A stretch of 64,000 bases of DNA from an uncultured Acidobacteriaceae bacterium. Lineage in GTDB: Bacteria; Acidobacteriota; Terriglobia; Terriglobales; Acidobacteriaceae. The first letter of the stretch is position 1; every line of letters begins with the position of its first letter. Below are positions 1 through 64,000 of this stretch, piece after piece. The notes below the pieces were generated by a model, which saw only the letters and a program-made list of their open reading frames with translations, did no database searches and was not told the origin of the DNA. The translations under genes were made by a program, and so were the position numbers. The stretch covers positions 285,661 through 349,660 of the forward strand of contig CAWIOA010000009.1 in the NCBI GenBank assembly GCA_963837665.1, read 5' to 3'.

Positions 1-382
1 GAATTGGCACCACTGGCACGTGATGACGGATGGCTAACGCGATCAGGCGGAATCCGGGGTCGGAGATGCCGGGCATGCCGGCGTCGGTGACGAGCGCGAT
101 CTTGGCTCCGCCTTCGAGATCAACCACCAGTTCAGAGGCTTTGGTCATCTCGTTGTGCTCGTGATAGCTGACCAGTCGCGTCTGGATGCCGTAATGGCTG
201 AGGAGTTTCAGGGTCTGGCGCGTATCCTCGCAGGCGATCAGGTCGACTTCCTTGAGCACGCGGAGGGCGCGCAGGGTGATGTCCTCGAGGTTGCCGATGG
301 GCGTGGCGACCAGATAGAGAGACGGGCCTCCAAGGGCGGTGTCTCGGTCGGGGCTGCTGCTATTCCGGGTGTCTTGCCGCAT
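1..382 (-). CDS. rsmI: 16S rRNA 2'-O-ribose C1402 methyltransferase RsmI, N-terminal part (gene continues past window start)
   Basis: Own minus-strand translation from ATG at 382: MRQDTRNSSSPDRDTALGGPSLYLVATPIGNLEDITLRALRVLKEVDLIACEDTRQT...ALVTDAGMPGISDPGF. This matches the RsmI/tetrapyrrole-methylase N-terminus. It is absent from the ORF track because no stop lies in the window. Confidence 0.8.
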   Translation of the reverse strand, partial: MRQDTRNSSSPDRDTALGGPSLYLVATPIGNLEDITLRALRVLKEVDLIACEDTRQTLKLLSHYGIQTRLVSYHEHNEMTKASELVVDLEGGAKIALVTDAGMPGISDPGFRLIALAIRHHVPVVPI

Positions 383-594
383 GAAGCGAGTCTAGCAAGA
401 AACCCTTCACCACAGAGGCACAGAGACACAGAGGTCAGGTTTTAACCAGACGGGAACCACGCCCATCAACTTCTTGCTTCGCCTTTTCTTCGCTTCGTGT
501 TAAACTGACCAAAACGGATGTGATAGCCAACACTTCACGCTCCAGCCGGCGGGTGTAGGCTCAAATTCCAGATCCATAAACAGGAGCAGCCATT

Positions 595-1716
595 ATGGCC
601 GAAGAGCGTAGCCGAGCAGACGAGCGTGGCAAAGCAATTGAACTGGCATTCGCGCAAATTGAAAAGCAGTTTGGCAAGGGTTCCATTATGCGGCTGGGGT
701 CGAAGGAAGCCATCGTCCCGATCGCAGTGATTTCTACGGGCGCGATTTCGTTCGATGCCGCGCTGGGCGTGGGCGGCGTGCCGCGCGGGCGGGTGATTGA
801 AATCTTTGGGCCGGAGTCTTCCGGCAAGACCACCATCGCTCTGCAAGTGATTGCCGAGGCGCAAAAGGCCGGAGGCATGGCGGCATTCGTCGATGCCGAG
901 CACGCACTTGATCCGGGGTATGCCAAGAAGCTGGGCGTGGACGTCGATAACCTGCTGGTCTCGCAACCCGACTACGGCGAGCAGGCGCTCGAGATTACAG
1001 AAGCTCTGGTGCGCTCGAACGCGATTGACGTGCTGGTGGTGGACTCGGTCGCGGCGTTGGTTCCCAAGGCGGAACTTGACGGCGAAATGGGCGACAGCCA
1101 TATGGGGCTGCAGGCACGCCTGATGTCGCAGGCGCTGCGCAAGTTGACGGGAACGGTTGCCAAGTCGCGTACTTCCCTGATTTTCATCAATCAGATCCGC
1201 GAAAAGATTGGCGTGATGTTCGGCAACCCGGAAACCACGACCGGCGGGCGCGCGCTGAAGTTCTATTCGTCGGTGCGCATTGACATCCGGCGCATTGCGG
1301 CCATCAAAGAAGGAGACGTGGTCACGGGTTCTCGTACCCGCGTCAAAGTCGTGAAGAACAAAGTGGCGGCTCCGTTCCGCGAAGCCGAGTTCGACATTCT
1401 TTATGGCGAAGGCATTTCCCGCGAAGGCGACCTGCTCGATCTGGCGGTGAACAGCAATATCCTGGAAAAATCGGGCTCGTGGTTCAGCTACAAAGGCGAG
1501 CGCATTGGGCAAGGACGCGAGAACGCGCGTGCCTTCCTGAAAGAAAACAAGGACACAATGGCCAAGCTTGATGCCGAGGTGCGCAAAGCACTGGGGCTGG
1601 CCCCGTCGGCAGCGACGCCGGCAGCGGTTCCGGCGCAGGCCACCGGGACGCAGGGACGGGTCACGACCATGCCGAGCGCCTCGGAAGGGGCGAAAGTTCC
1701 AGCGGCGAGAAGGTAG
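595..1716 (+). CDS. recA: Recombinase RecA
   Basis: 373 aa. Has the Walker A motif [18 protein letters not shown]-like FVDAEHALD, and the [24 protein letters not shown] loop. Unambiguous RecA. Confidence 0.99.
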
Positions 1717-1730
1717 CCATTGCCCACCTA

Positions 1731-1754
1731 GGGGCGGACGCATTCGTCCGCCCC
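1731..1754 (+). terminator. GC-rich hairpin after recA (10-bp stem, 4-nt loop, no clear U-tract)
   Basis: ggggcggacg-catt-cgtccgcccc lies 15 nt after the recA stop. There is no T-run, so terminator function is uncertain. Confidence 0.35.
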
Positions 1755-1848
1755 CGACTGCCGGGCGGGGACGCCCCGCTCTCCATGATCTTCAATTGCC
1801 ATCCTTGCTTGCCTCCGCATACAATCCTCCTCATCCACCGAGGCCCCT

Positions 1849-2397
1849 GTGAAGCGCATTAAAGCCATTTATCCCGGATCGTTTGATCCTCCAACCAACG
1901 GCCATCTTGATCTGATCGAGCGCGGCAGCAAGATTTTTGACGAACTGGTCGTGGCCATTCTTCGCAATCCCGAGAAAGACCCTCTGTTCAGCGTCGCCGA
2001 CCGGCGCAAGATGTTGGAGGCGATGACCTCCGGTTTTGACAACGTCTCGGTCGACACTTTTGAGGGCCTCACGGTGGACTACGCTCTGCGGGTCGAGGCG
2101 CGAGTCATTCTGCGCGGTATTCGCGCCATCAGCGATTACGAATATGAGCTGCAGATGGCGTTGATGAATCGCAAACTCCAGCCCGGGGTGGAAACTGTGT
2201 TCATGATGCCCGCGGAAAAGTATTCGTACCTGAGTTCGCGGCTGGTGCGCGAAGTCGCGCAGCTCGGCGGTTCGATTGCCTGCCTCGTACCGGAACTGGT
2301 CGAGCAGAAGCTTCGTGAGAAAATGGATGTGGCTCACAAGTTCGAGGAGGGCGAGCCCTCCGAGGGCAAGAGCAAGTCCAGGAAAAAGAAAGCATAG
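1849..2397 (+). CDS. coaD: Phosphopantetheine adenylyltransferase
   Basis: N-terminus KAIYPGSFDPPTNGHLDLIERG (the T/HxGH nucleotidyltransferase motif) and the ISDYEYELQMALMN motif. Has a Lys/Glu-rich C-terminal tail. Confidence 0.93.
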   Translation: MKRIKAIYPGSFDPPTNGHLDLIERGSKIFDELVVAILRNPEKDPLFSVADRRKMLEAMTSGFDNVSVDTFEGLTVDYALRVEARVILRGIRAISDYEYELQMALMNRKLQPGVETVFMMPAEKYSYLSSRLVREVAQLGGSIACLVPELVEQKLREKMDVAHKFEEGEPSEGKSKSRKKKA

Positions 2398-2417
2398 TTG
2401 ACACGAGAACGCCAAAC

Positions 2418-3623
2418 ATGAGCGCAGGCACGACCCCCGTCACCCACCCCGTCCGCCTGACGGAACGCATCAACCGCATCGAGACCTCCGCGACCATGGC
2501 GGTGGTAGCCGAAGCCGAGAAACTGCGGCAGCAGGGTGTTGATGTGGTGGATTTCGGCGCCGGCGAGCCTCACTTTTCCACGCCGCAGCACATCAAGGAT
2601 GCAGCCATCGCTGCCATCCAGTCGAATTTTTCGAAGTACACGGCCGTTGGCGGGACGGTTGAACTGAAGGACGCCATCGTGCACCGTCATGCGGTGGATT
2701 TCGACTCCGACTACCGACGTGAGGAAGCTGCGGCTTCGGTGGGCGGCAAGCACGCGCTCTTCAACGTCATTTCCGTGCTCGTGGACCATGGCGACGAGGT
2801 CATTCTTCCCGTCCCCTACTGGGTCTCGTTCAAGGACATGGTGCGCTATGCCGGCGGCAAGTGCGTGCTGTTGCAAGGCGACGAAGCGCAGGACTTTCGC
2901 GTCACCGCCGGCATGGTGGCGAAACTGGTCACGCCGAAGACCAAGCTCATCATTTTGAATTCACCTTCCAATCCTTCCGGAGCGGTGATGAGCCCGGAAG
3001 ACATGACCGAAGTCGTCCGGTTGGCGCACCAGCGCGGCATCTGGGTGATTTCCGATGAGTGCTACGTCTACCTGAACTACACGGGCAAACGGTTCTCGGT
3101 AGGTTCGTTGCGCGAGTTCCGCGACCGCTTCATGGTGGTCGGATCGCTTTCGAAGACCTATGCCATGACCGGATGGCGGCTCGGGTTCACGCTAGGCCCG
3201 GCGCCGATCATCATGGCCGTGCAGAAGCTGCAGAGCCAGTCCACTTCAAACCCGACCTCGATTGTGCAGAAGGCCGCGGTGGCAGCGCTGAAAGGTCCGC
3301 AACAATGCGTGGAGGACATGCGCCTGGAGTACATCAAGCTGCGGGATCACGTGGTGAAGGGACTGCGCTCCATTCCCGGCGTGAAATGCACGCTGCCCGA
3401 AGGCGCGTTTTATGCCTATCCCAATGTTTCGGCATTCTTCGGACGTAGCGGGATGAACTCGGCTTCCGATGTTGCGGGCAAACTGCTGCGCGAGAACCAC
3501 GTTGCCACGGTTCCCGGAGAAGGCTTTGGCACCAAGGAACACATTCGCATTTCCTACGCGACATCAAAGGCTGAACTGGACCGCGGGCTGGAGCGGATGC
3601 GGAAGTTTTTTGGCGCGCTGTGA
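2418..3623 (+). CDS. Class I pyridoxal-phosphate aminotransferase (aspartate aminotransferase-like)
   Basis: 401 aa. Has the SLSKTYAMTGWRLGF PLP-lysine motif, NSPSNPSG, and a VDFGAGEPHF N-terminal motif. Confidence 0.88.
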   Translation: MSAGTTPVTHPVRLTERINRIETSATMAVVAEAEKLRQQGVDVVDFGAGEPHFSTPQHIKDAAIAAIQSNFSKYTAVGGTVELKDAIVHRHAVDFDSDYRREEAAASVGGKHALFNVISVLVDHGDEVILPVPYWVSFKDMVRYAGGKCVLLQGDEAQDFRVTAGMVAKLVTPKTKLIILNSPSNPSGAVMSPEDMTEVVRLAHQRGIWVISDECYVYLNYTGKRFSVGSLREFRDRFMVVGSLSKTYAMTGWRLGFTLGPAPIIMAVQKLQSQSTSNPTSIVQKAAVAALKGPQQCVEDMRLEYIKLRDHVVKGLRSIPGVKCTLPEGAFYAYPNVSAFFGRSGMNSASDVAGKLLRENHVATVPGEGFGTKEHIRISYATSKAELDRGLERMRKFFGAL

Positions 3624-3698
3624 AGGTTCATGTGGCGCGGGCATTCCTGCCCGCCCAGATCGGTGGACTGTGGAGCGGCGGGCGTCCTCGCCACGTCA

Positions 3699-4004
3699 TC
3701 ATTTTTCTGAGTTCTGATATTTTGCTAATCCACAGTGGACGCACCGGTCAGCAAGCGTCCGGTTCCACCGATCTCCAAAGCGTTCTCCGCAACGCGGGCA
3801 ACGCCAGTTAAGAGCTCGATTAGCGTTGATCACCAACAATATCATCCAGGGGAATGCGAGCATGAACCCCGGCATCGGAGTGTTGACTAGTTTCTTGCAA
3901 ATGTACCCAGCTACTGCTATTACCGGCACATATCCAACAAAGAGCAAGAGCGACAGAATGTTAGTGCGCTTGTAGCGTTTCCAGTGTTCCGCATACTCAG
4001 CCAT
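3699..4004 (-). CDS. Hypothetical small membrane protein with C-terminal zinc-ribbon (CPRCG...CVHCG)
   Basis: 101-aa ORF in a visibly more AT-rich patch. It has two hydrophobic segments followed by CxxC-N16-CxxC. I recognise no family. Confidence 0.45.
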   Translation of the reverse strand: MAEYAEHWKRYKRTNILSLLLFVGYVPVIAVAGYICKKLVNTPMPGFMLAFPWMILLVINANRALNWRCPRCGERFGDRWNRTLADRCVHCGLAKYQNSEK

Positions 4005-4063
4005 CTGTGCACGACCTGACCAACCCGTAGGTTACCATGCTAGAGAGTGCACACTTAGCTGGC

Positions 4064-5065
4064 ATGACCCAACTCTATCCACTCCTGATGTCGCCCGCCT
4101 TCGACCCGCGCCCCTGGGGCACGCTTGATCTCTCCGCCATCTATCCCAACCACAAATTCAACGAGCGCATCGGAGAAGCGTGGCTTACCGGCGACAACTG
4201 CATGGTGGCGAACGGTCCGCTGGCGAAGCGGTCGCTCGAAGAACTTAGCAAGGAATTCGGCTCCGAACTGGTCGGAACCGCCGCACGCGACCCGCAGCGT
4301 TTTCCATTGCTGCTGAAGTTTCTGTTTCCCGAGGAAAAACTCTCCGTCCAGGTGCATCCCGACGACGCTACTGCGCAACGCTTTGGCGAGCCCTGGGGCA
4401 AAACCGAATGCTGGTACGTGGCCCACGCCAAGCCCGGATCGCAGATCGCGCTGGGATTGAAGCCCGGCGTTACGGTAGCTCAATTCGAGCAAGCTATTCA
4501 GGAAAATCGAGCGGAAGGGCTGCTGAACTGGATCAACGTCTACCAGGGCGAAATGATTTATGTGGCCGGCGGCACGGTGCATACGCTGGGGCCGGGAGCC
4601 GTCATCGTGGAAACGCAGCAGCAATCCGACACCACGTATCGTCTCTACGACTACGGACGTCCGCGGCCGCTGCATCTGGAGCGGGGGCTTGCCTCGGTCA
4701 AGGAGCGTGTTGCCTCGGGCAAAGTGATCCGCCCCGCGCCCGTCAGTATTCACGGCGGTAATAGCCGCCAGTCTTCGATGATTGCCGCGCCTTACTTCAC
4801 GGTGGACCTGTTTGAATTGAAGGAGGCACAGGTGTTCTCTACCGGCGACAATTCGGGGAAGACGTCCGTGCAAATCCTGGTCGCCGTCGAAGGCTGCGGG
4901 GTGGTCGAAGCGCAGGGTCGTGATCCGGTGACGCTGGCCAAAGGCGATGCGGTCGTGATCCCGGCTGCGGTGCAGAGTTTTATGGTGCGGCCGCAGTGGG
5001 CAGTTGAGTTCCTGAAGGCCTACGTACCTGGTGCGGCGGTACCTGAGCCTGCAACACGGCTATAG
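4064..5065 (+). CDS. manA: Type I mannose-6-phosphate isomerase (cupin)
   Basis: MTQLYPLLMSP..RPWG N-terminus, LSVQVHPDD and ECWYV metal-site motifs, GTVHTLGPG. Start chosen at the internal ATG 4064; the ORF track begins at 4037. Confidence 0.82.
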   Translation: MTQLYPLLMSPAFDPRPWGTLDLSAIYPNHKFNERIGEAWLTGDNCMVANGPLAKRSLEELSKEFGSELVGTAARDPQRFPLLLKFLFPEEKLSVQVHPDDATAQRFGEPWGKTECWYVAHAKPGSQIALGLKPGVTVAQFEQAIQENRAEGLLNWINVYQGEMIYVAGGTVHTLGPGAVIVETQQQSDTTYRLYDYGRPRPLHLERGLASVKERVASGKVIRPAPVSIHGGNSRQSSMIAAPYFTVDLFELKEAQVFSTGDNSGKTSVQILVAVEGCGVVEAQGRDPVTLAKGDAVVIPAAVQSFMVRPQWAVEFLKAYVPGAAVPEPATRL

Positions 5066-5274
5066 AGGTTGTGCAAAGTCGTGTCGCCCTCACCGGCGAA
5101 AGAGCTGTGTCCTTCCCAAAACGCAAAATGCCCGAGGGAATGCCCTGACGCGTCCCTAGTGTGCGAGCAGGGGTAGGGGTCCTTCGACTCCGCCGGAACT
5201 TCGCTTCGCGAAGTTTCTGCTCCGCTCAGGATGACATGGTTTTTATGGGTTCGAGGGTTTCCCTGTGATCCCCT

Positions 5275-6450
5275 GTGTCCCCAGCGGTGAAGGCTTTCAC
5301 CGAGACCTGCGTAAATGTTAGGCTGGCAGCGACCGTGAAGACGAATCCGCACTTCTATCCCGTAATTCTCGCTGGCGGCCGCGGCACGCGCTTCTGGCCG
5401 TTGAGCCGCAAGCGCCACGCTAAACAACTGCTGGCGCTCGACGGCAAACAGACCATGATCCAGCAGACGGTTAAACGCCTGGCGCCCATGGCCGCGCCGA
5501 GCCGGTTCTGGATCATCACGAACGACGACCTCCGGCCCGCTATTCTTCGACAGCTTCGGAGGCTTCCGGCGAAGCAGATTATTGCCGAGCCTGCCGCGCG
5601 CAACACAACTCCGGCGATTGGTTTAGCGGCATTTCTTTTGCTTCGTCAGGATCCCGACGCGGTGCTCGGACTGTTCCCCTCTGACCACGTCATCGCCGAC
5701 CCGGCTCAATACCGCGCGACCCTCAGCCAAGCAATCGAGATCGCCGCCGCCGGAGACAACATCGTTGTGCTCGGCATCCGCCCGACTCGCCCGGAAACCG
5801 GCTACGGCTATATCGAGGCTGGGGCTGCAGATCATGCTGGGACTTTGTCCCTGCGCGTGCGACGCTTCACGGAGAAACCGGACCGCGACCATGCCCGTCA
5901 GTTTCTTGACGCGGGCAACTACTTCTGGAACAGCGGCATGTTTCTGTGGCGCGCCGACACGCTGGCGAACGCGCTGCGCGAGCATCTTCCAAACACCGCG
6001 GTGCTGCTTGAAAGGATTGCCGCGGCCTATGGCACGCGCAAGTTCGCGGAAACGTTTCGAAAGCTCTACCCGAAGTGCGAGAACATCAGCGTCGACTACG
6101 CGATCCTCGAACCCCGCTCCGCCAAGGGCGCAGGCCAGTCGGGCATTCTCTGTCTGCCCTCCGACTTTGGATGGAACGATCTCGGCTCCTGGACCGCGCT
6201 GCATGAGCACCACGTGGCGAAGACGGGATCGCGCGATGGGAAACCGTCCTCAGCGTCCGGCAGTTTTGCCCTGAATGCGAGGAATAACTATGTTCATGCG
6301 CCCGGCAAGTTTGTCGCCCTGATCGGCGTGAGCAACCTGGTGATTGTCGAGACCGACGACGCACTGCTCGTTACCACGCTTGATCAGTCACAGGATGTGG
6401 GCAAAGTGGTGAAGCATCTGGATGAGAAGAAGCTGAAGAAGCTAGTGTGA
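5275..6450 (+). CDS. Mannose-1-phosphate guanylyltransferase
   Basis: VILAGGRGTRFWPLSR nucleotidyl-transferase P-loop, EPAARNTTPAI and GYGYIE motifs. The true start may be an internal GTG (about 5335). Confidence 0.88.
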   Translation: MSPAVKAFTETCVNVRLAATVKTNPHFYPVILAGGRGTRFWPLSRKRHAKQLLALDGKQTMIQQTVKRLAPMAAPSRFWIITNDDLRPAILRQLRRLPAKQIIAEPAARNTTPAIGLAAFLLLRQDPDAVLGLFPSDHVIADPAQYRATLSQAIEIAAAGDNIVVLGIRPTRPETGYGYIEAGAADHAGTLSLRVRRFTEKPDRDHARQFLDAGNYFWNSGMFLWRADTLANALREHLPNTAVLLERIAAAYGTRKFAETFRKLYPKCENISVDYAILEPRSAKGAGQSGILCLPSDFGWNDLGSWTALHEHHVAKTGSRDGKPSSASGSFALNARNNYVHAPGKFVALIGVSNLVIVETDDALLVTTLDQSQDVGKVVKHLDEKKLKKLV

Positions 6451-6572
6451 CGGTCGTTGGTCGTGGTCGTTAGTCGTTGGCAATCTTTGGACTTTCGATG
6501 CGAACGTGCTGCCGGAACGAACGGCGAACAGCGAGCGCCCAGCGACCAGCGACTATCGACCAACGACGAACT

Positions 6573-8033
6573 ATGACCCAAATCAAATTCGGAACCGACG
6601 GCTGGCGCGGCCTGATTGCCGACGATTTCACTTTCGACAACGTGCGCCGCGTGGCTGGAGCGATTGCGGGCTACGTGCTCAAGCATGAGGATCCCCAACG
6701 CGGCGTTGTTGTTGGCTATGACACGCGCTTCTTGTCCGACCGCGCCGCTCGCGCCGTCGCTGAAGTCATCGCTGGCGCAGGCATTCCCGTGCTGCTGGCC
6801 AAGGATTACGTGCCCACGCCCGCGGTTTCCTACAACGTCAAAAAGCTGGGCGCGGCGGGCGGCGTCATGATTACCTCCAGCCACAATCCGTGGAACTGGA
6901 ATGGGGTGAAGTTCAAAGCGAAATTTGGAGGCTCGGCTACGCCCGCAATCATGAAGTTGATCGAAGAGGAACTGGATGCCGAAACACTGCCCCCGAATTC
7001 GTCTCCCACCCTTGCGCACAAAACGCGCAAGGATGGGGCACCCGCAGCCTCGAAGATCGAAGAGGTGGATCTGAAGCCTGCCTATGTCGAGGCGATCTGC
7101 CAGTTTGTCGACCTCAACCTGATCCGCAAAGCGAATTTCAAGTTCGCGATTGACGCGATGTACGGCTCGGGGCGCGGAGTTTTGCCGGGTATCTTCGACA
7201 AGAATGGAATTCAGTACGTCGCGATCCGCCAGGAAGTGAACCCTCTATTCCCAGGCATTAATCCCGAACCGATCCTGCCGCACGTCGCGCTGCTGCAGGA
7301 AACCGTGGTGAAGGAAAAATGCCACGCCGGACTGGTCACCGACGGCGATGCCGACCGCATTGGGGCGGTGGCGGAGGATGGGAGCTTTGTCGATTCGCAC
7401 AAGTGCATGTGCGTTCTGCTGAACTGGCTGCTGGTTTACAAGAAGTGGCCGGGCGATGTGGTGCGCGCCTTCAATACCACCGGCATGATGGACCGCATCG
7501 CCGCCAAGTATGGACGCAAGCTGCACGAGTGCAACATCGGCTTCAAGTACATTGCCGATCTGATGATGGAGCATGAAATTCTGATCGGCGGAGAAGAGTC
7601 AGGCGGTATCGGATATGGCCGCTTTCTCCCCGAACGCGATGGCATTCTCAATGCGCTCCTGCTGGCGAATGTAATGGCGGAAGAAGGGAAGCCGCTCGGC
7701 CAGTTAGTCGCCGACCTGCAGCGGGAATTCGGCGCGCACTACTATGGCCGGCGCGATCTGCACATTTCTGATGAGATGAAGAGCGGCGCCATACGCCGCG
7801 CCGCCGATGCGCAGACTACGAAGCTTGGCGCTTATCCGATCCTGCGCAAGGAGAATCGCGACGGCGTGAAGTTCTACCTCGATGCTCCCAGGAATGGCAA
7901 CGGCGCTGATGCCTGGGTATTGTTCCGCGCCTCCGGTACCGAACACATGCTGCGTTGCTATGTGGAAGCGGCTACGCCCGAACTGGTCGAAGAGATTCTT
8001 GAAAGCGGCGAGCGATTCGTGAGGCAGGGATAG
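6573..8033 (+). CDS. Phosphoglucomutase/phosphomannomutase family protein
   Basis: MTQIKFGTDGWRG N-terminus, TSSHNP active-site serine loop, DGDADR Mg site, GGEESGG sugar loop. Start moved to ATG 6573; the upstream part of the ORF is a repeat element. Confidence 0.9.
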   Translation: MTQIKFGTDGWRGLIADDFTFDNVRRVAGAIAGYVLKHEDPQRGVVVGYDTRFLSDRAARAVAEVIAGAGIPVLLAKDYVPTPAVSYNVKKLGAAGGVMITSSHNPWNWNGVKFKAKFGGSATPAIMKLIEEELDAETLPPNSSPTLAHKTRKDGAPAASKIEEVDLKPAYVEAICQFVDLNLIRKANFKFAIDAMYGSGRGVLPGIFDKNGIQYVAIRQEVNPLFPGINPEPILPHVALLQETVVKEKCHAGLVTDGDADRIGAVAEDGSFVDSHKCMCVLLNWLLVYKKWPGDVVRAFNTTGMMDRIAAKYGRKLHECNIGFKYIADLMMEHEILIGGEESGGIGYGRFLPERDGILNALLLANVMAEEGKPLGQLVADLQREFGAHYYGRRDLHISDEMKSGAIRRAADAQTTKLGAYPILRKENRDGVKFYLDAPRNGNGADAWVLFRASGTEHMLRCYVEAATPELVEEILESGERFVRQG

Positions 8034-8049
8034 ACGGCAAGCCGGTAGC

Positions 8050-8074
8050 GGCACGGCTGAAGCCGTGCCTTTTC
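8050..8074 (+). terminator. Rho-independent terminator after the PGM/PMM gene
   Basis: ggcacggc-tgaa-gccgtgcc (8-bp stem) followed by tttt. Confidence 0.7.
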
Positions 8075-8108
8075 AAAGCAACTTAATAAGTGAAGGGTAT
8101 AATCTGGC

Positions 8109-9050
8109 TTGCTTCAAGAGGAAGCAGCGGAGGAAACCAAATGGATCAACTGTACTGGGTTCCGTTCGGAATATGTGGCTCTCATTGTGCTTTACCTGAT
8201 TCTGGGAAGCTTTTTCACCGTGCGGACGGCCGAAGTCGCCGTGATCACGCGATTCGGCAAGTTCCTTCGGGTCGCTGAGCCGGGATTGAACTGGAAGCGG
8301 CCATTCTTCGATTCCGTGACTGGTACGGTGAGCCTGCGGGTGAATCAGATCACGCTGACCATGGAGACGAAGACCAAAGACAACGTGTTCGTCACCATTC
8401 CGATTTCCGTGCAGAATCGCGTTCGTCCGGAAAAAGTCTACGACGCCTACTACAAGTTGTCCGATCCGGTGGCGCAGATCAAATCCTACGTCGAGCAGGT
8501 GATCCTGGGGCATGTTCCGGGAATGACGCTGGACGAAGTGTTTGCCTCGCAATCCAGTATCGCCGCGGCCGTCAAGCAGGAACTGGATGCGGACATGGCG
8601 ACCTTCGGATACGAAATTGTGAACGTGCTGGTCACCGATATTGTTCCCGATGCCAAGGTGAAATCGGCGATGAACGACATCAACGCGGCGCAGCGCGAAC
8701 AGGTAGCCGCGAACGCCAGGGGCGAGGCGGAGAAGATTCTGGTGGTCAAGAAGGCCGAGGCCGAAGCGGAAAGCAAGGCGCTGCAGGGACAGGGAATCGC
8801 GAATCAAAGGAAGGCCATCATCGAAGGGCTGCAGGCCTCGATCGAACAGTTCCAGAAGGTGGTGGAGGGGGCGTCGGCAAAAGAAGTCATGCAATTGGTG
8901 ATGGTCACACAGTATTTCGATACCTTGAAGTCCATTGGCGAGAACGACAAAACCAACACGCTGTTTCTGGCGCACTCGCCCGGGGCCGTCAAGGAAGTCT
9001 CGGATCAGATTCTGCAGTCCATGCTGGTGGCGGAGAAAGCGAACGGCTGA
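8109..9050 (+). CDS. SPFH/band-7 (stomatin/prohibitin-like) membrane protein
   Basis: N-terminal TM segment, then the typical VITRFGKF...L.V..I.L...T.TKDNVFV core. Ala/Glu-rich coiled-coil toward the C-terminus. Confidence 0.82.
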   Translation: MLQEEAAEETKWINCTGFRSEYVALIVLYLILGSFFTVRTAEVAVITRFGKFLRVAEPGLNWKRPFFDSVTGTVSLRVNQITLTMETKTKDNVFVTIPISVQNRVRPEKVYDAYYKLSDPVAQIKSYVEQVILGHVPGMTLDEVFASQSSIAAAVKQELDADMATFGYEIVNVLVTDIVPDAKVKSAMNDINAAQREQVAANARGEAEKILVVKKAEAEAESKALQGQGIANQRKAIIEGLQASIEQFQKVVEGASAKEVMQLVMVTQYFDTLKSIGENDKTNTLFLAHSPGAVKEVSDQILQSMLVAEKANG

Positions 9051-9172
9051 AGCTCAAGAGTCGCCATTCATGGCGCAGGAACCTGGCCGGCGTAACACTT
9101 CCAACCTTTGACTATTCTGACCGTCGGGCCTGCCCTTTCGTGTTCTAGCAAGCCGGGGAACGCGATAGGATA

Positions 9173-10327
9173 ATGACACTCAACATAATGGCCACCAAGG
9201 AAATAACTCCGGTTCTCGCCGATTCTCCTGAATCGCGCCGCTACAACCGCATCAAGCGGTGGATCGGCATCGCCGATTTTGCGATCGGATTTGGGCTGCT
9301 GGTTGTACTCCTGGCCACCGGTTGGACGGGAACGCTCCGCGATCTGGCCGAGCGGGGCGCTTCGCAAAATTACTCTTACGCCGTTTTCCTCTACGTCGTG
9401 ATGCTGATGCTGATCAGCAAAGTGCTGGGAACTCCGCTCGAGTACTACAGCTTTCGGCTCGAACACCGCTATAACCTTTCTAACCAGAGATTCCGGTCGT
9501 GGCTTTGGGACGAGTTCAAGGGTCTGCTCATCGGCTTGGTCATGGCTACGATTGTGGTCGAATTGCTCTACATGCTGATCCGCCAGACCCCGCAGCACTG
9601 GTGGGTGATCGCGTGGGCTGTTTTTCTGGGACTGGTTGTGCTGCTCGCGCAACTCGCGCCGGTTGTACTGTTTCCGATTTTTTACAAATTCGAGCCCCTT
9701 GATAACGAGGAACTCAAGCGGCGCCTGATCGTTTTGAGCGAACGGGCCGGGACGCGGGTGCGGGGCGTCTATAAGTGGCATCTCTCCGAGAAAAGCAAGA
9801 AAGCCAATGCCGCGCTGACCGGACTCGGCGCAACCCGGCGCATCATCCTTGCCGACACCTTGCTGGACAACTATTCAGAGGATGAAATCGAGGCCGTGCT
9901 GGCGCACGAACTTGGGCATCACGTGCACCGTCATATTCTGAAGAGCATTGTGGTGCAAGCGGGAATCACGCTGTTCGGGTTCTGGCTGGCCAATGAGGTT
10001 CTCAGCTACGCCGTGGACCGCCGCCAGATGTTCGAGCAAATGGCCGATTTCGCCAATCTGCCGCTGCTGATTCTGGTCTCGACCGTGCTCTCATTCTTGC
10101 TGATGCCCGCGCTCAACGCCTACTCTCGCTTTAACGAGCGGCAAGCCGACCGCTATTGTTTCCATTCGGTGGCCAGCGTTGAACCCTTCATTTCGTCGAT
10201 GAACAAGTTAGCCGAGCAGAATCTGGCCGAAAGAACGCCTTCCCGGTGGGTGGAGTGGTTACTCCACTCGCATCCTGCGATCACCAAGCGAATTGCCGCT
10301 GCGGAGGCTTGGGCGAAGGCGCACTAG
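9173..10327 (+). CDS. M48 family (Ste24/HtpX-like) zinc metallopeptidase
   Basis: Multi-pass membrane N-terminal half, HELGHHVH (HExxH) motif and a downstream E...ERQADRY motif. Confidence 0.85.
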   Translation: MTLNIMATKEITPVLADSPESRRYNRIKRWIGIADFAIGFGLLVVLLATGWTGTLRDLAERGASQNYSYAVFLYVVMLMLISKVLGTPLEYYSFRLEHRYNLSNQRFRSWLWDEFKGLLIGLVMATIVVELLYMLIRQTPQHWWVIAWAVFLGLVVLLAQLAPVVLFPIFYKFEPLDNEELKRRLIVLSERAGTRVRGVYKWHLSEKSKKANAALTGLGATRRIILADTLLDNYSEDEIEAVLAHELGHHVHRHILKSIVVQAGITLFGFWLANEVLSYAVDRRQMFEQMADFANLPLLILVSTVLSFLLMPALNAYSRFNERQADRYCFHSVASVEPFISSMNKLAEQNLAERTPSRWVEWLLHSHPAITKRIAAAEAWAKAH

Positions 10328-10331
10328 GATC

Positions 10332-10425
10332 GCAGAAGTCAGAAGTCAGATTCAGAAGTGAAAACCTTTCTCAGCACACTCCGCGTTAAAGAGTTTACTT
10401 CTGCAATCTGACTTCTGACTTCTGC
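10332..10425. repeat. Periodic-arm hairpin element (GTCAGAA-type units)
   Basis: Left arm 10332-10359 gcagaagtcagaagtcagattcagaagt. Right arm 10397-10425 acttctgcaatctgacttctgacttctgc is its reverse complement with one indel. It lies between convergent genes and overlaps the kdsB 3' end. Confidence 0.8.
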
Positions 10426-11138
10426 AATTTCAAGATCTCTTCTACTCTCCGCACGTCCTCTTCTGTGTCGACACCTACGGTGTCGAATGGCGTCTCTGCC
10501 ACATAAATCGGAACCCCGTTCTCGAGGAAGCGCAACTGCTCCAGGCGCTCGCTGCGCTCGAGCGGCGACTCCGGCCAGCGCACGAACTTGTCGAGCGCCT
10601 CTTTGCGATAGCCGTAGAATCCAAGATGTTTGTAGTATTGCGGCCGTACTTCATCGCGGTCATACGGGATAGTCGTTCTCGAAAAATACAACGCCCGTCC
10701 GACTGCGTCCGTCACCACCTTCACTGCGCTCGGATTGTTGATGTCGATCTCCGCGGCCGGCGTCTTCAAGGTTCCAACCTCGACCCCTGCGCCCTGCATC
10801 ACCGCGATCAAGCGGTCGATGTGCTCGGGCCGGGTCAGCGGCTCATCGCCCTGAACATTCAAATAGACATCCGCTGGAACGGCGGTCGAGATCTCATGCA
10901 CCCGCTCGGTGCCCGAACGATGGTCCGCCGAAGTCATCTGCGCGGCAAAGCCGTGCTGCTGGCAAAAGCGCATGATTTCACCGGAGTCGGTAGCGACGAT
11001 GACTTGATCGAGCGACGAGCACCGCCGCACTCCCTCATAGACCCAAGCCAGCAGCGGGACGCCCGCGATCTCGCGCAGCATCTTACGGGGCAGGCGCGTC
11101 GAAGCCAGGCGCGCCGGAATCACAGCGACGACTTTCAT
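10395..11138 (-). CDS. kdsB: 3-deoxy-manno-octulosonate cytidylyltransferase (CMP-KDO synthetase)
   Basis: MKVVAVIPARLASTRLPRKML N-terminus, NVQGDEPL, LEQLRFLENG motifs. Confidence 0.93.
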   Translation of the reverse strand: MKVVAVIPARLASTRLPRKMLREIAGVPLLAWVYEGVRRCSSLDQVIVATDSGEIMRFCQQHGFAAQMTSADHRSGTERVHEISTAVPADVYLNVQGDEPLTRPEHIDRLIAVMQGAGVEVGTLKTPAAEIDINNPSAVKVVTDAVGRALYFSRTTIPYDRDEVRPQYYKHLGFYGYRKEALDKFVRWPESPLERSERLEQLRFLENGVPIYVAETPFDTVGVDTEEDVRRVEEILKLQKSEVRLQK

Positions 11139-11299
11139 GTGCCCAGTTTCGCATGGAGCCCGTGCGGTTTAACAGAGCATTCGTTTGACACTGCATTCGC
11201 TGCACTTTTAGAATGCAGTAGGGACGCGTCCACCCGCGTCTGCGGGATTCTGTGCCCACTTCCGGGCTATCCCTGGTTCCTTCCGCGTATTTCCGGATT

Positions 11300-11376
11300 G
11301 GCGGTGTAGCTCAGGTGGTTAGAGCGACGGTCTCATAATCCGTAGGTCGTAGGTTCGAGTCCTACCGCCGCCACCA
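11300..11376 (+). tRNA. tRNA with CAT anticodon (elongator Met, or Ile2 if lysidine-modified)
   Basis: Manual cloverleaf. Acceptor GGCGGTG/CGCCGCC (one G-U), D-arm GCTC/GAGC, anticodon loop CTCATAA, T-arm GTAGG-TTCGAGT-CCTAC, encoded CCA. The G1-C72 pair argues against an initiator. Confidence 0.88.
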
Positions 11377-11794
11377 GATTTAGGATTTGTTTTCAATAAG
11401 CTAGAGGTACCGGAGGTCGTGTACGATCGGTACCTCATCGCCACTAAACCGAATCGCTTGCATCGTCTTCCCCTGCTGGCGGATCGTTAGCGAGTGAATA
11501 GCCGCGAACCCGTTCGCCTCGTCCGGTACACCGATGTAGTGAATTTAGAACGGTGGAACATCCGAACGAACCTCGGCGGTGAGACTTACCGATTGTGACA
11601 GAGCAACGTGGGTACTCAGTACAACAGCGGAACGATCCTGCATCTGGTCATGGTGTCAATTGTATGTGCAGCACGGTCAAAGTAGGCGGGAAGACACGAT
11701 AACTGGCGCAAAATTCCCTTTACACTCACGACCCTGCCCCGACGAACAAACAGCCCCGCACCGCTGCGGGGCTGTTTCGTGGCAGCTACAGATT

Positions 11795-14215
11795 TTACTT
11801 GCCCGTACCCGTCAGATTCGAAGTCTGCGGGCCGTTGACCGCGCTGTCAGCCATGCTCAGCTGTCCCGTCCTCTTGCCTATCACGGTCGGGGTAAACGTC
11901 ACGCTAATCGTGCATTTGGCCTTGGCCTCCAGACTCGTCGTGCACGTTGTCGCCGAGACCGCAAAGTCTCCGGTCGTTGTGATTGCGATGCCGGTCAGTG
12001 GAACGGTCTGGTTGTTAGTCAAAGTGAACGTCTTCGGCAGACTGGTCGTGCCCACCTTCTGCGCCACGTAAGTGGCACTGGCCGGAGTCAGCGTCGCAGG
12101 CGTAATACCCGTGCCCGTCAGATTGGAGGTTTGCGGGCTGTTGCTGGCACTGTCGCTTACGCTCAACTGCCCCGTACGCGTCCCGATCGCCGTGGGGGTA
12201 AACGTCACGCTGATCGTGCATTTGGCCTTGGCCGCCAGACTCGTCCCGCAGGTCGTCGCCGAGACCGCAAAGTCTCCGGTCGTCGAGATGGCGATGCCGG
12301 TCAGCGTCACGGTCTGGTTGTTAGTCAAGGTAAACGTCTTCGGCAGACTGGTCGTGCCCTCCGCCTGTGCGGCGTAAGTAGCACTGGCCGGGGTCAGGGT
12401 CGCCGGCACGACGCCCGTGCCTGTGAGCGGTACGGTTTGCGGGCTGTTGTCGGCGCTGTCGCTCACGCTTAACTGCCCCGTCCTGTTGCCCGTTGTCGTC
12501 GGCGAGAACGTCACACTAATCGTGCATTTTCCTTTGGGGGCCAGGCTCGTCGCGCAAGCCGTGGCCGACACCGCAAAGTCTCCGGTCGTCGAGATTGCGA
12601 TGCTAGTCAGCGTTATGGTCTGGTTGTTGGTCAGCGTAAACGTCTTGGGCGAACTGGTCGTACCTACCGCCTGCGTGGCGTACGTGGCAGTGGCCGGGGT
12701 CAGCGTCGCCGACGGGACACCCGTGCCCGACAGCGCCACTGTCTGCGGGCTGTTGTCAGCGTTGTCGGTGATGGTGAGGGTCCCCGCCAGCGGGCCCAGC
12801 TGCGTGGGCGTGAAGGTGACACTGATCTTGCACTTCTTGCCCACGGCGAGCGTGGCGCCGCACGTATTTGCCAAAACCGCGAAGTCACCATTGATCGCGA
12901 CGTTGCTGATGGCCACAGAAACGGTACCGGTATTTGTCAACGTTATGTTCTTGGCAGCGCTGGTCGTGGAGGTCGCCTGAGGAGCGAAAGTGAGCGAAGT
13001 GGGCGAGAGTGTGACTGCGCCCGGCGCCAGCTCGAGGCTGAAGACCGTCCCGCAGCCGACCGTGCCGCAATTGCTGCTGGTACCTCCACGGAAGGTGGCG
13101 CCGTAGAATATCCCGTTCTTGGCTTGCACCAACCCTAAAGTTATCGCGCCGTCCGTGCCGTCGAAGCTGTGTAACGTGGTCAGGGTGCCCGTCGAGGTCA
13201 TTTTGAAAACGGTGCCACACCCGCCACCGCTGCAATTGCCGCTGCTACCTCCGAGTTCTGTGGTCCCGTAGAAGTCCCCGTCGGTGCCCTGCGCGAGCCC
13301 TGCTTCCGGGTAGGCGCCGTCCGTGTTATTGAAACTGTGTAGCGTGGTCAAGGTGCCCGCCGGGGTGATTTCAAAGACCGTGCCATAGTTGTTGGGCCCG
13401 TCGTCGTCGGTTGTCCCGTAGAAGTTCCCGTCGGCGCCTTGCGCGAGCCCCCCTATAGGGTAGGCGCCGTCCGTGTTATTGAAACTGTGCAGCGTGGTCA
13501 GGGTCCCCGCCAGCGTAATTTCGAAAACGGTGCCCAAGTTGTTGGTCCCGCCGTCCATGGTGGTGCCGTAGAAGTTCCCGTCGGAGCCCTGCACCAATCC
13601 AGCGTAAGGGTAAGAGCCGTCCGTGCCCGCGAAGGTGTAGAGCGTGGTCAGGGTGCCCGCCGGGGTCATTTTGAAAACGGTGCCCAAGTTGTTGCTCCCG
13701 CCGTACTCGGTTGTCCCGTAGAAGTTCCCGTCGGAGCCCTGCACCAATGCTGCGGTAGGCACAGCGCCGTCACTGACCACGAAGATGTGCAGCGTCGTCA
13801 GCGTACCGCTCGGAGTAATTTTGAAAACCGTGCCATGGCCGGTGCCGACTCCGCCAAAGCCTGTTGTCCCGTAGAAGTCCCCGTCGGTGCCTTGCACCAG
13901 TGCCGCGGTAGGGTTGGCGCCGTCGGTGCAGCTGCTTTGGGCGCAAAAACTGTACAGCGTGGTTAGCGCGCCCTCCGCTGTGATTTGAAAGACCGTGCCA
14001 GAGCCGTTGGCCCCACCGTAGAACGTTGTCCCGTAGAAGTTCCCGTCAGTGCCCTGGATGAGAGACGTCCCTGGATCAGCACCGTTGGTCATGTCGAAAT
14101 TTACCAGCGTGGTAAAGGTTTGCGCCGGGGATGCTATCGCCGTCACAGCCAACAACACAAAGACGATGGAGGTCATTCCCGTTAAGCAAGAAATCGTGAC
14201 CAGCGCTCGTTTCAT
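11795..14215 (-). CDS. Secreted repeat protein: N-terminal GloVer (Gloeo_Verruco-like) beta-propeller repeats plus four C-terminal Ig-like choice-of-anchor-D/HYDIN-like repeats
   Basis: Start set at ATG 14215 (MKRALVTISCL... signal peptide, AAGGAGGAA RBS upstream). About 8 repeats of GTDGNFYGTT..GG..G.GTVF..T..G.LTTL. Then there are four roughly 102-aa repeats, LTNN.T..L..I...GDFAV....C...L....KC.I.V.F.P...G.R.G.L...D.A.NSPQ. Confidence 0.8.
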   Translation of the reverse strand: MKRALVTISCLTGMTSIVFVLLAVTAIASPAQTFTTLVNFDMTNGADPGTSLIQGTDGNFYGTTFYGGANGSGTVFQITAEGALTTLYSFCAQSSCTDGANPTAALVQGTDGDFYGTTGFGGVGTGHGTVFKITPSGTLTTLHIFVVSDGAVPTAALVQGSDGNFYGTTEYGGSNNLGTVFKMTPAGTLTTLYTFAGTDGSYPYAGLVQGSDGNFYGTTMDGGTNNLGTVFEITLAGTLTTLHSFNNTDGAYPIGGLAQGADGNFYGTTDDDGPNNYGTVFEITPAGTLTTLHSFNNTDGAYPEAGLAQGTDGDFYGTTELGGSSGNCSGGGCGTVFKMTSTGTLTTLHSFDGTDGAITLGLVQAKNGIFYGATFRGGTSSNCGTVGCGTVFSLELAPGAVTLSPTSLTFAPQATSTTSAAKNITLTNTGTVSVAISNVAINGDFAVLANTCGATLAVGKKCKISVTFTPTQLGPLAGTLTITDNADNSPQTVALSGTGVPSATLTPATATYATQAVGTTSSPKTFTLTNNQTITLTSIAISTTGDFAVSATACATSLAPKGKCTISVTFSPTTTGNRTGQLSVSDSADNSPQTVPLTGTGVVPATLTPASATYAAQAEGTTSLPKTFTLTNNQTVTLTGIAISTTGDFAVSATTCGTSLAAKAKCTISVTFTPTAIGTRTGQLSVSDSASNSPQTSNLTGTGITPATLTPASATYVAQKVGTTSLPKTFTLTNNQTVPLTGIAITTTGDFAVSATTCTTSLEAKAKCTISVTFTPTVIGKRTGQLSMADSAVNGPQTSNLTGTGK
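11798..12709 (-). repeat. Three near-identical tandem coding repeats of about 306 bp (a fourth, more diverged unit extends to about 13015)
   Basis: Protein units ATLTPA(S/T)ATY...LTGTG recur with 102-aa spacing. DNA at 11801 and 12107 aligns with few mismatches. Confidence 0.8.
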
Positions 14216-14639
14216 AAACCTTCCTCCTTGGAAATTTCCAGACTGAGACTGTGAGAATTGCGATTCTTTACCACAGGAGCAGACCATCGGTGAGCTACCC
14301 CTCCCAAGGCGACCCATCTCCGAGTCAAGCAACTGCCGAAACGCAGAGCCCAAGAAACCCGAGCGTCCCGTTTTTCCTCGTGCCGAATCACCCGGGCGAG
14401 CTTTCAAGCTTGCTTCCCTACTTGTACATGTGAGAAACGGGGGGAAATTGGCTCAAAGACGCGAGAAACTTAAAGAAATTCCTATCGTTCTTTAAGACCG
14501 CTGCTGTTGGCGAGGTGTTGAAAAGCACGGCTTCGATGTTCCCAATCCCTCAGAAACGAGGTAGTAAGGAGAGGTTGGACTCGGCTCACGGCAACTCGGA
14601 ACCTGTTCGTTTTTGGCATAATATCGCATCTCTAACAAT

Positions 14640-16000
14640 GTCGGCAGTGTCAAGCACTTTGAAGCGTAGTAGTCCGTGCACTTCGAAAAGTGCGCCATTT
14701 CGCTCTAGTTGAAGGTTCTGCCATGCCAACCAAGGCTCGCTCGTAATCGGTTTCAGGTCAGGAACTCAGTCCGACCCATGCGTCTCTTCGGTCACACCTT
14801 CGATCATGATTACTATTTCGAACTCCCCAGTGAAGGGGAGCGGGATACCCAATCAATTTCTCGATGTTCTACCGCACACCATCGCGATTTCCGGGCTCTC
14901 CCGCGTGCGAACCGAACTCTTTCAACTGCCCGTAATTCCATCCCTTGCGCCACATCCAGTACATCCGAACTGCCAGTCTCCGGGCCATCGCGACCTTGGC
15001 GATCCGCCCTCGCCGCAACGCCAGGTGGAAGTACTTGTTTCGCCATTCCTGATCGCTGCGCACTGTGACTTGCGCCGCTTCCACCAGCAAAAAGCGCAAC
15101 AGAGAGTTACCTTGTTTCGTGATGTGTCCCAACCGTCGCCGATTCCCACTCGATTCTTCTAATGGCACCAGCCCCAGATAGCTCGCGATCTGCTTACCAC
15201 GCTGGAACCGCTCCGCTCTCCCGATGATAAGCACGAAGGCCAACGCGGTCAGCGCGCCCACTCCGGGGTGCGTCTGCAATCGCCGCGCCTCAGGACACTT
15301 CTCCACTTCCCCCTCGATGGCCTGCGTCAACTCGGCAATCGTCGGAGTCAGTCGGTCCAGCAACTCCAGCAGATCGCGCCGTCGCCGGCTCGCCCATGGC
15401 GCTAACGCAAACGACTCCAGTTGCTCCCGTCCAGCATCTCGCCAGAGCCGCTTCTTGCAGCGCAGTCCTTCGTTGAGCGCCACCGCCTGCAGCTGGTTCA
15501 TGATCCGCGTGCGCGCCTGCACCATCCGGTGCCGGTGCCACAGCAGTTGCCGCAGATCGCGATTCTCCCAACTCGGCACCCAGATCCGCGGAAAACGATC
15601 CTCGATCAGTAGTTGCAGAATCAGCCGTGCATCCTGGCGATCCGTCTTCTGCTTGCGGACTCGCTTGGTGCGGATCTCGGCGGCATCGCCGATGTTGAGT
15701 TCGAACCGCAGTTCTGACAGCAGTCTTTCAAACCAGCGTGCGTGCCCGCTGGCTTCCATGCCCATACGAACCCTCTGACCCGCAGCCGCCAGAGCACGAT
15801 AGAACTTCTCCGCCTCTTCGCGATGCGTTAGCCTCTTTTCCTGAAACTCTCCGGTGTCGGTATCCACCGAAGCCATTTGCTGAAACTCGGGGTGGAAATC
15901 TACTCCTATAATGATCATTGTTCGGCTCCTTTCTCCCGAGCCTGTTGGTTGGCTTTAGCACCACCAACTTTACTCGAGCGTGGGAGCCGACATTGTTATG
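14640..16000 (-). mobile_element. IS110-family insertion sequence A (ends not defined)
   Basis: Contains transposase 14869-15918. IS110-family elements lack classical terminal inverted repeats, so the limits are rough guesses from the fall in GC and the neighbouring element. Confidence 0.35.
14869..15918 (-). CDS. IS110-family DEDD transposase
   Basis: 349 aa. N-terminal MIIIGVDFH... RuvC-like DEDD domain with ...GMEASGH..., C-terminal ...L.THPGVGALTALAFV....RF....Q.ASYLGLVP...SSG...R.G.ITKQGN..LR..L.EAA. Confidence 0.9.
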   Translation of the reverse strand: MIIIGVDFHPEFQQMASVDTDTGEFQEKRLTHREEAEKFYRALAAAGQRVRMGMEASGHARWFERLLSELRFELNIGDAAEIRTKRVRKQKTDRQDARLILQLLIEDRFPRIWVPSWENRDLRQLLWHRHRMVQARTRIMNQLQAVALNEGLRCKKRLWRDAGREQLESFALAPWASRRRRDLLELLDRLTPTIAELTQAIEGEVEKCPEARRLQTHPGVGALTALAFVLIIGRAERFQRGKQIASYLGLVPLEESSGNRRRLGHITKQGNSLLRFLLVEAAQVTVRSDQEWRNKYFHLALRRGRIAKVAMARRLAVRMYWMWRKGWNYGQLKEFGSHAGEPGNRDGVR

Positions 16001-17560
16001 GAATCAATTACACGCAATATAAAAAGGCGCCCACTTTTGCGATAGGTTGTGAGTGTTGGATCACCAACCTAGCGAAAGGAGCGCCTTTATGAGTCAGGAA
16101 AAGTATATCGGCATGGACGTTCATCAGGCCACCATTTCGGTTGCCGTGATGGATGGGAGTGGCAAGTTGATCATGGAATGCCTGCTGGAGACCAAGGCGG
16201 GCACGATCGTCGAGTTCATCCAAGGACTGCATGGAACTCTGTTGCTGACTTTCGAAGAAGGAACTTCCGCGGCCTGGTTACACGATCTCCTGAAACCACA
16301 TGTCAACCGGCTCGTAGTCTGCGATCCGCGCAAAGCGGCTCTGTTGAAAGAAGGCAACAAGAGTGACCGGATCGATGCGCGCAAGCTGGCCGAGATGTTA
16401 CGCACCAACCAACTCCACTCGGTTTACCACGGCGAGCATGGGATGCGCACGTTGAAGGAACTGGGGCGCAGTTATCTGACCGTCACCAAAGATGTGACCC
16501 GGGTGATGAATCGGATCAAAGCGCTGTATCGCAGCTGGGCGATTCCCTGCAGCGGCACCACGGTCTACGCTTCACGTCATCGCGCCCAGTGGCTGGCCAA
16601 AATCGTGGAACCAGGAGTTCGGGTTCGAGCCGAACATTTATACCAGCAACTCGATAGTCTCCAACCGCTGCGTCTGGAAGCCCGACACCAACTCCTGCGG
16701 GAGAGCCATCAGCATGCTGCCGTGAAGCTGCTTCGCCAAGTGCCTGCCATCGGTCCGATCCGAGCTGCGCTGCTCGTTGCCTTGCTGCAGACCCCACACC
16801 GTTTCCGAACCAAACGTCAGCTCTGGGCCTACAGCGGGTTCGCGGTCGAGACGCACGACAGTGGCGAGTACCGCTATGTGCGGGGCAAACCGCAACGCAA
16901 TCGCGAGCGCATCACCGTGCGCGGTCTGAATGACAACTACAACAAGGACTTGAAGAATCTGTTCAAAGGGGCCGCCATCTCTGCCAGCTCAAGTCCTGGC
17001 CCTCTGCACGACTTCTATGTCGCTCGGGTGGAGAAAGGGATGCGGCCGACGATGGCCCGGCTCACCTTGGCACGGAAAATCGCGGCCATCAGCTTAACCC
17101 TGTGGAAGAAAGGAGTGAAGTTCGACCCGAAACAATTGCATCGACAAGCAGCTTGAGCATTTCCGGTGAAGACGGCTTTCCATCTCTGGGAACTTCTCTG
17201 CGGTGATGGTCGGTGGGGTTCGGAAGATGCTCGGTTCGAGGGGAGTATCCGTCAATGAGATCGGCCCTGTGTGCTTGGCACCGAGTCACCCATTACACGT
17301 TATGCCCCCTTGGATAACCAGAAATAGCCATAGGCCACGAGCCTCGGATAGAACCATGGTTGACGACGAGGAGTCACCTGTTTCGCTTGCTGCTCTTTCA
17401 AGCCCGATGACCTCACCGTCGACACAGAGGAAACCCGCGAATGGACCACAAGCCAAACTTCTTCAGGGAAGCACCAACTACAGTGGGCTGGATCTCGAGA
17501 AAGAAATCTCGCCGCCGGTCGAGGGAGAACTTTTTTCTTGACATCCCTTTTTATAGAACG
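16000..17560 (+). mobile_element. IS110-family insertion sequence B (ends not defined)
   Basis: Contains transposase 16089-17156, followed by about 400 nt of non-coding DNA. An outward-looking TTGACA lies at 17538-17543. Boundaries are guesses. Confidence 0.3.
16089..17156 (+). CDS. IS110-family DEDD transposase (distinct from element A)
   Basis: Start at ATG 16089 with an AAGGAG RBS. MSQEKYIGMDVHQATISVAV... DEDD N-terminal domain; C-terminal LLRQVPAIGPIRAALLVA...RF...RQLWAYSGF helix-hairpin region. Confidence 0.88.
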   Translation: MSQEKYIGMDVHQATISVAVMDGSGKLIMECLLETKAGTIVEFIQGLHGTLLLTFEEGTSAAWLHDLLKPHVNRLVVCDPRKAALLKEGNKSDRIDARKLAEMLRTNQLHSVYHGEHGMRTLKELGRSYLTVTKDVTRVMNRIKALYRSWAIPCSGTTVYASRHRAQWLAKIVEPGVRVRAEHLYQQLDSLQPLRLEARHQLLRESHQHAAVKLLRQVPAIGPIRAALLVALLQTPHRFRTKRQLWAYSGFAVETHDSGEYRYVRGKPQRNRERITVRGLNDNYNKDLKNLFKGAAISASSSPGPLHDFYVARVEKGMRPTMARLTLARKIAAISLTLWKKGVKFDPKQLHRQAA

Positions 17561-17716
17561 CATTGACCTAGAGGGAGAGGCCGGAGGTGCATGAAGTGCT
17601 TTGGCGCCACGCAGCTAAGCGGACCCGCGGGGCATCCGAGCGTCCACATCCGGCTAGCACGGCTCAAGAAGGGGGTAGAGCGAAAGCGGTTCTTGACACC
17701 AACCTCGATATGAGAA

Positions 17717-20563
17717 CTATCGTCCGAGGCTTGCCATCTGCTGCGCAATTTTCTGCTGAGGTCTCGCCAAGTATCCGTTCCCGCTGATCTGAGACGGGTT
17801 CGGAATCTGCTTCCACACATTGAGGCTGTTTTCGTAGGCGGTTTGGGCTTGGGCCGTCAACCCGGACTTTTTCGCAGCGTCCTTTGTTTGTCGTGCCGAC
17901 AACGCAGCTACATCGCCCAGTCCCGCATAAGCATCGGCGGCGGCGTAGAGAGCAGGAATGTCCATGTGTTCGAGTGAAAACGAGAGCTTGGCTGTCTCAA
18001 TCGCCTTCTTGTATTGCTCGGACGCTTCGGCCAATTTCCCCATCGCGACTAGCGTGTTGCCAATCTTGGTTTCGACCATGGCCAGGTCGCAACGCGCATC
18101 GTCGTATTTTCCCAGGTCGGCAGTCAGCGCGGTGGCGCCATCCTGAAAATGCTTCAAAGCGTCGGGTAGATTATGCAGGCGCGATTGCGCTTCACCAATC
18201 CAGGATTCCATCATGCCGGTTCCTGGTCCGCTGTCGGCCTCCAAGTGAAGATCGCGGAAGCACTGCAGCGAATGTAGCACCAGGCGAAGACCGTCCTTGG
18301 AGCTTCCCCTTACCACATAGGCCCTGCCTTCCTCGAAATCGAAACCGCACACGTCGGATTGCAACATCGTGTTCTCCGGATCCAGCTTGGCAAGCCGTGC
18401 GGTTCTCTCACGCGCTCGCGTAAAATCCACGAGCGCCGCGCCCACATCCCCTTGCATCAGTTTGATTTGACCACGACGCACCTCGGACGCTGCCGTGTCA
18501 CGAATTAAGTCTGGAGTACCGATCTCCTTTACCAGACTCTCGTGCTGCGCGATACCTTGATCCATAAGCTGCACGCCTTCGTCGCGATTGCCGAAGCGGC
18601 CAATCTGAAAAGCTAACTCCACCGTGCCATGAGCTACGCCGCGGCGAATTCCCTTGAAGTCAGGATTGGTCCGGAGAATGTCCTTTCTCAGGGCAAGGCT
18701 TTCCCGGTGTGTAGCGATGGCCTTTAGCCGATCGCCGTTGGCATCCTCGATTGCAGCAAGGAGCTGGAGTTCCAGTGCTCGTTCATTTCGTACCTCCGGC
18801 TTGCTGCCGTCCGTCCGCAGCAGCGGTTCGGTGACCGCCAGGGCTTGAGCTATCTCGGGCGGACCGGGTCGTTCGTAGACATCAGTGAAAGCCCTCCTGC
18901 GATATGCCGCCGCCAGGTTTAGCTGATCCGTCACGTTCCGTGGACTCGCCTTCGCGACAGCCTCGAAGAGCGCAATGGACTTACCAACGCTAACCGCGGC
19001 GTTGTTGATCTGGCCAAGATTCGACTGCGAAGTGTCTCCCTGTACCGCCGACAGCCGCTGATATCCAAAGGCGAGCTCGCGTTGCAGATCTACGTCGCCC
19101 CCGGCATCTTGCGAGAGCTTGTCGAGATATTCCACGGCACGATCCAGCAAGAGTTTGCGCGAGGGAGTCGCTCCGGGAAGATCTTGAATGGAATCGTGGA
19201 TTTCGAAAATCAGCGAGTTGGCAAGCTTCCGAACGTCGTCGAAGCGCTTCTCGGCGCGAATTCGTTCGGCATTCGCAATCCTGGCCTGACGAATGGTCGC
19301 GGCAACCCCGGCCACAATACTAAGTGCCACCAGAGCGGCTGCGGCCATCGCGGTGCGATTCCGCCGGACATATTTGCCGGCCCGATACCTCCATGATCCC
19401 TTCGTGGCGGTAACCGGCAAACCGTCGAGGTGGCGACGGATGTCCGCGGAGAACTGTTCCACGGACGGGTAGCGGCGCTCCGGCTCCTTGCGCAGCGCCA
19501 TTAACACGATATTGTCGAGATCCCCAGCCAAGCGGCGCTGCAGTCTGCTGGCCGACCGCTCGCCGAAGCGGCTCACCAAATCCGGCTGCGCGATCAAGGC
19601 TGCATCACTGCCACCGTGTAGCGCCCGCCCGAGCAGAATCTCGCTCGGGCGCACAGGCTCGGTTTCGCACACCGCCTGCGCCAGTTTGTGCGGACTGCTC
19701 GTATCTCCGGGATATGGCGAGCATCCCGTCAGCAGCCCGTAGAGCACAACGCCCAAGGAGTAAACATCGGTTGCGGTCGTGATCGGCTCGCCTCGGATTT
19801 GTTCCGGGCTCGCAAACTCGGGAGTCATGGCCTGGGTTAATGTAGCCTCCGAGCTGCCCGGCGCATCCAGCAACTTTGCCACTCCGAAGTCGAGCAACTT
19901 CGGCACACCGTCATTCGTCACCAGCACATTGCTCGGCTTGATGTCCCGGTGAATCACGAGCCGCTGGTGCGCATACTGCACCGCCAGGCAGACCTGCCGG
20001 AACAGTTGCAGACGCTCTGTGATCGCCAGCTCGCGCTCGTCACAGTACTGATCGATGGGTTTGCCTTCGATCAGTTCCATCACCAGATAAGGAATGCCGT
20101 CGTCGTTGGTGCCCCCGTCGAGGAGCCGGGCGATGTTTGGGTGTTCGAGTGAGGCGAGTATCTGCCGCTCGCTGCGGAAGCGTTCAATTACAGAGGCGGT
20201 ATGGAGGCCGCCACGGATCAGTTTGACGGCAACTTCTTTCGTGTACTGGCCATCCGCACGGACGGACCTGTAAACTTCGCCCATGCCGCCGTGGCCGATC
20301 TCCGCGATGATCTGATAGACGCCGACACGCCGGCCTTCGAGTAAAGGTTGGGGCGCTGGCACTGTTGCCTTCAGATCAACCGCAGGATTCTTCAGAAAAT
20401 TTGTGCCCGCCTGCTCATGGGAAGCAAGAAGCGATTCCACTTCGCGTCGCAGTTCCGTATCGCCAGCGCAAGCGCGATCGAGGAAGGCCAACCGACCGGA
20501 AGACTCAACTGCAAGAGCCTCATCCAGCACTTGCTTTACCCGCTGCCAGCGCTCCGAGTTCAT
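17717..20563 (-). CDS. Ser/Thr protein kinase with one TM segment and a C-terminal TPR-like repeat region
   Basis: Start at ATG 20563 (MNSERWQRVKQVLDEAL). Kinase motifs GHGGMGEVY, VAVKL, HRDIKPSNVLV, DFGVAK, SPEQ. TM AMAAAALVALSIVAGVAATI, then about 500 aa of helical repeats. Confidence 0.9.
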   Translation of the reverse strand: MNSERWQRVKQVLDEALAVESSGRLAFLDRACAGDTELRREVESLLASHEQAGTNFLKNPAVDLKATVPAPQPLLEGRRVGVYQIIAEIGHGGMGEVYRSVRADGQYTKEVAVKLIRGGLHTASVIERFRSERQILASLEHPNIARLLDGGTNDDGIPYLVMELIEGKPIDQYCDERELAITERLQLFRQVCLAVQYAHQRLVIHRDIKPSNVLVTNDGVPKLLDFGVAKLLDAPGSSEATLTQAMTPEFASPEQIRGEPITTATDVYSLGVVLYGLLTGCSPYPGDTSSPHKLAQAVCETEPVRPSEILLGRALHGGSDAALIAQPDLVSRFGERSASRLQRRLAGDLDNIVLMALRKEPERRYPSVEQFSADIRRHLDGLPVTATKGSWRYRAGKYVRRNRTAMAAAALVALSIVAGVAATIRQARIANAERIRAEKRFDDVRKLANSLIFEIHDSIQDLPGATPSRKLLLDRAVEYLDKLSQDAGGDVDLQRELAFGYQRLSAVQGDTSQSNLGQINNAAVSVGKSIALFEAVAKASPRNVTDQLNLAAAYRRRAFTDVYERPGPPEIAQALAVTEPLLRTDGSKPEVRNERALELQLLAAIEDANGDRLKAIATHRESLALRKDILRTNPDFKGIRRGVAHGTVELAFQIGRFGNRDEGVQLMDQGIAQHESLVKEIGTPDLIRDTAASEVRRGQIKLMQGDVGAALVDFTRARERTARLAKLDPENTMLQSDVCGFDFEEGRAYVVRGSSKDGLRLVLHSLQCFRDLHLEADSGPGTGMMESWIGEAQSRLHNLPDALKHFQDGATALTADLGKYDDARCDLAMVETKIGNTLVAMGKLAEASEQYKKAIETAKLSFSLEHMDIPALYAAADAYAGLGDVAALSARQTKDAAKKSGLTAQAQTAYENSLNVWKQIPNPSQISGNGYLARPQQKIAQQMASLGR

Positions 20564-21138
20564 GCCGGAGCCTCGCCCGTCATCGCGCGAAACAGCCATG
20601 CGCGAGCTGTCACCCATTCTCGTTTAACGGTCGCTGGCGAAATTCCCAAGACTTCCGACGTATCTTCAATCGTCAGCCCCGCGAAGTATCGCAATTCGAT
20701 GATGCGGCCTTGCTGCGCATCGAGCTTCGTCAGGTCTTCGAGGGCCTTGTCAAGAACGATGAGGTCGACGTCGGTGGGCTGTGCTCCTGCTAGCGACTCG
20801 TCCAGAGCCAAACGGGTCGCTCCACCACCGCGCTTGGCTGCTGCGCGGCCGCGCGCATGCTCAACGAGGATTTGCCGCATAAGATGAGCTGCAATTCCGA
20901 AAAAGTGGGCGCGATTCTGCCACTGCGGCGGACTTTGCCCGGCCAACCGAAGATAGGCTTCGTGGACCAAAGCGGTGCTTTGTAGCGTGTGGTCACTGCG
21001 TTCTTGCCGCAGGTAGTGGTGAGCAAGCTGGCGCAGTTCCTGATAGACGAGGGGCATTAAGGCGTCAAGAGCGCGCTCATCTCCCGAGCGCCAACGTACA
21101 AGGAGTTCGGTCACCTGATTGGAGGATTGGCTAGGCAA
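20560..21138 (-). CDS. ECF-type RNA polymerase sigma-70 factor (TIGR02999-like subfamily)
   Basis: VTELLVRWRSGDERALDALMPLVYQELRQLAHHYLRQER...LQSTALVHEAYLRL (region 2) and RIIELRYFAGLTIEDTSEVLGISPATVKREW (region 4). Its stop overlaps the kinase ATG (ATGA). Confidence 0.9.
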   Translation of the reverse strand: MPSQSSNQVTELLVRWRSGDERALDALMPLVYQELRQLAHHYLRQERSDHTLQSTALVHEAYLRLAGQSPPQWQNRAHFFGIAAHLMRQILVEHARGRAAAKRGGGATRLALDESLAGAQPTDVDLIVLDKALEDLTKLDAQQGRIIELRYFAGLTIEDTSEVLGISPATVKREWVTARAWLFRAMTGEAPA

Positions 21139-21562
21139 GGTGCGGTTCAGCCCTGGCAGCGCCGCGGGGAGTGTCGCTGTTGGAAGGGAAGCTTAGCCCG
21201 TCTGGGGGCATGTGTCAAGACGCTGAAAATACATGATTTAGTCTTCAACCGACTGCGCCGAGAGCGGGTGATCGATCTTTTCTGAGCCAGTTTTCTGGAT
21301 TTTCGCGCATGTGTAGATAGTTAGTAAGGTAGCTCGAAGGCTGGTCCGTCCGAGGGGGTTCGGAACGAGAGGAAGATCATGCTCGGACTTCTGGCCTTCG
21401 GACGTCAGCAGCAATTCCGATCGAATGCGGGTGGCCTCGGGGAAGGAACACCCGCCTTCGAGAGGTGACAGATCTCTGTCGCGGAAACGCTCAAAGAGCA
21501 GTAAATTCGCGGTCCGTGAAAGGCCGCGCCGAGAAGCCACTTTCAGCCCAGGAGCAGCAACC

Positions 21563-23182
21563 ATGACCAGGCTCAAAACAAATCGCAGTTTCAATATTGT
21601 GCGGACCATGATCGTTCTGGCAGTCATCGCTTGTGCCGCACTCGTTCACGCGCAAGTTTATACCCAACTGTATAACTTCGATTGCGTGAAGGTCGGGTGC
21701 AATCCGGATCAACCCGGGCTACTTGCCCAGGGCCAGGACGGCGGTCTTTATAGCACGATGCCGATCCAGATTTCCGGCGATGGTACAGTGATCGGCTGCT
21801 CGCCGGCTGGCCTGTGCGACACGATATTCCAATTCACAGACGTGAACTCCAGTCCACAATCAGGACTCAGTCTCGGTTTCGATGGCAACTTTTATGGAAC
21901 GGCCGAAACTGGCGGGGCTGGACGCACTGGCACCGTTTTCAAGGTTTCAGGTGGCGCCATGACAGTGCTTCATACCTTCACGGACGGCACCGATGGTGCA
22001 TATCCTTGGGCTCCTCCCGTTCAGGCCCCGGACGGAAACATTTATGGCGTCACATACAATGGTTCGAACCCAGGGAAAGCGTACAAGATTACGCCGTCCG
22101 GCGTTTTCTCCGTGCTCGCAACCCTGCCTTCCGGAACGCAGGCCCCCTTAATTGTCGGCATCGATGGGAAGCTCTACGGGACAACCCCGTATGGCGGCGA
22201 TTTCAATCGCGGCACCATGTTCCAAATGACCACGAAGGGCATAGTAAAGATCATTCACAGTTTCGGTGCCGATGGCCTTGTGCCTATCGGCCCGGTCATG
22301 CAGGCCGTTGACGGCAAGTTCTACGGCACGACGTCCGGGGGAGGGTCCTTCAGTCAGGGCATCGTCTATCAGGTGACCACGGGAGGCGCCTACAAAGTTC
22401 TGCACAACTTTCAGACCGCGACCGAGGGCACCGGTTCGACCACGGGCCTGGTGCAAGGAAGCGACAAGTTTCTCTATGGCGTGATCGCAGGCGGGGGCGT
22501 TAGCGGTCTCGGATCACTGTACAAGGTCAACACGACCGGGACTACTTTTGCAGTACTTCACAGCTTTGATAGGCTGACTGGGGGCACGCCGTTCTCTACT
22601 CCCACTCTTCACACGAACGGAACGATCTATGGCGTTACGCACACTGGCGGCTCACAGAATTCCACTTATGGCGCGCTTTACAGTTTCGATGCCGGGCTAA
22701 AGCCGTTTGCCTCCCTGGTCGTGATTTGGTCCGGCAAAGTGGGCACGCCGGTGGGCATCCTCGGCCAAGGCTTCTCGAGTGCAACGGGTGTGAAATTCGG
22801 ATCAGGGGCGGGTACCTTCACCGTCGTGAGCGATACCTACATGATCGCAACCGTGGCCGCCGGAGCAACCACCGGTAACGTGACTGTGCTTGAACCGAGC
22901 GGCAACCTGGTTACGCCACAGGTTTTCAAAGTCATTCCCCAGGCGCTGACATTCGCCCCGCCGAGCGGGCCGGTAGGAACGCCGGTTGTGATCACGGGCA
23001 TGAGTCTCACGCAAACAACCAGCGTGACCTTCGGCGGAGTCAAAGCCACCATCTTCACTGTGAACTCCGATACCCAGGTAACTGCGACGGTCCCGACTGG
23101 TGCCAAGACCGGCAAAGCAAAAGTAGTGGTCACGACGAAAGGCGGCAGTGCCACCGCTCCGGGAACTTTCACCGTGAACTGA
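21563..23182 (+). CDS. Secreted repeat protein: GloVer-type repeats plus two C-terminal IPT/TIG-like domains
   Basis: Start at ATG 21563 (MTRLKTNRSF..., signal peptide, AGGAGC RBS). Repeats DGNFYGT/DGKLYGTT..GG....G..F. C-terminal GT.V.I.G.GF...T.V.FGG..AT.FTV.SDT...ATVP.GA.TG. Confidence 0.8.
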   Translation: MTRLKTNRSFNIVRTMIVLAVIACAALVHAQVYTQLYNFDCVKVGCNPDQPGLLAQGQDGGLYSTMPIQISGDGTVIGCSPAGLCDTIFQFTDVNSSPQSGLSLGFDGNFYGTAETGGAGRTGTVFKVSGGAMTVLHTFTDGTDGAYPWAPPVQAPDGNIYGVTYNGSNPGKAYKITPSGVFSVLATLPSGTQAPLIVGIDGKLYGTTPYGGDFNRGTMFQMTTKGIVKIIHSFGADGLVPIGPVMQAVDGKFYGTTSGGGSFSQGIVYQVTTGGAYKVLHNFQTATEGTGSTTGLVQGSDKFLYGVIAGGGVSGLGSLYKVNTTGTTFAVLHSFDRLTGGTPFSTPTLHTNGTIYGVTHTGGSQNSTYGALYSFDAGLKPFASLVVIWSGKVGTPVGILGQGFSSATGVKFGSGAGTFTVVSDTYMIATVAAGATTGNVTVLEPSGNLVTPQVFKVIPQALTFAPPSGPVGTPVVITGMSLTQTTSVTFGGVKATIFTVNSDTQVTATVPTGAKTGKAKVVVTTKGGSATAPGTFTVN

Positions 23183-23444
23183 TCCAGGTATGCTCCGACA
23201 TGAGGGGACCGTGCCTGAAATAGATCGACACCAGTACCGAATCGAATGCTCAAACCGGACGATGGTCAAGCAGTAAACTATGCGGTTGTGGTCGCAAAAT
23301 CATTTCACGCTAATACCCCGGTCGCTTGATTCTAGGAATGCCGGGCGATCCACACAGCGGGAGTAAGGTCTGGAAGGCACCTGATCGGGAGATCGGCAAG
23401 CCCGGGGAGAATCGTTGGGGGCCCGGGCTGCAGTTGCCGAAGCC

Positions 23445-23470
23445 GGTTTCGAGTCCTACCGGCGCCACCA
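23445..23470 (+). other. Orphan tRNA 3'-end fragment (T-loop plus acceptor plus CCA), near-copy of the 3' end of the tRNA at 11300
   Basis: ggtttcgagtcctaccggcgccacca versus tRNA 11352-11376 ggttcgagtcctaccgccgccacca (one indel, one mismatch). No D or anticodon arm lies upstream, so it is not a functional tRNA. Confidence 0.6.
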
Positions 23471-23669
23471 GTACTTTCAGGAATTTGCAGGGCATCCTGT
23501 GGAACCGCCGTCGCCGAAACTTGCGCGGGCCGACCTTCAGCTCTGGTGCACCGTTGAATCCGATAAGAATCGTTCAGCCTTATCTGCGGTGCCAGCGAAC
23601 ACAGTTCCTCGTGGAGCACGATGGAGATCCCACGGGGCGTCCTGAATCTCCGCGCCACCGAAATAGTCC

Positions 23670-23698
23670 TTGACAAAGAGCAGGCGCAATTCTATAAG
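23670..23698 (+). promoter_or_regulatory. Sigma-70-type promoter of the GntR-family regulator gene
   Basis: TTGACA (23670-23675), a 17-nt spacer, then TATAAG (23693-23698). The operator palindrome begins 5 nt downstream. Confidence 0.6.
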
Positions 23699-23702
23699 AG
23701 CT

Positions 23703-23718
23703 AGTTGTCTAGACAACT
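23703..23718. promoter_or_regulatory. Perfect 16-bp palindrome AGTTGTCTAGACAACT, putative GntR/HutC operator
   Basis: Perfect inverted repeat with the GTnTAnAC core typical of HutC-subfamily operators. It overlaps the predicted transcription start of the regulator gene. A near-identical site lies at 33455-33470. Confidence 0.65.
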
Positions 23719-23728
23719 GGAGGATAGG

Positions 23729-24493
23729 TTGAACCTCCCCGTGCTCGACCGCCGCAGCGCCGTCCCGATTTACTATCAGATTCAGCAGCACCTGCTCGGG
23801 CAGATTCGTTCCGGCAAACTCAAGGCTGGAGCACCCGTCCCATCGGAGCAGGAGATCTCTTCTCGTTTGCGGATCAGTCGCATGACGGCGCGTCAGGCCC
23901 TGAAGTCCTTGTGCGATCTGGGAGTGACTTATAGCCAGAGAGGCAAGGGCACTTTTGTTTCCGGAATCAAACTGGAAAAGAACTTTCGGCAGGTGCTCTC
24001 CTTCAGCCAGGAAACGCAGGCGGGAGGCTCCCGGCCGGCGTCCAAGGTGCTTTCCTTTGAAGTCACCACCGCAGACGATGACGTCACGGAGGCACTCCGC
24101 CTTTCACCCGGGGAGCAAGTGATCAGCTTGCGCCGAGTGCGGATGGCCGGCTCTTCAGCCATGGGAATTGAGTGGAGCCGTATTCCCCAGAAGCTGTGTC
24201 CCGACCTGCTGCAGACGTTCAAACCTGCCGCATCTCTCTACCAGACTCTAATGGAGCACTACGGGATCGAGATTGCGGTAGCTGACGAGGTCGTAGAGGT
24301 GGGCCTGGCAGGGCCTGACGAATTGCGGTTGCTGAAGATCAACAAAGGGAACCCAATCTTTCTTTTTACGCGTACTTCGTACGTTCAGACCGGCCAGCCG
24401 GTCGAATATGTCAAGTCGATTTATCGAGGCGACCGTTACCGGCTGGTGAGCCGTTTGACACCACCGAAACGAAGCATCACAAGGGAAGACTGA
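23729..24493 (+). CDS. GntR-family transcriptional regulator, HutC subfamily (wHTH plus UTRA effector domain)
   Basis: PIYYQIQQHLLGQIRSGKLKAGAPVPSEQEISSRLRISRMTARQALKSLCDLGVTYSQRGKGTFV wHTH, and a UTRA-like C-terminal half. Start set at in-frame TTG 23729 after GGAGGA. The ORF track starts at 23705, inside the operator. Confidence 0.88.
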   Translation: MNLPVLDRRSAVPIYYQIQQHLLGQIRSGKLKAGAPVPSEQEISSRLRISRMTARQALKSLCDLGVTYSQRGKGTFVSGIKLEKNFRQVLSFSQETQAGGSRPASKVLSFEVTTADDDVTEALRLSPGEQVISLRRVRMAGSSAMGIEWSRIPQKLCPDLLQTFKPAASLYQTLMEHYGIEIAVADEVVEVGLAGPDELRLLKINKGNPIFLFTRTSYVQTGQPVEYVKSIYRGDRYRLVSRLTPPKRSITRED

Positions 24494-24535
24494 TACGCAA
24501 GAAAGCTGTTCGTACTAATCACCCGAGGTCATGAG

Positions 24536-25474
24536 ATGAGGAGAGAAGTTATGCCGCGAAATATATTCATGCTGATTGCCGTTGTGATAGCTGGCTTGGC
24601 GTTGAGCCTTTCGGCTTGGGGCCAGGCAACCACTTCGTTGCAGGGTACGGTCACAGATCCTACCGGCGCTGCGATTTCGGACGCCAAGGTGACCCTGACC
24701 AACGCCGCCACCAACATGGTCCGTGAGGCAACCACCTCGGGCAAAGGGGCGTATGAATTTATCTCGGTGCTGCCGGGGACGTACAAGTTGATGGTGGAGG
24801 CCAAGGGCTTCCGCACCTATGTGGAAACCGGAGTGCAGTTGTTCGTAAACCTGCCCGCAACCGCGAACGCCCGGTTGCAGGTCGGCGCCGTGGCGGAGAC
24901 GTTGGAGGTCACCGGCAAGGCCCCGTCGCTCAACACGACCGAACCCAGCCTCGGGCACACCATGGACTCGAACGAGATCGAGAACCTGCCGCTGCAAGCG
25001 GAGAACATGCCCCTGCTGCTCAGCCTGCAGCCCGGCGTCGTCTACAACGGCGAAGGCATCCTGGAAGACAGTTATGACACGCGCGCCGGATCGGTGAACG
25101 GCGAGCGCAGCGACCAGAACAATATCACGCTGGACGGCGTGAGCATCAACGACGAATTCAACGGCTACGCCTTCACGGGGGTTTTGCCATCCACGCCATA
25201 TTCGGTGGAAGAATTTCGGGTAACCACTTCCAACTATGACGCGACCCAGGGCCGCTCCGCCGGCGCTCAGATCGCCATGGTCACGAAGGGCGGTACTAAC
25301 GCGTTTCACGGTTCGCTGTACGAGTTCAACCGGAACACAGTCGGAGAGGCCAACGACTACTTCCTGAAACAGTCCCAATTGGCTGCTGGCCTGTCGAACG
25401 TGCCGGAACACCTGGTGAGGAATATCTACGGCGGGACCATCGGCGGGCCGATTCTGAAGGACCGCCTGTTCTTT
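24536..25474 (+). CDS. TonB-dependent receptor (carboxypeptidase-regulatory-like N-domain), exon 1, interrupted by group II intron
   Basis: Signal peptide, then GTVTDPTGAAISDAKVTLTN...GAYEFISVLPGTYKL (CarboxypepD_reg) and plug-domain motifs. The reading frame leaves conserved sequence exactly at 25474 (..GGPILKDRLFF), where the intron GTGTG begins. Confidence 0.85.
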
Positions 25475-27353
25475 GTGTGCCGAACATGTTCGACAGCTAG
25501 GGGGTGAAAGTCCCCTGCCCAACCTGGTGGAGGTGAAGGGCTAGAGAAGCGCAAGGGCGTCGTCGCGAGGCGGGGTCTGAAAGAAGCGTGGATCAAAGGC
25601 GCGAGCCGATGGACAAGAACCGGATAACGAGGCCTACGGTGTGGGGCGAGTTGGCAAAGGACAGCGAAGCCCGTGTCCACCAAGCACACTGGTGGTAAAT
25701 CCGGCGGTTGCGCGTCGAAGGCGGTCGAACTTACTTCGGGAGACCCGCCGCATGTCACGGAATCGTGACTGAGGATGGAGCGATTCATCCTGACCGTGGG
25801 GCGGGAGTCAGCAGCGGGCATAGTAGGCCGCGAGGTCGAAGGCCCAAACAGCCAGGAGCGGCGAGTAGGACGCAGGACTCGATGAACGACAAGCGGCAGA
25901 AAAACCAGCTACAGATGGCGCTGGCCTTTACCGGGGAGGGGAGGAGTGAAGCTCCAAGGGCTCCGCGGGAAGGGACCGAATCGTTCACGGCGAAGTGCGA
26001 AACCGAAAGTCCGGCTGGAGAAGAGCAACTGATGGAAGAGGTCTGCGGGCGGGAAAACTGTCAGCGGGCTTTACGACGAGTGAAGGCCAACAAGGGCAGT
26101 CCGGGAATCGACGACATGAAAGTGTCGGAGTTGCCGGGCTACCTGAAGCAGCACTGGCCAGCGATTCGGGAACAACTGTTGAGCGGGACTTATCAACCGC
26201 AACCGGTGCGGCGAGTGGAAATAGCCAAACCGGACGGAGGGATGCGCAAGCTGGGCATTCCGACGGTGTTGGATCGGTTTATTCAGCAGGCGGTGATGCA
26301 GGTTCTGCAAGTCAGATGGGACCCGACGTTTTCCGAACATAGTCACGGGTTTCGTCCGCAACGTTCGGCGCATCAGGCGGTGGCCAAGGCGCAGCAGTAT
26401 ATCGCCGAGGGCAACCGCTGGGTGGTGGATCTCGATCTGGAAAAGTTCTTTGATCGAGTGAATCACGACAAACTGATGGCGGCGATCGCGCGGCGGGTGA
26501 GCGACAAGAGGATGCTCAAGCTGATCCGAGCTTTTCTGGAGTCGGGCGTGATGGAGAACGGGTTGGTGAGTTCGGTGGAGGAAGGAACTCCGCAAGGAGG
26601 ACCTCTGTCACCGCTGCTGTCGAATCTCGTGCTCGACGAACTCGACCGGGAGTTGGAGCGACGTAAGCACCGTTTCGTGCGCTACGCGGATGATTGCAAT
26701 ATCTACGTGGCCAGCGAGCGGGCGGGGAAGCGAGTCATGCAAAGCGTGACCGGTTTCCTGCGGCGGCGACTCAAGCTCAAGGTGAATGAGGCGAAGAGCG
26801 CGGTGGCGCGACCGCAGGAGCGCAAGTTCCTGGGCTTCAGCTTTACCGGCAGGAGAGAACCGAAACGGCGCATCGCGCCTAAGGCTCTCGACCGCTGTAA
26901 GCGAAAAGTACGGGAACTCACGCGACGAACACGGGGCATCAGTCTGGAACAGATGATGAAGCAACTCGCCACCTATTTACGTGGCTGGAAGAGTTACTTC
27001 GGCTTCAGCCAGACGCCCTCGGTGCTGCGTAGGCTGGAGGAATGGATGCGACGCAGGTTGCGATCCGTGATCTGGAAGCAATGGAAGCGCAGCAAGGTGC
27101 GGTATGTGAAGCTGCGCCAGCGGAACATCGGACATGCCCTCGCGGCACAAACCGCCGGCAGTCCCTATGGACCATGGCGTCTGGCCAACAGCCCGGCCCT
27201 GTCGTCTGCGTTTCCGATTGCTTACTTCGACGTGCTCGGTCTTCCTCGCTTGTTGGACGTGCTCTAGCTTAACCGAACTGAACCGCCGTATGCGGACCCG
27301 CATGTACGGTGGTGTGGCAGGGGAGGAGAGGTGACTCTCCCCCCTATGCCGAT
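25475..27353 (+). mobile_element. Group II intron, copy 1 (1879 nt, IIC-like)
   Basis: Limits were defined by where the two copies start and stop being identical. 5' GTGTG, 3' ...GAT. Domain V is at 27283-27312 (ccgccgtatgcg-gacc-cgcatgtacggtgg with a 2-nt bulge), followed by a domain VI hairpin. Encodes an RT/maturase in domain IV. Confidence 0.9.
25882..27267 (+). CDS. Group II intron reverse transcriptase/maturase (no endonuclease domain evident)
   Basis: Start at ATG 25882 (MNDKRQKN). RT motifs GSPGIDDM, RRVEIAKPDGGMRKLGIPTVLDRFIQQA, GTPQGGPLSPLLSN, VRYADDCNIY (YADD). Maturase X region LRGWKSYFGF. No HNH/Zn motif at the C-terminus. Confidence 0.95.
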   Translation: MNDKRQKNQLQMALAFTGEGRSEAPRAPREGTESFTAKCETESPAGEEQLMEEVCGRENCQRALRRVKANKGSPGIDDMKVSELPGYLKQHWPAIREQLLSGTYQPQPVRRVEIAKPDGGMRKLGIPTVLDRFIQQAVMQVLQVRWDPTFSEHSHGFRPQRSAHQAVAKAQQYIAEGNRWVVDLDLEKFFDRVNHDKLMAAIARRVSDKRMLKLIRAFLESGVMENGLVSSVEEGTPQGGPLSPLLSNLVLDELDRELERRKHRFVRYADDCNIYVASERAGKRVMQSVTGFLRRRLKLKVNEAKSAVARPQERKFLGFSFTGRREPKRRIAPKALDRCKRKVRELTRRTRGISLEQMMKQLATYLRGWKSYFGFSQTPSVLRRLEEWMRRRLRSVIWKQWKRSKVRYVKLRQRNIGHALAAQTAGSPYGPWRLANSPALSSAFPIAYFDVLGLPRLLDVL

Positions 27354-30281
27354 TTCTTTAATTACGAAGGCCAACGGCAATCGAAACAAGAGAGCGCGCT
27401 ACGGAATATCCCCACCCCGTCGCTGGCCGATGGAATCCTTCAGTATGAATGCGACGATGCGGGCGAATGTCCCGGCGGCAGCGCCACGGGCATAAGCGGC
27501 AACAGCTACCCAGTCCAGCCCGGCTACTACGCGCTGACTAACACAGACCTCATGCAGATGGATCCGGCTCACATTGGGCCGAACCAGGCGGCGCTTGGTT
27601 ACTTTGGCATATTTCCAAAGGCTAACGACTTCACGGTAGGCAATGGCGTGAACTTCGCCGGGTATCGCTTTGCTGCCCCAACGAAGTTTTCCAATAACTG
27701 GTTCATTGGCCGACTGGACTACGAACTGACTCGAAACGGCAACCATACGCTTTTCCTGCGCGGTGCAGCCCGCAATGATCGCTTTTCCGACACGCCGTTT
27801 CTTCCTGGCACAGCGCCAGAGGATGGGTCGGTGGACGTCAGCAAGGGGTTTGTCTTGGGCTACACGGGTGTTTTCGGACCGCATTGGGTCAACAACGTGC
27901 GCTATGGCCTCACCCACCAGAGCATCGCAACCGCGGGCGATTCCGGCCAACCGTGGATTCTCATGCGGGGGCTAGACGAGCCGAACCTCTATGGGGGTGC
28001 GTTTACCGCGCCGGTGCACAATCTGGTGGACACCGCCTCCTGGAACAAGGGAACGCACAACTTCCAGTTTGGCGCGAACCTGCTGTTCATCCGCCGAAAC
28101 AGCTTCAGTACCTACAACTCTTTCAGCGACGGAATTACGAACTCCGACTACCTCTTCTCCGGCGGCTTTGCCAACAAGAACTCGCCTCTCGATCCCACCT
28201 ACGGCTGCGCTTCTTCCGGCCCCTGCTTTCCGGCAGTTTCCGGCGATTTCAACAACGGCTATGACTTTCCCATGGCGGCGCTGATGGGCATCGTCAGCGA
28301 AGTGGATGCCCGCTACAACTACAAGGTCGCTAACCTGACTACCGCCACCCCGATCGGGCAGGGGCTTCCGATCACGCGCCACTGGGCAACCGACACCTAC
28401 AACCTGTTCTTCCAGGATACATGGCATGCGCGGCCCAACTTAACGGTGACCTACGGCTTGAATTATCAACTGATGATGCCCATCACCGAAACCGCAGGGC
28501 AGCAAGTGACGCCGTCGGTAAATATGGGCGCATGGTTCAACCAGCGCGCCCTTAACGCCAGCAAAGGCATCCCCTCGAACCAGGATGCGCCGATCGCGTT
28601 CGCACCTTCCGGTTCGGTTTATGGCAGGAGCGGTTTGTATTCTGCACAAACCAAGAATTTCGCTCCGCGCGTAGGAGTCTCCTGGACGCCACACTCCAGT
28701 TGGGGATGGCTAAAGGAGATGCTGGGCGAGGACAAGACGGTGGTTCGCGCCGGGGCCGGAATGTACTACGACAACTTCGGTCCGGCGCTGGCGATGAACT
28801 ACGACGCGAACGGTACGTTTGGCCTTTCGAGCGTGCTCTCGAATCCGGCCGCCACGTTGACCCTCAACGACGCTCCTCGCATGACCAGCATGAATGTGAT
28901 CCCAACCACTGACAATTCCGGTAACCCCATCATGCTGCCCCCCCCGCCCTCTACATTCCCGGTTACCTTTCCGCAGGGCGCCGAGGCGATTGCGTCAGGG
29001 ATTGACCAATCTATAAAGACTCCCTACTCCTACGCTCTGGATTTGTCGATCCAGCGGCAGTTACCGGGACGGATGACTCTGGACGTAGCATACGTCGGGC
29101 ACTTCGGTCATAGATTGCTCGCTTTGGACGATGTCGCCGCCCCGCTCAACCTGAAAGACCCGAAATCGGGAATCGACTACTTCACCGCAGCAAAGCAAAT
29201 GTCGAAGCTGTGGCGCGCCGGCACTCCCGAGAGCAGCATCACGCCTGCGGTGGTCGGGCCGACGGCACAATACTGGCAGAACATACTGTCGACACCGTCC
29301 AATGGGCAATACTCGCTTTGCTCGACCGGAGGGACGACACCCAACCTGTTGATCGCTACCTACGACGCTTTCAGCCCTGGCTGCGGCAGCCTCTACAACG
29401 AGACCACCGCACCCTGGATCATGGACTTGTACGGTATCCCGAGCACACCTGTAACGGGGCCGAACAGCTTCTACAACAGCCAGTACTCGTCACTATGGGA
29501 CTGGCGCTCGATCGGCTACTCGAACTACAACGCCCTGCAGGTTGGTCTGCACCGGCAGATGTCCCATGGAGTCCTGTTCGGGCTTAACTACACTTACAGC
29601 AAGTCTAACGACATCGCGTCGCAGGCAGAACGCGGCATCCACTATCTTACGGACAGCATCATTAATCCATGGTCCCCCAATCAAATGTACGGTCCCAGCG
29701 ATTTCGATTTGCGGCACCAGATCAACGGCTTCTGGGTGGTGGAGTTGCCCTTTGGCCGAGGTAAACGAATCGGTGGGGACGTCAGCAAACTGGCCGACGC
29801 CCTGATCGGCGGCTGGCAACTTGGCGGGACCGCGCGCGTCACCTCGGGATACACAACCAGCGTGTTCATGGGCTACGTCTGGCCGACCAACTGGGATGAA
29901 ATGGGATGGGCGGATTTGACCGGCAAACCCATCAAGACGGGGACGACGATGGTCAATGGAACGCCCAATATATTCAAGAATCCCACCCAGGCGAGCGCGG
30001 GTTTCGATTATGCCTATCCGGGCGAAAGCGGCTCCCGTAATCCTATTCGCGGCGATGGTTACTTAGGCGTGGACATGAACCTGGCGAAGACCTGGAAGAT
30101 GCCCTTTGCGGAAAATCAGAAACTGCAATTGCGCTGGAGCGTTTTCAACGTGACCAATACCGCTCGATTCGACGCCTACTCGATGCAGGACGAGGTGGAT
30201 TCCGGGAGCACGTTCGGGAACTACACCCAAACGCTGACTCACCCACGTACGATGGAGATCGCTTTGACTTATCAATTCTGA
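27354..30281 (+). CDS. TonB-dependent receptor, exon 2
   Basis: In frame with exon 1 after removal of 25475-27353. Begins FFNYEGQRQ and ends with beta-barrel terminal ...IALTYQF. The joined product is 1288 aa. Confidence 0.85.
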   Translation, partial: FFNYEGQRQSKQESALRNIPTPSLADGILQYECDDAGECPGGSATGISGNSYPVQPGYYALTNTDLMQMDPAHIGPNQAALGYFGIFPKANDFTVGNGVNFAGYRFAAPTKFSNNWFIGRLDYELTRNGNHTLFLRGAARNDRFSDTPFLPGTAPEDGSVDVSKGFVLGYTGVFGPHWVNNVRYGLTHQSIATAGDSGQPWILMRGLDEPNLYGGAFTAPVHNLVDTASWNKGTHNFQFGANLLFIRRNSFSTYNSFSDGITNSDYLFSGGFANKNSPLDPTYGCASSGPCFPAVSGDFNNGYDFPMAALMGIVSEVDARYNYKVANLTTATPIGQGLPITRHWATDTYNLFFQDTWHARPNLTVTYGLNYQLMMPITETAGQQVTPSVNMGAWFNQRALNASKGIPSNQDAPIAFAPSGSVYGRSGLYSAQTKNFAPRVGVSWTPHSSWGWLKEMLGEDKTVVRAGAGMYYDNFGPALAMNYDANGTFGLSSVLSNPAATLTLNDAPRMTSMNVIPTTDNSGNPIMLPPPPSTFPVTFPQGAEAIASGIDQSIKTPYSYALDLSIQRQLPGRMTLDVAYVGHFGHRLLALDDVAAPLNLKDPKSGIDYFTAAKQMSKLWRAGTPESSITPAVVGPTAQYWQNILSTPSNGQYSLCSTGGTTPNLLIATYDAFSPGCGSLYNETTAPWIMDLYGIPSTPVTGPNSFYNSQYSSLWDWRSIGYSNYNALQVGLHRQMSHGVLFGLNYTYSKSNDIASQAERGIHYLTDSIINPWSPNQMYGPSDFDLRHQINGFWVVELPFGRGKRIGGDVSKLADALIGGWQLGGTARVTSGYTTSVFMGYVWPTNWDEMGWADLTGKPIKTGTTMVNGTPNIFKNPTQASAGFDYAYPGESGSRNPIRGDGYLGVDMNLAKTWKMPFAENQKLQLRWSVFNVTNTARFDAYSMQDEVDSGSTFGNYTQTLTHPRTMEIALTYQF

Positions 30282-30412
30282 TACTGCAGATCGACTCGAA
30301 CTTGCAGGACGGCCCGGCTAAGCAGGCAGGCCGCCCTGGGTTCGGGCGATGTCAACTTACACCCTCCCCCACTTGAAGGCTCATTCCCACGTACGTTGAA
30401 AGGAGTGAGTGA

Positions 30413-31345
30413 GTGAAGACCGGAAAACACAAGGCGGCGCAGGACGTTCGCCGTCTGCGCACCGAGCAAGCGCACGACGGGGCCACGAATCTTGATCAGA
30501 AGTCAGCGATCGAGATCGCTCGCCTGATCAACGCTGAAGACGCGACGGTAGCTGCCGCGGTACGAAGCGCGTTGCCGCAGATCGCGCGCGCCATTGACCT
30601 GGTCGCTGCCGCCCTTCGCCAGGGCGGCCGCCTGATTTACGTTGGCGCCGGCACCAGCGGCCGCATCGGCGCCCTGGATGCTTCTGAATGCGCGCCCACC
30701 TTTGATCTTTCACCACGCACCGTTCAGGCCATCATCGCGGGAGGTCCGAAAGCCCTGGCGACGTCCGCTGAATCTCGTGAAGATGACACCAAACTGGGAC
30801 GCGCCGAGATGGCCCGACGGAAGCCCGGCAAGAGGGATGTCGTTATCGGCATCGCCTCCAGCGGACGCACTCCTTTCACCGTAGCCGCCATCGAATACGC
30901 GCGCCGCCGCGGCGCGAAGACCATCGCCCTCACCTGCAACCCTGACTCGCCGCTCGAGCGCGCGGCTGGCTTTGCCATCGTCACCGACGTTGGTCCTGAG
31001 ATTCTGGCTGGATCGTCACGCATGAAAGCCGGCACGGCACACAAGATGGTGCTGAACATAATCTCTACCGGCGCGATGACGCGGCTGGGCTATGTCTATG
31101 GCAATCTGATGGTCAAGGTATCGCCGAGGAATGAGAAACTGGTGCAGCGCGTGGTTGGAATCTTGGAGCGCGCCACGGGAGCCGACCATGAAACTGCCCG
31201 CCGTACGTTGGAGGCTTCGGGCAATCGCACACCAGTCGCCGTCGTAATGCTGGCTGCCGGGGTCTCCCGCGCCAAGGCTGCTGCCGCCCTGAAGAAATCC
31301 CGTGGTCACGTGCGCCAAGCTATCGCGATCGCAAGCCCGAAGTGA
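30413..31345 (+). CDS. murQ: N-acetylmuramic acid 6-phosphate etherase
   Basis: SIS-domain protein. LRTEQ......LD.KS..EI..LIN.ED..V, GRLIYVGAGTSGRIG.LDASECAPTF, GIASSGRTP, SRMKAGTA.K..LN motifs. GTG start with an AAAGGAG RBS. Confidence 0.9.
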   Translation: MKTGKHKAAQDVRRLRTEQAHDGATNLDQKSAIEIARLINAEDATVAAAVRSALPQIARAIDLVAAALRQGGRLIYVGAGTSGRIGALDASECAPTFDLSPRTVQAIIAGGPKALATSAESREDDTKLGRAEMARRKPGKRDVVIGIASSGRTPFTVAAIEYARRRGAKTIALTCNPDSPLERAAGFAIVTDVGPEILAGSSRMKAGTAHKMVLNIISTGAMTRLGYVYGNLMVKVSPRNEKLVQRVVGILERATGADHETARRTLEASGNRTPVAVVMLAAGVSRAKAAAALKKSRGHVRQAIAIASPK

Positions 31346-31382
31346 GGGTGGCGCCGGTGCGACACGCGATTGCGAGACGCTG

Positions 31383-32504
31383 TTAGAGCGGTTGTACTCC
31401 CAGTCCCGGTCCCTCGGGCAGAATAAGCTTGCCCTTTTGCACGGTAACGCCGCGGTAGGGATCGTTCGCGATCAAAATGTTTCCATCCAGATCCGCGTAG
31501 TCCACGAGCGGCGAAAGATGCGCTGCCGCCGTGACACTGACCGAACTGGCAATCATGCAGCCGATCATGGTTTTCATCCCCAGCGACTTGGCCACATAAA
31601 TCATGCGCAGAGCTTCCTGGATGCCTCCACACTTGTCGAGTTTGACGTTGATTCCGTCATAGGCATCGACGAGTTTGGGGATGGCGCGCGCATTCACGGC
31701 TGCTTCATCGGCGATAATCGGCAAATGCACGCGGCTTCTCACCCATCGTGTTTCTTCGAGCATATCCGCGGGCATCGGTTGCTCGATGAACTCCACGCCT
31801 TGCGATTCGAGCCAGTTGATCTTGCGGACGGCCTCTTCTTTGTCTTTCCACCCTTCGTTGGCATCTACGCGCAGTGGCTTTTTGGTTACGCTGCGTACTG
31901 CCTCGATGGTGGGTTCATCGGTGGTTAGACCTACTTTGATCTTGAGGACCGGATACGCCTCCGCTTCGAGGACTTTCTGCCGCGTGATTTCGGGCGTATC
32001 GATTCCGATGGAGAATGTGGTAACCGGTGCGTCGGCCGCGTCGAGACCGAGAAAGCGGTAGAGGGGGACGTTCAGTTTCTTGCCGACCCAATCCATGAGG
32101 GCGATATCGAGAGCGGCTTTGGCGGCGAATTGCCCTTCGACTCGCGCGCGGACCTGGGCCATGAGCTTTTCGAACTGCCATGGGTTCGCGCTCGCCAGGA
32201 AAGGAAGAATCGACTCAATCGCTTTTCGACCGTCCTCTGCGTTTTCGTGGTAACGCACGATGGGCGCGCCTTCACCGAATCCAGTCACGCCGCCACAGTT
32301 AAGGCGGACGTGGATGGTGTCACGGTAGGCGCTGGACGACATCGTCGTCGTCCAGGTGTGGCGAAGGTTGAGGCGCACGACCCTGGCCTCCCACTTGCAG
32401 TCCGCCGGAGACTCTTCCGCGAAGGCTGGCAACGATGCGAAATTCGCGGCCATGCAACCCACGCCAAGAGTTCCGGTAGCCTGGAGCCACTTTCGCCGGT
32501 TCAT
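31383..32504 (-). CDS. Enolase-superfamily dipeptide epimerase (L-Ala-D/L-Glu epimerase-like) with twin-arginine signal peptide
   Basis: Start at ATG 32504 (MNRRKWLQATGTLGVGCMAANFASLPAFA). MR/MLE-type motifs KIKVG, RVDANEGW, EQP, DE...... and KLDKCGG. The ATG overlaps the stop of the upstream NlpC/P60 gene (ATGA). Confidence 0.78.
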   Translation of the reverse strand: MNRRKWLQATGTLGVGCMAANFASLPAFAEESPADCKWEARVVRLNLRHTWTTTMSSSAYRDTIHVRLNCGGVTGFGEGAPIVRYHENAEDGRKAIESILPFLASANPWQFEKLMAQVRARVEGQFAAKAALDIALMDWVGKKLNVPLYRFLGLDAADAPVTTFSIGIDTPEITRQKVLEAEAYPVLKIKVGLTTDEPTIEAVRSVTKKPLRVDANEGWKDKEEAVRKINWLESQGVEFIEQPMPADMLEETRWVRSRVHLPIIADEAAVNARAIPKLVDAYDGINVKLDKCGGIQEALRMIYVAKSLGMKTMIGCMIASSVSVTAAAHLSPLVDYADLDGNILIANDPYRGVTVQKGKLILPEGPGLGVQPL

Positions 32505-33397
32505 TTGACCCTCTTGCAGGCGACCAGCAGGCGCGTCCACGGATCGTCATCCAGGCGGCTGATCTGCGTCACCGGATGGCTGTTGGTGGTGGTGTGGATG
32601 AATTGTCCTTCTCCGATGTAGAGGCCGGTGTGCGTGATCTTGTCGGCGGCCTGTCCAAAAAAGAGCAGGTCGCCGGGCCGGAGATCCTTACGATCGACCG
32701 CCACAACTCCGTCCCATGCCGCCTGAAGATCCGCGTCACGAGGCATGTTGAAGCCACGGCTGCGCACCAGCATCTGGGTGAACCCCGAGCAGTCGTACCC
32801 GTAACTGGAGCGTCCGCCCCACAGATAAGGCAGGCCGAGGAACCGTTTAGCCAGGTCAATCGACTGGGCTATGGTCAGGGGTTGCGGATCGCGATTGACA
32901 TCTCCGTTTTGGATCCACGCGGTGCGCTGGTCGGGCAAACGCACCTGCAGCCATCCAGCGTCGTCTCCTTTCCCCTCGGCCACGACCTCCAGGCGCGTTT
33001 CAAAAGGGACGGTGAGGACAGGCTTGCGCGAGGTAACGTCGGTTACGCCATACAGGTTGGCAAACAAGGCCTCGACCTGCACCACCGATCCTGACTTGGC
33101 ATAGGCTCCGGATTCGCCCAGCTTGCGGAGAGTATCACCGGCCATCCAGCCCGAGTACTGGTCAGCGGTACGGACTCTTGCCCAATTGTCCCGGACTTCG
33201 AGCGTAACCACATTGCTGCCGATAATGGCTTGTGAGACTACATCAGAGTTTTCGGTTGCAGCGGAATACATGTTGGCAACCGGAACCACCACGACACGGT
33301 CCGGGACGGCGGTCTGCCCAGAGGAGGCGTTCCTGAGAAATAAGGCTAATGTGATTGCGAAGAATACCTGTATGCAACGATTGTTTCGGTAGCGCAT
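32501..33397 (-). CDS. NlpC/P60 peptidase with N-terminal SH3b-like domains (YkfC-like gamma-D-glutamyl-L-diamino-acid endopeptidase)
   Basis: GLPYLWGGRSSYGYDCSGFTQMLV (catalytic Cys), GDLLFF, ITHTGLYIG.GQFIHT (His). Preceded by two SH3b-like segments and a signal peptide. The start is 33397 or 33436. Confidence 0.85.
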   Translation of the reverse strand: MRYRNNRCIQVFFAITLALFLRNASSGQTAVPDRVVVVPVANMYSAATENSDVVSQAIIGSNVVTLEVRDNWARVRTADQYSGWMAGDTLRKLGESGAYAKSGSVVQVEALFANLYGVTDVTSRKPVLTVPFETRLEVVAEGKGDDAGWLQVRLPDQRTAWIQNGDVNRDPQPLTIAQSIDLAKRFLGLPYLWGGRSSYGYDCSGFTQMLVRSRGFNMPRDADLQAAWDGVVAVDRKDLRPGDLLFFGQAADKITHTGLYIGEGQFIHTTTNSHPVTQISRLDDDPWTRLLVACKRVK

Positions 33398-33454
33398 GAT
33401 GAATACCCCGAAGAGCCTTCTTGACAAACAGAGCATCTTAGCACTGGACAGACT

Positions 33455-33470
33455 AGTTGTCTATACAACT
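33455..33470. promoter_or_regulatory. Second putative GntR/HutC operator AGTTGTCTATACAACT
   Basis: Differs from the 23703-23718 palindrome at one position. The flanking ct...g bases are also shared. It lies just upstream of the minus-strand NlpC/P60-epimerase operon. Confidence 0.6.
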
Positions 33471-33657
33471 GATGAATGAGTTTAACCTCTCCCGGGTAGA
33501 GAGCACGGGCAGGGCGCAGCCAGCGACATGCAGGGCCAGTGCAGAAGTGTGGACCACAAGAATCATGATCCAGAGGGTAACTTGAGCACTAACACTTAGG
33601 TAACGTCGTCATTCAGACCGGACGCAACTAATCTTGCGGCTGAGGGTTTCTATCGAC

Positions 33658-34038
33658 ATGAACAATAAATTCACCAACTCGCTGTTAATCCTGGCAGTCG
33701 GGGCCCTGATGATCGCCGGTTCCGCCGCTGCTCAAACCTCCACCAACACTTCGGGCGCGGGTCCTGGCGTGGTCGATCCCGGCCATCCGCGGGTCAATGA
33801 AGTCAATCGCCGCGAAGGCAACCAGCAGCAGCGCATTGGCAACGGCATTAAGAGCGGGAAATTGAGCTCGCAGCAGACGACGAACCTGGAAAAGCGCGAG
33901 ACCAGCGTGCAGAACCGTGAACAGAAAGACATGGCGGCGCACAACGGACATCTCACCAAGTCCGAGCAGAAGGGAATCAATCGCCAGCAGAACCGGATCA
34001 GCAAGAGTATCTACAAAGACAAGCACCCCAAGCAGTAA
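33658..34038 (+). CDS. Hypothetical small secreted protein, Gln/Asn/Lys-rich
   Basis: 126 aa from ATG 33658. Signal peptide MNNKFTNSLLILAVGALMIAGSAAAQ, followed by a good terminator. No family recognised. Confidence 0.5.
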   Translation: MNNKFTNSLLILAVGALMIAGSAAAQTSTNTSGAGPGVVDPGHPRVNEVNRREGNQQQRIGNGIKSGKLSSQQTTNLEKRETSVQNREQKDMAAHNGHLTKSEQKGINRQQNRISKSIYKDKHPKQ

Positions 34039-34073
34039 TCCGGCGAGAGAGCACAAGAGTGAAGCTAGGGACA

Positions 34074-34101
34074 GCCGCAGCGTTGCTGCGGCGTTTTCTT
34101 T
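34074..34101 (+). terminator. Rho-independent terminator (also the insertion site of intron copy 2)
   Basis: gccgcagc-gtt-gctgcggc (8-bp stem) followed by gttttcttt. The intron begins at the next base. Confidence 0.75.
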
Positions 34102-35980
34102 GTGTGCCGAACATGTTCGACAGCTAGGGGGTGAAAGTCCCCTGCCCAACCTGGTGGAGGTGAAGGGCTAGAGAAGCGCAAGGGCGTCGTCGCGAGGCGG
34201 GGTCTGAAAGAAGCGTGGATCAAAGGCGCGAGCCGATGGACAAGAACCGGATAACGAGGCCTACGGTGTGGGGCGAGTTGGCAAAGGACAGCGAAGCCCG
34301 TGTCCACCAAGCACACTGGTGGTAAATCCGGCGGTTGCGCGTCGAAGGCGGTCGAACTTACTTCGGGAGACCCGCCGCATGTCACGGAATCGTGACTGAG
34401 GATGGAGCGATTCATCCTGACCGTGGGGCGGGAGTCAGCAGCGGGCATAGTAGGCCGCGAGGTCGAAGGCCCAAACAGCCAGGAGCGGCGAGTAGGACGC
34501 AGGACTCGATGAACGACAAGCGGCAGAAAAACCAGCTACAGATGGCGCTGGCCTTTACCGGGGAGGGGAGGAGTGAAGCTCCAAGGGCTCCGCGGGAAGG
34601 GACCGAATCGTTCACGGCGAAGTGCGAAACCGAAAGTCCGGCTGGAGAAGAGCAACTGATGGAAGAGGTCTGCGGGCGGGAAAACTGTCAGCGGGCTTTA
34701 CGACGAGTGAAGGCCAACAAGGGCAGTCCGGGAATCGACGACATGAAAGTGTCGGAGTTGCCGGGCTACCTGAAGCAGCACTGGCCAGCGATTCGGGAAC
34801 AACTGTTGAGCGGGACTTATCAACCGCAACCGGTGCGGCGAGTGGAAATAGCCAAACCGGACGGAGGGATGCGCAAGCTGGGCATTCCGACGGTGTTGGA
34901 TCGGTTTATTCAGCAGGCGGTGATGCAGGTTCTGCAAGTCAGATGGGACCCGACGTTTTCCGAACATAGTCACGGGTTTCGTCCGCAACGTTCGGCGCAT
35001 CAGGCGGTGGCCAAGGCGCAGCAGTATATCGCCGAGGGCAACCGCTGGGTGGTGGATCTCGATCTGGAAAAGTTCTTTGATCGAGTGAATCACGACAAAC
35101 TGATGGCGGCGATCGCGCGGCGGGTGAGCGACAAGAGGATGCTCAAGCTGATCCGAGCTTTTCTGGAGTCGGGCGTGATGGAGAACGGGTTGGTGAGTTC
35201 GGTGGAGGAAGGAACTCCGCAAGGAGGACCTCTGTCACCGCTGCTGTCGAATCTCGTGCTCGACGAACTCGACCGGGAGTTGGAGCGACGTAAGCACCGT
35301 TTCGTGCGCTACGCGGATGATTGCAATATCTACGTGGCCAGCGAGCGGGCGGGGAAGCGAGTCATGCAAAGCGTGACCGGTTTCCTGCGGCGGCGACTCA
35401 AGCTCAAGGTGAATGAGGCGAAGAGCGCGGTGGCGCGACCGCAGGAGCGCAAGTTCCTGGGCTTCAGCTTTACCGGCAGGAGAGAACCGAAACGGCGCAT
35501 CGCGCCTAAGGCTCTCGACCGCTGTAAGCGAAAAGTACGGGAACTCACGCGACGAACACGGGGCATCAGTCTGGAACAGATGATGAAGCAACTCGCCACC
35601 TATTTACGTGGCTGGAAGAGTTACTTCGGCTTCAGCCAGACGCCCTCGGTGCTGCGTAGGCTGGAGGAATGGATGCGACGCAGGTTGCGATCCGTGATCT
35701 GGAAGCAATGGAAGCGCAGCAAGGTGCGGTATGTGAAGCTGCGCCAGCGGAACATCGGACATGCCCTCGCGGCACAAACCGCCGGCAGTCCCTATGGACC
35801 ATGGCGTCTGGCCAACAGCCCGGCCCTGTCGTCTGCGTTTCCGATTGCTTACTTCGACGTGCTCGGTCTTCCTCGCTTGTTGGACGTGCTCTAGCTTAAC
35901 CGAACTGAACCGCCGTATGCGGACCCGCATGTACGGTGGTGTGGCAGGGGAGGAGAGGTGACTCTCCCCCCTATGCCGAT
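34102..35980 (+). mobile_element. Group II intron, copy 2 (1879 nt)
   Basis: Every ORF-track translation inside it is identical to copy 1, with a constant offset of 8627 nt. Same GTGTG...GAT ends. Domain V is at 35910-35939. Confidence 0.9.
34509..35894 (+). CDS. Group II intron reverse transcriptase/maturase (identical to 25882-27267)
   Basis: Identical 519-aa ORF-track translation. Functional start inferred at the MNDKRQKN methionine. Confidence 0.95.
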   Translation: MNDKRQKNQLQMALAFTGEGRSEAPRAPREGTESFTAKCETESPAGEEQLMEEVCGRENCQRALRRVKANKGSPGIDDMKVSELPGYLKQHWPAIREQLLSGTYQPQPVRRVEIAKPDGGMRKLGIPTVLDRFIQQAVMQVLQVRWDPTFSEHSHGFRPQRSAHQAVAKAQQYIAEGNRWVVDLDLEKFFDRVNHDKLMAAIARRVSDKRMLKLIRAFLESGVMENGLVSSVEEGTPQGGPLSPLLSNLVLDELDRELERRKHRFVRYADDCNIYVASERAGKRVMQSVTGFLRRRLKLKVNEAKSAVARPQERKFLGFSFTGRREPKRRIAPKALDRCKRKVRELTRRTRGISLEQMMKQLATYLRGWKSYFGFSQTPSVLRRLEEWMRRRLRSVIWKQWKRSKVRYVKLRQRNIGHALAAQTAGSPYGPWRLANSPALSSAFPIAYFDVLGLPRLLDVL

Positions 35981-36074
35981 TGTCCGGGCGCTTGGGGTGC
36001 GAATAAGACAAAGGAAAACGGCCGGGAGAGACTCCCAGCCGTTTCTTGGGGAACTTCTACTACAGAGCTATTTC

Positions 36075-39000
36075 TTACCAGTTTATTTTTAGCGCGAACT
36101 GGAACTGGCGCGGGTCGTAGGCGGCGGTGGCCTGGCCGGCGTTGCAGGTTGTACCGCAGAGCGGGCTTACGGCGGCTACGTTGTACACGTTGGCGATGTT
36201 GAACATATCAGCGATGAGGTCCATGTTGAAGCGTTCGCTGAAGTAGACGCGCTTGGCGATGCGCAGGTCGTTAAAGACTGTCCATGGGGAGAGGCCTGCG
36301 TTGCGGCCGAGGTTGCCGTCGAGAAGCCTGAGAGCGTTGGGTTGAAGGAGCTGTGCAAACGAGATGTCGGCAAAGCACGGCTCCTGAAAGAAGCCCGTGC
36401 GCGAGTATTTCGAAGGCAGCGTCGGGTAGCCACAAGCATTGGTGGGGGTTCCGGACGGCACAATATTGGGACGACCCGTTTCCGAAGAAAACTGAAAGTT
36501 GTCGCCACTGCCGGTGACGATGTTGAATGGCCGCCCGGAACTTAATTCGACGAGGGGAGCGAAAGTCCAATTGCTGAAGAATTTGCTGGCGAAACCGCTG
36601 CCGCTGAGTTTGCCCGACTGGTAGACACCGCTGAAGACGAAGCGATGACGCTGATCAAAGAGCGACGTGGAACGATCGGCGCTCGGGAAGTAGCTGTCCT
36701 GCGGGGTAAGGGTGGCCTGCAGGTCGGTGGAATCGTCGATCGCGTGCGACCAGGTGTAGGAGGCGAGGAATTCATAGTGATTGCTGAAGCGCTTGCGGAG
36801 ATTGGCGCTCAGCCCGTGATAGACCGAACTGCCGTTGGATTCGTTGGCATCCATGTCGCTGAAAGGGATCAAAACACAGCCGCCGGAAGAGCCAAACGCC
36901 AGGGCAGGATCGCAGGCGCTGCCGTTCGGGCCCAGACCAATTCCATCCTGTTTGGCGAGCGCCTGGGCATCTCCGAGACACGGGCCACCCGCAAGCGAGG
37001 GATTCAGACCCGAGCGGCGGAAGAAACTGAGCATAGAGGCAGGCGCGAAGAGGCCGGCTGGCTCGATTCCTCCAATCGCGGTGGGGCAAATGGCAACCGA
37101 GAGCGGGTCAGAGGGAATTGGAACCGGAATGCCCAAAGACTGAGCGTACTGTGCTGCGGCAACAGCGGCATAGAAGTTCTTCACCAGCAAGTCTCCCCGA
37201 GGAGAATTGGCATTGATCGGCCGGTTCAGGTGATGGCCGCCGTTAAAGTTGTAAGCGAGATTCACCGCGAAACCATTGCCGAGGTCTTTCTCGATACTAA
37301 AGTTGATTTGCTGAGAATAGGCGTAGACGAAGCCCTTGCCCTCCGGATACCCGAACGGCTGGGAGATGAGCGGGAAGGCGCCCAAGGGACTCGACCCGGT
37401 CAGGTAGCTCTGGTTAAGAAAAGGAGAATTGGGCAAGCAAGGGTCGAAGCGCTGCGGGTTGGGTCCCGCGCCGCATGCGGCTCCCGGAGCCGTATCGTTC
37501 TGATAGCCAAGAGCGGCGGCGAATCCGGTGCCAGCTGACCCGGGAAGCAGACAATTCGGGGCTCCCTGAATGCCCTGAAACATATTGGTGGCGTTCAGAT
37601 TGAGCGGAGTGGCGTTTAGGGGATTTCCGTCGCAGGGACTGGAGCCGAAGAAGAGCAATTGGCCGGTCTTGGAGGCGTCGGCGGCATCGCCCAGAAAGTA
37701 CAGACCGAGCAGAGGGTGATCGTAGAAAATGCCGTAGGAGGCGCGGACAACCGTCTTACCGTCGCCTTTCGGATTCCAGGCAATTCCGATGCGAGGCTGA
37801 ATGTTGTTCTTATCCGTCTGGATGCCCTTCTGTATTCCCAGGGCGCCATAGCCGGGCAGACCCAGGCCAGTGGGTGGCGCGAAGGTTGGGGGAAACTCTA
37901 CGTCGTAGCGAGCACCCAGGTTCAGTGTGACGTTTGACCGAACGCGCCAGGAATCCTGCCAATACAGTCCCAGGGGCTTATTGGAGAATGAGTCCTTCGG
38001 GTTGCCGACGCCTTGCACTATGTACGAAGGGATTCCTGCGCCATACGCCTGTACTGAATTAGCTGCGGGGAGACCCGCGGCCAGGCTCTCGGGGCTGAAG
38101 TTGTACACGCCGCCGTAGTTAACAGTAAACGTTGCCTGCAAAGGCAGATAGTTAAAGTCCACGCCGAACTTGGTATTGTGGCGGCCCATGGTCCAGGAGA
38201 AGTTGTCGGTGAACTGGTAGCGGCTTTCGACGCGCTGGATGAAAGAGTATGGCTCGCGCCCGATGTAGGCATAACCAATGATGTTCACAGCCGGATCGGC
38301 TCCGGCGGCGATGGACTTGTTGTAGAAATATGCCAAACCCCGGCGGGCATACTGGAAGCGAAACTCATTGACCTTGTTGTTGCCGAGGGTCCAGGTGTCT
38401 TGAAAGACTCCGGCCGCGTCGCGGTAGGTTTGCTCCGAGGTGCGGGAGTAGGCGTTCTGGCCGAAGGGCTGGTCCTGGCCGTTGACTTCGATGCCGGTCA
38501 CGGTACTGGGACTGACGTTGGCGCGCAATGTCAGGCGGTTGCGGCTATTGATATTGTGGTCGATGCGCAGCGAGTAGAGGCTGGTGCCTTCAAACACCGG
38601 AAAATTTCCACTTTGCGAACCGAGACTCTGAAATGACGCAGGTAAACCCCCGCAGATCAGAGCAGGTGTTATCAAATTGCACGAGGTCGGGAACTGTTGT
38701 GGTCCAGATCCTCCTGGAGCGAACGGGAGCGCCGCAAACGCCTGTTGGTTTCCGGTTAACGCGACCCATGACGAGGCGCCCAGCAACCAGGTGTAGGCCT
38801 CGACTGGCAGAGGCGCGGGACCCGCTTGCGCGAATGGAGCCAGGAATGCAGCCTGCTCAGCCGTAGCCGGCATGGTAAATGTGCCCGGCGGTAAAAGGGG
38901 GTTGAAGATTCCAGTGGCATCAAAACTCTGCAGCCCGTAGTACCCCAGGTTTGTCGCCGGGGCAATGCTGGAGAATCCCGTCTCATGCCGCCGTGTCGTC

Positions 39001-39902
39001 TCGTAGGCGAAGTAGTAGTAGGTCTTGTCCTTCTTGATCGGCCCGCCAAAGGCCACTCCGCCCTGTGCCCGGGTGTAGGCGGGGTTGGAGACCGTGCTGA
39101 AGGGGTTGACGGCCTGGAAATTGCGATTGCGCAGGTATCCGTAGACGTCGCCGTGGAAGTCGTTCGATCCGGAGCGGGTGATGATGTTGACCACGCCTCC
39201 GGCGGCGCGGCCGTATTCGGCGGCGTAGTTGTTGGTGATGATCTGGAATTCCTGCACCGCTTCCTGCGAGACGGTGGAGCGGACGCCGTTGGTGGAATTG
39301 TCGGTGGCGTCGGCGCCGTCGACGTTGACCAGGTTGGAACGGGCGCGCTGGCCGCTCATGTTGAGGCCGGAGGTCGGCGCCGCACCGACGTTGGGGGCGC
39401 TATCGCGCTGCACTTGCGAATCGGTCAGCGTGAACTGGATGTAGTTGCGGCCATTGATGGGCAGATTGTCAATGCGGCGCTCGCCAACAGTGTCGGTGGT
39501 GGAACTGCGTGACGTTTCAATGTTCTCGGCCTCGGAGCTGACCTCGACGATTTCCTTGCCGCCGGCGACGGTGAGCGTGACCGGCAACTCGGCCATCCCA
39601 CCGACGGTGATTTCAACGCCGGTGGCCTCGGTCCTGGCAAAGCCAGGAGCATCGACGGTGACGGAATAAGTGCCGGGAGCCAATTGACGCACACTGTAGC
39701 CACCCTGGCCGTCGCCGCTGCCGGCACGTTCCAGACCCTTGGCGATATCGCGCACGGTGACTGCGGCGTTGGTCACGACGTTGCCTTTTGGATCTTTCAC
39801 GCTCACGCGGAGGTCGCCGGTGGCAGCGCCCTGGGCAAATGCAGATTGGCGGACCAGCAAGAAGATGACCGCGAAAAAGAACAGACGCAAGGACGCTTTC
39901 AT
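36075..39902 (-). CDS. TonB-dependent receptor with carboxypeptidase-regulatory-like N-domain
   Basis: 1275 aa. Signal peptide, LRVSVKDPKGNVVTNAAVTV...GGYSVRQLAPGTYSV, plug motifs (RIDNLPINGRNY, VNVDGADATD), GGPIKKDKTYYYFAYE, and terminal ...FALKINW. Confidence 0.9.
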   Translation of the reverse strand: MKASLRLFFFAVIFLLVRQSAFAQGAATGDLRVSVKDPKGNVVTNAAVTVRDIAKGLERAGSGDGQGGYSVRQLAPGTYSVTVDAPGFARTEATGVEITVGGMAELPVTLTVAGGKEIVEVSSEAENIETSRSSTTDTVGERRIDNLPINGRNYIQFTLTDSQVQRDSAPNVGAAPTSGLNMSGQRARSNLVNVDGADATDNSTNGVRSTVSQEAVQEFQIITNNYAAEYGRAAGGVVNIITRSGSNDFHGDVYGYLRNRNFQAVNPFSTVSNPAYTRAQGGVAFGGPIKKDKTYYYFAYETTRRHETGFSSIAPATNLGYYGLQSFDATGIFNPLLPPGTFTMPATAEQAAFLAPFAQAGPAPLPVEAYTWLLGASSWVALTGNQQAFAALPFAPGGSGPQQFPTSCNLITPALICGGLPASFQSLGSQSGNFPVFEGTSLYSLRIDHNINSRNRLTLRANVSPSTVTGIEVNGQDQPFGQNAYSRTSEQTYRDAAGVFQDTWTLGNNKVNEFRFQYARRGLAYFYNKSIAAGADPAVNIIGYAYIGREPYSFIQRVESRYQFTDNFSWTMGRHNTKFGVDFNYLPLQATFTVNYGGVYNFSPESLAAGLPAANSVQAYGAGIPSYIVQGVGNPKDSFSNKPLGLYWQDSWRVRSNVTLNLGARYDVEFPPTFAPPTGLGLPGYGALGIQKGIQTDKNNIQPRIGIAWNPKGDGKTVVRASYGIFYDHPLLGLYFLGDAADASKTGQLLFFGSSPCDGNPLNATPLNLNATNMFQGIQGAPNCLLPGSAGTGFAAALGYQNDTAPGAACGAGPNPQRFDPCLPNSPFLNQSYLTGSSPLGAFPLISQPFGYPEGKGFVYAYSQQINFSIEKDLGNGFAVNLAYNFNGGHHLNRPINANSPRGDLLVKNFYAAVAAAQYAQSLGIPVPIPSDPLSVAICPTAIGGIEPAGLFAPASMLSFFRRSGLNPSLAGGPCLGDAQALAKQDGIGLGPNGSACDPALAFGSSGGCVLIPFSDMDANESNGSSVYHGLSANLRKRFSNHYEFLASYTWSHAIDDSTDLQATLTPQDSYFPSADRSTSLFDQRHRFVFSGVYQSGKLSGSGFASKFFSNWTFAPLVELSSGRPFNIVTGSGDNFQFSSETGRPNIVPSGTPTNACGYPTLPSKYSRTGFFQEPCFADISFAQLLQPNALRLLDGNLGRNAGLSPWTVFNDLRIAKRVYFSERFNMDLIADMFNIANVYNVAAVSPLCGTTCNAGQATAAYDPRQFQFALKINW

Positions 39903-40190
39903 GGGGCTCCTGGGTTCCTCCGCATCATGGCGGAAGGCGAAATCAAAGTGCGCGGTTTGTCATAAACCACTTGAACTTCGAGCACGTTGTTGGGACTGGC
40001 AACCGTTGATATGTACATCAGAAGAGTGCGTTTAGGCAAGCGATTAGGTGAATTACCGACGGGCTGAAACTGACTGGCAAGGGCTGTCTTTGCTCTGGCC
40101 TTGTCACCGCATTGCGTTTGCGGGCACCTTTCTTTAGATTCAAGGAGCGAGATTACTGGCGTGTCGGAGCTATTTCTAGTGCCTTCTGTT

Positions 40191-41075
40191 ATGCGTTCCG
40201 AAAACTTCAACGGGCACTCCATGACAGGCAAACTGTTGCGGGTGATGGTGTGTCCGCCCGGTAATGCCGGGTGGGACATTTCCGGGAAGGCGGCGGAGTG
40301 GCGGGAGCTTGGATTCAGGCATGCTCCCGATTTTGCGGCGGCGCAGAGGCAGCATGAGGTTTTTTGCGGGCTCCTCAGCGAGAGCGGAGCCGAGGTCGTG
40401 AGCCTGCCCGCGGCGGCATCGCTTACACTCGACGCCGTCTATGCGCACGACGCGTCACTGGCCACAGACCATGGTCTGGTACTGATGAATCCGGCAAAGA
40501 AGAATCGCGTGGCGGAGGCGCAGGCGCACGGCAGCTTTTGCGGGCAACTGCGTATTCCGGTGCTTGGCGCGATCGGACTGCCCGGGACCTCGGAAGCCGG
40601 CGACATTGTGTGGCTCGATTCGCAGACGCTCCTGATCGGTGACGGCTATCGGACGAACAAGGCGGGAATCGAGCAAATGCGGTCGCTGCTCCGTTCCAAG
40701 AATGTTGAAGTGCTCTCCGCACCGTTGCCTTACGGACCGGGACCTGCGGCTTGTCTGCACCTGATGTCGCTGATGAGCATGCTGGATGAGCAGACCATTC
40801 TGGTCGATTTGCCGTGGCTTGCGGTCGAGACGGTTGAACTGCTGAAGGGGCGAGGCTTCCGGCTGGTAGAGATCGATTACGGCGAGCGCGACACACTCGC
40901 TTGCAACGTGCTCTCGCTTGGGCAGAAGCGGCTGATTGCGATTGAAGAGAACATCAAGACAAATCAGCGGCTGCGCGATGCCGGGTTTGATGTCCGCACT
41001 TTCCCCGGGGTGGAGATCTGCATCAACGGGGCGGGCGGGCCGACTTGCCTGACTCGGCCGCTGCTGCGGGAGTAG
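40191..41075 (+). CDS. Guanidino-group-modifying enzyme superfamily protein (arginine deiminase / DDAH / amidinotransferase-like)
   Basis: Pentein-type motifs: VYAHDAS, SEAGDIVWL, LIGDGYRTN, CLHLMS, and C-terminal catalytic-Cys motif GAGGPTCLTRPL. The start (40191 or 40221) is uncertain. Confidence 0.65.
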   Translation: MRSENFNGHSMTGKLLRVMVCPPGNAGWDISGKAAEWRELGFRHAPDFAAAQRQHEVFCGLLSESGAEVVSLPAAASLTLDAVYAHDASLATDHGLVLMNPAKKNRVAEAQAHGSFCGQLRIPVLGAIGLPGTSEAGDIVWLDSQTLLIGDGYRTNKAGIEQMRSLLRSKNVEVLSAPLPYGPGPAACLHLMSLMSMLDEQTILVDLPWLAVETVELLKGRGFRLVEIDYGERDTLACNVLSLGQKRLIAIEENIKTNQRLRDAGFDVRTFPGVEICINGAGGPTCLTRPLLRE

Positions 41076-41169
41076 CGGAGTAGTCGGTAGTCGTTTGTAG
41101 TTCAGGGGCTTGGATTGATAAGTTTTGTTACCCGGCCCCATTCCACCCGCCTTGGTAGAATCAAAAAGA

Positions 41170-44100
41170 ATGCTCTTACCGTTCGTCCGCGAAATTTTTG
41201 CGGAGGTGGAACAATTACCTGCCTTCACGCGTGCCGCCTCCCATCTACGGGAGAGCGCGGGGCGGATGGGTGTCACTGGACTGTCTCCGGCGGCCAAGGC
41301 GCTGATCGTCGTTTTGTTGCGGCGCACGGTCGAACGTCCATTCGTACTGGTGGTGGCCGATAACCGGGCTGCGGAAGATTTGCTGCCCGTGCTGCGGGCA
41401 TTCTGCGAACTCACCGGAGCAGCAGATCCGGACTCGGTCATCAGTCTTCCGGCGCGCGATGTGTTGCCTTTCCAGAATTTGTCGCCGCATCCGGAGATTC
41501 AGGAAGAGCGGGCGACGGCGTTGTGGAAGATTGCGACGGGCCGCGCGGCGATCGTTGTCTCTCCAGTAACCGCGACCACAATTCTGCTTCGCTCTCCCGA
41601 GTACTACGCCGACCTGGCGCGCGTTCTGCGCCGCGGCGAGACTTTCGATCTGGAAAAATTGCTGGAGCACTTGAACACGGTTGGCTACAGCTCCACCGAT
41701 GTTGTCGAAATGCCGGGCCAGTACGCGGCTCGCGGTGGCATTCTGGATGTGTACTCTCCAGAAGCGGATCGTCCGGTGCGGGTCGAGTTCTTTGGGGATG
41801 AAGTCGAATCCATGCGCAAGTTCGACCCGGCGAGTCAGCGGTCGTCGAATCCAGTGGATGAAGCGTTGCTTCTGCCGCTGACGGAAACGCCGGTAACGGA
41901 AGAACTGTTGGGTTCGATCAACGCCCGGCTTTCCGGGAAACGCATTACCGGCTCGCCGGAGGTTGTGGAGCAAGCGGTGCGCGACTCCGGTGCGGGAATT
42001 TTTCCAGGCTGGGAGTTCTACGCTCCGGTGGCGGGCGCCGACCGCAGCATTTTCGGGCTGCTTCCGGAAGCTCGGGTGATTCTTGACGAACCCGAAGCGC
42101 TGCTGCAGGAACTCGATAAAGTGTGGGTCCGCATTGAAGAAGCGCACGAACGCAGTGGAGTGGGGAACCTGGTTCGTCCCGCCGATCTCTATCTCACTCC
42201 GGAAGGTTGGCGGGGAAAAACTGCGACGCTTCCCGGAGCCGATTTCGAATATCTGGCGGTGGCCCGCGAAGCCCGCGAAAATAAGCTGGAAGCTGCTTTT
42301 CTTTCGCAACCCGCTGCGCGCTTCCACGGCGCGGTACCGGCGATGATCGAGCAGGTTCAGAAACTTGTCGTCGGCGGTACACAGGTAGTTCTTGCCGTCC
42401 CCAACACGGGAGAAGTCGAGCGGCTTGCCGACATGTTCACTGAGTACCACGCGTCTTATCGACTGGGAAGCCGCACCCGGAGCGGAGAAAGCTATGCGGA
42501 CGAAACTTCCTATTTTGCCGGCGACGTTTTCACTACCACGCTGCTGAAAGCTTACCTGCCCGACGGCTTCGTCTTGCCGGAAGCGCATCTTGCGATTTTC
42601 GGGGCGCGCGATCTGTTCGACGAATCGGATCTGGTGGCGGCGCGTCCGCAACGGCAGAAGTCTAAGGTCTCGGCGTTTCTGTCTGATTTCCGCGACTTGC
42701 AGGTTGGCGATTATGTTGTCCACGTGGAGCACGGCATCGGGCAGTATCAGGGGCTGAAGGAAATCAACCAGGGCGACGGCGCCGCGGAATTCATGCTGCT
42801 CGAGTACGCCGAAGCGGCGCGGCTCTATGTTCCTCTGACTCGCCTCGATCTGGTGCAGAAATATCGTTCGGCAGAGGGCGCGAAGCCTGTCCTGAATCAT
42901 CTCGGCAGCGCCGCGTGGGGCAAGACCAAAGCCCGCGTGCGCAAGGCGATGAAGGATATGACTGACGAGTTGCTCAAACTCTATGCGCAGCGCCAATCTG
43001 CGCAGGGCCACATCTTTCCGGCTGATACCGAGTGGATGAAGGAGTTCGAAGATTCGTTCGAATACAACGAGACCGAGGACCAGGCGCAGGCCATCGCCGA
43101 CGTGAAGCGCGACATGGAATCGCAACTTCCGATGGATCGCCTGCTGTGCGGCGACGTTGGTTACGGCAAGACCGAAGTAGCGATGCGCGCTGCCTTTAAG
43201 GCGCTTAGCGATAACAAGCAAGTCGCCGTGCTCGCGCCGACTACGGTTCTTGCCTTCCAGCACTACGAAACTTTCAAGCAGCGATTCGCGCCGTTTCCGC
43301 TTACGGTCGAAATGATCAGCCGCTTCCGGACTCCCAAGCAGGTGAAAGAAATTTTGCAAAGAGTGGAAGCCGGCAAAGTGGACATCCTGATCGGGACTCA
43401 CCGCCTGCTGTCGAAGGATGTGAAGTTCGCCGACCTCGGACTGCTGGTGGTGGATGAGGAACAGCGTTTCGGCGTCCGCCATAAAGAACGAATCAAGCAG
43501 ATGCGTACGGAAGTGGATGTGCTCACCATGTCAGCGACGCCGATTCCGCGCACTTTGCATATGTCACTGGTGGGACTGCGCGACATGAGCGTGATCGAAA
43601 CTCCGCCCAAAGATCGCATGGCCATTCAGACAGTGGTCGCGAACTGGGACGAAAAGCTTATTCAGTCGGCAATTGAACAGGAACTCGACCGCGGCGGCCA
43701 GGTTTATTTCGTGCACAACAGGATCGAGACGATCTGGGAGATTGCGGCCAAGATTCAAGCCATGGCTCCGAACGCTCGCGTCGCAGTGGGCCACGGGCAG
43801 ATGGGCGAAGGGGAGTTAGAGAAAGTGATGCTGAAATTCATGCATCACGAAGCCGATATCCTGGTCTCGACCACGATTATCGAGAACGGCCTCGACATTC
43901 CACTGTGCAACACGATCGTCATCAATCGCGCCGACCGGCTGGGCTTGTCGGAGCTCTATCAGCTTCGCGGACGTGTGGGCCGCTCGAACCGGCGCGCCTA
44001 CGCCTACCTGCTCTTGCCCGCCGAGATTGAATTGACGCCCATCGCACGGCGGCGACTGGCGGCGCTCAAGGAATTTTCCGACCTGGGCGCCGGCTTCAAG

Positions 44101-44709
44101 ATAGCCGCCCTTGATCTCGAACTGCGAGGGGCGGGAAATCTGCTGGGCGGAGAACAGAGCGGCCACATCGAAGCAGTGGGATTCGAACTTTATACCCAGA
44201 TGCTGGAGCGCGCCGTGCGCGAAATGAAGGGAGAAGCGGGCGTTGAAGTCACGGAGATACAGCTCAATCTTGGTCTCAACATCCGCATTCCGTCCGACTA
44301 TATAAAGGAAGAGAACCAGCGGCTCCGGATGTACAAGCGAGTTGCGGGAGTCGAAACCGAGTCTCAACTGCACGATGTGCGCGCGGAACTGATCGATCGC
44401 TACGGCGAGACGCCCCGGGCTGTCCGCAACCTGCTGGAGTACGCCGCGCTCAAACTGCAGGCAATGCGGGTCGGCGCCAATGCGATTGAGCGGAAGCGCG
44501 AATTCGTGAGTATCAAGTTCAGCCAGACGGCCGCGATTGATGCGGAAAAGCTGGCGCGCTTTGTGGCGTCGCAGCGGGGCACACAATTTACTCCGGAAGG
44601 GACGCTGAAGTTCTCGATCAAGATCAATAGCGCGGAAGGGATATTGCAGACGCTGCGCGATTTACTGGAAGAACTGGAAGCGCGTGAAGAACCAGCGCGC
44701 CAGGTATAA
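41170..44709 (+). CDS. mfd: Transcription-repair coupling factor
   Basis: About 1180 aa. UvrB-homology N-terminus, CarD/RID motif [16 protein letters not shown]2 helicase motifs [37 protein letters not shown], and TRG motif. Confidence 0.97.
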
Positions 44710-44743
44710 ACGCCAGCGGTTACAATGATTCCGCAGGAATCCG

Positions 44744-45655
44744 ATGGAAGAACGACGAACGAATAGCGATCGCCGCAAGAACCGGAAAGTCCGCAAAGCG
44801 ATTTTCCCCGCCGCCGGATTGGGCACGCGCTTTCTCCCGGCCACCAAAGCTCAACCGAAAGAGATGCTGCCGCTGGTCGATAAGCCCATCATTCAGTACG
44901 GCGTGGAAGAGGCGGTGGCGGCGGGATGCGACCAGATCATCATTATTACCGGGCGCGGCAAGAGCGCGATCGAAGATCATTTCGACGTCAGCTACGAGCT
45001 GGAGAAAATGCTCGAGGAAAAAGGCAAGCACGACCTGCTCAAGATCGTGCGCCAGATTTCCGACATGATCTACGTGGCCTACGTGCGTCAAAAAGAGGCT
45101 CTGGGCCTGGGACATGCGGTGCTTACCGCGCGCGAATTGATTGGCGACGAGCCCTTTGCCACACTGCTCGCCGATGACGTCATCGATGCAAAAGTGCCGG
45201 TACTTAAGCAGTTGATGAACGTCTTTGAAGAGAAGCAGTGTTCCGTGATCGCGACTCAGGTGGTCGAGGGACCTGCAATTTCGTCCTATGGCGTGCTGAG
45301 GGCGAAAGAAGTCGCGGGCTCCGGGGGGAAGCTCTTCGAAGTCCTCGACCTGGTGGAAAAGCCGAAGGTTGCGGATGCGCCTTCGAATCTAGCCGTGATC
45401 GGACGCTATATTCTGACGCCGGCGGTTTTCGAAACACTCTCGGACATCAAGCCGGGGGCGGGCGGCGAATTGCAACTGACGGACGGGCTGCGCGGGTTGC
45501 TGCAGCGCGAGAAGATGTACGCCTACGTCTATGAAGGCCGCCGTTTCGATACTGGCGACAAACTCGGCTTCCTGAAAGCAACGGTGGAGTTTGCGCTGAA
45601 ACGCGCGGACTTGGGCGGGGAGTTCCGGGAATATCTGAAAAGTTTGAAGCTGTGA
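44744..45655 (+). CDS. galU: UTP-glucose-1-phosphate uridylyltransferase
   Basis: KAIFPAAGLGTRFLPATKAQPKEMLPLVDKPIIQY, VRQKEALGLGHAV, LVEKP motifs. Confidence 0.93.
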   Translation: MEERRTNSDRRKNRKVRKAIFPAAGLGTRFLPATKAQPKEMLPLVDKPIIQYGVEEAVAAGCDQIIIITGRGKSAIEDHFDVSYELEKMLEEKGKHDLLKIVRQISDMIYVAYVRQKEALGLGHAVLTARELIGDEPFATLLADDVIDAKVPVLKQLMNVFEEKQCSVIATQVVEGPAISSYGVLRAKEVAGSGGKLFEVLDLVEKPKVADAPSNLAVIGRYILTPAVFETLSDIKPGAGGELQLTDGLRGLLQREKMYAYVYEGRRFDTGDKLGFLKATVEFALKRADLGGEFREYLKSLKL

Positions 45656-45656
45656 A

Positions 45657-45711
45657 TGTGTGGTGACGGGGCTTCGCCCCGTCTTGCGGGGCAGAGGCCC
45701 GCCACCACACA
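45657..45711. terminator. Compound hairpin between convergent galU and purE
   Basis: Outer stem tgtgtggtg/caccacaca encloses acggggc-ttc-gccccgt. There is no long T-tract, so its function as a bidirectional terminator is inferred from position only. Confidence 0.4.
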
Positions 45712-45720
45712 AACTTCGGG

Positions 45721-46227
45721 TCAGTCTTCCATCGTTGCTTTCAGCTTCTTTGACTTTTCTTCGACGCCGCGCGCGAGTTTTTCTTTGTGCGCTTCCAATT
45801 TCTTCGCAATGGACGCGTCGGCTACGCCGATAATTTGCGCCGCCAGGATTCCTGCATTGGTGGCGCCGGGCTTGCCGATGGCGACGGTTGCTACCGGAAT
45901 GCCCGCGGGCATCTGCACGGTTGCTAGCAGGGAATCCATGCCCTGCAAAGAGGTTGAGGGGATGGGAACGCCGATGACGGGCAAGGTGGTGTGCGCCGCG
46001 ATAACGCCCGCCAGGTGCGCCGCTCCGCCGGCGCCGGCGATGATTACGCGAATGCCACGTTGCGCGGCTTTGCGCGCGTAATCTGCGGTGCGATCGGGCG
46101 AACGATGGGCTGAAGTCACATCCATCTCATAGGGAATCCCGAATTCATCGAGAGCTTTTCCGGCTTCGCGCATGATCTCCAGGTCGGAGTCACTGCCCAT
46201 TACAATTGAAACTAGTGGCTTGCTCAT
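45721..46227 (-). CDS. purE: 5-(carboxyamino)imidazole ribonucleotide mutase
   Basis: [37 protein letters not shown] motifs. Confidence 0.95.
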
Positions 46228-46269
46228 GAGTGTCGGTGTCGAACCTCGTTAGAGTTATTAATTCCCATT

Positions 46270-46346
46270 GTCATCCTGAGCGAAGCGAAGGACCTGCTTT
46301 GTGCCGACGCCGCGAACAGCAGGTCCTTCGCTTCGCTCAGGATGAC
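46270..46346. repeat. 28-bp perfect inverted repeat gtcatcctgagcgaagcgaaggacctgc / gcaggtccttcgcttcgctcaggatgac
   Basis: Arms at 46270-46297 and 46319-46346 with a 21-nt spacer, in the purE-purD intergenic region. A diverged half-copy ends in gctcaggatgac at about 5190-5236. Confidence 0.85.
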
Positions 46347-46402
46347 AATACAATAATGTGATGACGGCGCAAACTTAGTGGCGCGAAGTATCGAACGCGA
46401 TC

Positions 46403-47677
46403 CTAGTTCTTTTTCAGCGCTCTTGTCGCAATGTCTTTGCGATAGTGGGCACCCTGGAAGCCGATCTTCGCGCACGCTTCATAGACACGCTGTACGGCCG
46501 TTCCCAGTTCCGCGGCCCGCGCTGTTACCCCGAGCACGCGTCCACCGGCAGTATAGAAAGCTCCATCACGTTTCGAGGTGCCGGCATGGAAGACTTTTAC
46601 ACCGTCCAACTTTGCCGCATCCTCGAGGCCAGTAATTTTCTTGCCCGCCTCGTAAACTCCCGGATAACCTCCCGAAGCCACCACCACGCATACGGCCGAA
46701 TCGTTCGACCACTTGAAATCGCCATCGCTGGTGCGGCCATCGATGGACGCCTCCATCGCTTCGACCAAGTCACTTTCGAGGCGCATCAAAATGGGCTGGG
46801 TTTCCGGATCGCCGAAGCGGCAGTTGAATTCGAGCACCATGGGGCCGCGCGCGGTCATCATTAAGCCGCAATAGAGAACGCCTTTGTACTCGGCGCCTTC
46901 TTCCTTCATGCCGTCTACAACGGGCCGGATGACGTGTGCGAGCAGCCAGTCGCGCATCTGGTCATCCACGATGACCGGCGTCGTGTAAGCTCCCATGCCG
47001 CCAGTATTTGGGCCGGTGTCGCCGTCGCCCACGCGCTTGTGATCTTGCGCGGCGGCCAGCGCCGCTACCCGCTCACCGTCGCTGACCACCAGGAACGAGA
47101 GTTCGTCGCCTTGCAGAAATTCTTCCAACACCACCCGCGATCCGGCTTCGCCCAACATTCTGCCGCTGAGCATTTCATGGGCTACGGTCGAGGCCTCGTC
47201 CTTGGTCTTGGCGATGACTACGCCCTTGCCGGCGGCCAGTCCGTCAGCCTTCACCACAATCGGAGTATGAAAGTGCGGCAGCGCCTCGCGGACCTGCTCC
47301 GAAGAATCGCAAATCGCGTAGTGCGCCGTGGGAATGCGATGGCGTTGCAGGAATTCTTTGGCGAAACTCTTGCTGGTTTCAAGCTGCGCGGCGGCTTGGG
47401 TTGGCCCAAAGGTGCGCCAGCCTCGCCGGGTGAATTCATCCACTACGCCGAGCATCAGCGGCAATTCAGGGCCCACAATGGTGAGGTCAGGCTGGATCTG
47501 GTTGGCGAGCGCGATCATGGAGTCGAGGCTCCTTAGATCGACCGCAACGCACTCCGCCTCGTCCGCGATCCCGCCGTTTCCCGGGGCGCAGTAGATTTTC
47601 GTGGCCCGTGGCGACTGCCGGAGCTTCCATACCAGGGCATGCTCGCGTCCGCCGCCGCCGATGACGAGAATCTTCAT
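46403..47677 (-). CDS. purD: Phosphoribosylamine-glycine ligase
   Basis: MKILVIGGGGREHALVWKL, ATP-grasp motifs, GDTGPNTGGMGAY, ...VLEFNCRFGDPE. Confidence 0.97.
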   Translation of the reverse strand: MKILVIGGGGREHALVWKLRQSPRATKIYCAPGNGGIADEAECVAVDLRSLDSMIALANQIQPDLTIVGPELPLMLGVVDEFTRRGWRTFGPTQAAAQLETSKSFAKEFLQRHRIPTAHYAICDSSEQVREALPHFHTPIVVKADGLAAGKGVVIAKTKDEASTVAHEMLSGRMLGEAGSRVVLEEFLQGDELSFLVVSDGERVAALAAAQDHKRVGDGDTGPNTGGMGAYTTPVIVDDQMRDWLLAHVIRPVVDGMKEEGAEYKGVLYCGLMMTARGPMVLEFNCRFGDPETQPILMRLESDLVEAMEASIDGRTSDGDFKWSNDSAVCVVVASGGYPGVYEAGKKITGLEDAAKLDGVKVFHAGTSKRDGAFYTAGGRVLGVTARAAELGTAVQRVYEACAKIGFQGAHYRKDIATRALKKN

Positions 47678-47727
47678 AGTCAGGACATTTAAGGGTAGGG
47701 GCGGAAGAAGATGATGTCAAACGGGAA

Positions 47728-47853
47728 CAGATTGCAGAGGTCAGAGGTCAGATTGCAGAGGTTCACCCCTTGCGACGAAAAAAGTATTAGCGAAAATCAG
47801 GGCTGACGCCTTTTTGGTTTTAACCTCTGCAATCTGACCTCTAACCTCTGACC
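47728..47853. repeat. Periodic-arm hairpin element (GGTCAGA-type units)
   Basis: Left arm 47728-47763 cagattgcagaggtcagaggtcagattgcagaggtt. Right arm 47822-47853 aacctctgcaatctgacctctaacctctgacc. A tttggtttta core sits next to the right arm. Lies in the divergent purD/mntR intergenic region. Confidence 0.8.
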
Positions 47854-47902
47854 TTTCTTCTTTTGCTTAACCACGCTTAATCCCGCCGTATAATCTGTTC
47901 AC

Positions 47903-48571
47903 GTGATCACCGTTTCCAAAGAGGACTACCTCAAAGCGATTCTCGAAGCCGAAAGCGAAGGAGAGCCCGTTATTTCGGCTACGCTCGCGCACTGGCTCAA
48001 AGTCTCGCCTCCGGCCATAACGATGGCGGTGCGCCGTCTGAAAAAGGACGGTCTGGTACGGGTGCATGCCGGCGGGCGGGTTCGCCTGACTGCTGCCGGA
48101 CGACGGATTGCCCGCAAGCTGACGGTGCGCCATCACCTGATCGAGCGCATGCTTGCCGAAATTTTCGGAATGGAATGGTACAAGGTGCACGACGAGGCGG
48201 AACGATTGGAGCACGCGGTCTCGCCCGATTTTGAGGCCAGGCTGCTGGCCAAACTTGGGCGTGGAGTCGCGTGTCCGCACGGCAACCTGACCGAGCTGGA
48301 AAGTCCCGCCAGCCGGCGGCGTCGCGGCCTGCTGCTGCTCTCGGAAGCTGAGGTTGGGAAGAACTACGCTGTCAGTGGGATCTACGAGCGCGACCGGCAC
48401 CTGCTGGAGTTTCTGGAAGCCCGTGGCATCCGGCCCGGGGCCAAGCTCAGCTTGATTGAGAGCAACTACGACAAGACACTCTCCATCCGGACTGCGGCAA
48501 ACGCCGTCGTTCTAGGAAGACCTGCGGCAGAGCGAGTGTGGATTGTTCCGCTGTCATCCCGTTCTTCATAA
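47903..48571 (+). CDS. mntR: DtxR/MntR-family metal-dependent transcriptional regulator
   Basis: SKEDYLKAILEAESEGEPVISATLAHWLKVSPPAITMAVRRLKKDGLV wHTH, RHHLIERML dimerisation helix, and a C-terminal FeoA/SH3-like domain. Adjacent to mntH. Confidence 0.82.
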   Translation: MITVSKEDYLKAILEAESEGEPVISATLAHWLKVSPPAITMAVRRLKKDGLVRVHAGGRVRLTAAGRRIARKLTVRHHLIERMLAEIFGMEWYKVHDEAERLEHAVSPDFEARLLAKLGRGVACPHGNLTELESPASRRRRGLLLLSEAEVGKNYAVSGIYERDRHLLEFLEARGIRPGAKLSLIESNYDKTLSIRTAANAVVLGRPAAERVWIVPLSSRSS

Positions 48572-48645
48572 TTAAGTATTAACTACCATTAACCTTATAT
48601 CGTATACTCTAGTTGACTCGGGGCTCTCTCGGGAAACAACCGAAA

Positions 48646-50082
48646 ATGAAAAAGGCTGAAACAACGACGGATACGACTGCCCCAGCCAGCACCGGCTCAT
48701 CATCCTCAGGCGCTCAGAGCCGCGGCCACGTGTCTTTGGAAGGTGTGCACAGTTCCGTCGATGTGCCGCATCATCAGGCTGGCTTCTGGGAACAGTGGCG
48801 GGCTTTCGTGGGTCCCGCGATTCTGGTCAGTGTCGGCTACATGGACCCCGGTAACTGGGGTACCGACTTGCAGGGCGGCGCTCAATACAAGTACGGACTT
48901 TTGTGGGTGGTGGGACTTGCCAGCCTGATGGCGATCTTCATGCAAGTAATCTCCGCTCGTCTGGGAGTGGTGACGGGCAAGGACCTCGCCCAATGTTGCC
49001 GCGACTGGTATCCCGCGTGGACGCGTTGGCCGAACTGGCTGATGAGCGAAGTGGCCATCGGCGCGTGTGACCTGGCGGAGGTGCTCGGCAGCGCCGTGGC
49101 CCTCAACTTGATGTTCCATATTCCCCTGCTATGGGCGGTCATCATCACGGGCCTGGACGTGCTGTTGCTCCTGGCACTGCAGCGCTTTGGCATGCGCACC
49201 ATCGAGGCGATCGTCCTGCTGCTGATCGCGACCATCGGGGTGTGCTACTTCATTGAGATCTTCGTTCTCCCGCAGACCCAGCCCAGTTTTCTGGAAATGG
49301 GGCGAGCGCTGATTTCGCCGCACTTTCGACAAGCCGGCGTCTTGTATCTTGCCATTGGCATTATCGGCGCGACCGTGATGCCCCACAACCTGTATCTGCA
49401 CTCGGCGCTGGTGCAGAGCCGCAAGCTACAGAAGGACGAGCCATCGATCCGGAGCGCGATCCGATTCAACACGGTCGATTCCATCGTGGCCCTGTCCATC
49501 GCCTTCTTCGTCAACGCCGCGATTCTTGTGCTCGCGGCGATGGTGTTCTTCGGGAAGAAAAGCGTGGTCGCCTCGGGCGGGCATGTGATCGCGTTCAACG
49601 CCAACAGCGATTGGATCCGGGTCGCTTACCTGACGCTGGCGCCGCTGCTGGGGACGGCTGCCGCGAGCACGTTGTTTGCCGTGGCGTTGCTGGCCAGCGG
49701 GCAAAGCAGCACCATCACGGGCACGCTCGCTGGGCAAGTCGTGATGGAAGGCTTCATGCATTGGCGAATCAAGCCCTGGGTGCGCCGGCTTATCACCCGC
49801 ACGTTGGCCATCCTGCCGGCGGTTTTCATTATCGGGTTGCGCGGCGACAGCAGCGTTACGGACTTGCTGACACTCAGCCAAGTGGTGCTCGCGCTGCAGC
49901 TTCCGTTCGCCATGTTCCCGCTGCTTCAGTTCACCAGTTCGCACAAGCGAATGGGAGCCTGGAAGAACGGCTGGTTCCTGCTGATGGCCGGTTGGAGCAG
50001 TGCTATTCTGATCACCGCGATGGACATCTACGGCATACCGGACTCTTTGAAAGCGGCGTGGCATGTCATCGCTGGCGGATGA
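48646..50082 (+). CDS. mntH: Nramp-family divalent metal (Mn2+/Fe2+) transporter
   Basis: GPAILVSVGYMDPGNWGTDLQGGA (DPGN motif), ATVMPHNLYLHS (MPH motif), about 11 TM segments. Confidence 0.93.
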   Translation: MKKAETTTDTTAPASTGSSSSGAQSRGHVSLEGVHSSVDVPHHQAGFWEQWRAFVGPAILVSVGYMDPGNWGTDLQGGAQYKYGLLWVVGLASLMAIFMQVISARLGVVTGKDLAQCCRDWYPAWTRWPNWLMSEVAIGACDLAEVLGSAVALNLMFHIPLLWAVIITGLDVLLLLALQRFGMRTIEAIVLLLIATIGVCYFIEIFVLPQTQPSFLEMGRALISPHFRQAGVLYLAIGIIGATVMPHNLYLHSALVQSRKLQKDEPSIRSAIRFNTVDSIVALSIAFFVNAAILVLAAMVFFGKKSVVASGGHVIAFNANSDWIRVAYLTLAPLLGTAAASTLFAVALLASGQSSTITGTLAGQVVMEGFMHWRIKPWVRRLITRTLAILPAVFIIGLRGDSSVTDLLTLSQVVLALQLPFAMFPLLQFTSSHKRMGAWKNGWFLLMAGWSSAILITAMDIYGIPDSLKAAWHVIAGG

Positions 50083-50113
50083 TGCCGAAAAGACGAAAGT
50101 CGGCAGAGGCGGA

Positions 50114-50536
50114 ATGACCATGTATGAGACCATCCTGATGACGTTGGACGGGACGCCGAGTGACCGCGCGATTATCGAGCACATCAAGCAGTTGGCGAAG
50201 CTGGCTAAGAGCCGCCTGGTGCTACTGCATGTGGCCGATGGATGGGCGGCCAGAACCTATGGCCCGGACGCGGTGAGTCCGGAAATCACCGAAGATACTG
50301 CTTACCTGGAAAAAGTGCGGGCCGAGTTCCAATCCGCAGGCGTTCCTGTGGAGGCCGAACTGGCGTATGGTGAACCGGCCGAGCAAATCATCCAATGGGT
50401 CGAAAAGAAGAGATGTGACCTGGTGGCCATGAGCACGCATGGTCACCGCTTTCTGGCGGACATATTCCTGGGCGCGACCGCAACTCGAGTCCGGCATAGC
50501 ATTGGGGTGCCAGTTCTACTCCTCAAGGCGAAATAG
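50114..50536 (+). CDS. Universal stress protein family
   Basis: 140 aa from ATG 50114. ILMTLDGTPS...LVLLHV...CDLVAMSTHGH.....FLGATATRVRHSIGVPVLLLK, the UspA ATP-binding G-2x-G-9x-G(S/T)-like C-terminus. Confidence 0.8.
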   Translation: MTMYETILMTLDGTPSDRAIIEHIKQLAKLAKSRLVLLHVADGWAARTYGPDAVSPEITEDTAYLEKVRAEFQSAGVPVEAELAYGEPAEQIIQWVEKKRCDLVAMSTHGHRFLADIFLGATATRVRHSIGVPVLLLKAK

Positions 50537-50648
50537 AGATAGTTCCTACGCGAGCGTCCCCACGCGAGCCTGCAAAACCAATTACACTATTAATTTGGGG
50601 TCTCATCATTCCCGGTCCCTGTGCCGGAGCTTGTGAAGGAAGGTCAGT

Positions 50649-53447
50649 ATGTCATCCAATAGTTTCGGCGCTCGCGCCACTTTTAAAGTTGGCAGCAAAG
50701 AATACGAACTCTACCGGCTCGACGCTCTCGACAAGCAGGGAATCTCCACCCGGCATTTGCCGTTTTCGTTGCGCATTCTGCTGGAGAACCTGCTCCGCAC
50801 TGAAGACGGACGCAACGTGACGCCGCAGGAAATTCGCGCGCTCGCGGCGTGGAACAAGAATTCGAAGCCCGAGAAAGAAATCGCCTTCACACCCAGCCGC
50901 GTTCTGCTCCAGGATTTCACCGGCGTCCCCGCGGTTGTGGATCTTGCCGCGATGCGCGACGCTATGAAGCGCCTGGGCGGCGACCCTAAACTCATCAATC
51001 CGCTGCAACCCGCCGAACTGGTCATTGACCACTCGGTGCAGGTCGATGAATTCGGCTCGCCCAACGCCTTTGACGTAAACGCGCTGCTCGAGTTCCAACG
51101 AAACAAAGAGCGGTACGCATTTCTGCGCTGGGGGCAGACGGGGTTTCGCAATCTTGCCATCGTGCCGCCGGACACCGGAATCGTCCACCAGGTAAACCTC
51201 GAGTACCTGGCGCGCGTGGTTTTTGTACACGAAGAAAGCGGCAAGCGCACTGCCTATCCCGACACACTCGTCGGCACCGACTCGCATACCACCATGATCA
51301 ATGGACTCGGCGTGCTGGGCTGGGGCGTGGGCGGCATAGAAGCCGAGGCTGCCATGCTGGGACAGCCTGTTTCCATGCTGATTCCGCTCGTCGTCGGAGT
51401 GAAACTCACCGGGCGCTTGCGCGAGGGCGCGACGGCAACCGATCTGGTTCTTACTATCACCGAGATGCTGCGCAAGCATGGAGTGGTCGGCAAGTTTGTC
51501 GAGTACTTCGGACCGGGCCTGCAGGACCTGCCACTTGCCGATCGCGCGACGATTGCGAATATGGCTCCCGAATACGGAGCGACTTGCGGCATCTTCCCGA
51601 TCGACAAAGAAAGCCTGCGCTACCTGAAGCTCACTGGCCGCAGTGAGGAGCAGATCGCATTGGTCGAGGCCTACGCGCGCGAACAGGGACTCTTCCACGA
51701 CGCGAAAACGCCAGAGGCCGAATACTCCGAACTGCTGAGTCTGGATCTTGCTACGGTCGAATCGAGTCTAGCCGGACCGAAGCGGCCGCAGGATCGTGTG
51801 GTGTTGTCGAAAGCACGAGAGTCGTTTGCGCAAGCCTTACCGTCCCTGATCAAGCCGAAGGCTAAGGCCGCTGCGGGTGCTCCGGCCGACTCAGCTGCGA
51901 AACAAGTCAATCGCTGGGAACAGGAAGGCGGAAATCCGACCGCAGTTGGTGTCGAAGACCCGAACGTCCACGAACATATTTCGGGAAATGGGAAGGCTTT
52001 GCAGCACGGCAGTGTGGTGATTGCGGCGATCACCAGTTGCACGAACACGTCGAACCCGTCGGTGCTGATAGCTGCTGGCCTGCTGGCGAAGAAAGCTGTC
52101 GAGCACGGCCTCGGAGTGCCGGCATGGGTGAAGACTTCGCTCGCTCCCGGATCGAAAGTGGTGCTCGACTATCTCCAAAGAGCTGAGCTGATGCCGTATC
52201 TGGAGAAGCTGAAGTTCCACATCGTGGGCTATGGTTGCACTACGTGCATCGGAAATTCGGGCCCGCTGCCCGCGGAAGTGTCGAAGGAAATTGAAGAGAA
52301 GAATCTGGTCGTTGCTTCGGTACTTTCCGGCAATCGCAACTTTGAGGGGCGGATCAATTCCGAAGTCCGTGCCAACTATCTGATGTCGCCGCCCTTGGTG
52401 GTGGCTTTCGCGCTCGCGGGACGCATCGACGTTGATCTGCGGAAGGATCCGATCGGAAAAGGCAAAGACGGCAAGCCGGTTTACCTGGCCGAGATTTGGC
52501 CTTCGCAGCAGGAAGTCGAGCAGTCGATGGCGAGCGCGATCACCTCGGAGATGTTCCGCAAGAGTTATGCGGAGGTGTATTCGGGGGACGAGCGCTGGCG
52601 CGGGCTAGTGGTTCCGAAGGGTGAGACATACGGGTGGGGAAAGGATTCCACCTATATCCGGCAGGCACCATATTTCGATGACATGACGATCAAACCGTCG
52701 GCCATCGCGGATATCAAGAAGGCGCGAGTGCTGGCGGTGCTTGGCGATAGCGTCACCACCGACCACATCTCGCCCGCAGGTTCGATTAAGAAAGATGGAC
52801 CCGCCGGCAAATACCTGATTGCTCACGGGGTGCAGCCGGCGGATTTCAATTCTTACGGATCGCGTCGCGGCAATCATGAAGTCATGGTACGAGGCACGTT
52901 CGCCAACGTCCGCCTGCGCAATAAGATGGTGAACACCGAAGGTGGATATACCCGCCACCTGCCCGATGGGGCCGAGATGTCGATCTTCGACGCGTCCGAA
53001 AAGTACCATGCTGAAAAAGTGCCGCTCGTGATTCTCGCAGGGAAGGAATATGGCTCCGGCTCTTCACGCGACTGGGCGGCCAAGGGACCGCGGCTGCTCG
53101 GCGTTCGCGCCGTGATTGCGGAAAGCTACGAACGCATTCACCGCTCCAACCTGGTTGGCATGGGCATTCTGCCGCTGCAGTTTCTGCCGGGAGAAAATGC
53201 CGAGACGCTGAAGTTGACGGGCGAAGAAGTGTTCGAGATTGCAGGGATTCGCGATGTGGTCAAGAAATTTTCTTCCGGACGCAAAATAACTGTGCGTGTG
53301 AAGGGTGGGAAGACGGCAGAATTTCAAGCCGTTGTCCGGATCGACACTCCGCAGGAAGCTCTCTACTACGCCAACGGAGGCATCCTCCAGTACGTGCTGC
53401 GACAGTTGCTGGCGGGGAAAGCGCAACCGGAAGCGGTGACAGCGTAG
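50649..53447 (+). CDS. acnA: Aconitate hydratase A
   Basis: 932 aa. [84 protein letters not shown]. Confidence 0.97.
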
Positions 53448-53530
53448 CTGCCGAGCTTCGCTCGGCTGGACAGCCGGGAGCGGCTATCCCTACGTGTAAC
53501 TTGCTCGCCGCGTGCTAATCTCAAATTCCT

Positions 53531-54376
53531 ATGCCCCTTGCAGCCCAATACATCCCAGCTGCTTTTAGCCTGACGGCGGTAGGGATGTGGGGCGCGAGTG
53601 ATTTTCTGGGCGGAGTGGGCGCTCGGCGCGCGAACGCGTTTCTGTTCACGGCTATTGTGCACCTGAGCGGCTTGGTCCTGGTCGGCACTCTCGCGCTGGC
53701 GACCCACGCACAGTTTCCGACAACCGTCAGCTTGGTCTGGTCGATGATCGCCGGGGCGGTCGGGGGCATTGCCCTGGCCTTGTTCTACCGTGCATTGGCC
53801 AGGGGAAACATGGGACTAGTCGCGCCTGTGGCTGCCGTTCTGGGCGCCGCGATTCCCACCCTCGTGACGGCGTTTGCGGAGGGCTTTCCGGGCTATCGGC
53901 ACGTGTTCGGTTTCATTCTTGCCGGAGTCGGAGTCTGGCTCATCTCCCGTACTGAATCCGGCGTTGGCCGTCCCGAAGGCATAGGCATGGCGGTGCTGGC
54001 GGGAATCGGCTTCGCTGGCTTTTACCTCTGTATCCACCGGGCGGGCGCCGGTTCCGCATTGTGGATCTCGACCTGTTCGCGATTCGGTGCCTTGCTGGTC
54101 ACGGGAACTATCGTTCTTTTCGGAAGACACCTGCGCGCGGTGGCCGCTCCGGTACTGGGCATTGCCTTGGTTGCCGGAATCCTCGACATCTCCGGCACCG
54201 TCGTCTTCATCCGCGCGAGTCAAATTGGACGCCTGGACGACGCGGTCGTGCTTAGTTCGCTCTATCCCGCCATTACCGTTGTGCTGGCGCGCATCTTTCT
54301 GCACGAGCACTTCAGCCGCGCCCGTACCATCGGCATGTTCGCAGCGCTGGCGGCGGTGCCGATGATTGCGGGGTGA
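53531..54376 (+). CDS. EamA/DMT-superfamily transporter
   Basis: 281 aa with about 10 hydrophobic helices in two similar halves. Typical EamA composition with no specific substrate clue. Confidence 0.7.
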   Translation: MPLAAQYIPAAFSLTAVGMWGASDFLGGVGARRANAFLFTAIVHLSGLVLVGTLALATHAQFPTTVSLVWSMIAGAVGGIALALFYRALARGNMGLVAPVAAVLGAAIPTLVTAFAEGFPGYRHVFGFILAGVGVWLISRTESGVGRPEGIGMAVLAGIGFAGFYLCIHRAGAGSALWISTCSRFGALLVTGTIVLFGRHLRAVAAPVLGIALVAGILDISGTVVFIRASQIGRLDDAVVLSSLYPAITVVLARIFLHEHFSRARTIGMFAALAAVPMIAG

Positions 54377-54476
54377 AGAAAGTGGAAGGTGGATAGTTGT
54401 CAGTGGATAGTTGCTAGCGATCGGTGTGCTTGCTTACCACTATTCACTATTCACTGTCCGCTGCTACTCTGACCTC

Positions 54477-55286
54477 GTGGCGCTGCTTGAAGTCCGCAAC
54501 CTGACCAGGATTTTCGATCTTGCCGAATCCCCGTTCGGCAGCCGCAGCTTGGGCCAAGTCCGCGCGGTGGACGACGTCTCCCTCGACATTCACCAAGGCG
54601 AAACGCTCGGGCTGGTTGGCGAATCGGGCTCGGGCAAGAGCACGCTTGGGCGGCTAGTTCTCCGCCTCATAGAGCCGACAGCGGGCGCCATCCTCTTCGG
54701 CGGTGTCGATCTGCTGAAGGCCAAAAGCTCCGAACTACGGCGTCTTCGCCGCGACATGCAGATCATTTTCCAGGACCCGTTCGGTTCGCTCGATCCGCGC
54801 TACCGTGTGGAGGACGTGATCGCCGAGCCGCTGATTCTTCATCGAGAGATGATCGGCGAAAGCCTCGGCCGCGATGCCCGCCGCCAGCGCGTGCGGGAGC
54901 TCTTGCGTGCGGTGGGAATGGATGAATCCGCCATGCCCCGTTACCCGCACGAGTTTTCTGGAGGGCAACGGCAGCGGATCGGGATTGCCCGCGCTCTGGC
55001 CCTGCGGCCGAAGTTCATCGTTGCCGACGAACCGGTTTCCGCTCTCGATGTCAGCGTCGGGGCGCAGATCGTGAATCTTCTGCAGCAACTGCAGCGCGAT
55101 TTCGGCCTGACCTATTTGTTTATTTCGCACTCCATGCCGGTCGTTCGCTACCTCTCCAGCCGCATTGCGGTGATGTATGGGGGAAAGATCGTTGAGATCG
55201 GAAGCACGGAGCAGATTACTGCTCAGCCGCAGCACGCTTACACGCGCAAGCTGCTGGCAGCGACGCCGGAAATGGCGGCGTCGTAG
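54477..55286 (+). CDS. ABC transporter ATP-binding protein, oligopeptide/dipeptide (OppF/DppF) type
   Basis: GTG start at 54477 (LLEVRNLT). Walker [11 protein letters not shown]-loop, signature SGGQRQR, Walker [13 protein letters not shown], and a C-terminal oligopeptide-type extension. Confidence 0.88.
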
Positions 55287-55355
55287 CGTTCCATCGCTTG
55301 CGGTTGTCATTACGCAGCAAGGAAACTACAATCTCCTCCTGTTCGGGGAGAAAAT

Positions 55356-56126
55356 ATGGCGACCCAACCCACCGCACCACAGCAGGCGCAACAGCCCGCG
55401 CCGGAACCGGCGCCGCTGTCTGAAGGACAGCGCCTCATCAACACTTTTTTTGCCCCCAGCAGGGTCTTCACCGATCTCCGAAGGAGCGCCAGTTGGTGGG
55501 CGCCTTTTCTGATCATTGCTGTCGTTTCGCTGCTGTTCATTTATGTCGTTGATCAGAAGGTCGGTTTCGCCAAGGTGGTTGAGAATCAGATTCAGTTGCA
55601 ACCGAAGCAGGCCGAACGCCTGGACCGCTTGCCGGCCGATCAACGTCAAAGGGTCATGCAACAGCAGGTCACGGTTACCAGAATCATCTCCTACGCGGTT
55701 CCCGTTATTGCGCTCGGCATCTATGCCGTCTTCGCCGCCGTTTTGTTTGCGACCCTCAAATTTGTCGCGAGCTCCGACCTGAAATACAGGACCCTGTTTG
55801 CCCTGATCGTCTATACCCGACTGCCATTGCTGCTGTCGACGCTATTGGCAATTGTGTCGCTTCTGGCGGGAGTCAGCGGCGATGGATTCAACATTCAGAA
55901 CCCTGCGGCTACCAATCCGGGATATTTCATCGACCCGGAGGGCTCGGCGGTGCTCCGCGCCTTGCTGACACCGTTGGATGTCTTCTCTATCTGGAGTTTG
56001 ATCTTGACCGCCATCGGCATCACTTGCATCAGCAAGGTCAAACGGAGCGCCGCGTTCGCTGTAGTCTTCGGATGGTTCGCCGTGGTGGTGCTGGCCAGGG
56101 TTGCCATTGCCGCGGCAACTTCCTGA
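55356..56126 (+). CDS. Multi-pass membrane protein, Yip1-domain-like
   Basis: Pro/Gln-rich N-terminus, INTFFAPSRVF motif, and five hydrophobic helices. Family assignment is from memory of Yip1-type architecture only. Confidence 0.5.
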   Translation: MATQPTAPQQAQQPAPEPAPLSEGQRLINTFFAPSRVFTDLRRSASWWAPFLIIAVVSLLFIYVVDQKVGFAKVVENQIQLQPKQAERLDRLPADQRQRVMQQQVTVTRIISYAVPVIALGIYAVFAAVLFATLKFVASSDLKYRTLFALIVYTRLPLLLSTLLAIVSLLAGVSGDGFNIQNPAATNPGYFIDPEGSAVLRALLTPLDVFSIWSLILTAIGITCISKVKRSAAFAVVFGWFAVVVLARVAIAAATS

Positions 56127-56153
56127 AGTTCGTCACAGAAGCGAATAAGAGAG

Positions 56154-57314
56154 ATGCATACCGCGGACGTTGTTCTCATCGGCGGAGGGATTGTCGGCTC
56201 CAGCATCGCCTACCACCTTGTTGCTGCTGGTTGCAAGAACGTTCTCGTAGTTGAGCGCGAGACCGCGCAGGGCAAGGGATCCACGGGCAAAAGCATGGGC
56301 GGCGTGCGGGCGCAGTTTTCTACGCCGGTCAACATCCAGATGTCGCTCTATTCGATCCCGTTCTATGCGAGCTTCGAGGAGCGGTTGGGCTATCCGTGTG
56401 ACTACCGGCCCCAGGGGTACCTTTTTTGCGCGACCAGCGAAAAGCATCTGGCCTACCTGCGCGCCAACTACGAAAAGCAGGTTGCCATGGGACTGAAGAA
56501 CGTGCGCCTGGTCGCCGGCGACGAAATCCGCAGCCAGTTCCCGCAACTCCGCGGCGATGACATCGTTGGCGGCAGCTTTTGCTCCACCGACGGCTTTGTC
56601 GATCCCAACAGCGCTATGGTCGGCTTCATGACCTGGGCTAGCGATCACGGAGCTACGCTCTGGAAGAACGCCCGCGTCACTGGAATCACTCGCAACATCG
56701 GCGATGGTAGCTTGGAAGTCGCGACCACGCGCGACACGATCTCGACGCGCACGATCGTCAATTGTGCCGGAGCCTGGGCGGCTTCGATTGCCAGTATGGT
56801 TGGCATCGACCTGCCGGTCGAACCTTTACGCCGCATGCTGGTTCCGACCGAACCGTTCGACCAATTTCCGCATACTGCGCCCATGATCGTCGACATGTCG
56901 AACGGCTTCCACTTTCGTCCCGAGAGCCGCGGATTCCTGCTGGCGTGGAACGATTTGGAAGAAACGCCCGGTTACAAAACCGATTTCGACGTAAGTTTCA
57001 TCGAGAAGATTCTGACCCGCGCTGCGGATCGCGTGCCCGTCTTCGAGAATGTGGAGGTCAATCCCCAGCGAGCCTGGGCCGGCCTCTATGAAATGACGCC
57101 CGACCATCATCCAATTCTCGGCGAATCTCCGGAAGTCTCCGGCTTTTTCTTCGCCAACGGCTTCAGCGGACACGGGGTGATGCACTCGCCCGCGACAGGG
57201 AAAATTCTCAGCGACCTGATTCTGGCCGGGGAAACAGATTTGATTGACTCGTCTTTGCTGAACTTCTCGCGATTTGCGGAGGGACGGATGATTCACGAGA
57301 CGGCGGTGCTGTAG
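56154..57314 (+). CDS. FAD-dependent oxidoreductase (DAO / sarcosine-oxidase-beta-like)
   Basis: ADVVLIGGGIVGSSIAYHL dinucleotide-binding motif and C-terminal GFSGHGVMHSPATG. Confidence 0.8.
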   Translation: MHTADVVLIGGGIVGSSIAYHLVAAGCKNVLVVERETAQGKGSTGKSMGGVRAQFSTPVNIQMSLYSIPFYASFEERLGYPCDYRPQGYLFCATSEKHLAYLRANYEKQVAMGLKNVRLVAGDEIRSQFPQLRGDDIVGGSFCSTDGFVDPNSAMVGFMTWASDHGATLWKNARVTGITRNIGDGSLEVATTRDTISTRTIVNCAGAWAASIASMVGIDLPVEPLRRMLVPTEPFDQFPHTAPMIVDMSNGFHFRPESRGFLLAWNDLEETPGYKTDFDVSFIEKILTRAADRVPVFENVEVNPQRAWAGLYEMTPDHHPILGESPEVSGFFFANGFSGHGVMHSPATGKILSDLILAGETDLIDSSLLNFSRFAEGRMIHETAVL

Positions 57315-57321
57315 TTTGGTT

Positions 57322-57396
57322 TTCCTTCGTGTACCTTGGTGTCCTTGGTGGTTGCGGAAAACCCCATAACCACCAAGGACACTAAGGAACACGAAG
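57322..57396. repeat. Periodic-arm hairpin element (CCTTGGTG-type units)
   Basis: Left arm 57322-57353 ttccttcgtgtaccttggtgtccttggtggtt. Right arm 57368-57396 aaccaccaaggacactaaggaacacgaag. A tttggttttcc core at 57315-57325 precedes it. Confidence 0.8.
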
Positions 57397-57417
57397 AGAG
57401 ACAATCAAGAAAATCGC

Positions 57418-58710
57418 ATGCCCAAGGAACTCAACTACTGGCTTACCACCGTTCAGATGCCGGTCGCTCCGGCACCGCGATTGCCGGAGAGCGCTGACGT
57501 CGCCATCATTGGAGCCGGATACACCGGCCTGGCCGCCGCCCTCTCGCTGGCCAAACGCGGCGCGAAGGTGGTTGTGCTGGAATCGGAAACCATTGGCTGG
57601 GGCGCGAGCTCCCGCAACGGCGGCATGGTGCTTACCGGAATGAAGCTTGGCGTCAACAAGCTCATCTCCATGTATGGACGCGAGCTAACGCGCCGCATGT
57701 ACGCGGCGTCGCTCGAGACTATCGGCTCAGTCGAGCGCATCGTGAACGAGGAAAGCATCGCCTGCGACTTCGCCCGCACCGGACACCTTGAAGTCGCCTG
57801 CAAACAGGCGCATTTCGATGACTACACCCGCCAGGTGGAAGTGATCGCACGTGAATTCAACCACCAGTTGCGCGTCGTGCCCCGGGACCAGCTGCGCGGG
57901 GAAGTCGGTTCGAACATTTATTACGGCGGCATGGTCGATGAAATCTCGGTTGGTCTGAATCCCGCGCGCTACGTTGCCGGACTCGGGGCCGCGGCCATGC
58001 GCGCCGGCGCTCAGATCTGCGAACGCACGCGACTGCAGAACATCCAACGCGAATCGCGTGACAGTGCGCCCGGGTTCAGGCTCAACACTTCACGCGGCAG
58101 TTTCCGGGCGCGCAACGTGCTGGTCGGAACCAGTGGCTACACGGGCGTGGCCACTCCGGCGCTGCGGAAGAAGATCATTCCCATCGGGTCGTTTATTATT
58201 ACGACCGAAGTTCTTCCCGAAGCGCTGGCCCGCGAACTGAGCCCTCGCAACCGTCAGATCTACGATTCCAAGAACTATCTTTATTACTACCGCCTTACCC
58301 CCGACAACCGCATGTTGTTCGGCGGCCGTGCCGCCTTCTTTCCGGAGACCGATCAGACCATCCGCAAGAGCGCGGAGATTCTGCGCCTGGGCATGATTGA
58401 CGTTTATCCGCAGCTGCGCGATACCAAAGTCGAATACGTGTGGGGCGGTACGCTTGATTTCTGCTTCGACATCATGCCGCACGCCGGCCAGATCGACGGC
58501 GTCTATTTCGCCCTTGGATATGCCGGGCACGGCGTTGCCATGGCTACCTACCAAGGCCAGAAAGTGGCGGAGTGGATCGCGGAAGGGAAGACCGACAACC
58601 CTTTTACGGAGATCCCTTTCCCCGGCGCGCCGCTCGGGCTATACAACGGCAAGCCGTGGTTTTTGCCGTTCGCGGGGGCGTATTACAAAATTTTAGACTG
58701 GGTGTCATAG
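57418..58710 (+). CDS. FAD-dependent oxidoreductase (DAO family, gamma-glutamylputrescine-oxidase-like)
   Basis: ADVAIIGAGYTGLAAALSLAKRGAKVVVLE Rossmann motif and C-terminal LGYAGHGVAMA. Confidence 0.8.
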   Translation: MPKELNYWLTTVQMPVAPAPRLPESADVAIIGAGYTGLAAALSLAKRGAKVVVLESETIGWGASSRNGGMVLTGMKLGVNKLISMYGRELTRRMYAASLETIGSVERIVNEESIACDFARTGHLEVACKQAHFDDYTRQVEVIAREFNHQLRVVPRDQLRGEVGSNIYYGGMVDEISVGLNPARYVAGLGAAAMRAGAQICERTRLQNIQRESRDSAPGFRLNTSRGSFRARNVLVGTSGYTGVATPALRKKIIPIGSFIITTEVLPEALARELSPRNRQIYDSKNYLYYYRLTPDNRMLFGGRAAFFPETDQTIRKSAEILRLGMIDVYPQLRDTKVEYVWGGTLDFCFDIMPHAGQIDGVYFALGYAGHGVAMATYQGQKVAEWIAEGKTDNPFTEIPFPGAPLGLYNGKPWFLPFAGAYYKILDWVS

Positions 58711-58712
58711 AA

Positions 58713-58800
58713 GCAGGTGTCAGGTCTCAGGTGTCAGGAAAGACCTGAGCCGCCTTTGGTTTTCCTGAGACCTGAGACCTGACACCTGACACCTAAGACC
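58713..58800. repeat. Periodic-arm hairpin element (GGTGTCA/GGTCTCA-type units)
   Basis: gcaggtgtcaggtctcaggtgtcagg ... cctttggttttcc tgagacctgagacctgacacctgacacctaagacc. Confidence 0.8.
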
Positions 58801-58814
58801 TTTTCGGAGGACTC

Positions 58815-59207
58815 ATGTCCATCTTTGGCCTTATCGAATACGCCGACGCCAGCCCTGAAGTCCGTGCCATCTACGACGACATCATGGCCACGCGTAAGAC
58901 CGACTGGATCAACAATTTCTGGAAGGCGATTGCGCACGATCCGGTGATGCTCAAGCGGACTTGGCAAGACATCAAGCAGATCATGGCTCCCGGAACGCTC
59001 GACCCGCTAACCAAAGAAATGATTTACGTTGCCGTCTCGGTCACAAACCAGTGCGAATACTGCATCGCTTCGCATACTGCCTCGGCGAAGAGCAAGGGCA
59101 TGTCCGACGCTCAGTTCAAAGAGTTGATGTCGGTAGTCGGGATGGCGAACGAGACCAATCGCCTGGTTGCGGGATACCGGGTGGAAGTCGACGAGCGGCT
59201 TAAGTGA
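58815..59207 (+). CDS. Carboxymuconolactone decarboxylase (AhpD-like) family protein
   Basis: 130 aa. TKEMIYVAVSVTNQCEYCIASHT, the CxxC-containing AhpD-fold motif. Confidence 0.75.
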   Translation: MSIFGLIEYADASPEVRAIYDDIMATRKTDWINNFWKAIAHDPVMLKRTWQDIKQIMAPGTLDPLTKEMIYVAVSVTNQCEYCIASHTASAKSKGMSDAQFKELMSVVGMANETNRLVAGYRVEVDERLK

Positions 59208-59208
59208 C

Positions 59209-59291
59209 GCAGGTCTTAGGTGTCAGGTCTTAGGTCTCAGGGAAACCAAAGGTGGGCTAACTTCGTCCCTAAAACCTGATACCTTCTCCTG
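59209..59291. repeat. Periodic-arm hairpin element, inverted copy of the 58713-58800 element
   Basis: gcaggtcttaggtgtcaggtcttaggtctcagg gaaaccaaaggtgggc. Its reverse complement aligns with 58750-58800. The partner arm ccctaaaacctgatacct is degenerate. Confidence 0.7.
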
Positions 59292-59418
59292 TTGATAACG
59301 CACTTCTTGCGAAGTTTTATAATCTTTTTGTGGGGAACGAGACTCGAATCATCAGACGTAGATCAAGAATCAAAACGTCGGGCGCAAATTACTGAGTGCG
59401 CTTGAAAGAAGGGAAAGC

Positions 59419-60864
59419 ATGGCCGAAATGACGGCGACTCCAGTTGCAACCCACGGTTTCTTCCTGGATGGGAAGTGGCTGGAGGAGGGTGACATCGTCG
59501 ATGTGCGGTCGCCTTACGACGGCACCCTCATCGCGCATGTCCACCAGGGACGCCGCGAACACGCGGAGGCCGCGATTACGGCCGCGGTCAAGGCTTTTGG
59601 AACGACCCGCCGGCTGCCCGCTTTCGAGCGCCAGCGGGTTCTGCGCCAGATCGCGACCGGCATTCACGATCGCAAGGAAGAATTTTCACGCACCATTGCG
59701 CTGGAAGCGGGCAAGCCCATCAAGAGCGCTCGCACCGAGGTTGACCGCGCCGTCTTTACATTCAACATCGCCGCCGAGGAGACGGTACGCGGCTACGGCG
59801 AGTATTTGCCGCTGGATTGGCAGCAGTCGACCGCCGGGCGCTGGGGGATCGTCAAACGTTTTCCTTTGGGTCCGGTTGCCGGAATCACACCCTTCAATTT
59901 TCCCTTAAACCTGGTTGCGCACAAAGTTGCTCCGGCCATTGCCGCCGGATGTTCCATGGTGCTCAAGCCTGCGCCCGAGACGCCGCTCACCTCGCTGCTG
60001 CTGGCGGAAGTGATCCAGCAAGCGGGATGGCCCGACGGCGGATTCAACGCGATTCTGCTCTCAAACGAAGATTCGGGCCTGCTGGTCACTGATGAACGCA
60101 TCAAGCTCATCAGCTTCACAGGTAGCGCGGCCGTGGGCTGGGCCATCAAGAACAACGCGGGAAAGAAAAAAGTCGTTCTCGAACTGGGAGGGAATTCGGG
60201 CGTTATCGTCCACAGCGATACCGATCTCGCATACGCTGCCGACCGCTGTGTTACCGGAGGCTTTGCTTACGCTGGGCAGTCGTGCATTTCGGTACAGCGC
60301 ATTCTGGTGGAGCACTCGGTTTACGGGAGATTCACTGAGCTGTTCCTGGAGGGGGTCCGCAAACTGAAATTTGGAGACCCGCTTGACGAGTCCAGCGACC
60401 TTGGCCCGCTGATCCGCGAAAGCGACGCCATCCGCGCTGCCGACTGGGTGCAGGAGGCGGTGCGCGGCGGTGCGCGACTGCTCTGCGGCGGCAACCGCAA
60501 AGGCTCACTATTCGAGCCTACCGTGCTGACCGGCACCAAGCCGAGCATGAAGGTGAACTGCCAGGAGATTTTTGCGCCGGTTGTGACCGTCGAGCCCTAT
60601 AACGATTTTGCTTCCGCGCTGAAACAGGTCAATAGCTCCGCCTATGGACTGCAGGCCGGACTTTTTACCCGCGACGCCAAACTCATCTTTCAGGCCTACG
60701 ACGAACTCGAGGTGGGCGGTTTGATTGCCGGCGACGTTCCCAGCTTTCGCATCGACCACATGCCCTATGGCGGCATCAAGGACTCCGGACTGGGCCGCGA
60801 GGGCCTGCGCGACGCGATTCAGGAGATGACGGAACCAAAACTGCTGGTCATGAATCTGCGATGA
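59419..60864 (+). CDS. NAD(P)-dependent aldehyde dehydrogenase family protein
   Basis: 481 aa. ITPFNFPLNL, FTGSAAVG, ELGGNSG (catalytic Glu), AGQSCISVQR (catalytic Cys), PYGGIKDSGLGREG. Confidence 0.9.
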   Translation: MAEMTATPVATHGFFLDGKWLEEGDIVDVRSPYDGTLIAHVHQGRREHAEAAITAAVKAFGTTRRLPAFERQRVLRQIATGIHDRKEEFSRTIALEAGKPIKSARTEVDRAVFTFNIAAEETVRGYGEYLPLDWQQSTAGRWGIVKRFPLGPVAGITPFNFPLNLVAHKVAPAIAAGCSMVLKPAPETPLTSLLLAEVIQQAGWPDGGFNAILLSNEDSGLLVTDERIKLISFTGSAAVGWAIKNNAGKKKVVLELGGNSGVIVHSDTDLAYAADRCVTGGFAYAGQSCISVQRILVEHSVYGRFTELFLEGVRKLKFGDPLDESSDLGPLIRESDAIRAADWVQEAVRGGARLLCGGNRKGSLFEPTVLTGTKPSMKVNCQEIFAPVVTVEPYNDFASALKQVNSSAYGLQAGLFTRDAKLIFQAYDELEVGGLIAGDVPSFRIDHMPYGGIKDSGLGREGLRDAIQEMTEPKLLVMNLR

Positions 60865-61340
60865 GAAAGGCCAGCTTGTTCTGCGCGTTTCTGCTATTTA
60901 CCGTAAGTGCTCCTGCTGAAACGGGTACGCTGCTCACGCTGGCAACATCCAGAATGCCAACCGGGACTGCTTTCAGGATCAGAGGCAACGGCTCGGACAT
61001 AATCTATACCGGAACACTGGTTACGCACCCGGCGAAAAACTTCTTCCGGCGCGGATCGCTGGCGTTCAAATTCGATCAGGCGCACACCACTTCCTTGAAC
61101 AATGGTCCTGAGGGCGTGTTCAAGAAAGGCCGGAAGAAACAGGTACTTGTCCTTGGCGCATCGAGTCTCGCCGCCAAAGTGGCAGACGATTCAGTGGATG
61201 GCACTATAGGAGCGGGAAGGGCGCGCTACGTCGGAGCGGCGGCAGCACTGGCGGTGATGCTGTTTACGAACGGTGGAGACGTTAAACTCAAACCCGGATT
61301 TCAGGTGGAAATCGATTCGACAAGTTGGGCAACGAAATGA
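60861..61340 (+). CDS. Hypothetical secreted protein
   Basis: 159 aa. Signal peptide MRKASLFCAFLLFTVSAPA. The ATG overlaps the ALDH stop (ATGA), suggesting co-translation. No family recognised. Confidence 0.45.
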   Translation: MRKASLFCAFLLFTVSAPAETGTLLTLATSRMPTGTAFRIRGNGSDIIYTGTLVTHPAKNFFRRGSLAFKFDQAHTTSLNNGPEGVFKKGRKKQVLVLGASSLAAKVADDSVDGTIGAGRARYVGAAAALAVMLFTNGGDVKLKPGFQVEIDSTSWATK

Positions 61341-61587
61341 TGGGACGACGGTTACCAAGGGAAAAATGCTTGCAGCTTCCGCAAAATCCAAGTTTCCGAA
61401 GGGGATCTTATATTTTCAAACCGGGGCAAAGAAAAAGATGCGGGAAGCTCTTCCATTTTGCTCTTTAGCTGGTATACTCGCTTGTTTCAGTATCGTGCAT
61501 CACAGCACTACGTGACGTAGGTCATACGAGTGCGGGTCGGCCGGAACTGGCGCGAGCGAATTTCGCAACACCAAAAACTCACAATCA

Positions 61588-62295
61588 ATGCAGATCTTTC
61601 CACGCAGCAGCAATGCAATTGCCCGGGCCTCTATGGTCCTGACTGTTATTGCCGCGGCCGGGCTCTTTTGGGTCCTGGTGCAACTGGAGCGTTCTCCCTA
61701 CATCACCCTCGCCGGAGTCAGAAAGTCGCAGCCTGTCCCGTTCAGCCATCAGCACCACGTAACCGGGCTGGGTATCGACTGCCGCTACTGTCACACCTCG
61801 GTGGAGCAATCGAGTTTTGCCGGCATTCCTCCGACCAAGACCTGCATGAACTGCCACGCCCAGATTTGGACAAATGCGGCCTATCTGGAGCCCGTCCGCG
61901 AAAGTTTCCGCAGCGGACGGTCGCTGGAATGGACGCGCGTGAATCAGTTGCCCAACTACGTCTATTTCAATCACAGCATTCACATTAATAAGGGTGTGGG
62001 CTGCAATACCTGCCACGGTCCCGTGGACCAGATGCCGCTGATGTATCAGTACGCGTCGCTGCAGATGGAGTTCTGCCTCGACTGCCACCGCGCCCCGGAA
62101 AGGTATCTGCGCCCGCGCGAACAAGTGTTCAACATGCGCTATGAGCCTCCGGTCAACAATCCGCTGGGCAAGAATGAAGTGGTTTTTAGCGGTAAGGCGT
62201 ACACCGACCAGATCGCGCTTGGCGATGCCCTGAAGGAGGCATACAAGGTGCGCTCGGTCCACGACATTACCAGTTGCAACACCTGCCATCGGTAA
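61588..62295 (+). CDS. actA: Pentaheme cytochrome c, alternative complex III subunit ActA-like
   Basis: N-terminal TM anchor and five CxxCH motifs (CRYCH, CMNCH, CNTCH, CLDCH, CNTCH). Immediately followed by an ActB-like gene. Confidence 0.75.
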   Translation: MQIFPRSSNAIARASMVLTVIAAAGLFWVLVQLERSPYITLAGVRKSQPVPFSHQHHVTGLGIDCRYCHTSVEQSSFAGIPPTKTCMNCHAQIWTNAAYLEPVRESFRSGRSLEWTRVNQLPNYVYFNHSIHINKGVGCNTCHGPVDQMPLMYQYASLQMEFCLDCHRAPERYLRPREQVFNMRYEPPVNNPLGKNEVVFSGKAYTDQIALGDALKEAYKVRSVHDITSCNTCHR

Positions 62296-62347
62296 GGGTG
62301 GGATTTTGCTGAGAGCTGATAGCTGACAGCTGAGAGCCGATTCAAAG

Positions 62348-64000
62348 ATGAGTATGGACGAGCACAAGACAAAAGCGGCCGGAACCGATGTTTGCCCGAG
62401 CAAGCGCAAGCAGCTTGATTTCGCGACCGTGAAGGCCCAGTTCGAAGAGACGATCGAGGAGACGACCGGGCCCGAGTACTGGCGCAGCCTGGAAGAACTG
62501 GCCGGTAGCGAAGAATTTCAGGAAATGCTGCACCGCGAGTTCCCGAAAGGCGCTTCCGAGTGGCTCGACGATTTCTCGCGCCGCGGCTTCCTCAAGACCA
62601 TGGGAGCGTCGCTGGCGCTCGCCGGGTTGACGGGTTGCACGCGGCTGCCTACTACCGAGATCGTGCCTTATGTGCGGCAACCGGAGAACGTGATTCCCGG
62701 CCGCCCGATGTTCTACGCGACCGCGTTCACACTCGGCGGTTATGCTTCGCCGATTCTGGTTGAAAGCCATCTTTTCCGTCCGACAAAAGTTGAGGGCAAT
62801 CCACAGCACCCGGCGAGTCTCGGCGGCACCGACATTTACGCGCAGGCCTCCATCCTTGATCTTTATGACCCCGACCGGGCGCAGAACATCACCTACCTGG
62901 GCGACGTTCGATCGTGGAATGCGTTCATGGAAGCCGTTCGCGGCCCCATCAATGTGCAGAAAAGCCTGGCGGGCGGCGGCGTCCGCATCCTGACGCAGAC
63001 CGTTACTTCGCCCACGCTGGCGGCGCAGATTCGCAGTTATCTGGCGGCGAATCCGATGGCCAAGTGGCATGTCTACGAGCCGATCAACCGCGACAATGTC
63101 TATGAAGGCGCGAAGCTAGCGTTTGGCGAGCCGGTCGAGACGCGCTACGACTTGTCGAAGGCCGACGTCGTTGTCTCGCTCGACGCCGACTTCCTCTACG
63201 CCGGCTTCCCTGGCTCGGCGCGCTACACGCGTGATTTCGCGGCGCGGCGGAATCCAGACGGGAATATGAACCGGCTGTATGTCATCGAAAGCACGCCGAG
63301 TTCGACGGGGATGAAGGCGGACCACCGGCTGCCGATGCGGGCAGGAGATGTCGAAAATTTTGCGCGGATCTCGCTCTTTCCCCAACACGCTGATGAGTGG
63401 GGATCTCGCCTGGGTTTAACCGACGAGCAGCGGCGATTTGCCGCCGCCGTTGGAAAGGATCTGGCGGATCATCGTGGTGCAGGCGTTGTGATCGCAGGGG
63501 AACATCAGCCTCCCGTGGTGCATGCGTGGGCGCATGTCATGAATACCGAGCTTGGCAACGTCGGCAAGACGGTCTTTTATACCGACCCAGTCGACGCCAA
63601 TCCCGTCAATCGCAACGAGTCGCTGCACGCGCTCACGGAAGATATTCGCGCCGGCAAAGTTGATCTGCTGCTGATTCTGGGTGGAAACCCCGCTTACGAC
63701 GCGCCCGCAGAACTCGAATTCGCTTCGGCGCTGAAATCAAATGCCGTTAATTTGAAAGTATTTCTCGGGTCGCATCGCAACGAGACCGCCGAACTTTGCC
63801 ATTGGCATGTACCGGAAGCACACTACCTCGAGTCGTGGAGCGATGCCCGCGCCTGCGATGGGACGGTCAGCATTATCCAGCCGCTGATCGAGCCGCTTTA
63901 CGGCGGCAAGAGCGCGCACGAAATCATTACCATTCTCGCGGGTCAGTCCGGTTTCACTGGGCACGATCTCGTTCAGGCTTACTGGCAGAAACAACACAGT
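62348..64000 (+). CDS. actB: Molybdopterin-oxidoreductase-like Fe-S subunit, alternative complex III ActB-like, N-terminal part (continues past window end)
   Basis: Own translation from ATG 62348: MSMDEHKTKAAG...GPEYWRSLEELAGSEEFQEMLHREFPKGASEWLDDFSRRGFLKTMGASLALAGLTGC (Tat-type signal) ...PYVRQPENVIPGRPMFYATAF. The frame stays open to the end of the window. Confidence 0.78.
   Translation, partial: MSMDEHKTKAAGTDVCPSKRKQLDFATVKAQFEETIEETTGPEYWRSLEELAGSEEFQEMLHREFPKGASEWLDDFSRRGFLKTMGASLALAGLTGCTRLPTTEIVPYVRQPENVIPGRPMFYATAFTLGGYASPILVESHLFRPTKVEGNPQHPASLGGTDIYAQASILDLYDPDRAQNITYLGDVRSWNAFMEAVRGPINVQKSLAGGGVRILTQTVTSPTLAAQIRSYLAANPMAKWHVYEPINRDNVYEGAKLAFGEPVETRYDLSKADVVVSLDADFLYAGFPGSARYTRDFAARRNPDGNMNRLYVIESTPSSTGMKADHRLPMRAGDVENFARISLFPQHADEWGSRLGLTDEQRRFAAAVGKDLADHRGAGVVIAGEHQPPVVHAWAHVMNTELGNVGKTVFYTDPVDANPVNRNESLHALTEDIRAGKVDLLLILGGNPAYDAPAELEFASALKSNAVNLKVFLGSHRNETAELCHWHVPEAHYLESWSDARACDGTVSIIQPLIEPLYGGKSAHEIITILAGQSGFTGHDLVQAYWQKQHS

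What the first reader, a model, noticed from the sequence alone, without database searches (positions are those of the whole stretch)
23729..33436. Candidate outer-membrane-to-cytoplasm peptidoglycan-fragment salvage locus
The locus groups five genes: a HutC regulator; a TonB-dependent receptor; MurQ (MurNAc-6-P etherase); a YkfC-like NlpC/P60 peptidase (the family cleaves L-Ala-gamma-D-Glu from the diamino acid); and a YkfB/YcjG-like L-Ala-D/L-Glu epimerase. The ykfB-ykfC pairing is known from Bacillus murein-peptide catabolism, and MurQ from MurNAc recycling. Combining them with a TonB receptor suggests active scavenging of environmental cell-wall fragments, which fits a soil oligotroph. No MurNAc kinase/PTS or inner-membrane permease is in the locus, so the pathway is incomplete as seen here.
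Basis: inference. Interest (0 to 1): 0.6.

Follow-up and report, generated by a model that had tools for sequence, protein, structure and literature searches.

The report
Cell-wall salvage regulon, intron-split receptor
In a soil Acidobacteriaceae genome, two facing operons share a repressor binding site found nowhere else in the genome and together look like a system for importing and dismantling bacterial cell-wall fragments, built from known enzyme families, with its outer-membrane receptor gene currently split by a mobile group II intron.

Summary
All five genes are present. Two facts were missing from this finding. The TonB-dependent receptor gene (24536-30281) is interrupted by a 1,879-nt group II intron (25475-27353), and the peptidase and epimerase lie on the opposite strand and carry export signals.

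- A 16-bp palindrome lies at the regulator promoter (23703-23718) and, with one change, at the peptidase-epimerase promoter (33455-33470). These are the only two sites in 5.18 Mb with two or fewer mismatches.
- The regulator is NagR/DasR-like and keeps the sugar-phosphate pocket.
- MurQ passes its equivalog cut-off.
- The peptidase keeps the YkfC Tyr/Asp pair for free stem peptides.
- The epimerase is closest to the Bacteroides BT1313 structure and has a Tat signal in all ten orthologues checked.
- The "missing" steps are elsewhere in the genome: a MurT-like symporter next to a MurK-like kinase, AnmK beside a NagZ-like gene, NamZ/AmiE-like genes, AmpG, NagA and a NagB-family gene.
- Other Acidobacteriota lineages repeat the association. 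One has an eight-gene receptor-symporter-MurQ-NamZ-NagZ-peptidase-epimerase-regulator cluster.

The closest relatives lack the arrangement, so it is a recent, facultative assembly. No substrate has been tested. I rate it a new variant of known kinds, of moderate interest.

The parts
23670..23698 (+). Promoter-like site, TTGACA-17 nt-TATAAG, upstream of the regulator gene
   Evidence: Read directly from the sequence. This is a consensus match only. The scan tool did not list it because its rule requires T at position 6 of the second hexamer.
23703..23718 (.). Operator 1: perfect 16-bp palindrome AGTTGTCTAGACAACT, just downstream of the -10 element
   Evidence: It is one of only two sites with two or fewer mismatches in the 5.18-Mb genome, where 0.03 are expected at one or fewer mismatches. 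A perfect copy sits at the same place before the orthologous regulator in L002.
23729..24493 (+). GntR/HutC-family repressor, NagR/DasR-like (TTG start preceded by GGAGGA)
   Evidence: Pfam GntR plus UTRA. The best solved relatives are B. subtilis NagR/YvoA and S. coelicolor DasR, E about 5e-46. The phosphate-binding positions of NagR (Thr90, Arg133, Arg135, Ser165-Ile166-Tyr167; PMC4333415) align to Ser, Arg, Arg and Ser-Leu-Tyr.
24536..25474 (+). TonB-dependent receptor, exon 1: signal peptide, CarboxypepD_reg domain, plug, first 58 barrel-profile positions
   Evidence: Pfam. N-terminal signal-like sequence. It ends exactly on a codon boundary.
25475..27353 (+). Group II intron (GTGTG...GAT) in sense orientation. 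The IEP ORF has RT and maturase X domains, no endonuclease domain hit, and its first ATG is at 25882.
   Evidence: Rfam RF02001 (121 bits), RF01998 and RF00029. TIGR04416 430 bits. Four 100%-identical copies in the genome. The other three copies sit right after terminator hairpins.
27354..30281 (+). TonB-dependent receptor, exon 2: barrel-profile positions 59-837, C-terminal ...TYQF
   Evidence: Pfam PF25183. The spliced product (1,288 aa) is collinear with uninterrupted orthologues across ...KDRLFF|FFNYEG.... C-terminal Phe.
30413..31345 (+). [quoted passage not shown]
   Evidence: TIGR00274 349 bits against an equivalog cut-off of 302. Solved MurQ structures 4LZJ, 4S12 and 1NRI at E about 1e-77. 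Single tblastn hit in the genome.
31383..32504 (-). Dipeptide (L-Ala-D/L-Glu-type) epimerase of the enolase superfamily, with a twin-arginine signal peptide (MNRRKWLQ...AFA)
   Evidence: Pfam MR_MLE_N/C. Best solved relative is 3IJI/3IJL/3IJQ, E 3e-82, with the KxK, D/E/D, Lys and DxD motifs aligned. Xu et al. 2015 name BT1313 as the characterised L-Ala-D-Glu to L-Ala-L-Glu epimerase; that 3IJI is BT1313 is my recollection. The MNRR motif is conserved in 10 of 10 orthologues.
32501..33397 (-). YkfC-like gamma-D-Glu-diamino-acid peptidase (SH3b1-SH3b2-NlpC/P60) with a Sec-type signal; its stop overlaps the epimerase start (ATGA)
   Evidence: Pfam PF00877, PF18348 and PF23795. Best solved relatives are 3H41 (BcYkfC per the paper), 3NPF and 3PVQ (dipeptidyl-peptidase VI; my match to BoYkfC and BtYkfC). 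Tyr94, Asp234 and Cys216 (311-aa ORF numbering) align to the specificity and catalytic residues described in PMC4600125.
33435..33470 (-). Operator 2 (AGTTGTCTATACAACT, 33455-33470) overlapping the -35 of a promoter-like site (TAGACA-17-TAAGAT with TG) for the peptidase-epimerase operon
   Evidence: promoter scan; genome-wide uniqueness.

Best explanation
This is a small regulon of two convergent operons under one NagR/DasR-type repressor. It serves the uptake and breakdown of peptidoglycan fragments.

Proposed mechanism (steps 1-6 are inferred from family membership and gene context):
1. The TonB-dependent receptor brings muropeptides or MurNAc-containing fragments across the outer membrane.
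2. In the periplasm, enzymes encoded elsewhere in the genome (AmiE-like amidases, NamZ, NagZ-like) release MurNAc, GlcNAc and free stem peptides.
3. [quoted passage not shown]
4. The Tat-exported epimerase turns L-Ala-D-Glu into L-Ala-L-Glu, which ordinary peptide uptake and peptidases can handle.
5. MurNAc enters through a MurT-like sodium:solute symporter and is phosphorylated by the adjacent MurK-like kinase. AnhMurNAc is handled by AnmK. MurQ converts MurNAc-6-P to GlcNAc-6-P plus D-lactate, and NagA and a NagB-family enzyme continue.
6. The repressor binds the shared palindrome at both promoters and is probably released by a phosphorylated amino sugar (GlcNAc-6-P, GlcN-6-P or MurNAc-6-P).

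Shown here: the gene identities, the motifs, the export signals, the shared unique operator, the location of the other pathway genes, and the recurrent synteny.

In this strain the receptor mRNA must first lose a sense-oriented, recently inserted group II (IIC-like) intron. Precise splicing would restore the frame and a conserved motif.
For: Operator
- The palindrome occurs only at the two promoters in 5.18 Mb.
- It is kept before the orthologous regulator in L002.

Regulator
- Its closest solved relatives are NagR and DasR, and the phosphate-binding residues are kept.

Enzymes
- MurQ scores above its equivalog cut-off.
- The peptidase has the YkfC architecture and keeps the Tyr/Asp pair that restricts activity to free stem peptides.
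- The epimerase matches the 3IJI structure at E 3e-82 with all catalytic and DxD motifs. Xu et al. describe BT1313 as the characterised YkfB-like epimerase.
- The Tat motif is conserved in 10/10 epimerase orthologues, and the peptidase orthologues carry signal-like hydrophobic N-termini.

Other pathway genes in the same genome
- MurK-like kinase: best solved match is 8ZO3, a MurNAc/GlcNAc kinase, E 2e-28. It lies divergent from an SSF symporter that is 65% identical to the symporter inside another genus's MurQ cluster.
- GH3 (NagZ-like)-AnmK-SBP5 cluster.
- NamZ/AmiE-like genes.
- AmpG, NagA and a NagB-family gene.

Recurrent synteny
- G034 carries receptor-SSF-MurQ-bla/NamZ-GH3-peptidase-epimerase-GntR, all on one strand.
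- G057 carries the receptor's orthologue (about 60% identity) divergent from the regulator orthologue, with bla/NamZ and SSF 3-7 kb away.
- L002 has regulator-receptor-MurQ. L015 has NamZ-bla-MurQ followed by a receptor.
- G486 has peptidase-epimerase-receptor. Family f32 genomes have the pair within 9 kb of MurQ, NamZ or SSF.

Background control
- 0 of 20 loci holding paralogous receptors (36-47% identity) had any of these genes within about 8 kb.
Against: - No substrate, transport or expression data exist. No RNA run holds the locus.
- The receptors next to MurQ in the window, L002 and G034 are not orthologous (25-35% identity), so receptor specificity cannot be transferred between them.
- One of the two receptor orthologues (G056) has no cell-wall genes nearby.
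- The arrangement is absent from the nearest relative (L001). The epimerase and the receptor orthologue were not found in the same-genus genome G050.
- Only 2 of 45 related MurQ loci have a receptor within 10 kb, and about 22 of 29 epimerase loci show no sugar-branch gene within 9 kb.
- The operator was not found elsewhere in the genome, so the unlinked transport, kinase and NamZ genes are not visibly co-regulated.
- The epimerase misses the NCBIfam equivalog cut-offs. Its best NCBIfam score is to N-acetyl-D-Glu racemase DgcA (218 against 400).
- The intron may lower or abolish receptor, and possibly MurQ, expression.
Confidence: 0.65

Rival explanations
1. The regulon serves amino-sugar or own-wall recycling, and the receptor imports something else (for example chito-oligosaccharides or GlcNAc, as in Caulobacter and Xanthomonas), or is an unrelated neighbour. 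MurQ and the peptide enzymes would then only process turnover products released into the cell's own periplasm.
For: - The regulator is NagR/DasR-like, a family best known from GlcNAc regulons.
- TonB-dependent GlcNAc receptors with GntR-type regulators are documented (PMC13046382).
- The genome has about 48 receptors of this type.
- The receptors linked to MurQ in different genomes are not orthologous.
- 37 of 45 related MurQ loci carry the NamZ/AmiE-like gene cluster next to MurQ, and only 2 of 45 have a receptor within 10 kb.
Against: - No nagA, nagB, chitinase or GlcNAc transporter lies in the regulon. What is co-regulated with the receptor is MurQ plus stem-peptide enzymes.
- Receptor adjacency to MurQ, NamZ or the peptidase-epimerase pair recurs in at least five contexts, against 0/20 for paralogous receptors.
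- Own-wall recycling needs no outer-membrane importer.
Confidence: 0.17
2. The locus is a recent mosaic in decay. The receptor is effectively knocked out by the intron (poor splicing of IIC introns, polarity on murQ), and the gene neighbourhood reflects rearrangement in an unstable region rather than a working pathway.
For: - The region is rich in mobile DNA: two intron copies and IS110 transposases.
- MurQ has left its usual locus, and the nearest relative has a different arrangement.
- None of 22 homologous receptors carries the intron.
- The coding-region target has only a weak hairpin (z = -1.3), unlike the other three sites, which suggests an off-target hit.
Against: - All reading frames are intact. 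Exon sequences are undamaged and collinear with orthologues.
- The intron is in sense orientation with an intact IEP, and all four copies are identical, which indicates recent movement.
- The two promoters keep a shared operator that chance cannot explain. This argues for selection on co-regulation.
Confidence: 0.1
3. The peptidase-epimerase pair acts on other D-Glu-containing substrates (for example N-acyl-D-Glu as for DgcA, or poly-gamma-glutamate fragments) rather than on peptidoglycan stem peptides.
For: - The best NCBIfam hit of the epimerase is the DgcA racemase model (218 bits), higher than the L-Ala-D/L-Glu epimerase models (134 and 128 bits). All are below their cut-offs.
- The 20s-loop residues do not align cleanly with the 3IJI sequence.
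Against: - The solved-structure match to 3IJI is much stronger (280 bits), and the DxD motif that binds a dipeptide amino group is present.
- The partner is always a YkfC-type peptidase: 9/9 in the family and at least 13/20 across the phylum. It keeps the Tyr/Asp pair specific for a free N-terminal L-Ala.
- The same gene pair in B. thetaiotaomicron (BT1314/BT1313) has been characterised biochemically (PMC4600125).
Confidence: 0.06

Closest known systems
Bacteroides thetaiotaomicron BT1314 (YkfC) / BT1313 (YkfB-like epimerase) pair; Bacillus ykfB-ykfC
   Same: - An adjacent peptidase-epimerase pair.
- The peptidase has the SH3b1-SH3b2-NlpC/P60 architecture and the Tyr/Asp pair for free stem peptides.
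- The epimerase's best solved match is 3IJI (E 3e-82), with identical catalytic and DxD motifs.
- Xu et al. 2015 (PMC4600125) proposed processing before import for Bacteroides, as proposed here.
   Different: - Here the epimerase carries a conserved twin-arginine signal, which gives explicit sequence evidence for export.
- The pair has its own operator-controlled promoter.
- It is co-regulated with a TonB-dependent receptor and MurQ.
- As far as I know, the E. coli (YcjG) and Bacillus (YkfB) epimerases are cytoplasmic.
Tannerella forsythia murTKQ operon and its peptidoglycan-recycling cluster (MurT transporter, MurK kinase, MurQ etherase, NamZ, AmpG)
   Same: The same parts list is present in the genome: a candidate MurT-like symporter, a BadF/BadG-family kinase, MurQ, NamZ and AmpG. 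G034 has symporter-MurQ-NamZ in one cluster.
   Different: - In the window genome the parts are scattered over four contigs.
- The kinase matches the T. forsythia MurNAc kinases only weakly (E 6e-9) and matches 8ZO3 better.
- An outer-membrane receptor and a NagR/DasR-type regulator are attached, and AnmK is present.
- No outer-membrane importer is described for T. forsythia in the papers read.
B. subtilis NagR (YvoA) / Streptomyces DasR regulons with dre operators
   Same: - GntR/HutC repressor with a UTRA domain and conserved phosphate-binding residues.
- A 16-bp palindromic operator overlapping the promoters.
- From memory, the operator differs from the dre consensus at only one symmetric pair of positions.
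   Different: The targets are MurQ, a TonB-dependent receptor and stem-peptide enzymes rather than nagA/nagB/nagP. The regulon seems limited to two promoters. The effector is unknown.
Caulobacter crescentus NagA-type TonB-dependent GlcNAc receptor clusters with GntR-type regulators
   Same: [quoted passage not shown]
   Different: - Caulobacter lacks MurQ, and its receptor takes GlcNAc.
- Here the receptor belongs to the Acidobacteria-type CarboxypepD_reg/OMP_b-brl_4 class and is tied to MurNAc and stem-peptide enzymes.
Bacterial group IIC introns (e.g. B.h.I1 of Bacillus halodurans)
   Same: - Compact intron with an RT plus X IEP and no endonuclease domain hit.
- Three of four copies are inserted a few bases after a terminator hairpin plus T-run (PMC1702495).
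   Different: This copy sits inside a conserved coding sequence, in sense orientation, at a site with only a weak hairpin. A gene product therefore depends on its splicing.

Membership tests
MurQ (MurNAc-6-P etherase, TIGR00274) | Score above the curated equivalog cut-off, with SIS-domain architecture | tested here: met
   349 bits against a cut-off of 302. PF22645, PF13580 and PF01380 hits. Solved MurQ structures at E about 1e-77.
Dipeptide epimerases of the enolase superfamily (MLE subgroup; YkfB/YcjG/BT1313) | KxK and second catalytic Lys, Asp/Glu/Asp metal ligands, and the DxD motif that binds the dipeptide amino group | tested here: met
   In the alignment to 3IJI: LKIKVG, VDAN, IEQP, ADE, KLDKCGG and ADLDGN are all aligned and conserved.
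Dipeptide epimerases of the enolase superfamily (MLE subgroup; YkfB/YcjG/BT1313) | Curated equivalog score for L-Ala-D/L-Glu epimerase | tested here: not met
   NF011708 134 against 343. NF041118 128 against 500. The DgcA model 218 against 400. These models are narrow (E. coli and Thermotoga types); I do not know of one for the BT1313 type.
Dipeptide epimerases of the enolase superfamily (MLE subgroup; YkfB/YcjG/BT1313) | Substrate preference for L-Ala-D/L-Glu | not testable with these tools
   Inferred from the closest characterised relative and from the invariant YkfC partner. The 20s-loop Arg does not align cleanly.
YkfC-type recycling NlpC/P60 peptidases | SH3b1-SH3b2-NlpC/P60 architecture with a catalytic Cys | tested here: met
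   PF18348/PF08239, PF23795 and PF00877 hits. Cys216 lies in DCSGF. Best solved matches are 3H41, 3NPF and 3PVQ.
YkfC-type recycling NlpC/P60 peptidases | [quoted passage not shown] 2015) | tested here: met
   Tyr94 (DQYSGW) aligns with the Tyr of DDYTGW in 3NPF. Asp234 (PRDA) aligns with the Asp of PRDA. These correspond to BoYkfC Tyr80 and Asp221 if the chain index is offset by 20, which is my own count.
NagR/DasR-type GntR/HutC repressors | Winged-helix GntR domain plus UTRA domain, with residues that hold the sugar phosphate | tested here: met
   Pfam. NagR Thr90, Arg133, Arg135 and Ser165-Ile166-Tyr167 align to Ser, Arg, Arg and Ser-Leu-Tyr.
NagR/DasR-type GntR/HutC repressors | Palindromic operator at the regulated promoters | tested here: met
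   Two copies of a 16-bp palindrome at the two promoters, unique in the genome. Binding itself was not tested.
TonB-dependent receptors (Acidobacteria-type CarboxypepD_reg / OMP_b-brl_4) | Signal peptide, plug and full 22-strand barrel profile, C-terminal aromatic residue, in one open frame | tested here: not met
   All modules are present and collinear with orthologues only after removal of the intron. As genomic DNA the frame is broken at 25474/25475.
Group IIC introns | Group II ribozyme domains, an RT plus X IEP without an endonuclease domain, and insertion after terminator stem-loops | tested here: met
   Rfam hits. TIGR04416, with Pfam RVT_1 plus GIIM only. 3 of 4 copies lie 5-8 nt after strong hairpins, z -3.5 to -7.4. 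IIC-specific ribozyme features (short D5, no EBS2) were not examined.
T. forsythia-type MurT/MurK/MurQ pathway | A MurNAc-specific transporter and a MurNAc kinase acting with MurQ | tested here: inconclusive
   The SSF symporter and BadF/BadG kinase are adjacent on C2. The symporter's orthologue lies inside the G034 MurQ cluster. The kinase's best solved match is a MurNAc/GlcNAc kinase (8ZO3), but the T. forsythia kinases score only E 6e-9. That MurT belongs to the SSF family is my recollection, not checked here.

The most novel reading that the evidence does not exclude
The receptor is a dedicated TonB-dependent importer of muropeptides or MurNAc. I found no such outer-membrane transporter described in the literature I could search. 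It would feed a largely periplasmic stem-peptide catabolic branch with a Tat-exported enolase-superfamily epimerase, letting soil Acidobacteria live partly on bacterial necromass. In this strain its expression would be gated by splicing of a group IIC intron.
Probability: 0.35. Interest if true: 0.65.

Novelty: new variant of a known kind. Interest (0 to 1): 0.45.

Why it matters
Peptidoglycan is a large pool of soil organic nitrogen and carbon, yet how Gram-negative bacteria bring its fragments across the outer membrane is poorly known. Known recycling systems start in the cell's own periplasm.

This locus gives a concrete, testable candidate: a receptor co-regulated with MurQ and with exported stem-peptide enzymes through a unique operator. 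The phylum also offers a fuller eight-gene version in another genus. It suggests that Acidobacteria use the Bacteroides-style periplasmic route for the peptide part, with a Tat-exported epimerase.

It is also a natural case of a bacterial structural gene whose expression should depend on splicing of a IIC intron. All enzyme families involved are known, so the advance is in how the system is assembled, not in a new kind of enzyme or mechanism.

Tried and rejected
- RNA evidence: no RNA holder was listed for the locus.
- Metagenome contigs: four metagenome runs laid on the locus gave only short contigs, mostly on the intron and its relatives. None bridged the exon junction or an empty site, so nothing can be said about an intron-free allele or about habitat.
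- Operator outside the locus: nothing was found in the genome at two or fewer mismatches. The only loose match near a relevant gene (NamZ/bla intergenic, 4 mismatches) is within chance. The operator was also not found in G034 or G057.
- Wider receptor subfamily: 0 of 20 paralogous-receptor loci had cell-wall genes nearby. I use this only as a background control.
- Lukk et al. 2012 (PMC3306705) is not held. BT1313 activity is therefore cited through Xu et al. 2015.
- Literature searches for a described TonB-dependent peptidoglycan or MurNAc importer, or for a Tat-exported enolase-superfamily epimerase, found nothing relevant in the held library. This is not proof of absence.
- I rejected reading the locus as one five-gene operon, because of strand orientation.
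- I rejected reading 23705 as the regulator's start codon, because it lies inside the operator. TTG at 23729 with a GGAGGA ribosome-binding site fits better.
- The unpublished genome G025 appears only in the tally and hit list.

Full report
**What is there.** The window is from an Acidobacteriaceae (Terriglobales) genome of 5.18 Mb in 10 contigs. Between 23.7 and 33.5 kb I find the following:
- a GntR/HutC regulator (23729-24493, +);
- a TonB-dependent receptor in two pieces (24536-25474 and 27354-30281, +);
- MurQ (30413-31345, +);
- on the minus strand and convergent with MurQ, an SH3b-SH3b-NlpC/P60 peptidase (32501-33397);
- an enolase-superfamily epimerase (31383-32504), whose start overlaps the peptidase stop in ATGA.

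The five genes of the finding are therefore real. They form two transcription units, not one, and the receptor is not a single open frame.

**The receptor is split by a group II intron.** A block of 1,886 nt occurs twice in the window at 100% identity (25469-27354 and 34096-35981).
- Rfam finds group II domains D1-D4 and D5/D6 in both copies.
- The internal ORF is a group II RT/maturase (TIGR04416, 430 bits) with RT and X domains only.
- The intron proper runs from GTGTG at 25475 to GAT at 27353.
- Exon 1 ends on a codon boundary. Exon 2 begins in the frame of the downstream ORF. The Pfam barrel profile is cut between positions 58 and 59 exactly there.
- The joined product (1,288 aa, ending ...TYQF) is collinear, without a gap, with uninterrupted orthologues in two other genera (64% and 61% identity) across ...KDRLFF|FFNYEG....
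- None of 22 homologous receptors examined carries an insertion at this site.
- The genome has four identical intron copies. Three lie 5-8 nt after strong terminator-type hairpins followed by T-runs (z -3.5 to -7.4). The receptor site has the same TTCTTT but only a weak stem (z -1.3).

This is the behaviour described for group IIC introns (PMC1702495). The copy in the receptor looks like a recent off-target insertion into a coding sequence that resembles a terminator. Whether the receptor is made depends on splicing, which I could not test.

**Identity of the enzymes.**
- *MurQ.* It passes the curated equivalog cut-off (349 against 302 bits), matches solved MurQ structures at E about 1e-77, and is the only copy in the genome.
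- *Peptidase.* Its best solved relatives are 3H41, 3NPF and 3PVQ. Xu et al. [quoted passage not shown] A Tyr from SH3b1 and an Asp from the catalytic domain enforce this. Both residues (Tyr94, Asp234) and the catalytic Cys216 are kept here.
- *Epimerase.* Its best solved relative by far is 3IJI/3IJL/3IJQ (E 3e-82). The KxK motif, the metal ligands, the second Lys and the DxD motif all align. Xu et al. describe BT1313 as the characterised enzyme that converts L-Ala-D-Glu to L-Ala-L-Glu, encoded next to BT1314/YkfC. That 3IJI is BT1313 is my recollection. The protein misses the narrow NCBIfam equivalog cut-offs, and its best NCBIfam score is to the DgcA racemase model. Specificity therefore remains an inference.

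**Export signals.** The peptidase starts with a Sec-type signal. The epimerase starts MNRRKWLQ..., followed by a hydrophobic stretch and AFA, which is a twin-arginine signal. The MNRR-x-[WLY]-[LM]-[KQ] motif is present in all nine family orthologues as well, and the peptidase orthologues have signal-like hydrophobic N-termini. The peptide branch is therefore predicted to run in the periplasm, as Xu et al. proposed for Bacteroides, and not in the cytoplasm as in E. coli.

**Co-regulation.**
- A perfect palindrome AGTTGTCTAGACAACT lies just after a TTGACA-17-TATAAG promoter in front of the regulator gene (23703-23718).
- A copy with one change (33455-33470) overlaps the -35 of a promoter-like site for the peptidase-epimerase operon.
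- In the whole genome these are the only two sites with two or fewer mismatches. About 0.03 are expected at one or fewer.
- The lead for this test came from an earlier first-stage note. I verified it and added the genome-wide count.
- A perfect copy also precedes the 85%-identical regulator in a related MAG (L002).
- The regulator's closest solved relatives are NagR/YvoA and DasR (E about 5e-46), which bind palindromic dre sites and respond to GlcN-6-P and GlcNAc-6-P (PMC4333415).
- All six NagR phosphate-coordinating positions are kept or conservatively replaced.

The two operons are therefore very probably one regulon that responds to a phosphorylated amino sugar.

| Function | Location | Evidence |
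|---|---|---|
| AnmK, preceded by a GH3 NagZ-like gene and followed by a family-5 peptide-binding protein | C2:276066-277235 | |
| BadF/BadG kinase; best solved match 8ZO3, a MurNAc/GlcNAc kinase, E 2e-28 | C2:973266-974126 (-) | |
| SSF symporter, divergent from the kinase; followed by an amino-acid permease and a TonB gene | C2:974283-975737 (+) | |
| AmpG | C4 | |
| NagA | C4 | |
| NagB-family gene (Pfam Glucosamine_iso) | C2 | |
| Second GH3 gene | C8 | |
| AmiE-like beta-lactamase-fold gene and a beta-lactamase/NamZ fusion | C7:604701-608327 | |

The pathway is complete at genome level, but only the receptor, MurQ and the peptide enzymes carry the operator.

**Comparative context.**
- *Typical MurQ locus.* In 37 of 45 related MurQ loci the beta-lactamase/NamZ gene cluster lies beside MurQ, typically as bla-NamZ (-), bla (+), MurQ (+), then a MurA-like gene. 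In this genome that locus exists but MurQ is gone from it. MurQ has therefore moved behind the regulator and receptor.
- *Related MAGs.* L002 has regulator-receptor-MurQ with a non-orthologous receptor. L015 has a receptor 1.4 kb after MurQ. The closest relative L001 (MurQ 96%) has chemotaxis genes upstream and no peptidase-epimerase pair.
- *Epimerase distribution.* It is patchy: 9 of 120 family genomes and 30 of 400 phylum genomes. It almost always travels with the peptidase (9/9 in the family, at least 13/20 in the phylum sample), and the flanks are otherwise unrelated.
- *Recurrent association with the sugar branch or a receptor.*
  - G034 has receptor-SSF-MurQ-bla/NamZ-GH3-peptidase-epimerase-GntR on one strand.
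  - G486 has peptidase-epimerase-receptor.
  - Three genomes of one genus in family f32 have MurQ, and in two of them a NamZ or beta-lactamase-like gene, within 9 kb. A fourth f32 genome has the symporter and a receptor.
  - G057 carries the orthologue of the window's receptor next to the regulator orthologue, with bla/NamZ and the symporter 3-7 kb away.
- *Control.* 0 of 20 loci with paralogous receptors showed any of these genes. The genome holds about 48 receptors of this type.

The association is facultative and was assembled repeatedly. That is what a functional link predicts and chance does not.

**Mechanism, verdict and limits.** The best reading (confidence about 0.65) is the salvage regulon described under Best explanation.
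- *Shown:* identities, motifs, signals, the operator, genome content and synteny.
- *Inferred:* every substrate, the receptor's cargo, the effector, and splicing.
- *Main rival (0.17):* the receptor carries another cargo and the regulon serves amino-sugar or own-wall recycling.
- *Second rival (0.10):* a decaying mosaic with a dead receptor.
- *Third rival (0.06):* another D-Glu substrate for the peptide enzymes.

All families are known, and the closest systems are listed under Closest known systems. What is new is the assembly:
- a receptor coupled with MurQ and exported stem-peptide enzymes under one operator;
- a Tat-exported dipeptide epimerase;
- an intron inside the receptor gene.

I rate it a new variant of a known kind, with interest 0.45. 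Other first-stage notes of this scan had already flagged the intron, the Tat signal and the palindromes on this same window.

Noticed in passing
window 34102-35980 (identical block 34096-35981): A second, 100%-identical intron copy sits directly after a terminator hairpin downstream of a small exported-looking ORF (33634-34038). The two direct repeats bracket 8.6 kb: receptor exon 2, murQ, the epimerase, the peptidase and the small ORF. Recombination between them would delete most of the regulon.
   Followed up: partly
own genome C7:604701-609790 (outside the window; L075): The usual MurQ locus (bla/NamZ fusion, AmiE-like bla, MurA-like gene) is intact, but murQ is missing from the 155-nt gap where relatives have it. 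MurQ has been relocated to the window locus.
   Followed up: partly
own genome C7:73209-74601: An Mpl-like (UDP-MurNAc:tripeptide ligase) match is split into two adjacent pieces in different frames (profile positions 1-213 and 214-447). This is either a frameshifted gene or an assembly error.
   Followed up: no
own genome C4:231934-242500 (L109): The closest paralogue of the receptor (49% identity) is followed by an IS copy, a beta-lactamase-fold gene, AmpG, and a second IS copy of the same family in the same orientation. The arrangement around bla-AmpG looks like a composite transposon.
   Followed up: partly
window 36075-39902 (-): A second, intact CarboxypepD_reg/OMP_b-brl_4 TonB-dependent receptor (1,275 aa). 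Its terminator faces intron copy 2. It has a 43%-identical paralogue on C4.
   Followed up: no
window 14869-17156 and 17717-21138: Two IS110-family transposase genes lie here, followed by an ECF sigma factor gene (20560-21138) that overlaps the start of a 966-aa Ser/Thr kinase gene. The region just upstream of the regulon is rich in mobile DNA.
   Followed up: no
window 21425-23182 (+): A 585-aa protein with GloVer tandem repeats and a TIG domain has a 91%-identical paralogue on C2, which points to a recent duplication.
   Followed up: no
window 11795-14407 (-): An 870-aa ORF contains internal DNA repeats of about 300-660 nt at 73-82% identity (self-BLAST). It lies next to a tRNA at 11300-11373.
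   Followed up: no
own genome C2:975800-978500 (L071 9808-12497): An amino-acid permease and a TonB-C-domain protein directly follow the MurT-like symporter on the same strand. The TonB protein is a possible energising partner for the receptor.
   Followed up: no

Follow-up and report, generated by a model that had tools for sequence, protein, structure and literature searches.

The question raised by this locus is what kind of element separates two receptor fragments at positions 25475-27353 of the window, the 64,000-nucleotide stretch of Acidobacteriaceae DNA analysed here, and whether it is a group II intron of class IIC, as an earlier note on this DNA had proposed. The element is present twice, as copy 1 (25475-27353) within the coding sequence of a TonB-dependent receptor and as copy 2 (34102-35980), which starts 9 nt 3' of an intrinsic terminator hairpin; both are 1879 nt long and lie on the plus strand, as do all features given below. 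The copies are 100% identical (1879/1879 positions), pointing to recent mobility, and the identity ends exactly at these boundaries except for a common upstream TTCTTT, the junction TTCTTT/T being shared (a slash between exon bases marks the insertion point throughout). Features of copy 2 are obtained by adding 8627 to the copy 1 coordinates (EBS1 34283-34286, intron-encoded protein (IEP) 34509-35894, domain V 35910-35939). A chance resemblance to an intron can be set aside, since RF02001 scored 121 bits (E 2.6e-24) and RF01998 and RF00029 exceeded their gathering scores in both copies; the three Rfam models, a search of the kind suggested in the earlier note, together cover domains I-III and V-VI. 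We consider it almost certain that the element is a bacterial retroelement of the group IIC (IEP class C) intron type, intact and in two identical copies, presumably able to splice and to move. The class IIC reading was borne out by the compact RNA, domain V, the position and length of an 11-nt bulge, EBS1 and EBS3, an IEP devoid of an endonuclease and hairpin targets, features which define class IIC or class C in the literature (PMC1702495, PMC4424553, PMC7306698). As far as sequence can tell, self-splicing and retromobility are suggested indirectly, by 100% identity between copies whose sites are unrelated, by a YADD motif that is intact and by the conservation of catalytic RNA elements. In vitro, IIC introns reportedly splice poorly and for the most part by hydrolysis (PMC7161350, PMC4748821). 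Introns of this type are already well known, class C being the most abundant bacterial class (PMC7306698); the site of copy 2 is usual and that of copy 1 mildly unusual.

The ribozyme has the abbreviated size of a IIC intron: domain I measures 260 nt, and of the 493 nt of RNA outside the reading frame 407 nt precede the ATG at 25882 and 86 nt follow the stop at 27267, a total matching the approximately 490 nt counted earlier. The 5' splice-site consensus GUGUG was read from the sequence at 25475-25479, and its G1, U2 and G5 are invariant among 41 relatives. Domain I (25480-25739) is closed by a helix of 25480-25484 with 25735-25739, based on an RNAalifold consensus with compensatory changes, and contains the RF02001 match at 25559-25730. 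Domain II (25740-25809) forms a three-way junction whose helices 16-18 show compensatory changes in 20 of 27 pairs, the RF01998 match beginning at 25770. The J2/3 segment AGCAGC (25810-25815) immediately precedes domain III (25816-25845), which was derived from the RF01998 alignment and the RNAalifold consensus. Domain IV, holding the IEP gene, was taken as the sequence separating the model matches to domains III and V (25846-27280), with approximate limits. For domain VI (27316-27350), delineated from the RF00029 alignment and the sequence, this alignment identifies the bulged A27346 as putative branch point, 7 nt 5' of the 3' splice site. Over 41 relatives the 109 pairs of domains I-III were 97% paired, as compared to 34-43% with the partners slid, and 72 of these pairs exhibited compensatory changes; the observed values were reached by none of 500 shuffles.

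Two RNA elements listed for the class in the literature (PMC1702495) could be located, namely a domain V whose triad is CGC and whose distal stem is shortened by 2 bp, and, as regards position and length, an 11-nt bulge near epsilon-prime. Domain V lies at 27283-27312, where the earlier note had placed it, and reads CCGCCGUAU-GCG-GACC-CGC-AU-GUACGGUGG, corresponding in the RF00029 alignment to a 9-bp basal stem, an AU bulge and a distal stem of 3 bp that carries a GACC loop. At 27284-27286 the catalytic triad is CGC, as noted before, aligned to the consensus AGC, and no second, AGC-containing domain V exists in the intron, so that the refutation set out in the earlier note does not apply. The distal stem GCG-GACC-CGC comprises 3 bp versus 5 bp in the consensus, appearing as a four-column deletion in the RF00029 alignment, so that the domain measures 30 nt instead of 34 and its distal stem falls 2 bp short of that in IIA and IIB introns. 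The CGC triad and the 3-bp stem are conserved in 53/53 distinct relatives, all of which keep AACCGCC, and the basal stem carries compensatory changes. The IIC-specific unpaired motif GUCUGAAAGAA was found at 25575-25585 in the RF02001 alignment (consensus aUCUGAAGGAA) and can be described across the relatives as a near-invariant UCUGAARGAAG. Its position and length are those of IIC introns, with a core, AAGAA, that differs by one base from the canonical AGGAA; among 75 relatives the core is AAGAA in 42 (hexamer AAAGAA) and AGGAA in 28 (hexamer AAGGAA), irrespective of the 5' exon.

Exon recognition emerged from covariation between the introns and their flanks. The 8-nt loop 25654-25661, carried by the hairpin 25650-25653 with 25662-25665, covaries with the terminal 3-4 nt of the 5' exon; within this loop, EBS1 AAAG (25656-25659) pairs with IBS1 CUUU. 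At three positions 43 of 55 distinct combinations were fully paired, against an expectation of 8.6 and a maximum of 17 in 2000 shuffles, and at four positions 19 of 55 versus 3.4 expected. The EBS1-IBS1 helix has the 3-4 bp required of a IIC intron and could lengthen to AAAGGA with UUCUUU, including one G-U pair. The earlier note had instead offered AAAGAA at 25580-25585 as candidate EBS1, while doubting it, and this hexamer is indeed perfectly complementary to the TTCTTT preceding both copies. The covariation data refute the assignment: AAAGAA or AAGGAA occupies the position in 70 of 75 relatives whatever the 5' exon, full complementarity is seen in only 3 of 51 distinct combinations, and the loop that does covary with the exon is another one. 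Moreover, the hexamer falls within the unpaired, near-invariant 11-nt motif of RF02001, an IIC hallmark (PMC1702495), and its role as EBS1 has next to no chance of being correct. With EBS1 placed at 25656-25659, the first base of the 3' exon (IBS3, U) showed its highest mutual information, 0.71 bit, with A25698 (intron position 224), identifying this base as EBS3; 90% of 60 EBS3-IBS3 pairs are Watson-Crick (A-T 28, G-C 26), indicating recognition of the 3' exon through a single IIB-like pair. No EBS2 signal was detected when exon positions -5 to -16 were compared with domain I in a crude test (mean longest complementary run 7.49 with the domain I of the same locus versus 7.40 with unrelated domain I sequences), nor did the 260-nt domain I contain a further exon-covarying loop. 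The 80 relatives collected here provide a clean natural covariation set that fixes both elements, EBS1 and EBS3, in a IIC clade of Acidobacteriota.

The IEP (25882-27267, 461 aa) comprises a reverse transcriptase (RT) with intact YADD, a maturase/X domain and a C-terminal DNA-binding region. In agreement with the earlier description of RT and X domains without endonuclease, Pfam profiles yielded RVT_1 (114-320) and GIIM (337-412) only, with no HNH or other nuclease domain found; the protein also matches TIGR04416 (431 bits), and its 49 C-terminal residues align with the D domain of GsI-IIC. Among PDB entries the GsI-IIC RT ranked highest (477 bits), followed by the maturases of Eubacterium rectale and Roseburia intestinalis (7UIM, 5HHJ and 5HHL; 350, 304 and 297 bits, the latter two entries being RT-domain chains), which belong to class IIC and show the same domain order at a greater distance. 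Non-IIC proteins scored far lower, LtrA (IIA) reaching 158 bits and the 6me0 protein, presumably IIB, 115 bits. This ranking, which stands in for a tree and draws on PDB representatives of IIA, IIB and IIC only, supports the IEP being closest to known IIC RTs.

The same scope leaves room for an intron of another endonuclease-less lineage (D, E or F, classes whose RNA is IIB-like) that would resemble IIC superficially: the absent En domain is common to classes C, D, E and F (PMC4424553), and the PDB set spans IIA, IIB and IIC. The RNA features already contradict this origin, however. The RNA of classes D, E and F is of IIB type (PMC4424553), which is characterised by an EBS1 of about 6 bp, an EBS2, the triad AGC and 2 bp more in the distal stem (PMC1702495), whereas the intron described here combines a 30-nt domain V bearing CGC with an EBS1 of 3-4 nt and no EBS2 signal. 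It inserts at hairpins and not at conserved homing sites, and its IEP shares 54% identity with a named IIC RT, that of GsI-IIC, in a full-length alignment. Membership in D, E or F is hence extremely improbable, and we retain class IIC.

Comparing the intron with known IIC systems, the closest protein is that of GsI-IIC from Geobacillus stearothermophilus (6AR1, 6AR3, 7K9Y), where IEP residues 50-457 align with chain residues 3-410 over 408 ungapped positions and share the RT, X and D architecture without endonuclease. The window IEP differs by a conserved extension of about 48 aa at its N-terminus, which the crystallised protein lacks, and the two introns, compared here at the protein level, have hosts of different phyla, Firmicutes for GsI-IIC and Acidobacteriota for the window. 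At the RNA level, the Oceanobacillus iheyensis intron O.i.I1, the IIC ribozyme crystallised in a form without ORF and domain VI, presumably has near-identical domain V flanks (GAACCGCCGUAU...GUACGGUGGUGUG), the same UCUGAAGGAAGCG motif, the same GUCAGCAGA...CAUAGUA in J2/3 and domain III, and an EBS3 near position 223. The reference IIC ribozyme B.h.I1 of Bacillus halodurans (PMC1702495) likewise shows the abbreviated size, the short distal stem of domain V, the CGC triad, an 11-nt bulge positioned near epsilon-prime, the 3-4 bp EBS1-IBS1 pairing and the IIB-like EBS3, with EBS2 absent and a terminator stem-loop replacing IBS2 (PMC1702495). Differences are the bulge core, AAGAA here and not AGGAA, and the location of one copy within coding sequence. 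GsI-IIC is itself cited as a highly proliferative IIC intron inserting after terminators (PMC7306698).

Such a preference is evident in the family as a whole. The 80 relatives, mostly from Acidobacteriota, nearly all reside 6-8 nt 3' of a GC-rich hairpin, the stems mostly ending 6-8 nt 5' of the intron, and the DNA-fold energy upstream of 77 distinct insertion sites had a median of -11.6 kcal/mol, compared to a window background of -5.0 +/- 2.5. Copy 2 conforms to this pattern and, as observed earlier for one of the copies, sits directly behind a terminator, that of a small secreted-protein gene (33634-34038). This terminator (34074-34101) consists of a hairpin at 34074-34092 with 8 bp, seven of them GC, and a T-rich tail GTTTTCTTT ending in IBS1 CTTT (34098-34101), and the intron begins 9 nt after the hairpin. 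Scored on the intron-less window, the site ranked third of 104 CTTT/T candidates. Assignment to the IIC-attC subclass, which targets integron attC sites in the orientation opposite to cassette transcription, was rejected, as both copies follow T-rich tails and copy 2 has the same orientation as its upstream gene; the more distant relatives L047-L080 may be of the IIC-attC type. Two other relatives had been flagged as interrupting an ORF, neither convincingly: L029 has a hairpin and T-run upstream with the ORF starting downstream, and for L046 the open stretch is antisense.

Copy 1 is located in a different context. Exon 1 of the receptor (24536-25474, 313 codons, ending ...KDRLFF) contains the Pfam domains CarboxypepD_reg and Plug as well as positions 1-58 of the OMP_b-brl_4 profile, and exon 2 (27354-30281, 975 codons plus stop, starting FFNYEGQ) contains positions 59-837, the profile resuming exactly where exon 1 ends. 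The junction is ungapped relative to a paralogue and to the uninterrupted metagenomic orthologue L086 (69.7% identity). The intron lies in sense orientation exactly between two codons, preceded by IBS1 CTTT (25471-25474) and followed by IBS3 T27354, so that its excision restores a continuous frame; the predicted ligated exons read ...CTGTTCTTT/TTCTTTAAT..., with the exon 2 flank TTCTTTAATTAC, encoding ...KDRLFF/FFNYEG.... A likeness of this flank to that of relative L017 (TTCTCTAATTAT) was attributed to chance, as the similarity ends after 11 nt and L017 lies between genes. The main value of the analysis is a corrected annotation, in which two receptor fragments and a stray reverse transcriptase become a single receptor gene interrupted by a mobile intron.

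Upstream of copy 1, within the coding sequence, we found an imperfect branched hairpin (25430-25466) with an outer stem of GGCGG and CCGCC, followed by TGTTCTTT, the stem ending 8 nt before the insertion. Its folding energy of -9.2 kcal/mol (DNA parameters) falls in the lowest 5.9% of 3000 sampled 45-mers, and the site ranked fifth of the 104 CTTT/T sites in the intron-less window; a terminator scan did not call this weak, branched hairpin. It is likely a terminator mimic that served as the target of copy 1.

Whether the receptor is still expressed depends on how copy 1 behaves in its host. It could be a dead-end ectopic insertion that is not productively spliced, knocking out a receptor that is dispensable through its paralogues, to which we assign a probability not far short of even. 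Coding sequences are normally avoided by IIC introns (PMC7306698), and among the roughly 47 relatives with both boundaries checked copy 1 alone clearly splits a long sense ORF. The weak upstream hairpin points in the same direction: B.h.I1 with a mispaired upstream stem-loop yielded no ligated exons in vitro (PMC1702495), a failure that bears on the splicing ability of copy 1. At least one receptor paralogue is encoded within the window (36075-39902). Against a knock-out stand the sense orientation and placement exactly between codons, whereby IEP-assisted splicing would restore the mRNA, an intact IEP that could serve as maturase, and an IBS1-EBS1 pairing that could reach 6 bp. Both exons are also long and open without other lesions, which weighs little, since 100% identical copies may mean an insertion too young to show decay.

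A further reading, which we advance tentatively and with confidence clearly below even, is that copy 1 is a gene-resident IIC intron that entered the conserved FFFF coding motif (TTCTTT/TTCTTT) by way of the terminator-like hairpin in the coding sequence and is spliced in vivo sufficiently for receptor expression. If true, it would be a natural terminator-targeting IIC intron living in a host protein-coding gene and depending on splicing from it. Copy 1 in any case represents a small natural experiment on the stem-loop that a IIC intron needs for targeting and exon ligation.

By analogy with known IIC introns, the RNP would recognise a stem-loop in the DNA, as a rule an intrinsic terminator, through its shape, complemented by the 3-4 bp IBS1-EBS1 helix and one IBS3-EBS3 pair. 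The intron RNA would then reverse-splice into the strand bearing the stem-loop a few bases past the stem, and, as the intron has no nuclease, the nascent strand at a replication fork would prime cDNA synthesis. Copy 2 occupies a textbook site, 9 nt past a terminator hairpin and after TTCTTT. The insertion of copy 1 most likely followed the same route at a site resembling such a target, a weak branched hairpin followed by TGTTCTTT/T, which provides the same IBS1 and IBS3 as copy 2. A check for replication-strand bias showed a GC skew of the plus strand that is positive overall, though weak and inflated by the introns.

An element of 1879 nt occurs twice in the window, at 25475–27353 and 34102–35980, both on the + strand, and the two copies are identical at all positions. 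Their likeness ends exactly at the element ends, the sole additional shared stretch being the TTCTTT directly upstream, and two identical copies imply, as far as sequence can tell, recent movement. Rfam covariance models yielded for each copy a full-length match to RF02001 (group-II-D1D4-3; 121 bits, E 2.6e-24), along with matches above the gathering score to RF01998 (D1D4-1; 38 bits) and RF00029 (domains V–VI; 41.6 bits), alike in both copies. The intron starts with GUGUG, ends with AU and contains a single long open reading frame (25882–27267; 461 aa) for the intron-encoded protein (IEP), leaving 407 nt and 86 nt on either side, a total of 493 nt of non-ORF RNA, in agreement with the compact size of about 490 nt given in the earlier note.

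The reported marks of class IIC ribozymes are their reduced length, a distal stem in domain V that has 2 bp fewer than its IIA/IIB counterpart, CGC for AGC, an 11-nt bulge near ε′ with a conserved AGGAA, an IIB-like EBS3, an EBS1–IBS1 pairing of 3–4 bp and the absence of EBS2, with a terminator stem-loop at the place of IBS2 (PMC1702495). IIC RNAs correspond one to one to class C IEPs, which are devoid of an endonuclease domain and whose targets lie behind terminators or attC sites, not at sequence-specific homing sites (PMC4424553, PMC7306698). The class IIC reading proposed earlier is supported by the compact RNA, the CGC-type domain V, the position and length of the bulge, EBS1 and EBS3, the IIC-like endonuclease-less IEP and the hairpin targets. 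On both the RNA and the protein side, the element thus has everything a IIC retroelement is equipped with. With the previous EBS1 guess corrected, the element represents a further case of a well-known and very abundant class: one in two introns mined in PMC7306698 belonged to class C.

Relatives were 80 loci encoding IEP homologues of 64–93% identity, mostly from Acidobacteriota metagenome-assembled genomes (MAGs), Alphaproteobacteria and other groups contributing a few, and their intron ends were placed by nhmmer. The RNAalifold consensus of 41 sequences, covering the first ~385 nt of the intron, comprised 109 pairs, 72 of them with compensatory changes. Pairing cells amounted to 97.0%, compared to 34–43% with the 3′ partners slid by 1–3 columns, and the covariation score was 0.442 versus 0.07–0.09 for slid partners; the observed values were reached in 0 of 500 shuffles. 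Projected on the + strand of the window, the consensus places domain I at 25480–25739 (260 nt), domain II at 25740–25809, J2/3 at 25810–25815, domain III at 25816–25845 and domain IV at about 25846 to 27280, followed by domain V (27283–27312; 30 nt, from the RF00029 alignment) and domain VI (27316–27350) with its bulged A27346. The RF00029 alignment agrees with the earlier claim of a CGC instead of an AGC triad in domain V, as CGC 27284–27286 is aligned to the consensus AGC; in the distal stem-loop four RF00029 columns are deleted, resulting in a 3-bp stem (GCG/CGC) with a GACC loop. AACCGCC, containing the triad, and the 30-nt length of domain V are kept in 53 of 53 distinct 3′ ends of relatives, where the basal stem exhibits compensatory variants (CCGUAU/GUACGG, CCGGAU/GUCCGG, CCGUGU/GCACGG).

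The hexamer AAAGAA (25580–25585) had been considered a candidate EBS1, which the relatives contradict: it is steady across differing exons (AAAGAA in 42 and AAGGAA in 28 of 75 relatives, irrespective of the upstream exon) and complementary to the exon in just 3 of 51 distinct combinations. It resides within 11 unpaired positions 3′ of the first RF02001 hairpin (25575–25585; consensus aUCUGAAGGAA, here GUCUGAAAGAA). These positions correspond to the bulge that PMC1702495 describes as specific to IIC and are no exon-binding site; they are therefore a further IIC hallmark, one base off the canonical AGGAA. EBS1 is instead AAAG 25656–25659 (+), located in the 8-nt loop of the hairpin 25650–25653/25662–25665 after a conserved GC. 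In the relatives these loop bases vary with the exon (loop/exon AUA/...UAU, AAC/...GUU, CAA/...UUG, UCG/...CGA, CGG/...CCG, GACG/...CGUC and UACU/...AGUA). Over three positions, 43 of 55 distinct exon/loop combinations were fully paired (8.6 expected, maximum of 17 in 2000 shuffles), and over four positions 19 of 55 (3.4 expected). A blind column scan against the first 3′-exon base ranked intron position 224 (A25698) highest, with a mutual information of 0.71 bit and 90% Watson–Crick pairs (A–U 28, G–C 26), identifying A25698 as EBS3. Complementarity of exon positions −5 to −16 to the own domain I was 7.49, compared to 7.40 for an unrelated domain I, and these similar values thus give no EBS2 signal.

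Domain matches of the IEP were RVT_1 at 143.7 bits and, for the maturase part, GIIM at 70.5 bits; none was to a nuclease domain, confirming a protein with RT and X domains but devoid of an endonuclease. It scored 431 bits against TIGR04416, with YADD intact. Among all PDB sequences the top match was the GsI-IIC RT of Geobacillus stearothermophilus (477 bits), aligning ungapped with 54% identity (IEP residues 50–457, chain 3–410), followed at 350 bits by the group II RT/maturase of E. rectale and then by the RT-domain chains 5hhj (304) and 5hhl (297), all of which we take to be IIC entries; LtrA (IIA) and the 6me0 protein, presumably IIB, reached 158 and 115 bits. An N-terminal extension of ~48 aa (MNDKRQKNQLQMALAFTGEGRSEAPRA...; 25882–26025) precedes the region aligning with GsI-IIC RT and is kept in nearly all 80 relatives, where protein matches begin at residue 1–2.

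Relatives of the intron target stem-loops, and EBS1 and EBS3 match both insertion sites in the window, where IBS1 (CUUU) and IBS3 (U) are identical. Nearly all relatives sit behind a strong hairpin, rich in GC and trailed by a run rich in T, with a median DNA-parameter folding energy of −11.6 kcal/mol for the 45 nt upstream of 77 distinct sites (window background −5.0 ± 2.5) and a distance from stem end to intron of most often 6–8 nt. Such hairpin-then-T-tail sites are the class C target pattern. In line with the earlier observation that one copy directly follows a terminator, copy 2 starts 9 nt past an 8-bp hairpin with 7 GC (34074–34092, then GTTTTCTTT), which serves as terminator for the gene of a small secreted protein (33634–34038). 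A TonB-dependent receptor paralogue (36075–39902, −; 1275 aa) converges on copy 2, and a 14-bp hairpin between them (36015–36045) looks like a bidirectional terminator.

Copy 1 differs in lying within a coding sequence, in sense orientation in an otherwise intact TonB-dependent receptor gene. Exon 1 (24536–25474, +; 313 codons) carries CarboxypepD_reg, Plug and positions 1–58 of the Pfam outer-membrane barrel PF25183, and exon 2 (27354–30281, +) its positions 59–837. The joined protein aligned ungapped over the junction with the paralogue (GGPIKKDKTYYYFAYETTR), scanning metagenomes for DNA that encodes KDRLFFFFNYEGQ yielded eight uninterrupted genes, and one of these, L086, matched residues 25–1288 of the spliced product in one segment with 69.7% identity. 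The split profile, the ungapped junction and the uninterrupted homologues together indicate that copy 1 inserted exactly between two codons. At this site IBS1 is extendable (UUCUUU with AAAGGA, one G–U), and the hairpin formed by the 45 nt upstream is imperfect and branched (outer stem GGCGG 25430–25434/CCGCC 25462–25466), ending 8 nt ahead of the insertion point. By upstream folding energy, the sites of copies 2 and 1 ranked 3rd and 5th among the 104 CTTT/T sites that the window carries on its two strands once the introns are removed. Within the target TTCTTTTTCTTT, insertion occurred past the first TTCTTT (8 nt off the stem) and not the second (14 nt), a choice that fits a distance rule. Among ~47 relatives checked at both boundaries, a long ORF in sense orientation is clearly broken up by copy 1 alone, in agreement with the avoidance of coding sequences by class C introns (PMC7306698). 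The sole mildly unusual feature is this in-frame sense insertion, which hit a conserved receptor gene at a site resembling a terminator.

Following the class C literature, the RNP would recognise a DNA stem-loop plus 4–5 bases (PMC4424553, PMC1702495, PMC7306698), the RNA would reverse-splice into the stem-loop-bearing strand, and the intron would be copied from a replication-fork primer, since it is without a nuclease. Cumulative GC skew is positive and rises along the + strand (1–64000), the two top-skew bins holding the introns themselves; from this weak signal the + strand is probably leading-strand sequence, which tentatively assigns the two copies to the template of the lagging strand, where introns devoid of a nuclease are expected. 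Splicing of copy 1 would restore a product reading ...GGPILKDRLFF/FFNYEGQR... (slash, junction). That the insertion effectively knocks out the receptor gene is a real possibility to which we give somewhat less than an even chance: a poor upstream stem-loop in the Bacillus halodurans IIC intron B.h.I1 led to no ligated exons in vitro (PMC1702495), and in vitro splicing of IIC introns is described as mostly hydrolytic (PMC7161350).

Several loci (L011, 2593–4463 then 4464–; L018, 2572–4463 then 4464–; L035, 1948–6971) contain tandem (head-to-tail) or nested introns, with the tandem junction reading ...AUGCCGAU then GUGUGCCGAG.... Here the next insertion appears to have used the hairpin of domain VI in the preceding intron as its target stem-loop. 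The distant relatives L047–L080 (IEP 64–68% identical; e.g. L058 2430–2519, L064 2429–2518, L071 946–1035), which come from MAGs of Alphaproteobacteria and Acidobacteriota and from a Bradyrhizobium, are found at targets devoid of a T-rich terminator. Instead, the intron is preceded by a hairpin that is short, bulged and conserved, ...GCACGCGAAGCGTC-CGCCGC-NNNN-GCGGC-TTCGTT, and its 3′ flank is CAAACG or CAAGTCG; EBS1 is AACG, AACU or GACG, matching CGUU, AGUU or CGUC, and in several an RBS and start codon in reversed orientation lie just upstream. Such targets may be attC-like or cassette-array sites, i.e., of IIC-attC-like introns. Elsewhere in the window we observed a tRNA gene (11300–11373, +; RF00005, 70.7 bits) and two sets of long tandem direct repeats, 11802–12713 (3 × ~306 nt, 76–84% identity) and 13260–14056 (3–4 × 150 nt, 75–83% identity), both probably inside a repeat-domain protein gene and unrelated to the intron.

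Follow-up and report, generated by a model that had tools for sequence, protein, structure and literature searches.

The intergenic DNA of an uncultured Acidobacteriaceae bacterium raises the question of how hairpin arms made of short tandem units can differ from locus to locus and still match one another within each locus. An earlier note on this DNA had described at least eleven such sites in the window (the whole stretch of 64,000 nt that was analysed, with a G+C content of 59%), of which the focal one lies between purD and a DtxR/MntR-type gene. The note had read the pattern as selection on structure or as a templated copy mechanism, rather than transposition.

Arrays and hairpins in the window

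All 11 period-7 arrays reported by Tandem Repeats Finder for the window (starting at 6452, 6534, 10333, 10407, 47735, 47833, 54438, 58714, 58764, 59210 and 62308) fall at sites listed in the earlier note, so its tandem-unit sites are real; arrays of 8-10-nt units start at 411, 5261 and 57323. The note had proposed a comparison with shuffled non-coding DNA and a calculation of folding energies, and both speak for the feature. Our own scan of the 7.6 kb of non-coding DNA in the window found 6 period-7 runs, versus 0.01 in dinucleotide shuffles. Folding gave strong hairpins at seven of the 11 sites, with energies of -35 to -62 kcal/mol and z-scores of -3.3 to -10.3 against shuffles: 47728 (-62 kcal/mol, z -8.8), 58713 (-58.9 kcal/mol, z -9.5), 57322 (-56.1 kcal/mol, z -10.3), 10332 (-53.5 kcal/mol, z -9.1), 6452 (-58.4 kcal/mol, z -5.0), 54382 (-34.7 kcal/mol, z -4.6) and 59209 (-35.1 kcal/mol, z -3.3). 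Folding found no partner arm at the other four sites (411, 5256, 41072 and 62308; z 0.0 to -1.6). The description of eleven sites with one structure is therefore right for seven hairpins, but the remaining four are solo arrays or half-elements.

Except for one unrelated 32-nt palindrome, the arms of the elements are the longest inverted repeats of the window (24-29 nt, 93-97% complementary): 47735-47763 with 47822-47850 (29 nt, 97%), 57325-57353 with 57368-57396 (29 nt, 93%), 58714-58741 with 58761-58788 (28 nt, 96%) and 10329-10352 with 10405-10428 (24 nt, 96%). The concern that the arms might not be significantly complementary is thereby removed. The core TTTGGTTTTM has three exact copies in the window, versus 0.21 expected; each abuts an arm, and a copy with one mismatch is found at 59241 on the minus strand. 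These copies bear out the claim that a core adjoins one arm, but the cores proposed at 5256 and 438 are weak. The heptamer-arm feature is real and statistically solid.

In the focal element, the 5' arm (47728..47763; CAGATTG CAGAGGT CAGAGGT CAGATTG CAGAGGT T) is followed by a 58-nt loop (47764..47821), which holds a small inner hairpin (47799-47812) and the T-rich core (TTTGGTTTTA, 47813-47822), and by the 3' arm (47822..47854; AACCTCTG CAATCTG ACCTCTA ACCTCTG ACCT). A promoter-like site of the DtxR/MntR-type regulator gene (47903-48571) is located at 47867..47894 on the plus strand, and the divergent purD promoter, with a conserved TTGACA at about 47712-47717 on the minus strand, lies just left of the element, which fills the gap between the two divergent -35 boxes. 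The purD gene of the window shares 93% protein identity with uncultured Acidobacteriaceae/Terriglobales MAGs.

A second hairpin of the focal family, with CAGAAGT units (10329..10428; arms 10329-10359 and 10398-10428, inner GAAAACC at 10360-10366), is located between convergent M48 peptidase and kdsB-like genes. Its right arm (10398-10428) encodes the last ~10 codons of the kdsB-like ORF (LQKSEVRLQK and the stop), in agreement with the observation that the elements sometimes reach into ORFs. The YAGGTST family is represented by two neighbouring hairpins. The first (58713..58801; arms 58714-58741 and 58761-58801, loop AAAGACCTGAGCCGCCTTTGGTTTT) is flanked by an FAD oxidoreductase gene (94% protein identity to uncultured Acidobacteriaceae/Terriglobales MAGs) and a CMD-family gene; the second (59209..59291), after the CMD gene, has its loop in the opposite orientation (GGGAAACCAAAGG...) and a degenerate 3' arm, and is directly followed by a conserved promoter-like TTGATA/TATAAT. 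A hairpin with 9-10-nt units (CCTTNGTGT) occupies 57315..57396 (arms 57325-57353 and 57368-57396), with TTTGGTTTTC (57315-57324) outside its 5' arm and GGAAAACC within its loop. The last two are built of GGTCGTT and AGCGACC arrays (6452..6571; arrays 6452-6480 and 6534-6571), between mannose-1-P guanylyltransferase-like and phosphoglucomutase-like genes, and of GTGGATA and CACTATT arrays (54382..54459), just past a stop codon.

Among the arrays that have no partner, the one at 411..447 (three copies of CACAGAGG) resembles the left half of the CACAGRGG palindrome family, and the one at 5256..5282 (CCCTGTGAT/CCCCTGTGT) resembles the right half of that family and adjoins a fragment of the GTCATCCTGAGCG palindrome family. 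A GTAGTCG-like array (41072..41105) overlaps the stop codon of ORF 40101-41075. The fourth solo array (62308..62337; 4.3 copies of GCTGAGA) is kept at its site in about 20 related species, with a unit that drifts (CTGAAAG, ACTGAGA and others).

Dispersed families and shared architecture

We collected the purD neighbourhood and a 21-kb oxidoreductase-operon neighbourhood from about 120 related species, and used 1.5-2.7 Mb of the relatives' sequence overall. Counts in this set repeat orthologous sites across species and overstate the independent sample size, with the direction of each result unambiguous: 1.78 Mb of the relatives contain 203 period-7 arrays versus 41, 46 and 50 for periods 6, 8 and 9, and 150 out of 177 period-7 arrays (85%) lie outside a crude coding mask, in DNA that makes up 21% of the total. 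Nearly all period-6 arrays of the relatives are coding. Period-7 runs are not equally common in coding DNA; had they been, the earlier note would have counted this as evidence against its reading. A reverse-complement partner within 160 nt is found for 119 out of 196 period-7 arrays (61%) versus none out of 41 period-6 arrays. The distance from array start to stop codon has a median of 12 nt, and is within 15 nt for 56% of the arrays; array density per kb is 0.93 in co-directional gaps, 0.45 in convergent gaps and 0.39 in divergent gaps. The placement of the elements at gene ends and in divergent promoters, which had been noted for the window, agrees with this closeness to stop codons and with the position of the focal element between divergent -35 boxes.

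The arrays of the relatives are built from more than 50 different heptamers, many of them without CAG, and several sequence families can be recognized (CAGARGT/CAGATTG, YAGGTST, CACAGRGG, CCTTNGTGT, GGTCGTT and others), each at many loci. For example, a 21-mer from the focal arm (CAGARGTCAGATTGCAGARGT) is found in at least 118 stretches of a species-representative genome collection, all from Terriglobales MAGs, at several loci per genome and with at least five copies on one contig; in the window it also occurs at 10405-10428 on the minus strand. The copies keep an exact unit order, (G)ATTG CAGAGGT CAGAGGT CAGATTG CAGAGGT [G/T]AAAAC in the left half and GGTTTT[C/A] ACCTCTG CAATCTG ACCTCTG ACCTCTG CAAT in the right half. 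Copies with identical arms enclose loops of 7-80 nt that are mutually unrelated, and arms and inner stem are conserved. The CACAGRGG elements have non-periodic outer ends (GAACCTTAAC...GTTAAGGTTC) that are common to different loci. Complete with its characteristic loop, the YAGGTST element turned up at just two adjacent sites and on one viral contig, and a metagenome scan with a loop-plus-arm 24-mer matched only the two orthologous sites, so this family is not widely dispersed together with its loop. The same families were also seen on a few predicted viral contigs whose G+C is acidobacterial.

Because the units belong to discrete multi-copy families, most of the variation between loci is family membership: the unit differences from one locus to another mainly reflect several dispersed families, and compensation locus by locus is unnecessary to explain them. 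The preference of the earlier note for other processes over transposition does not agree with such discrete dispersed families, nor with the number of stretches that hold the focal 21-mer.

The architecture common to the sites, as claimed earlier, is borne out in the relatives. Elements are about 60-160 bp long, with 3-5 (up to more than 20) tandem units of 7-9 nt in the 5' arm, most of them starting with CAG. CAG outnumbers CTG in the 5' arm of 77 out of 110 hairpins, and the opposite is seen in five. In these 110 hairpins the loop is rich in A at its beginning (40% A) and in T at its end (40% T), and the outer flanks show the same bias, with A on the left and T on the right. A GAAAAC-type segment is at the 5' loop edge in 28 of the 110 and GTTTTC is at the 3' edge in 34 (the reversed arrangement occurs in two and six, respectively). 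Given this polarity and the position of the A/T segments at the loop edges, the 'core' is the A/T-rich segment at the inner end of the stem, which several unit families have in common and which has the polarity of a bidirectional terminator. The order of parts in an element is A-rich flank, 5' arm, GAAAACC inner stem, variable loop, GGTTTTC, 3' arm and T-rich flank.

Turnover of the elements and its possible causes

Orthologous intergenic sites hold elements in species with 77-94% amino-acid identity and only 45-73% four-fold-site identity. At the oxidoreductase (DAO2)|CMD site at least five unit types are found among relatives, and the purD|mntR site is seen in four states: the CAGAGGT family as in the window, a CAGAAGT copy nested inside a CAGAGGT element, other families (CGAGCTN, ATTGCCG, CACAGAG), and a deletion that retains the last bases of an arm. 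Elements have been lost at a given site in many species. 'Empty' orthologous sites of purD|mntR and oxidoreductase|CMD retain arm remnants, and are therefore deletions. Arm copy number ranges from two to more than 23 units, and one element has 4.6 units on one arm versus 23 on the other. Among close relatives the loop is found in both orientations at one site (AAAGACCTGAGCCGCCTTTGGTTTT in the window, its reverse complement in L081), and the focal loop has a homologue in opposite orientation in another relative (L003); such flips are presumably the outcome expected of recombination between inverted arms.

Changes at the level of strains are of the same kind. A pair of genomes with 98.8% identity over 5.8 kb is separated by five indels, all five in or beside repeat elements: one hairpin has gained 14 nt (two units) in one arm and 7 nt (one unit) in the other; the next hairpin carries, inside an arm, an insert of 93 nt that is itself bounded by 20-nt inverted termini (with a TAGG duplication that is ambiguous); the remaining indels are one base in a loop and 14 nt beside another array. 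After arrival the elements behave as microsatellites, with long residence, gain and loss of units, loop inversion and solo remnants. The earlier observation that the unit varies and the arms of one element match extends to orthologous sites, which turn over with both arms staying alike; arm turnover with retained pairing, which the note had proposed to look for in relatives, is thus observed.

How the two arms stay alike can be judged from their composition. In the YAGGTST family, the similarity of arm unit composition is 0.47 within the same element versus 0.41 between different elements (permutation p = 0.016), and the two arms are also correlated in how many of their units begin with T (share of T-initial units, rho = 0.69). 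Some changes are present on both arms, e.g. CAAATTG/CAATTTG in place of CAGATTG/CAATCTG in L081-L083, and CAGGTCG/CAGGGGG units in L138. The mirror order of variant units is weak (p = 0.17 in fixed register, and 0.004 with a shift of one unit allowed). From the variants on both arms and the correlated composition, together with the weak mirror order, it is likely that the arms exchange some changes. Slippage that acts separately on two arrays complementary from the outset accounts for most of the arm matching. The templated copy mechanism of the earlier note retains the both-arm variants and correlated arms in its favour, but independent slippage would keep arms matched too.

The reading that we favour, with moderate confidence, is that the sites are copies of a Terriglobales-wide superfamily of small non-coding palindromic repeats with microsatellite arms. 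The two arms of an element would match by descent from one palindromic copy; slippage in either arm would duplicate a unit that can already pair with the other arm, and occasional arm-to-arm correction may add to the matching. New copies may arise by REP/MITE-like spread, either trans-mobilised or recombination-based. Units are gained and lost largely independently in each arm, the loop is flipped, presumably through recombination between arms, deletions produce solo arrays, and other small elements insert; the palindromes may be tolerated mainly right past stop codons in co-directional gene clusters. Where transcribed, they would form 25-35-bp hairpins that may act as REP-type 3' hairpins, terminator-like barriers or RNase III sites.

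Arm pairs 0.3-3.5 kb apart enclose only ordinary genes between neighbouring elements, with no autonomous partner, and a tblastn search with IS200 TnpA gave no matches in 2.67 Mb of the relatives, both of them weak tests; no clean target-site duplication was seen at the compared orthologous sites. Recent transposition of the hairpins themselves lacks support, because most 'empty' sites are deletions. Alternatively, elements might have arisen locally and without mobility, by slippage in existing hairpin stems and quasi-palindrome correction, with each locus inventing its own unit. Inverted heptamer arrays with significant folds are found at control purD loci of other phyla (Binatia, z -2.8; Syntrophomonadaceae, z -4.8; Thermodesulfobacteriota, z -5.5), and an over-representation of heptamers has been reported in many bacteria (PMC4692102). 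The terminator polarity of the inner core (5' A-run, 3' T-run), the long residence of elements at one site, the strain-level gain of units in both arms of one hairpin and the more than 50 different units also agree with local origin. However, the order CAGARGT twice, CAGATTG, CAGARGT, GAAAAC is seen again and again, at well over 100 loci that are unrelated, and independent origin cannot yield outer ends like those shared by CACAGRGG elements at different loci; the weak mirror order of variant units counts against it as well. We consider local origin unlikely, if worth weighing.

The look-alikes in other phyla point to a general process more than to a mobile element confined to this lineage. 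A general transposase-independent process in many phyla, in which stem-loops seed heptamer slippage and hairpin-templated repair carries each change over to the opposite arm, so that palindromes lengthen and diversify in place, or else an unrecognised enzyme that adds or recognises 7-nt units, is a rather unlikely proposal, though hairpin-seeded slippage stays a serious candidate for the origin of the arrays; if true, it would explain the bacterial heptamer excess and define a new class of self-propagating structural DNA.

Selection at the RNA level, with hairpins maintained as terminators, attenuators or 3'-end stabilisers by compensatory changes in the arms, is quite unlikely in our judgement. 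The proximity of arrays to stop codons, the A-rich left and T-rich right flanks, the very stable folds and the promoter-like site directly after the 59209 element are what it would lead one to expect, as is the conservation of loop plus arms, which exceeds that of four-fold sites in some comparisons. But transition mismatches on the sense strand are not biased (36 G.U versus 27 A.C, p = 0.31), and convergent gaps, at 0.45 arrays per kb, hold fewer than co-directional gaps at 0.93. Elements also lie in divergent promoter regions, the focal one included, loop orientation flips freely, and at a given site the element has disappeared from many species. Hetero-arm elements, which do not pair, are conserved: at rpsC|rplP a CAGAGGT array is combined with a non-complementary ACTGAGA array in several species, and one such version has no significant fold. 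Ordinary GC-rich terminators are present in the same window, and there is no Rfam match at the gathering or E-value threshold, with only spurious miRNA-hairpin matches below it. The pattern looks more like dynamics of the DNA than like selection for RNA structure, and the earlier proposal of selection on structure is not supported at the RNA level in view of the missing G.U bias, the unequal arm lengths, the hetero-arms and the position between divergent promoters.

Conservation of the loops at orthologous sites equals or exceeds that of four-fold sites. For example, the oxidoreductase|CMD loop is ~80-90% identical in species with 58-65% four-fold-site identity. This hints at a constraint unforeseen by a purely selfish model.

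Very improbable is the idea of protein-binding arrays, in which a CAG-containing heptad is bound by a nucleoid protein, a regulator or a nuclease/recombinase and the hairpin is secondary: the solo array at 62308 kept across about 20 species, the conserved hetero-arm pairs, the strong CAG phase bias of 5' arms and the conservation of arms, and not of loops, among paralogous copies would suit it, but there are more than 50 units, many lacking CAG, the unit sequence of a site drifts, copy number is highly unstable and no candidate protein was identified.

The hairpins do not appear to be targets of intron or IS110-family insertions, a possibility that the earlier note had proposed to test. Both group II intron copies in the window follow the T-rich tail of ordinary sequence, one of them after a canonical GC hairpin (34072-34100); they target ordinary terminators instead.

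Comparison with known repeats and significance

The closest known case is that of the heptameric repeats of Xanthomonas and Nostoc, followed by REP/MITE elements. In Xanthomonas (GGGAATC) and Nostoc (GGGGAYT), intergenic heptamer repeats are found either alone or in convergent inverted pairs (Rehm et al. 2015, PMC4692102), with 70-75 such pairs per Xanthomonas genome; their position is kept between relatives, length and sequence vary, the single or paired type is preserved, they are under-represented between divergent genes, and no function has been found for them (PMC4692102). That paper cites Mrazek et al. 2007 as having first noted heptamer over-representation in many bacteria. The Terriglobales arrays are likewise tandem 7-nt units, mostly intergenic, solo or in inverted pairs, kept in position and variable in length, and they too are sparser in divergent gaps (0.39 versus 0.93 per kb in co-directional ones). 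Unlike the G-rich, quadruplex-prone unit of Xanthomonas and Nostoc, they form dozens of families, mostly CAG-initial, and CAGAGGT, CAGGTCT, GGTCGTT and others lack a tract of three or more G. They also differ in the GAAAACC/GGTTTTC inner stem, in a unit order with CAGATTG that is kept across more than 100 copies, in documented loop inversions, hetero-arms and nested insertions, and in phylum (Acidobacteriota).

REPs are 20-40 bp long, carry a GTAG or CGTC tag and are linked to RAYT genes flanked by REPs. As a class, REP, BIME and REPIN sequences are short multi-copy extragenic palindromes that occur as singletons, inverted dimers or clusters and are dynamic in copy number (PMC3733652). The Terriglobales elements are also multi-copy extragenic palindromes just past stop codons and inside operons; however, they are 60-160 bp long and built of tandem heptamers, their ends read (G)ATTGCAG...CTGCAAT(C), AAG-CAGGTCT or GAACCTTAAC-CACAG in the absence of a GTAG/CGTC tag, and no RAYT gene flanked by arms was found in the Terriglobales sequence sampled.

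With MITEs (Correia, cyanobacterial Nezha-type) they share small size, terminal inverted repeats, multiple intergenic copies, presence or absence at orthologous sites and nested insertions, and strains differ in the presence of the 93-nt element that ends in 20-nt inverted termini. But the internal sequence of the main family is not conserved, the arms are microsatellite arrays of variable length, and the Terriglobales sequence sampled contains no clear target-site duplication and no autonomous IS with matching ends. Bidirectional intrinsic terminators have the same polarity of A-tract, stem-loop and T-tract as the inner core and outer flanks, and the same gene-end position; the repeat stems, in contrast, are far longer at 25-35 bp, have no consistent U-tract right after the 3' arm and are also found between divergent promoters.

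The units of cyanobacterial STRR repeats are reportedly CCCCAGT, TTGGTCA and CAACAGT. These heptanucleotide repeats (Mazel et al. 1990, as cited in PMC4692102) resemble the present ones in that several dispersed intergenic tandem heptamers occur in one lineage, with similar GGTCA and CAGT cores, and differ in phylum (cyanobacterial there, Acidobacteriota here). Integron attC sites, CRISPR and riboswitches were considered as well and dropped, as the flanking genes are housekeeping genes, there are no spacer arrays and Rfam gave no match. A literature search returned no paper linking heptamer repeats with Acidobacteria, and the repeat sequences themselves matched only unrelated eukaryotic papers. 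The remark in the earlier note that this was not recognised as a described repeat family is correct in so far as no description for Acidobacteria was found, but the kind itself has been described (PMC4692102).

The Terriglobales material is much richer than that of the only detailed study which our literature search returned (Xanthomonas/Nostoc, 2015), with dozens of families, a shared core, and solo and hetero-arm derivatives. Slippage versus transposition, and the DNA versus the RNA level, are testable with existing metagenomes and a few cultured relatives. Elements of this kind will break short-read assemblies, create strain markers and add repeat-encoded tails to proteins (the kdsB-like protein in the window). 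In a phylum that ranks among the most abundant in soil, they may also influence how operons are expressed.

Arm units and flanking promoters at the focal hairpin

The focal hairpin (47728-47854) lies between divergent purD and a DtxR/MntR-type regulator gene (47903-48571). The -35 region of the regulator gene shares bases with a conserved palindrome, TTAAGC(N4)GTTAA, both in the window (47855-47902) and in relatives (loci L001-L032, at about 2700-3000 of each); this box is probably the gene's own operator. The purD promoter (TTGACA ... TACCCTTAAAT) is conserved clade-wide. As to the arm units (47735-47763 and 47822-47850, and the copies of the family), GAGGT in the 5' unit is reminiscent of a Shine-Dalgarno core, and ACCTC in the 3' unit of the anti-Shine-Dalgarno end of 16S rRNA.

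Tandem-heptamer hairpins or arrays also adjoin purD in other phyla: such look-alikes were found in Binatia, Syntrophomonadaceae, Thermodesulfobacteriota and a Bacillota MAG (L043, 2712-2793; L047, 2686-2775; L077, 2814-2903; L063, 993-1045), and the unit of L047, GTCGTTA, is similar to the unit GGTCGTT of the window.

Hetero-arm elements, expanded arrays and a strain-level insertion

Hetero-arm elements, whose outer arrays do not complement each other, are conserved at the rpsC|rplP junction within the ribosomal protein operon (L163, L190, L205, L218, L219 and L233); here a short inner stem separates an array of CAGAGGT units from one of ACTGAGA units. Extreme expansions were observed at three loci: more than 25 ACCTCTA units from 2977 onward in L214, 23 CCTGAGA/CCTAAGA units in L083 (11894-12057), and, in L215 (302-540), a block made of GGTTTGGGTTTTC and the right arm in triplicate.

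Two conspecific strains (98.8% identity) differ by a 93-nt insertion within the arm of a YAGGTST hairpin (present at 4587-4679 of L344 versus position 11317 of L081). The insert is bounded by 20-nt inverted termini (TAGGGAAACTCTGATTAAGT), which had no other occurrence among the loci collected, and a CACAGRGG element is represented in it by its left half.

Other palindromes and group II introns

The perfect 32-nt palindrome ATTGTCATCCTGAGCGAAGCGAAGGACCTGCT (46267-46349, fold of -67.8 kcal/mol, z -14; also at about 5210-5245) is a second dispersed palindrome family: it is found upstream of purD in relatives (L017-L019, L025 and L027), and L222 has a copy inserted in the loop of a CAGAAGT hairpin. 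A third type, TGTGTGGTGACGGGGCTTCGCCCCG / CGGGGC...CCACCACACA, is at 45657-45711; in L094, similar sequence fills the gap between the FAD oxidoreductase and CMD-family genes.

Two identical group II introns (25500-27353 and 34127-35980, both on the + strand; Rfam RF02001, RF01998 and RF00029), each containing a 519-aa ORF, start with GTGTGCCGAACATG directly 3' of a T-rich tail (...TTCTTT). A canonical GC-rich terminator hairpin (34072-34100) precedes the second copy, a placement that matches the way in which terminator-targeting bacterial introns habitually insert.

Repeats within coding sequence

An 870-aa ORF (11795-14407, - strand) with tandem repeats of 306 nt (x3.1) and 150 nt (x3.8) probably encodes a repetitive surface or adhesin-type protein. 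At 10395-10428 (- strand), the right arm of a hairpin encodes the last ~10 codons of a kdsB-like ORF (LQKSEVRLQK*), and the C-terminal tail and stop codon of this ORF therefore come from the repeat.
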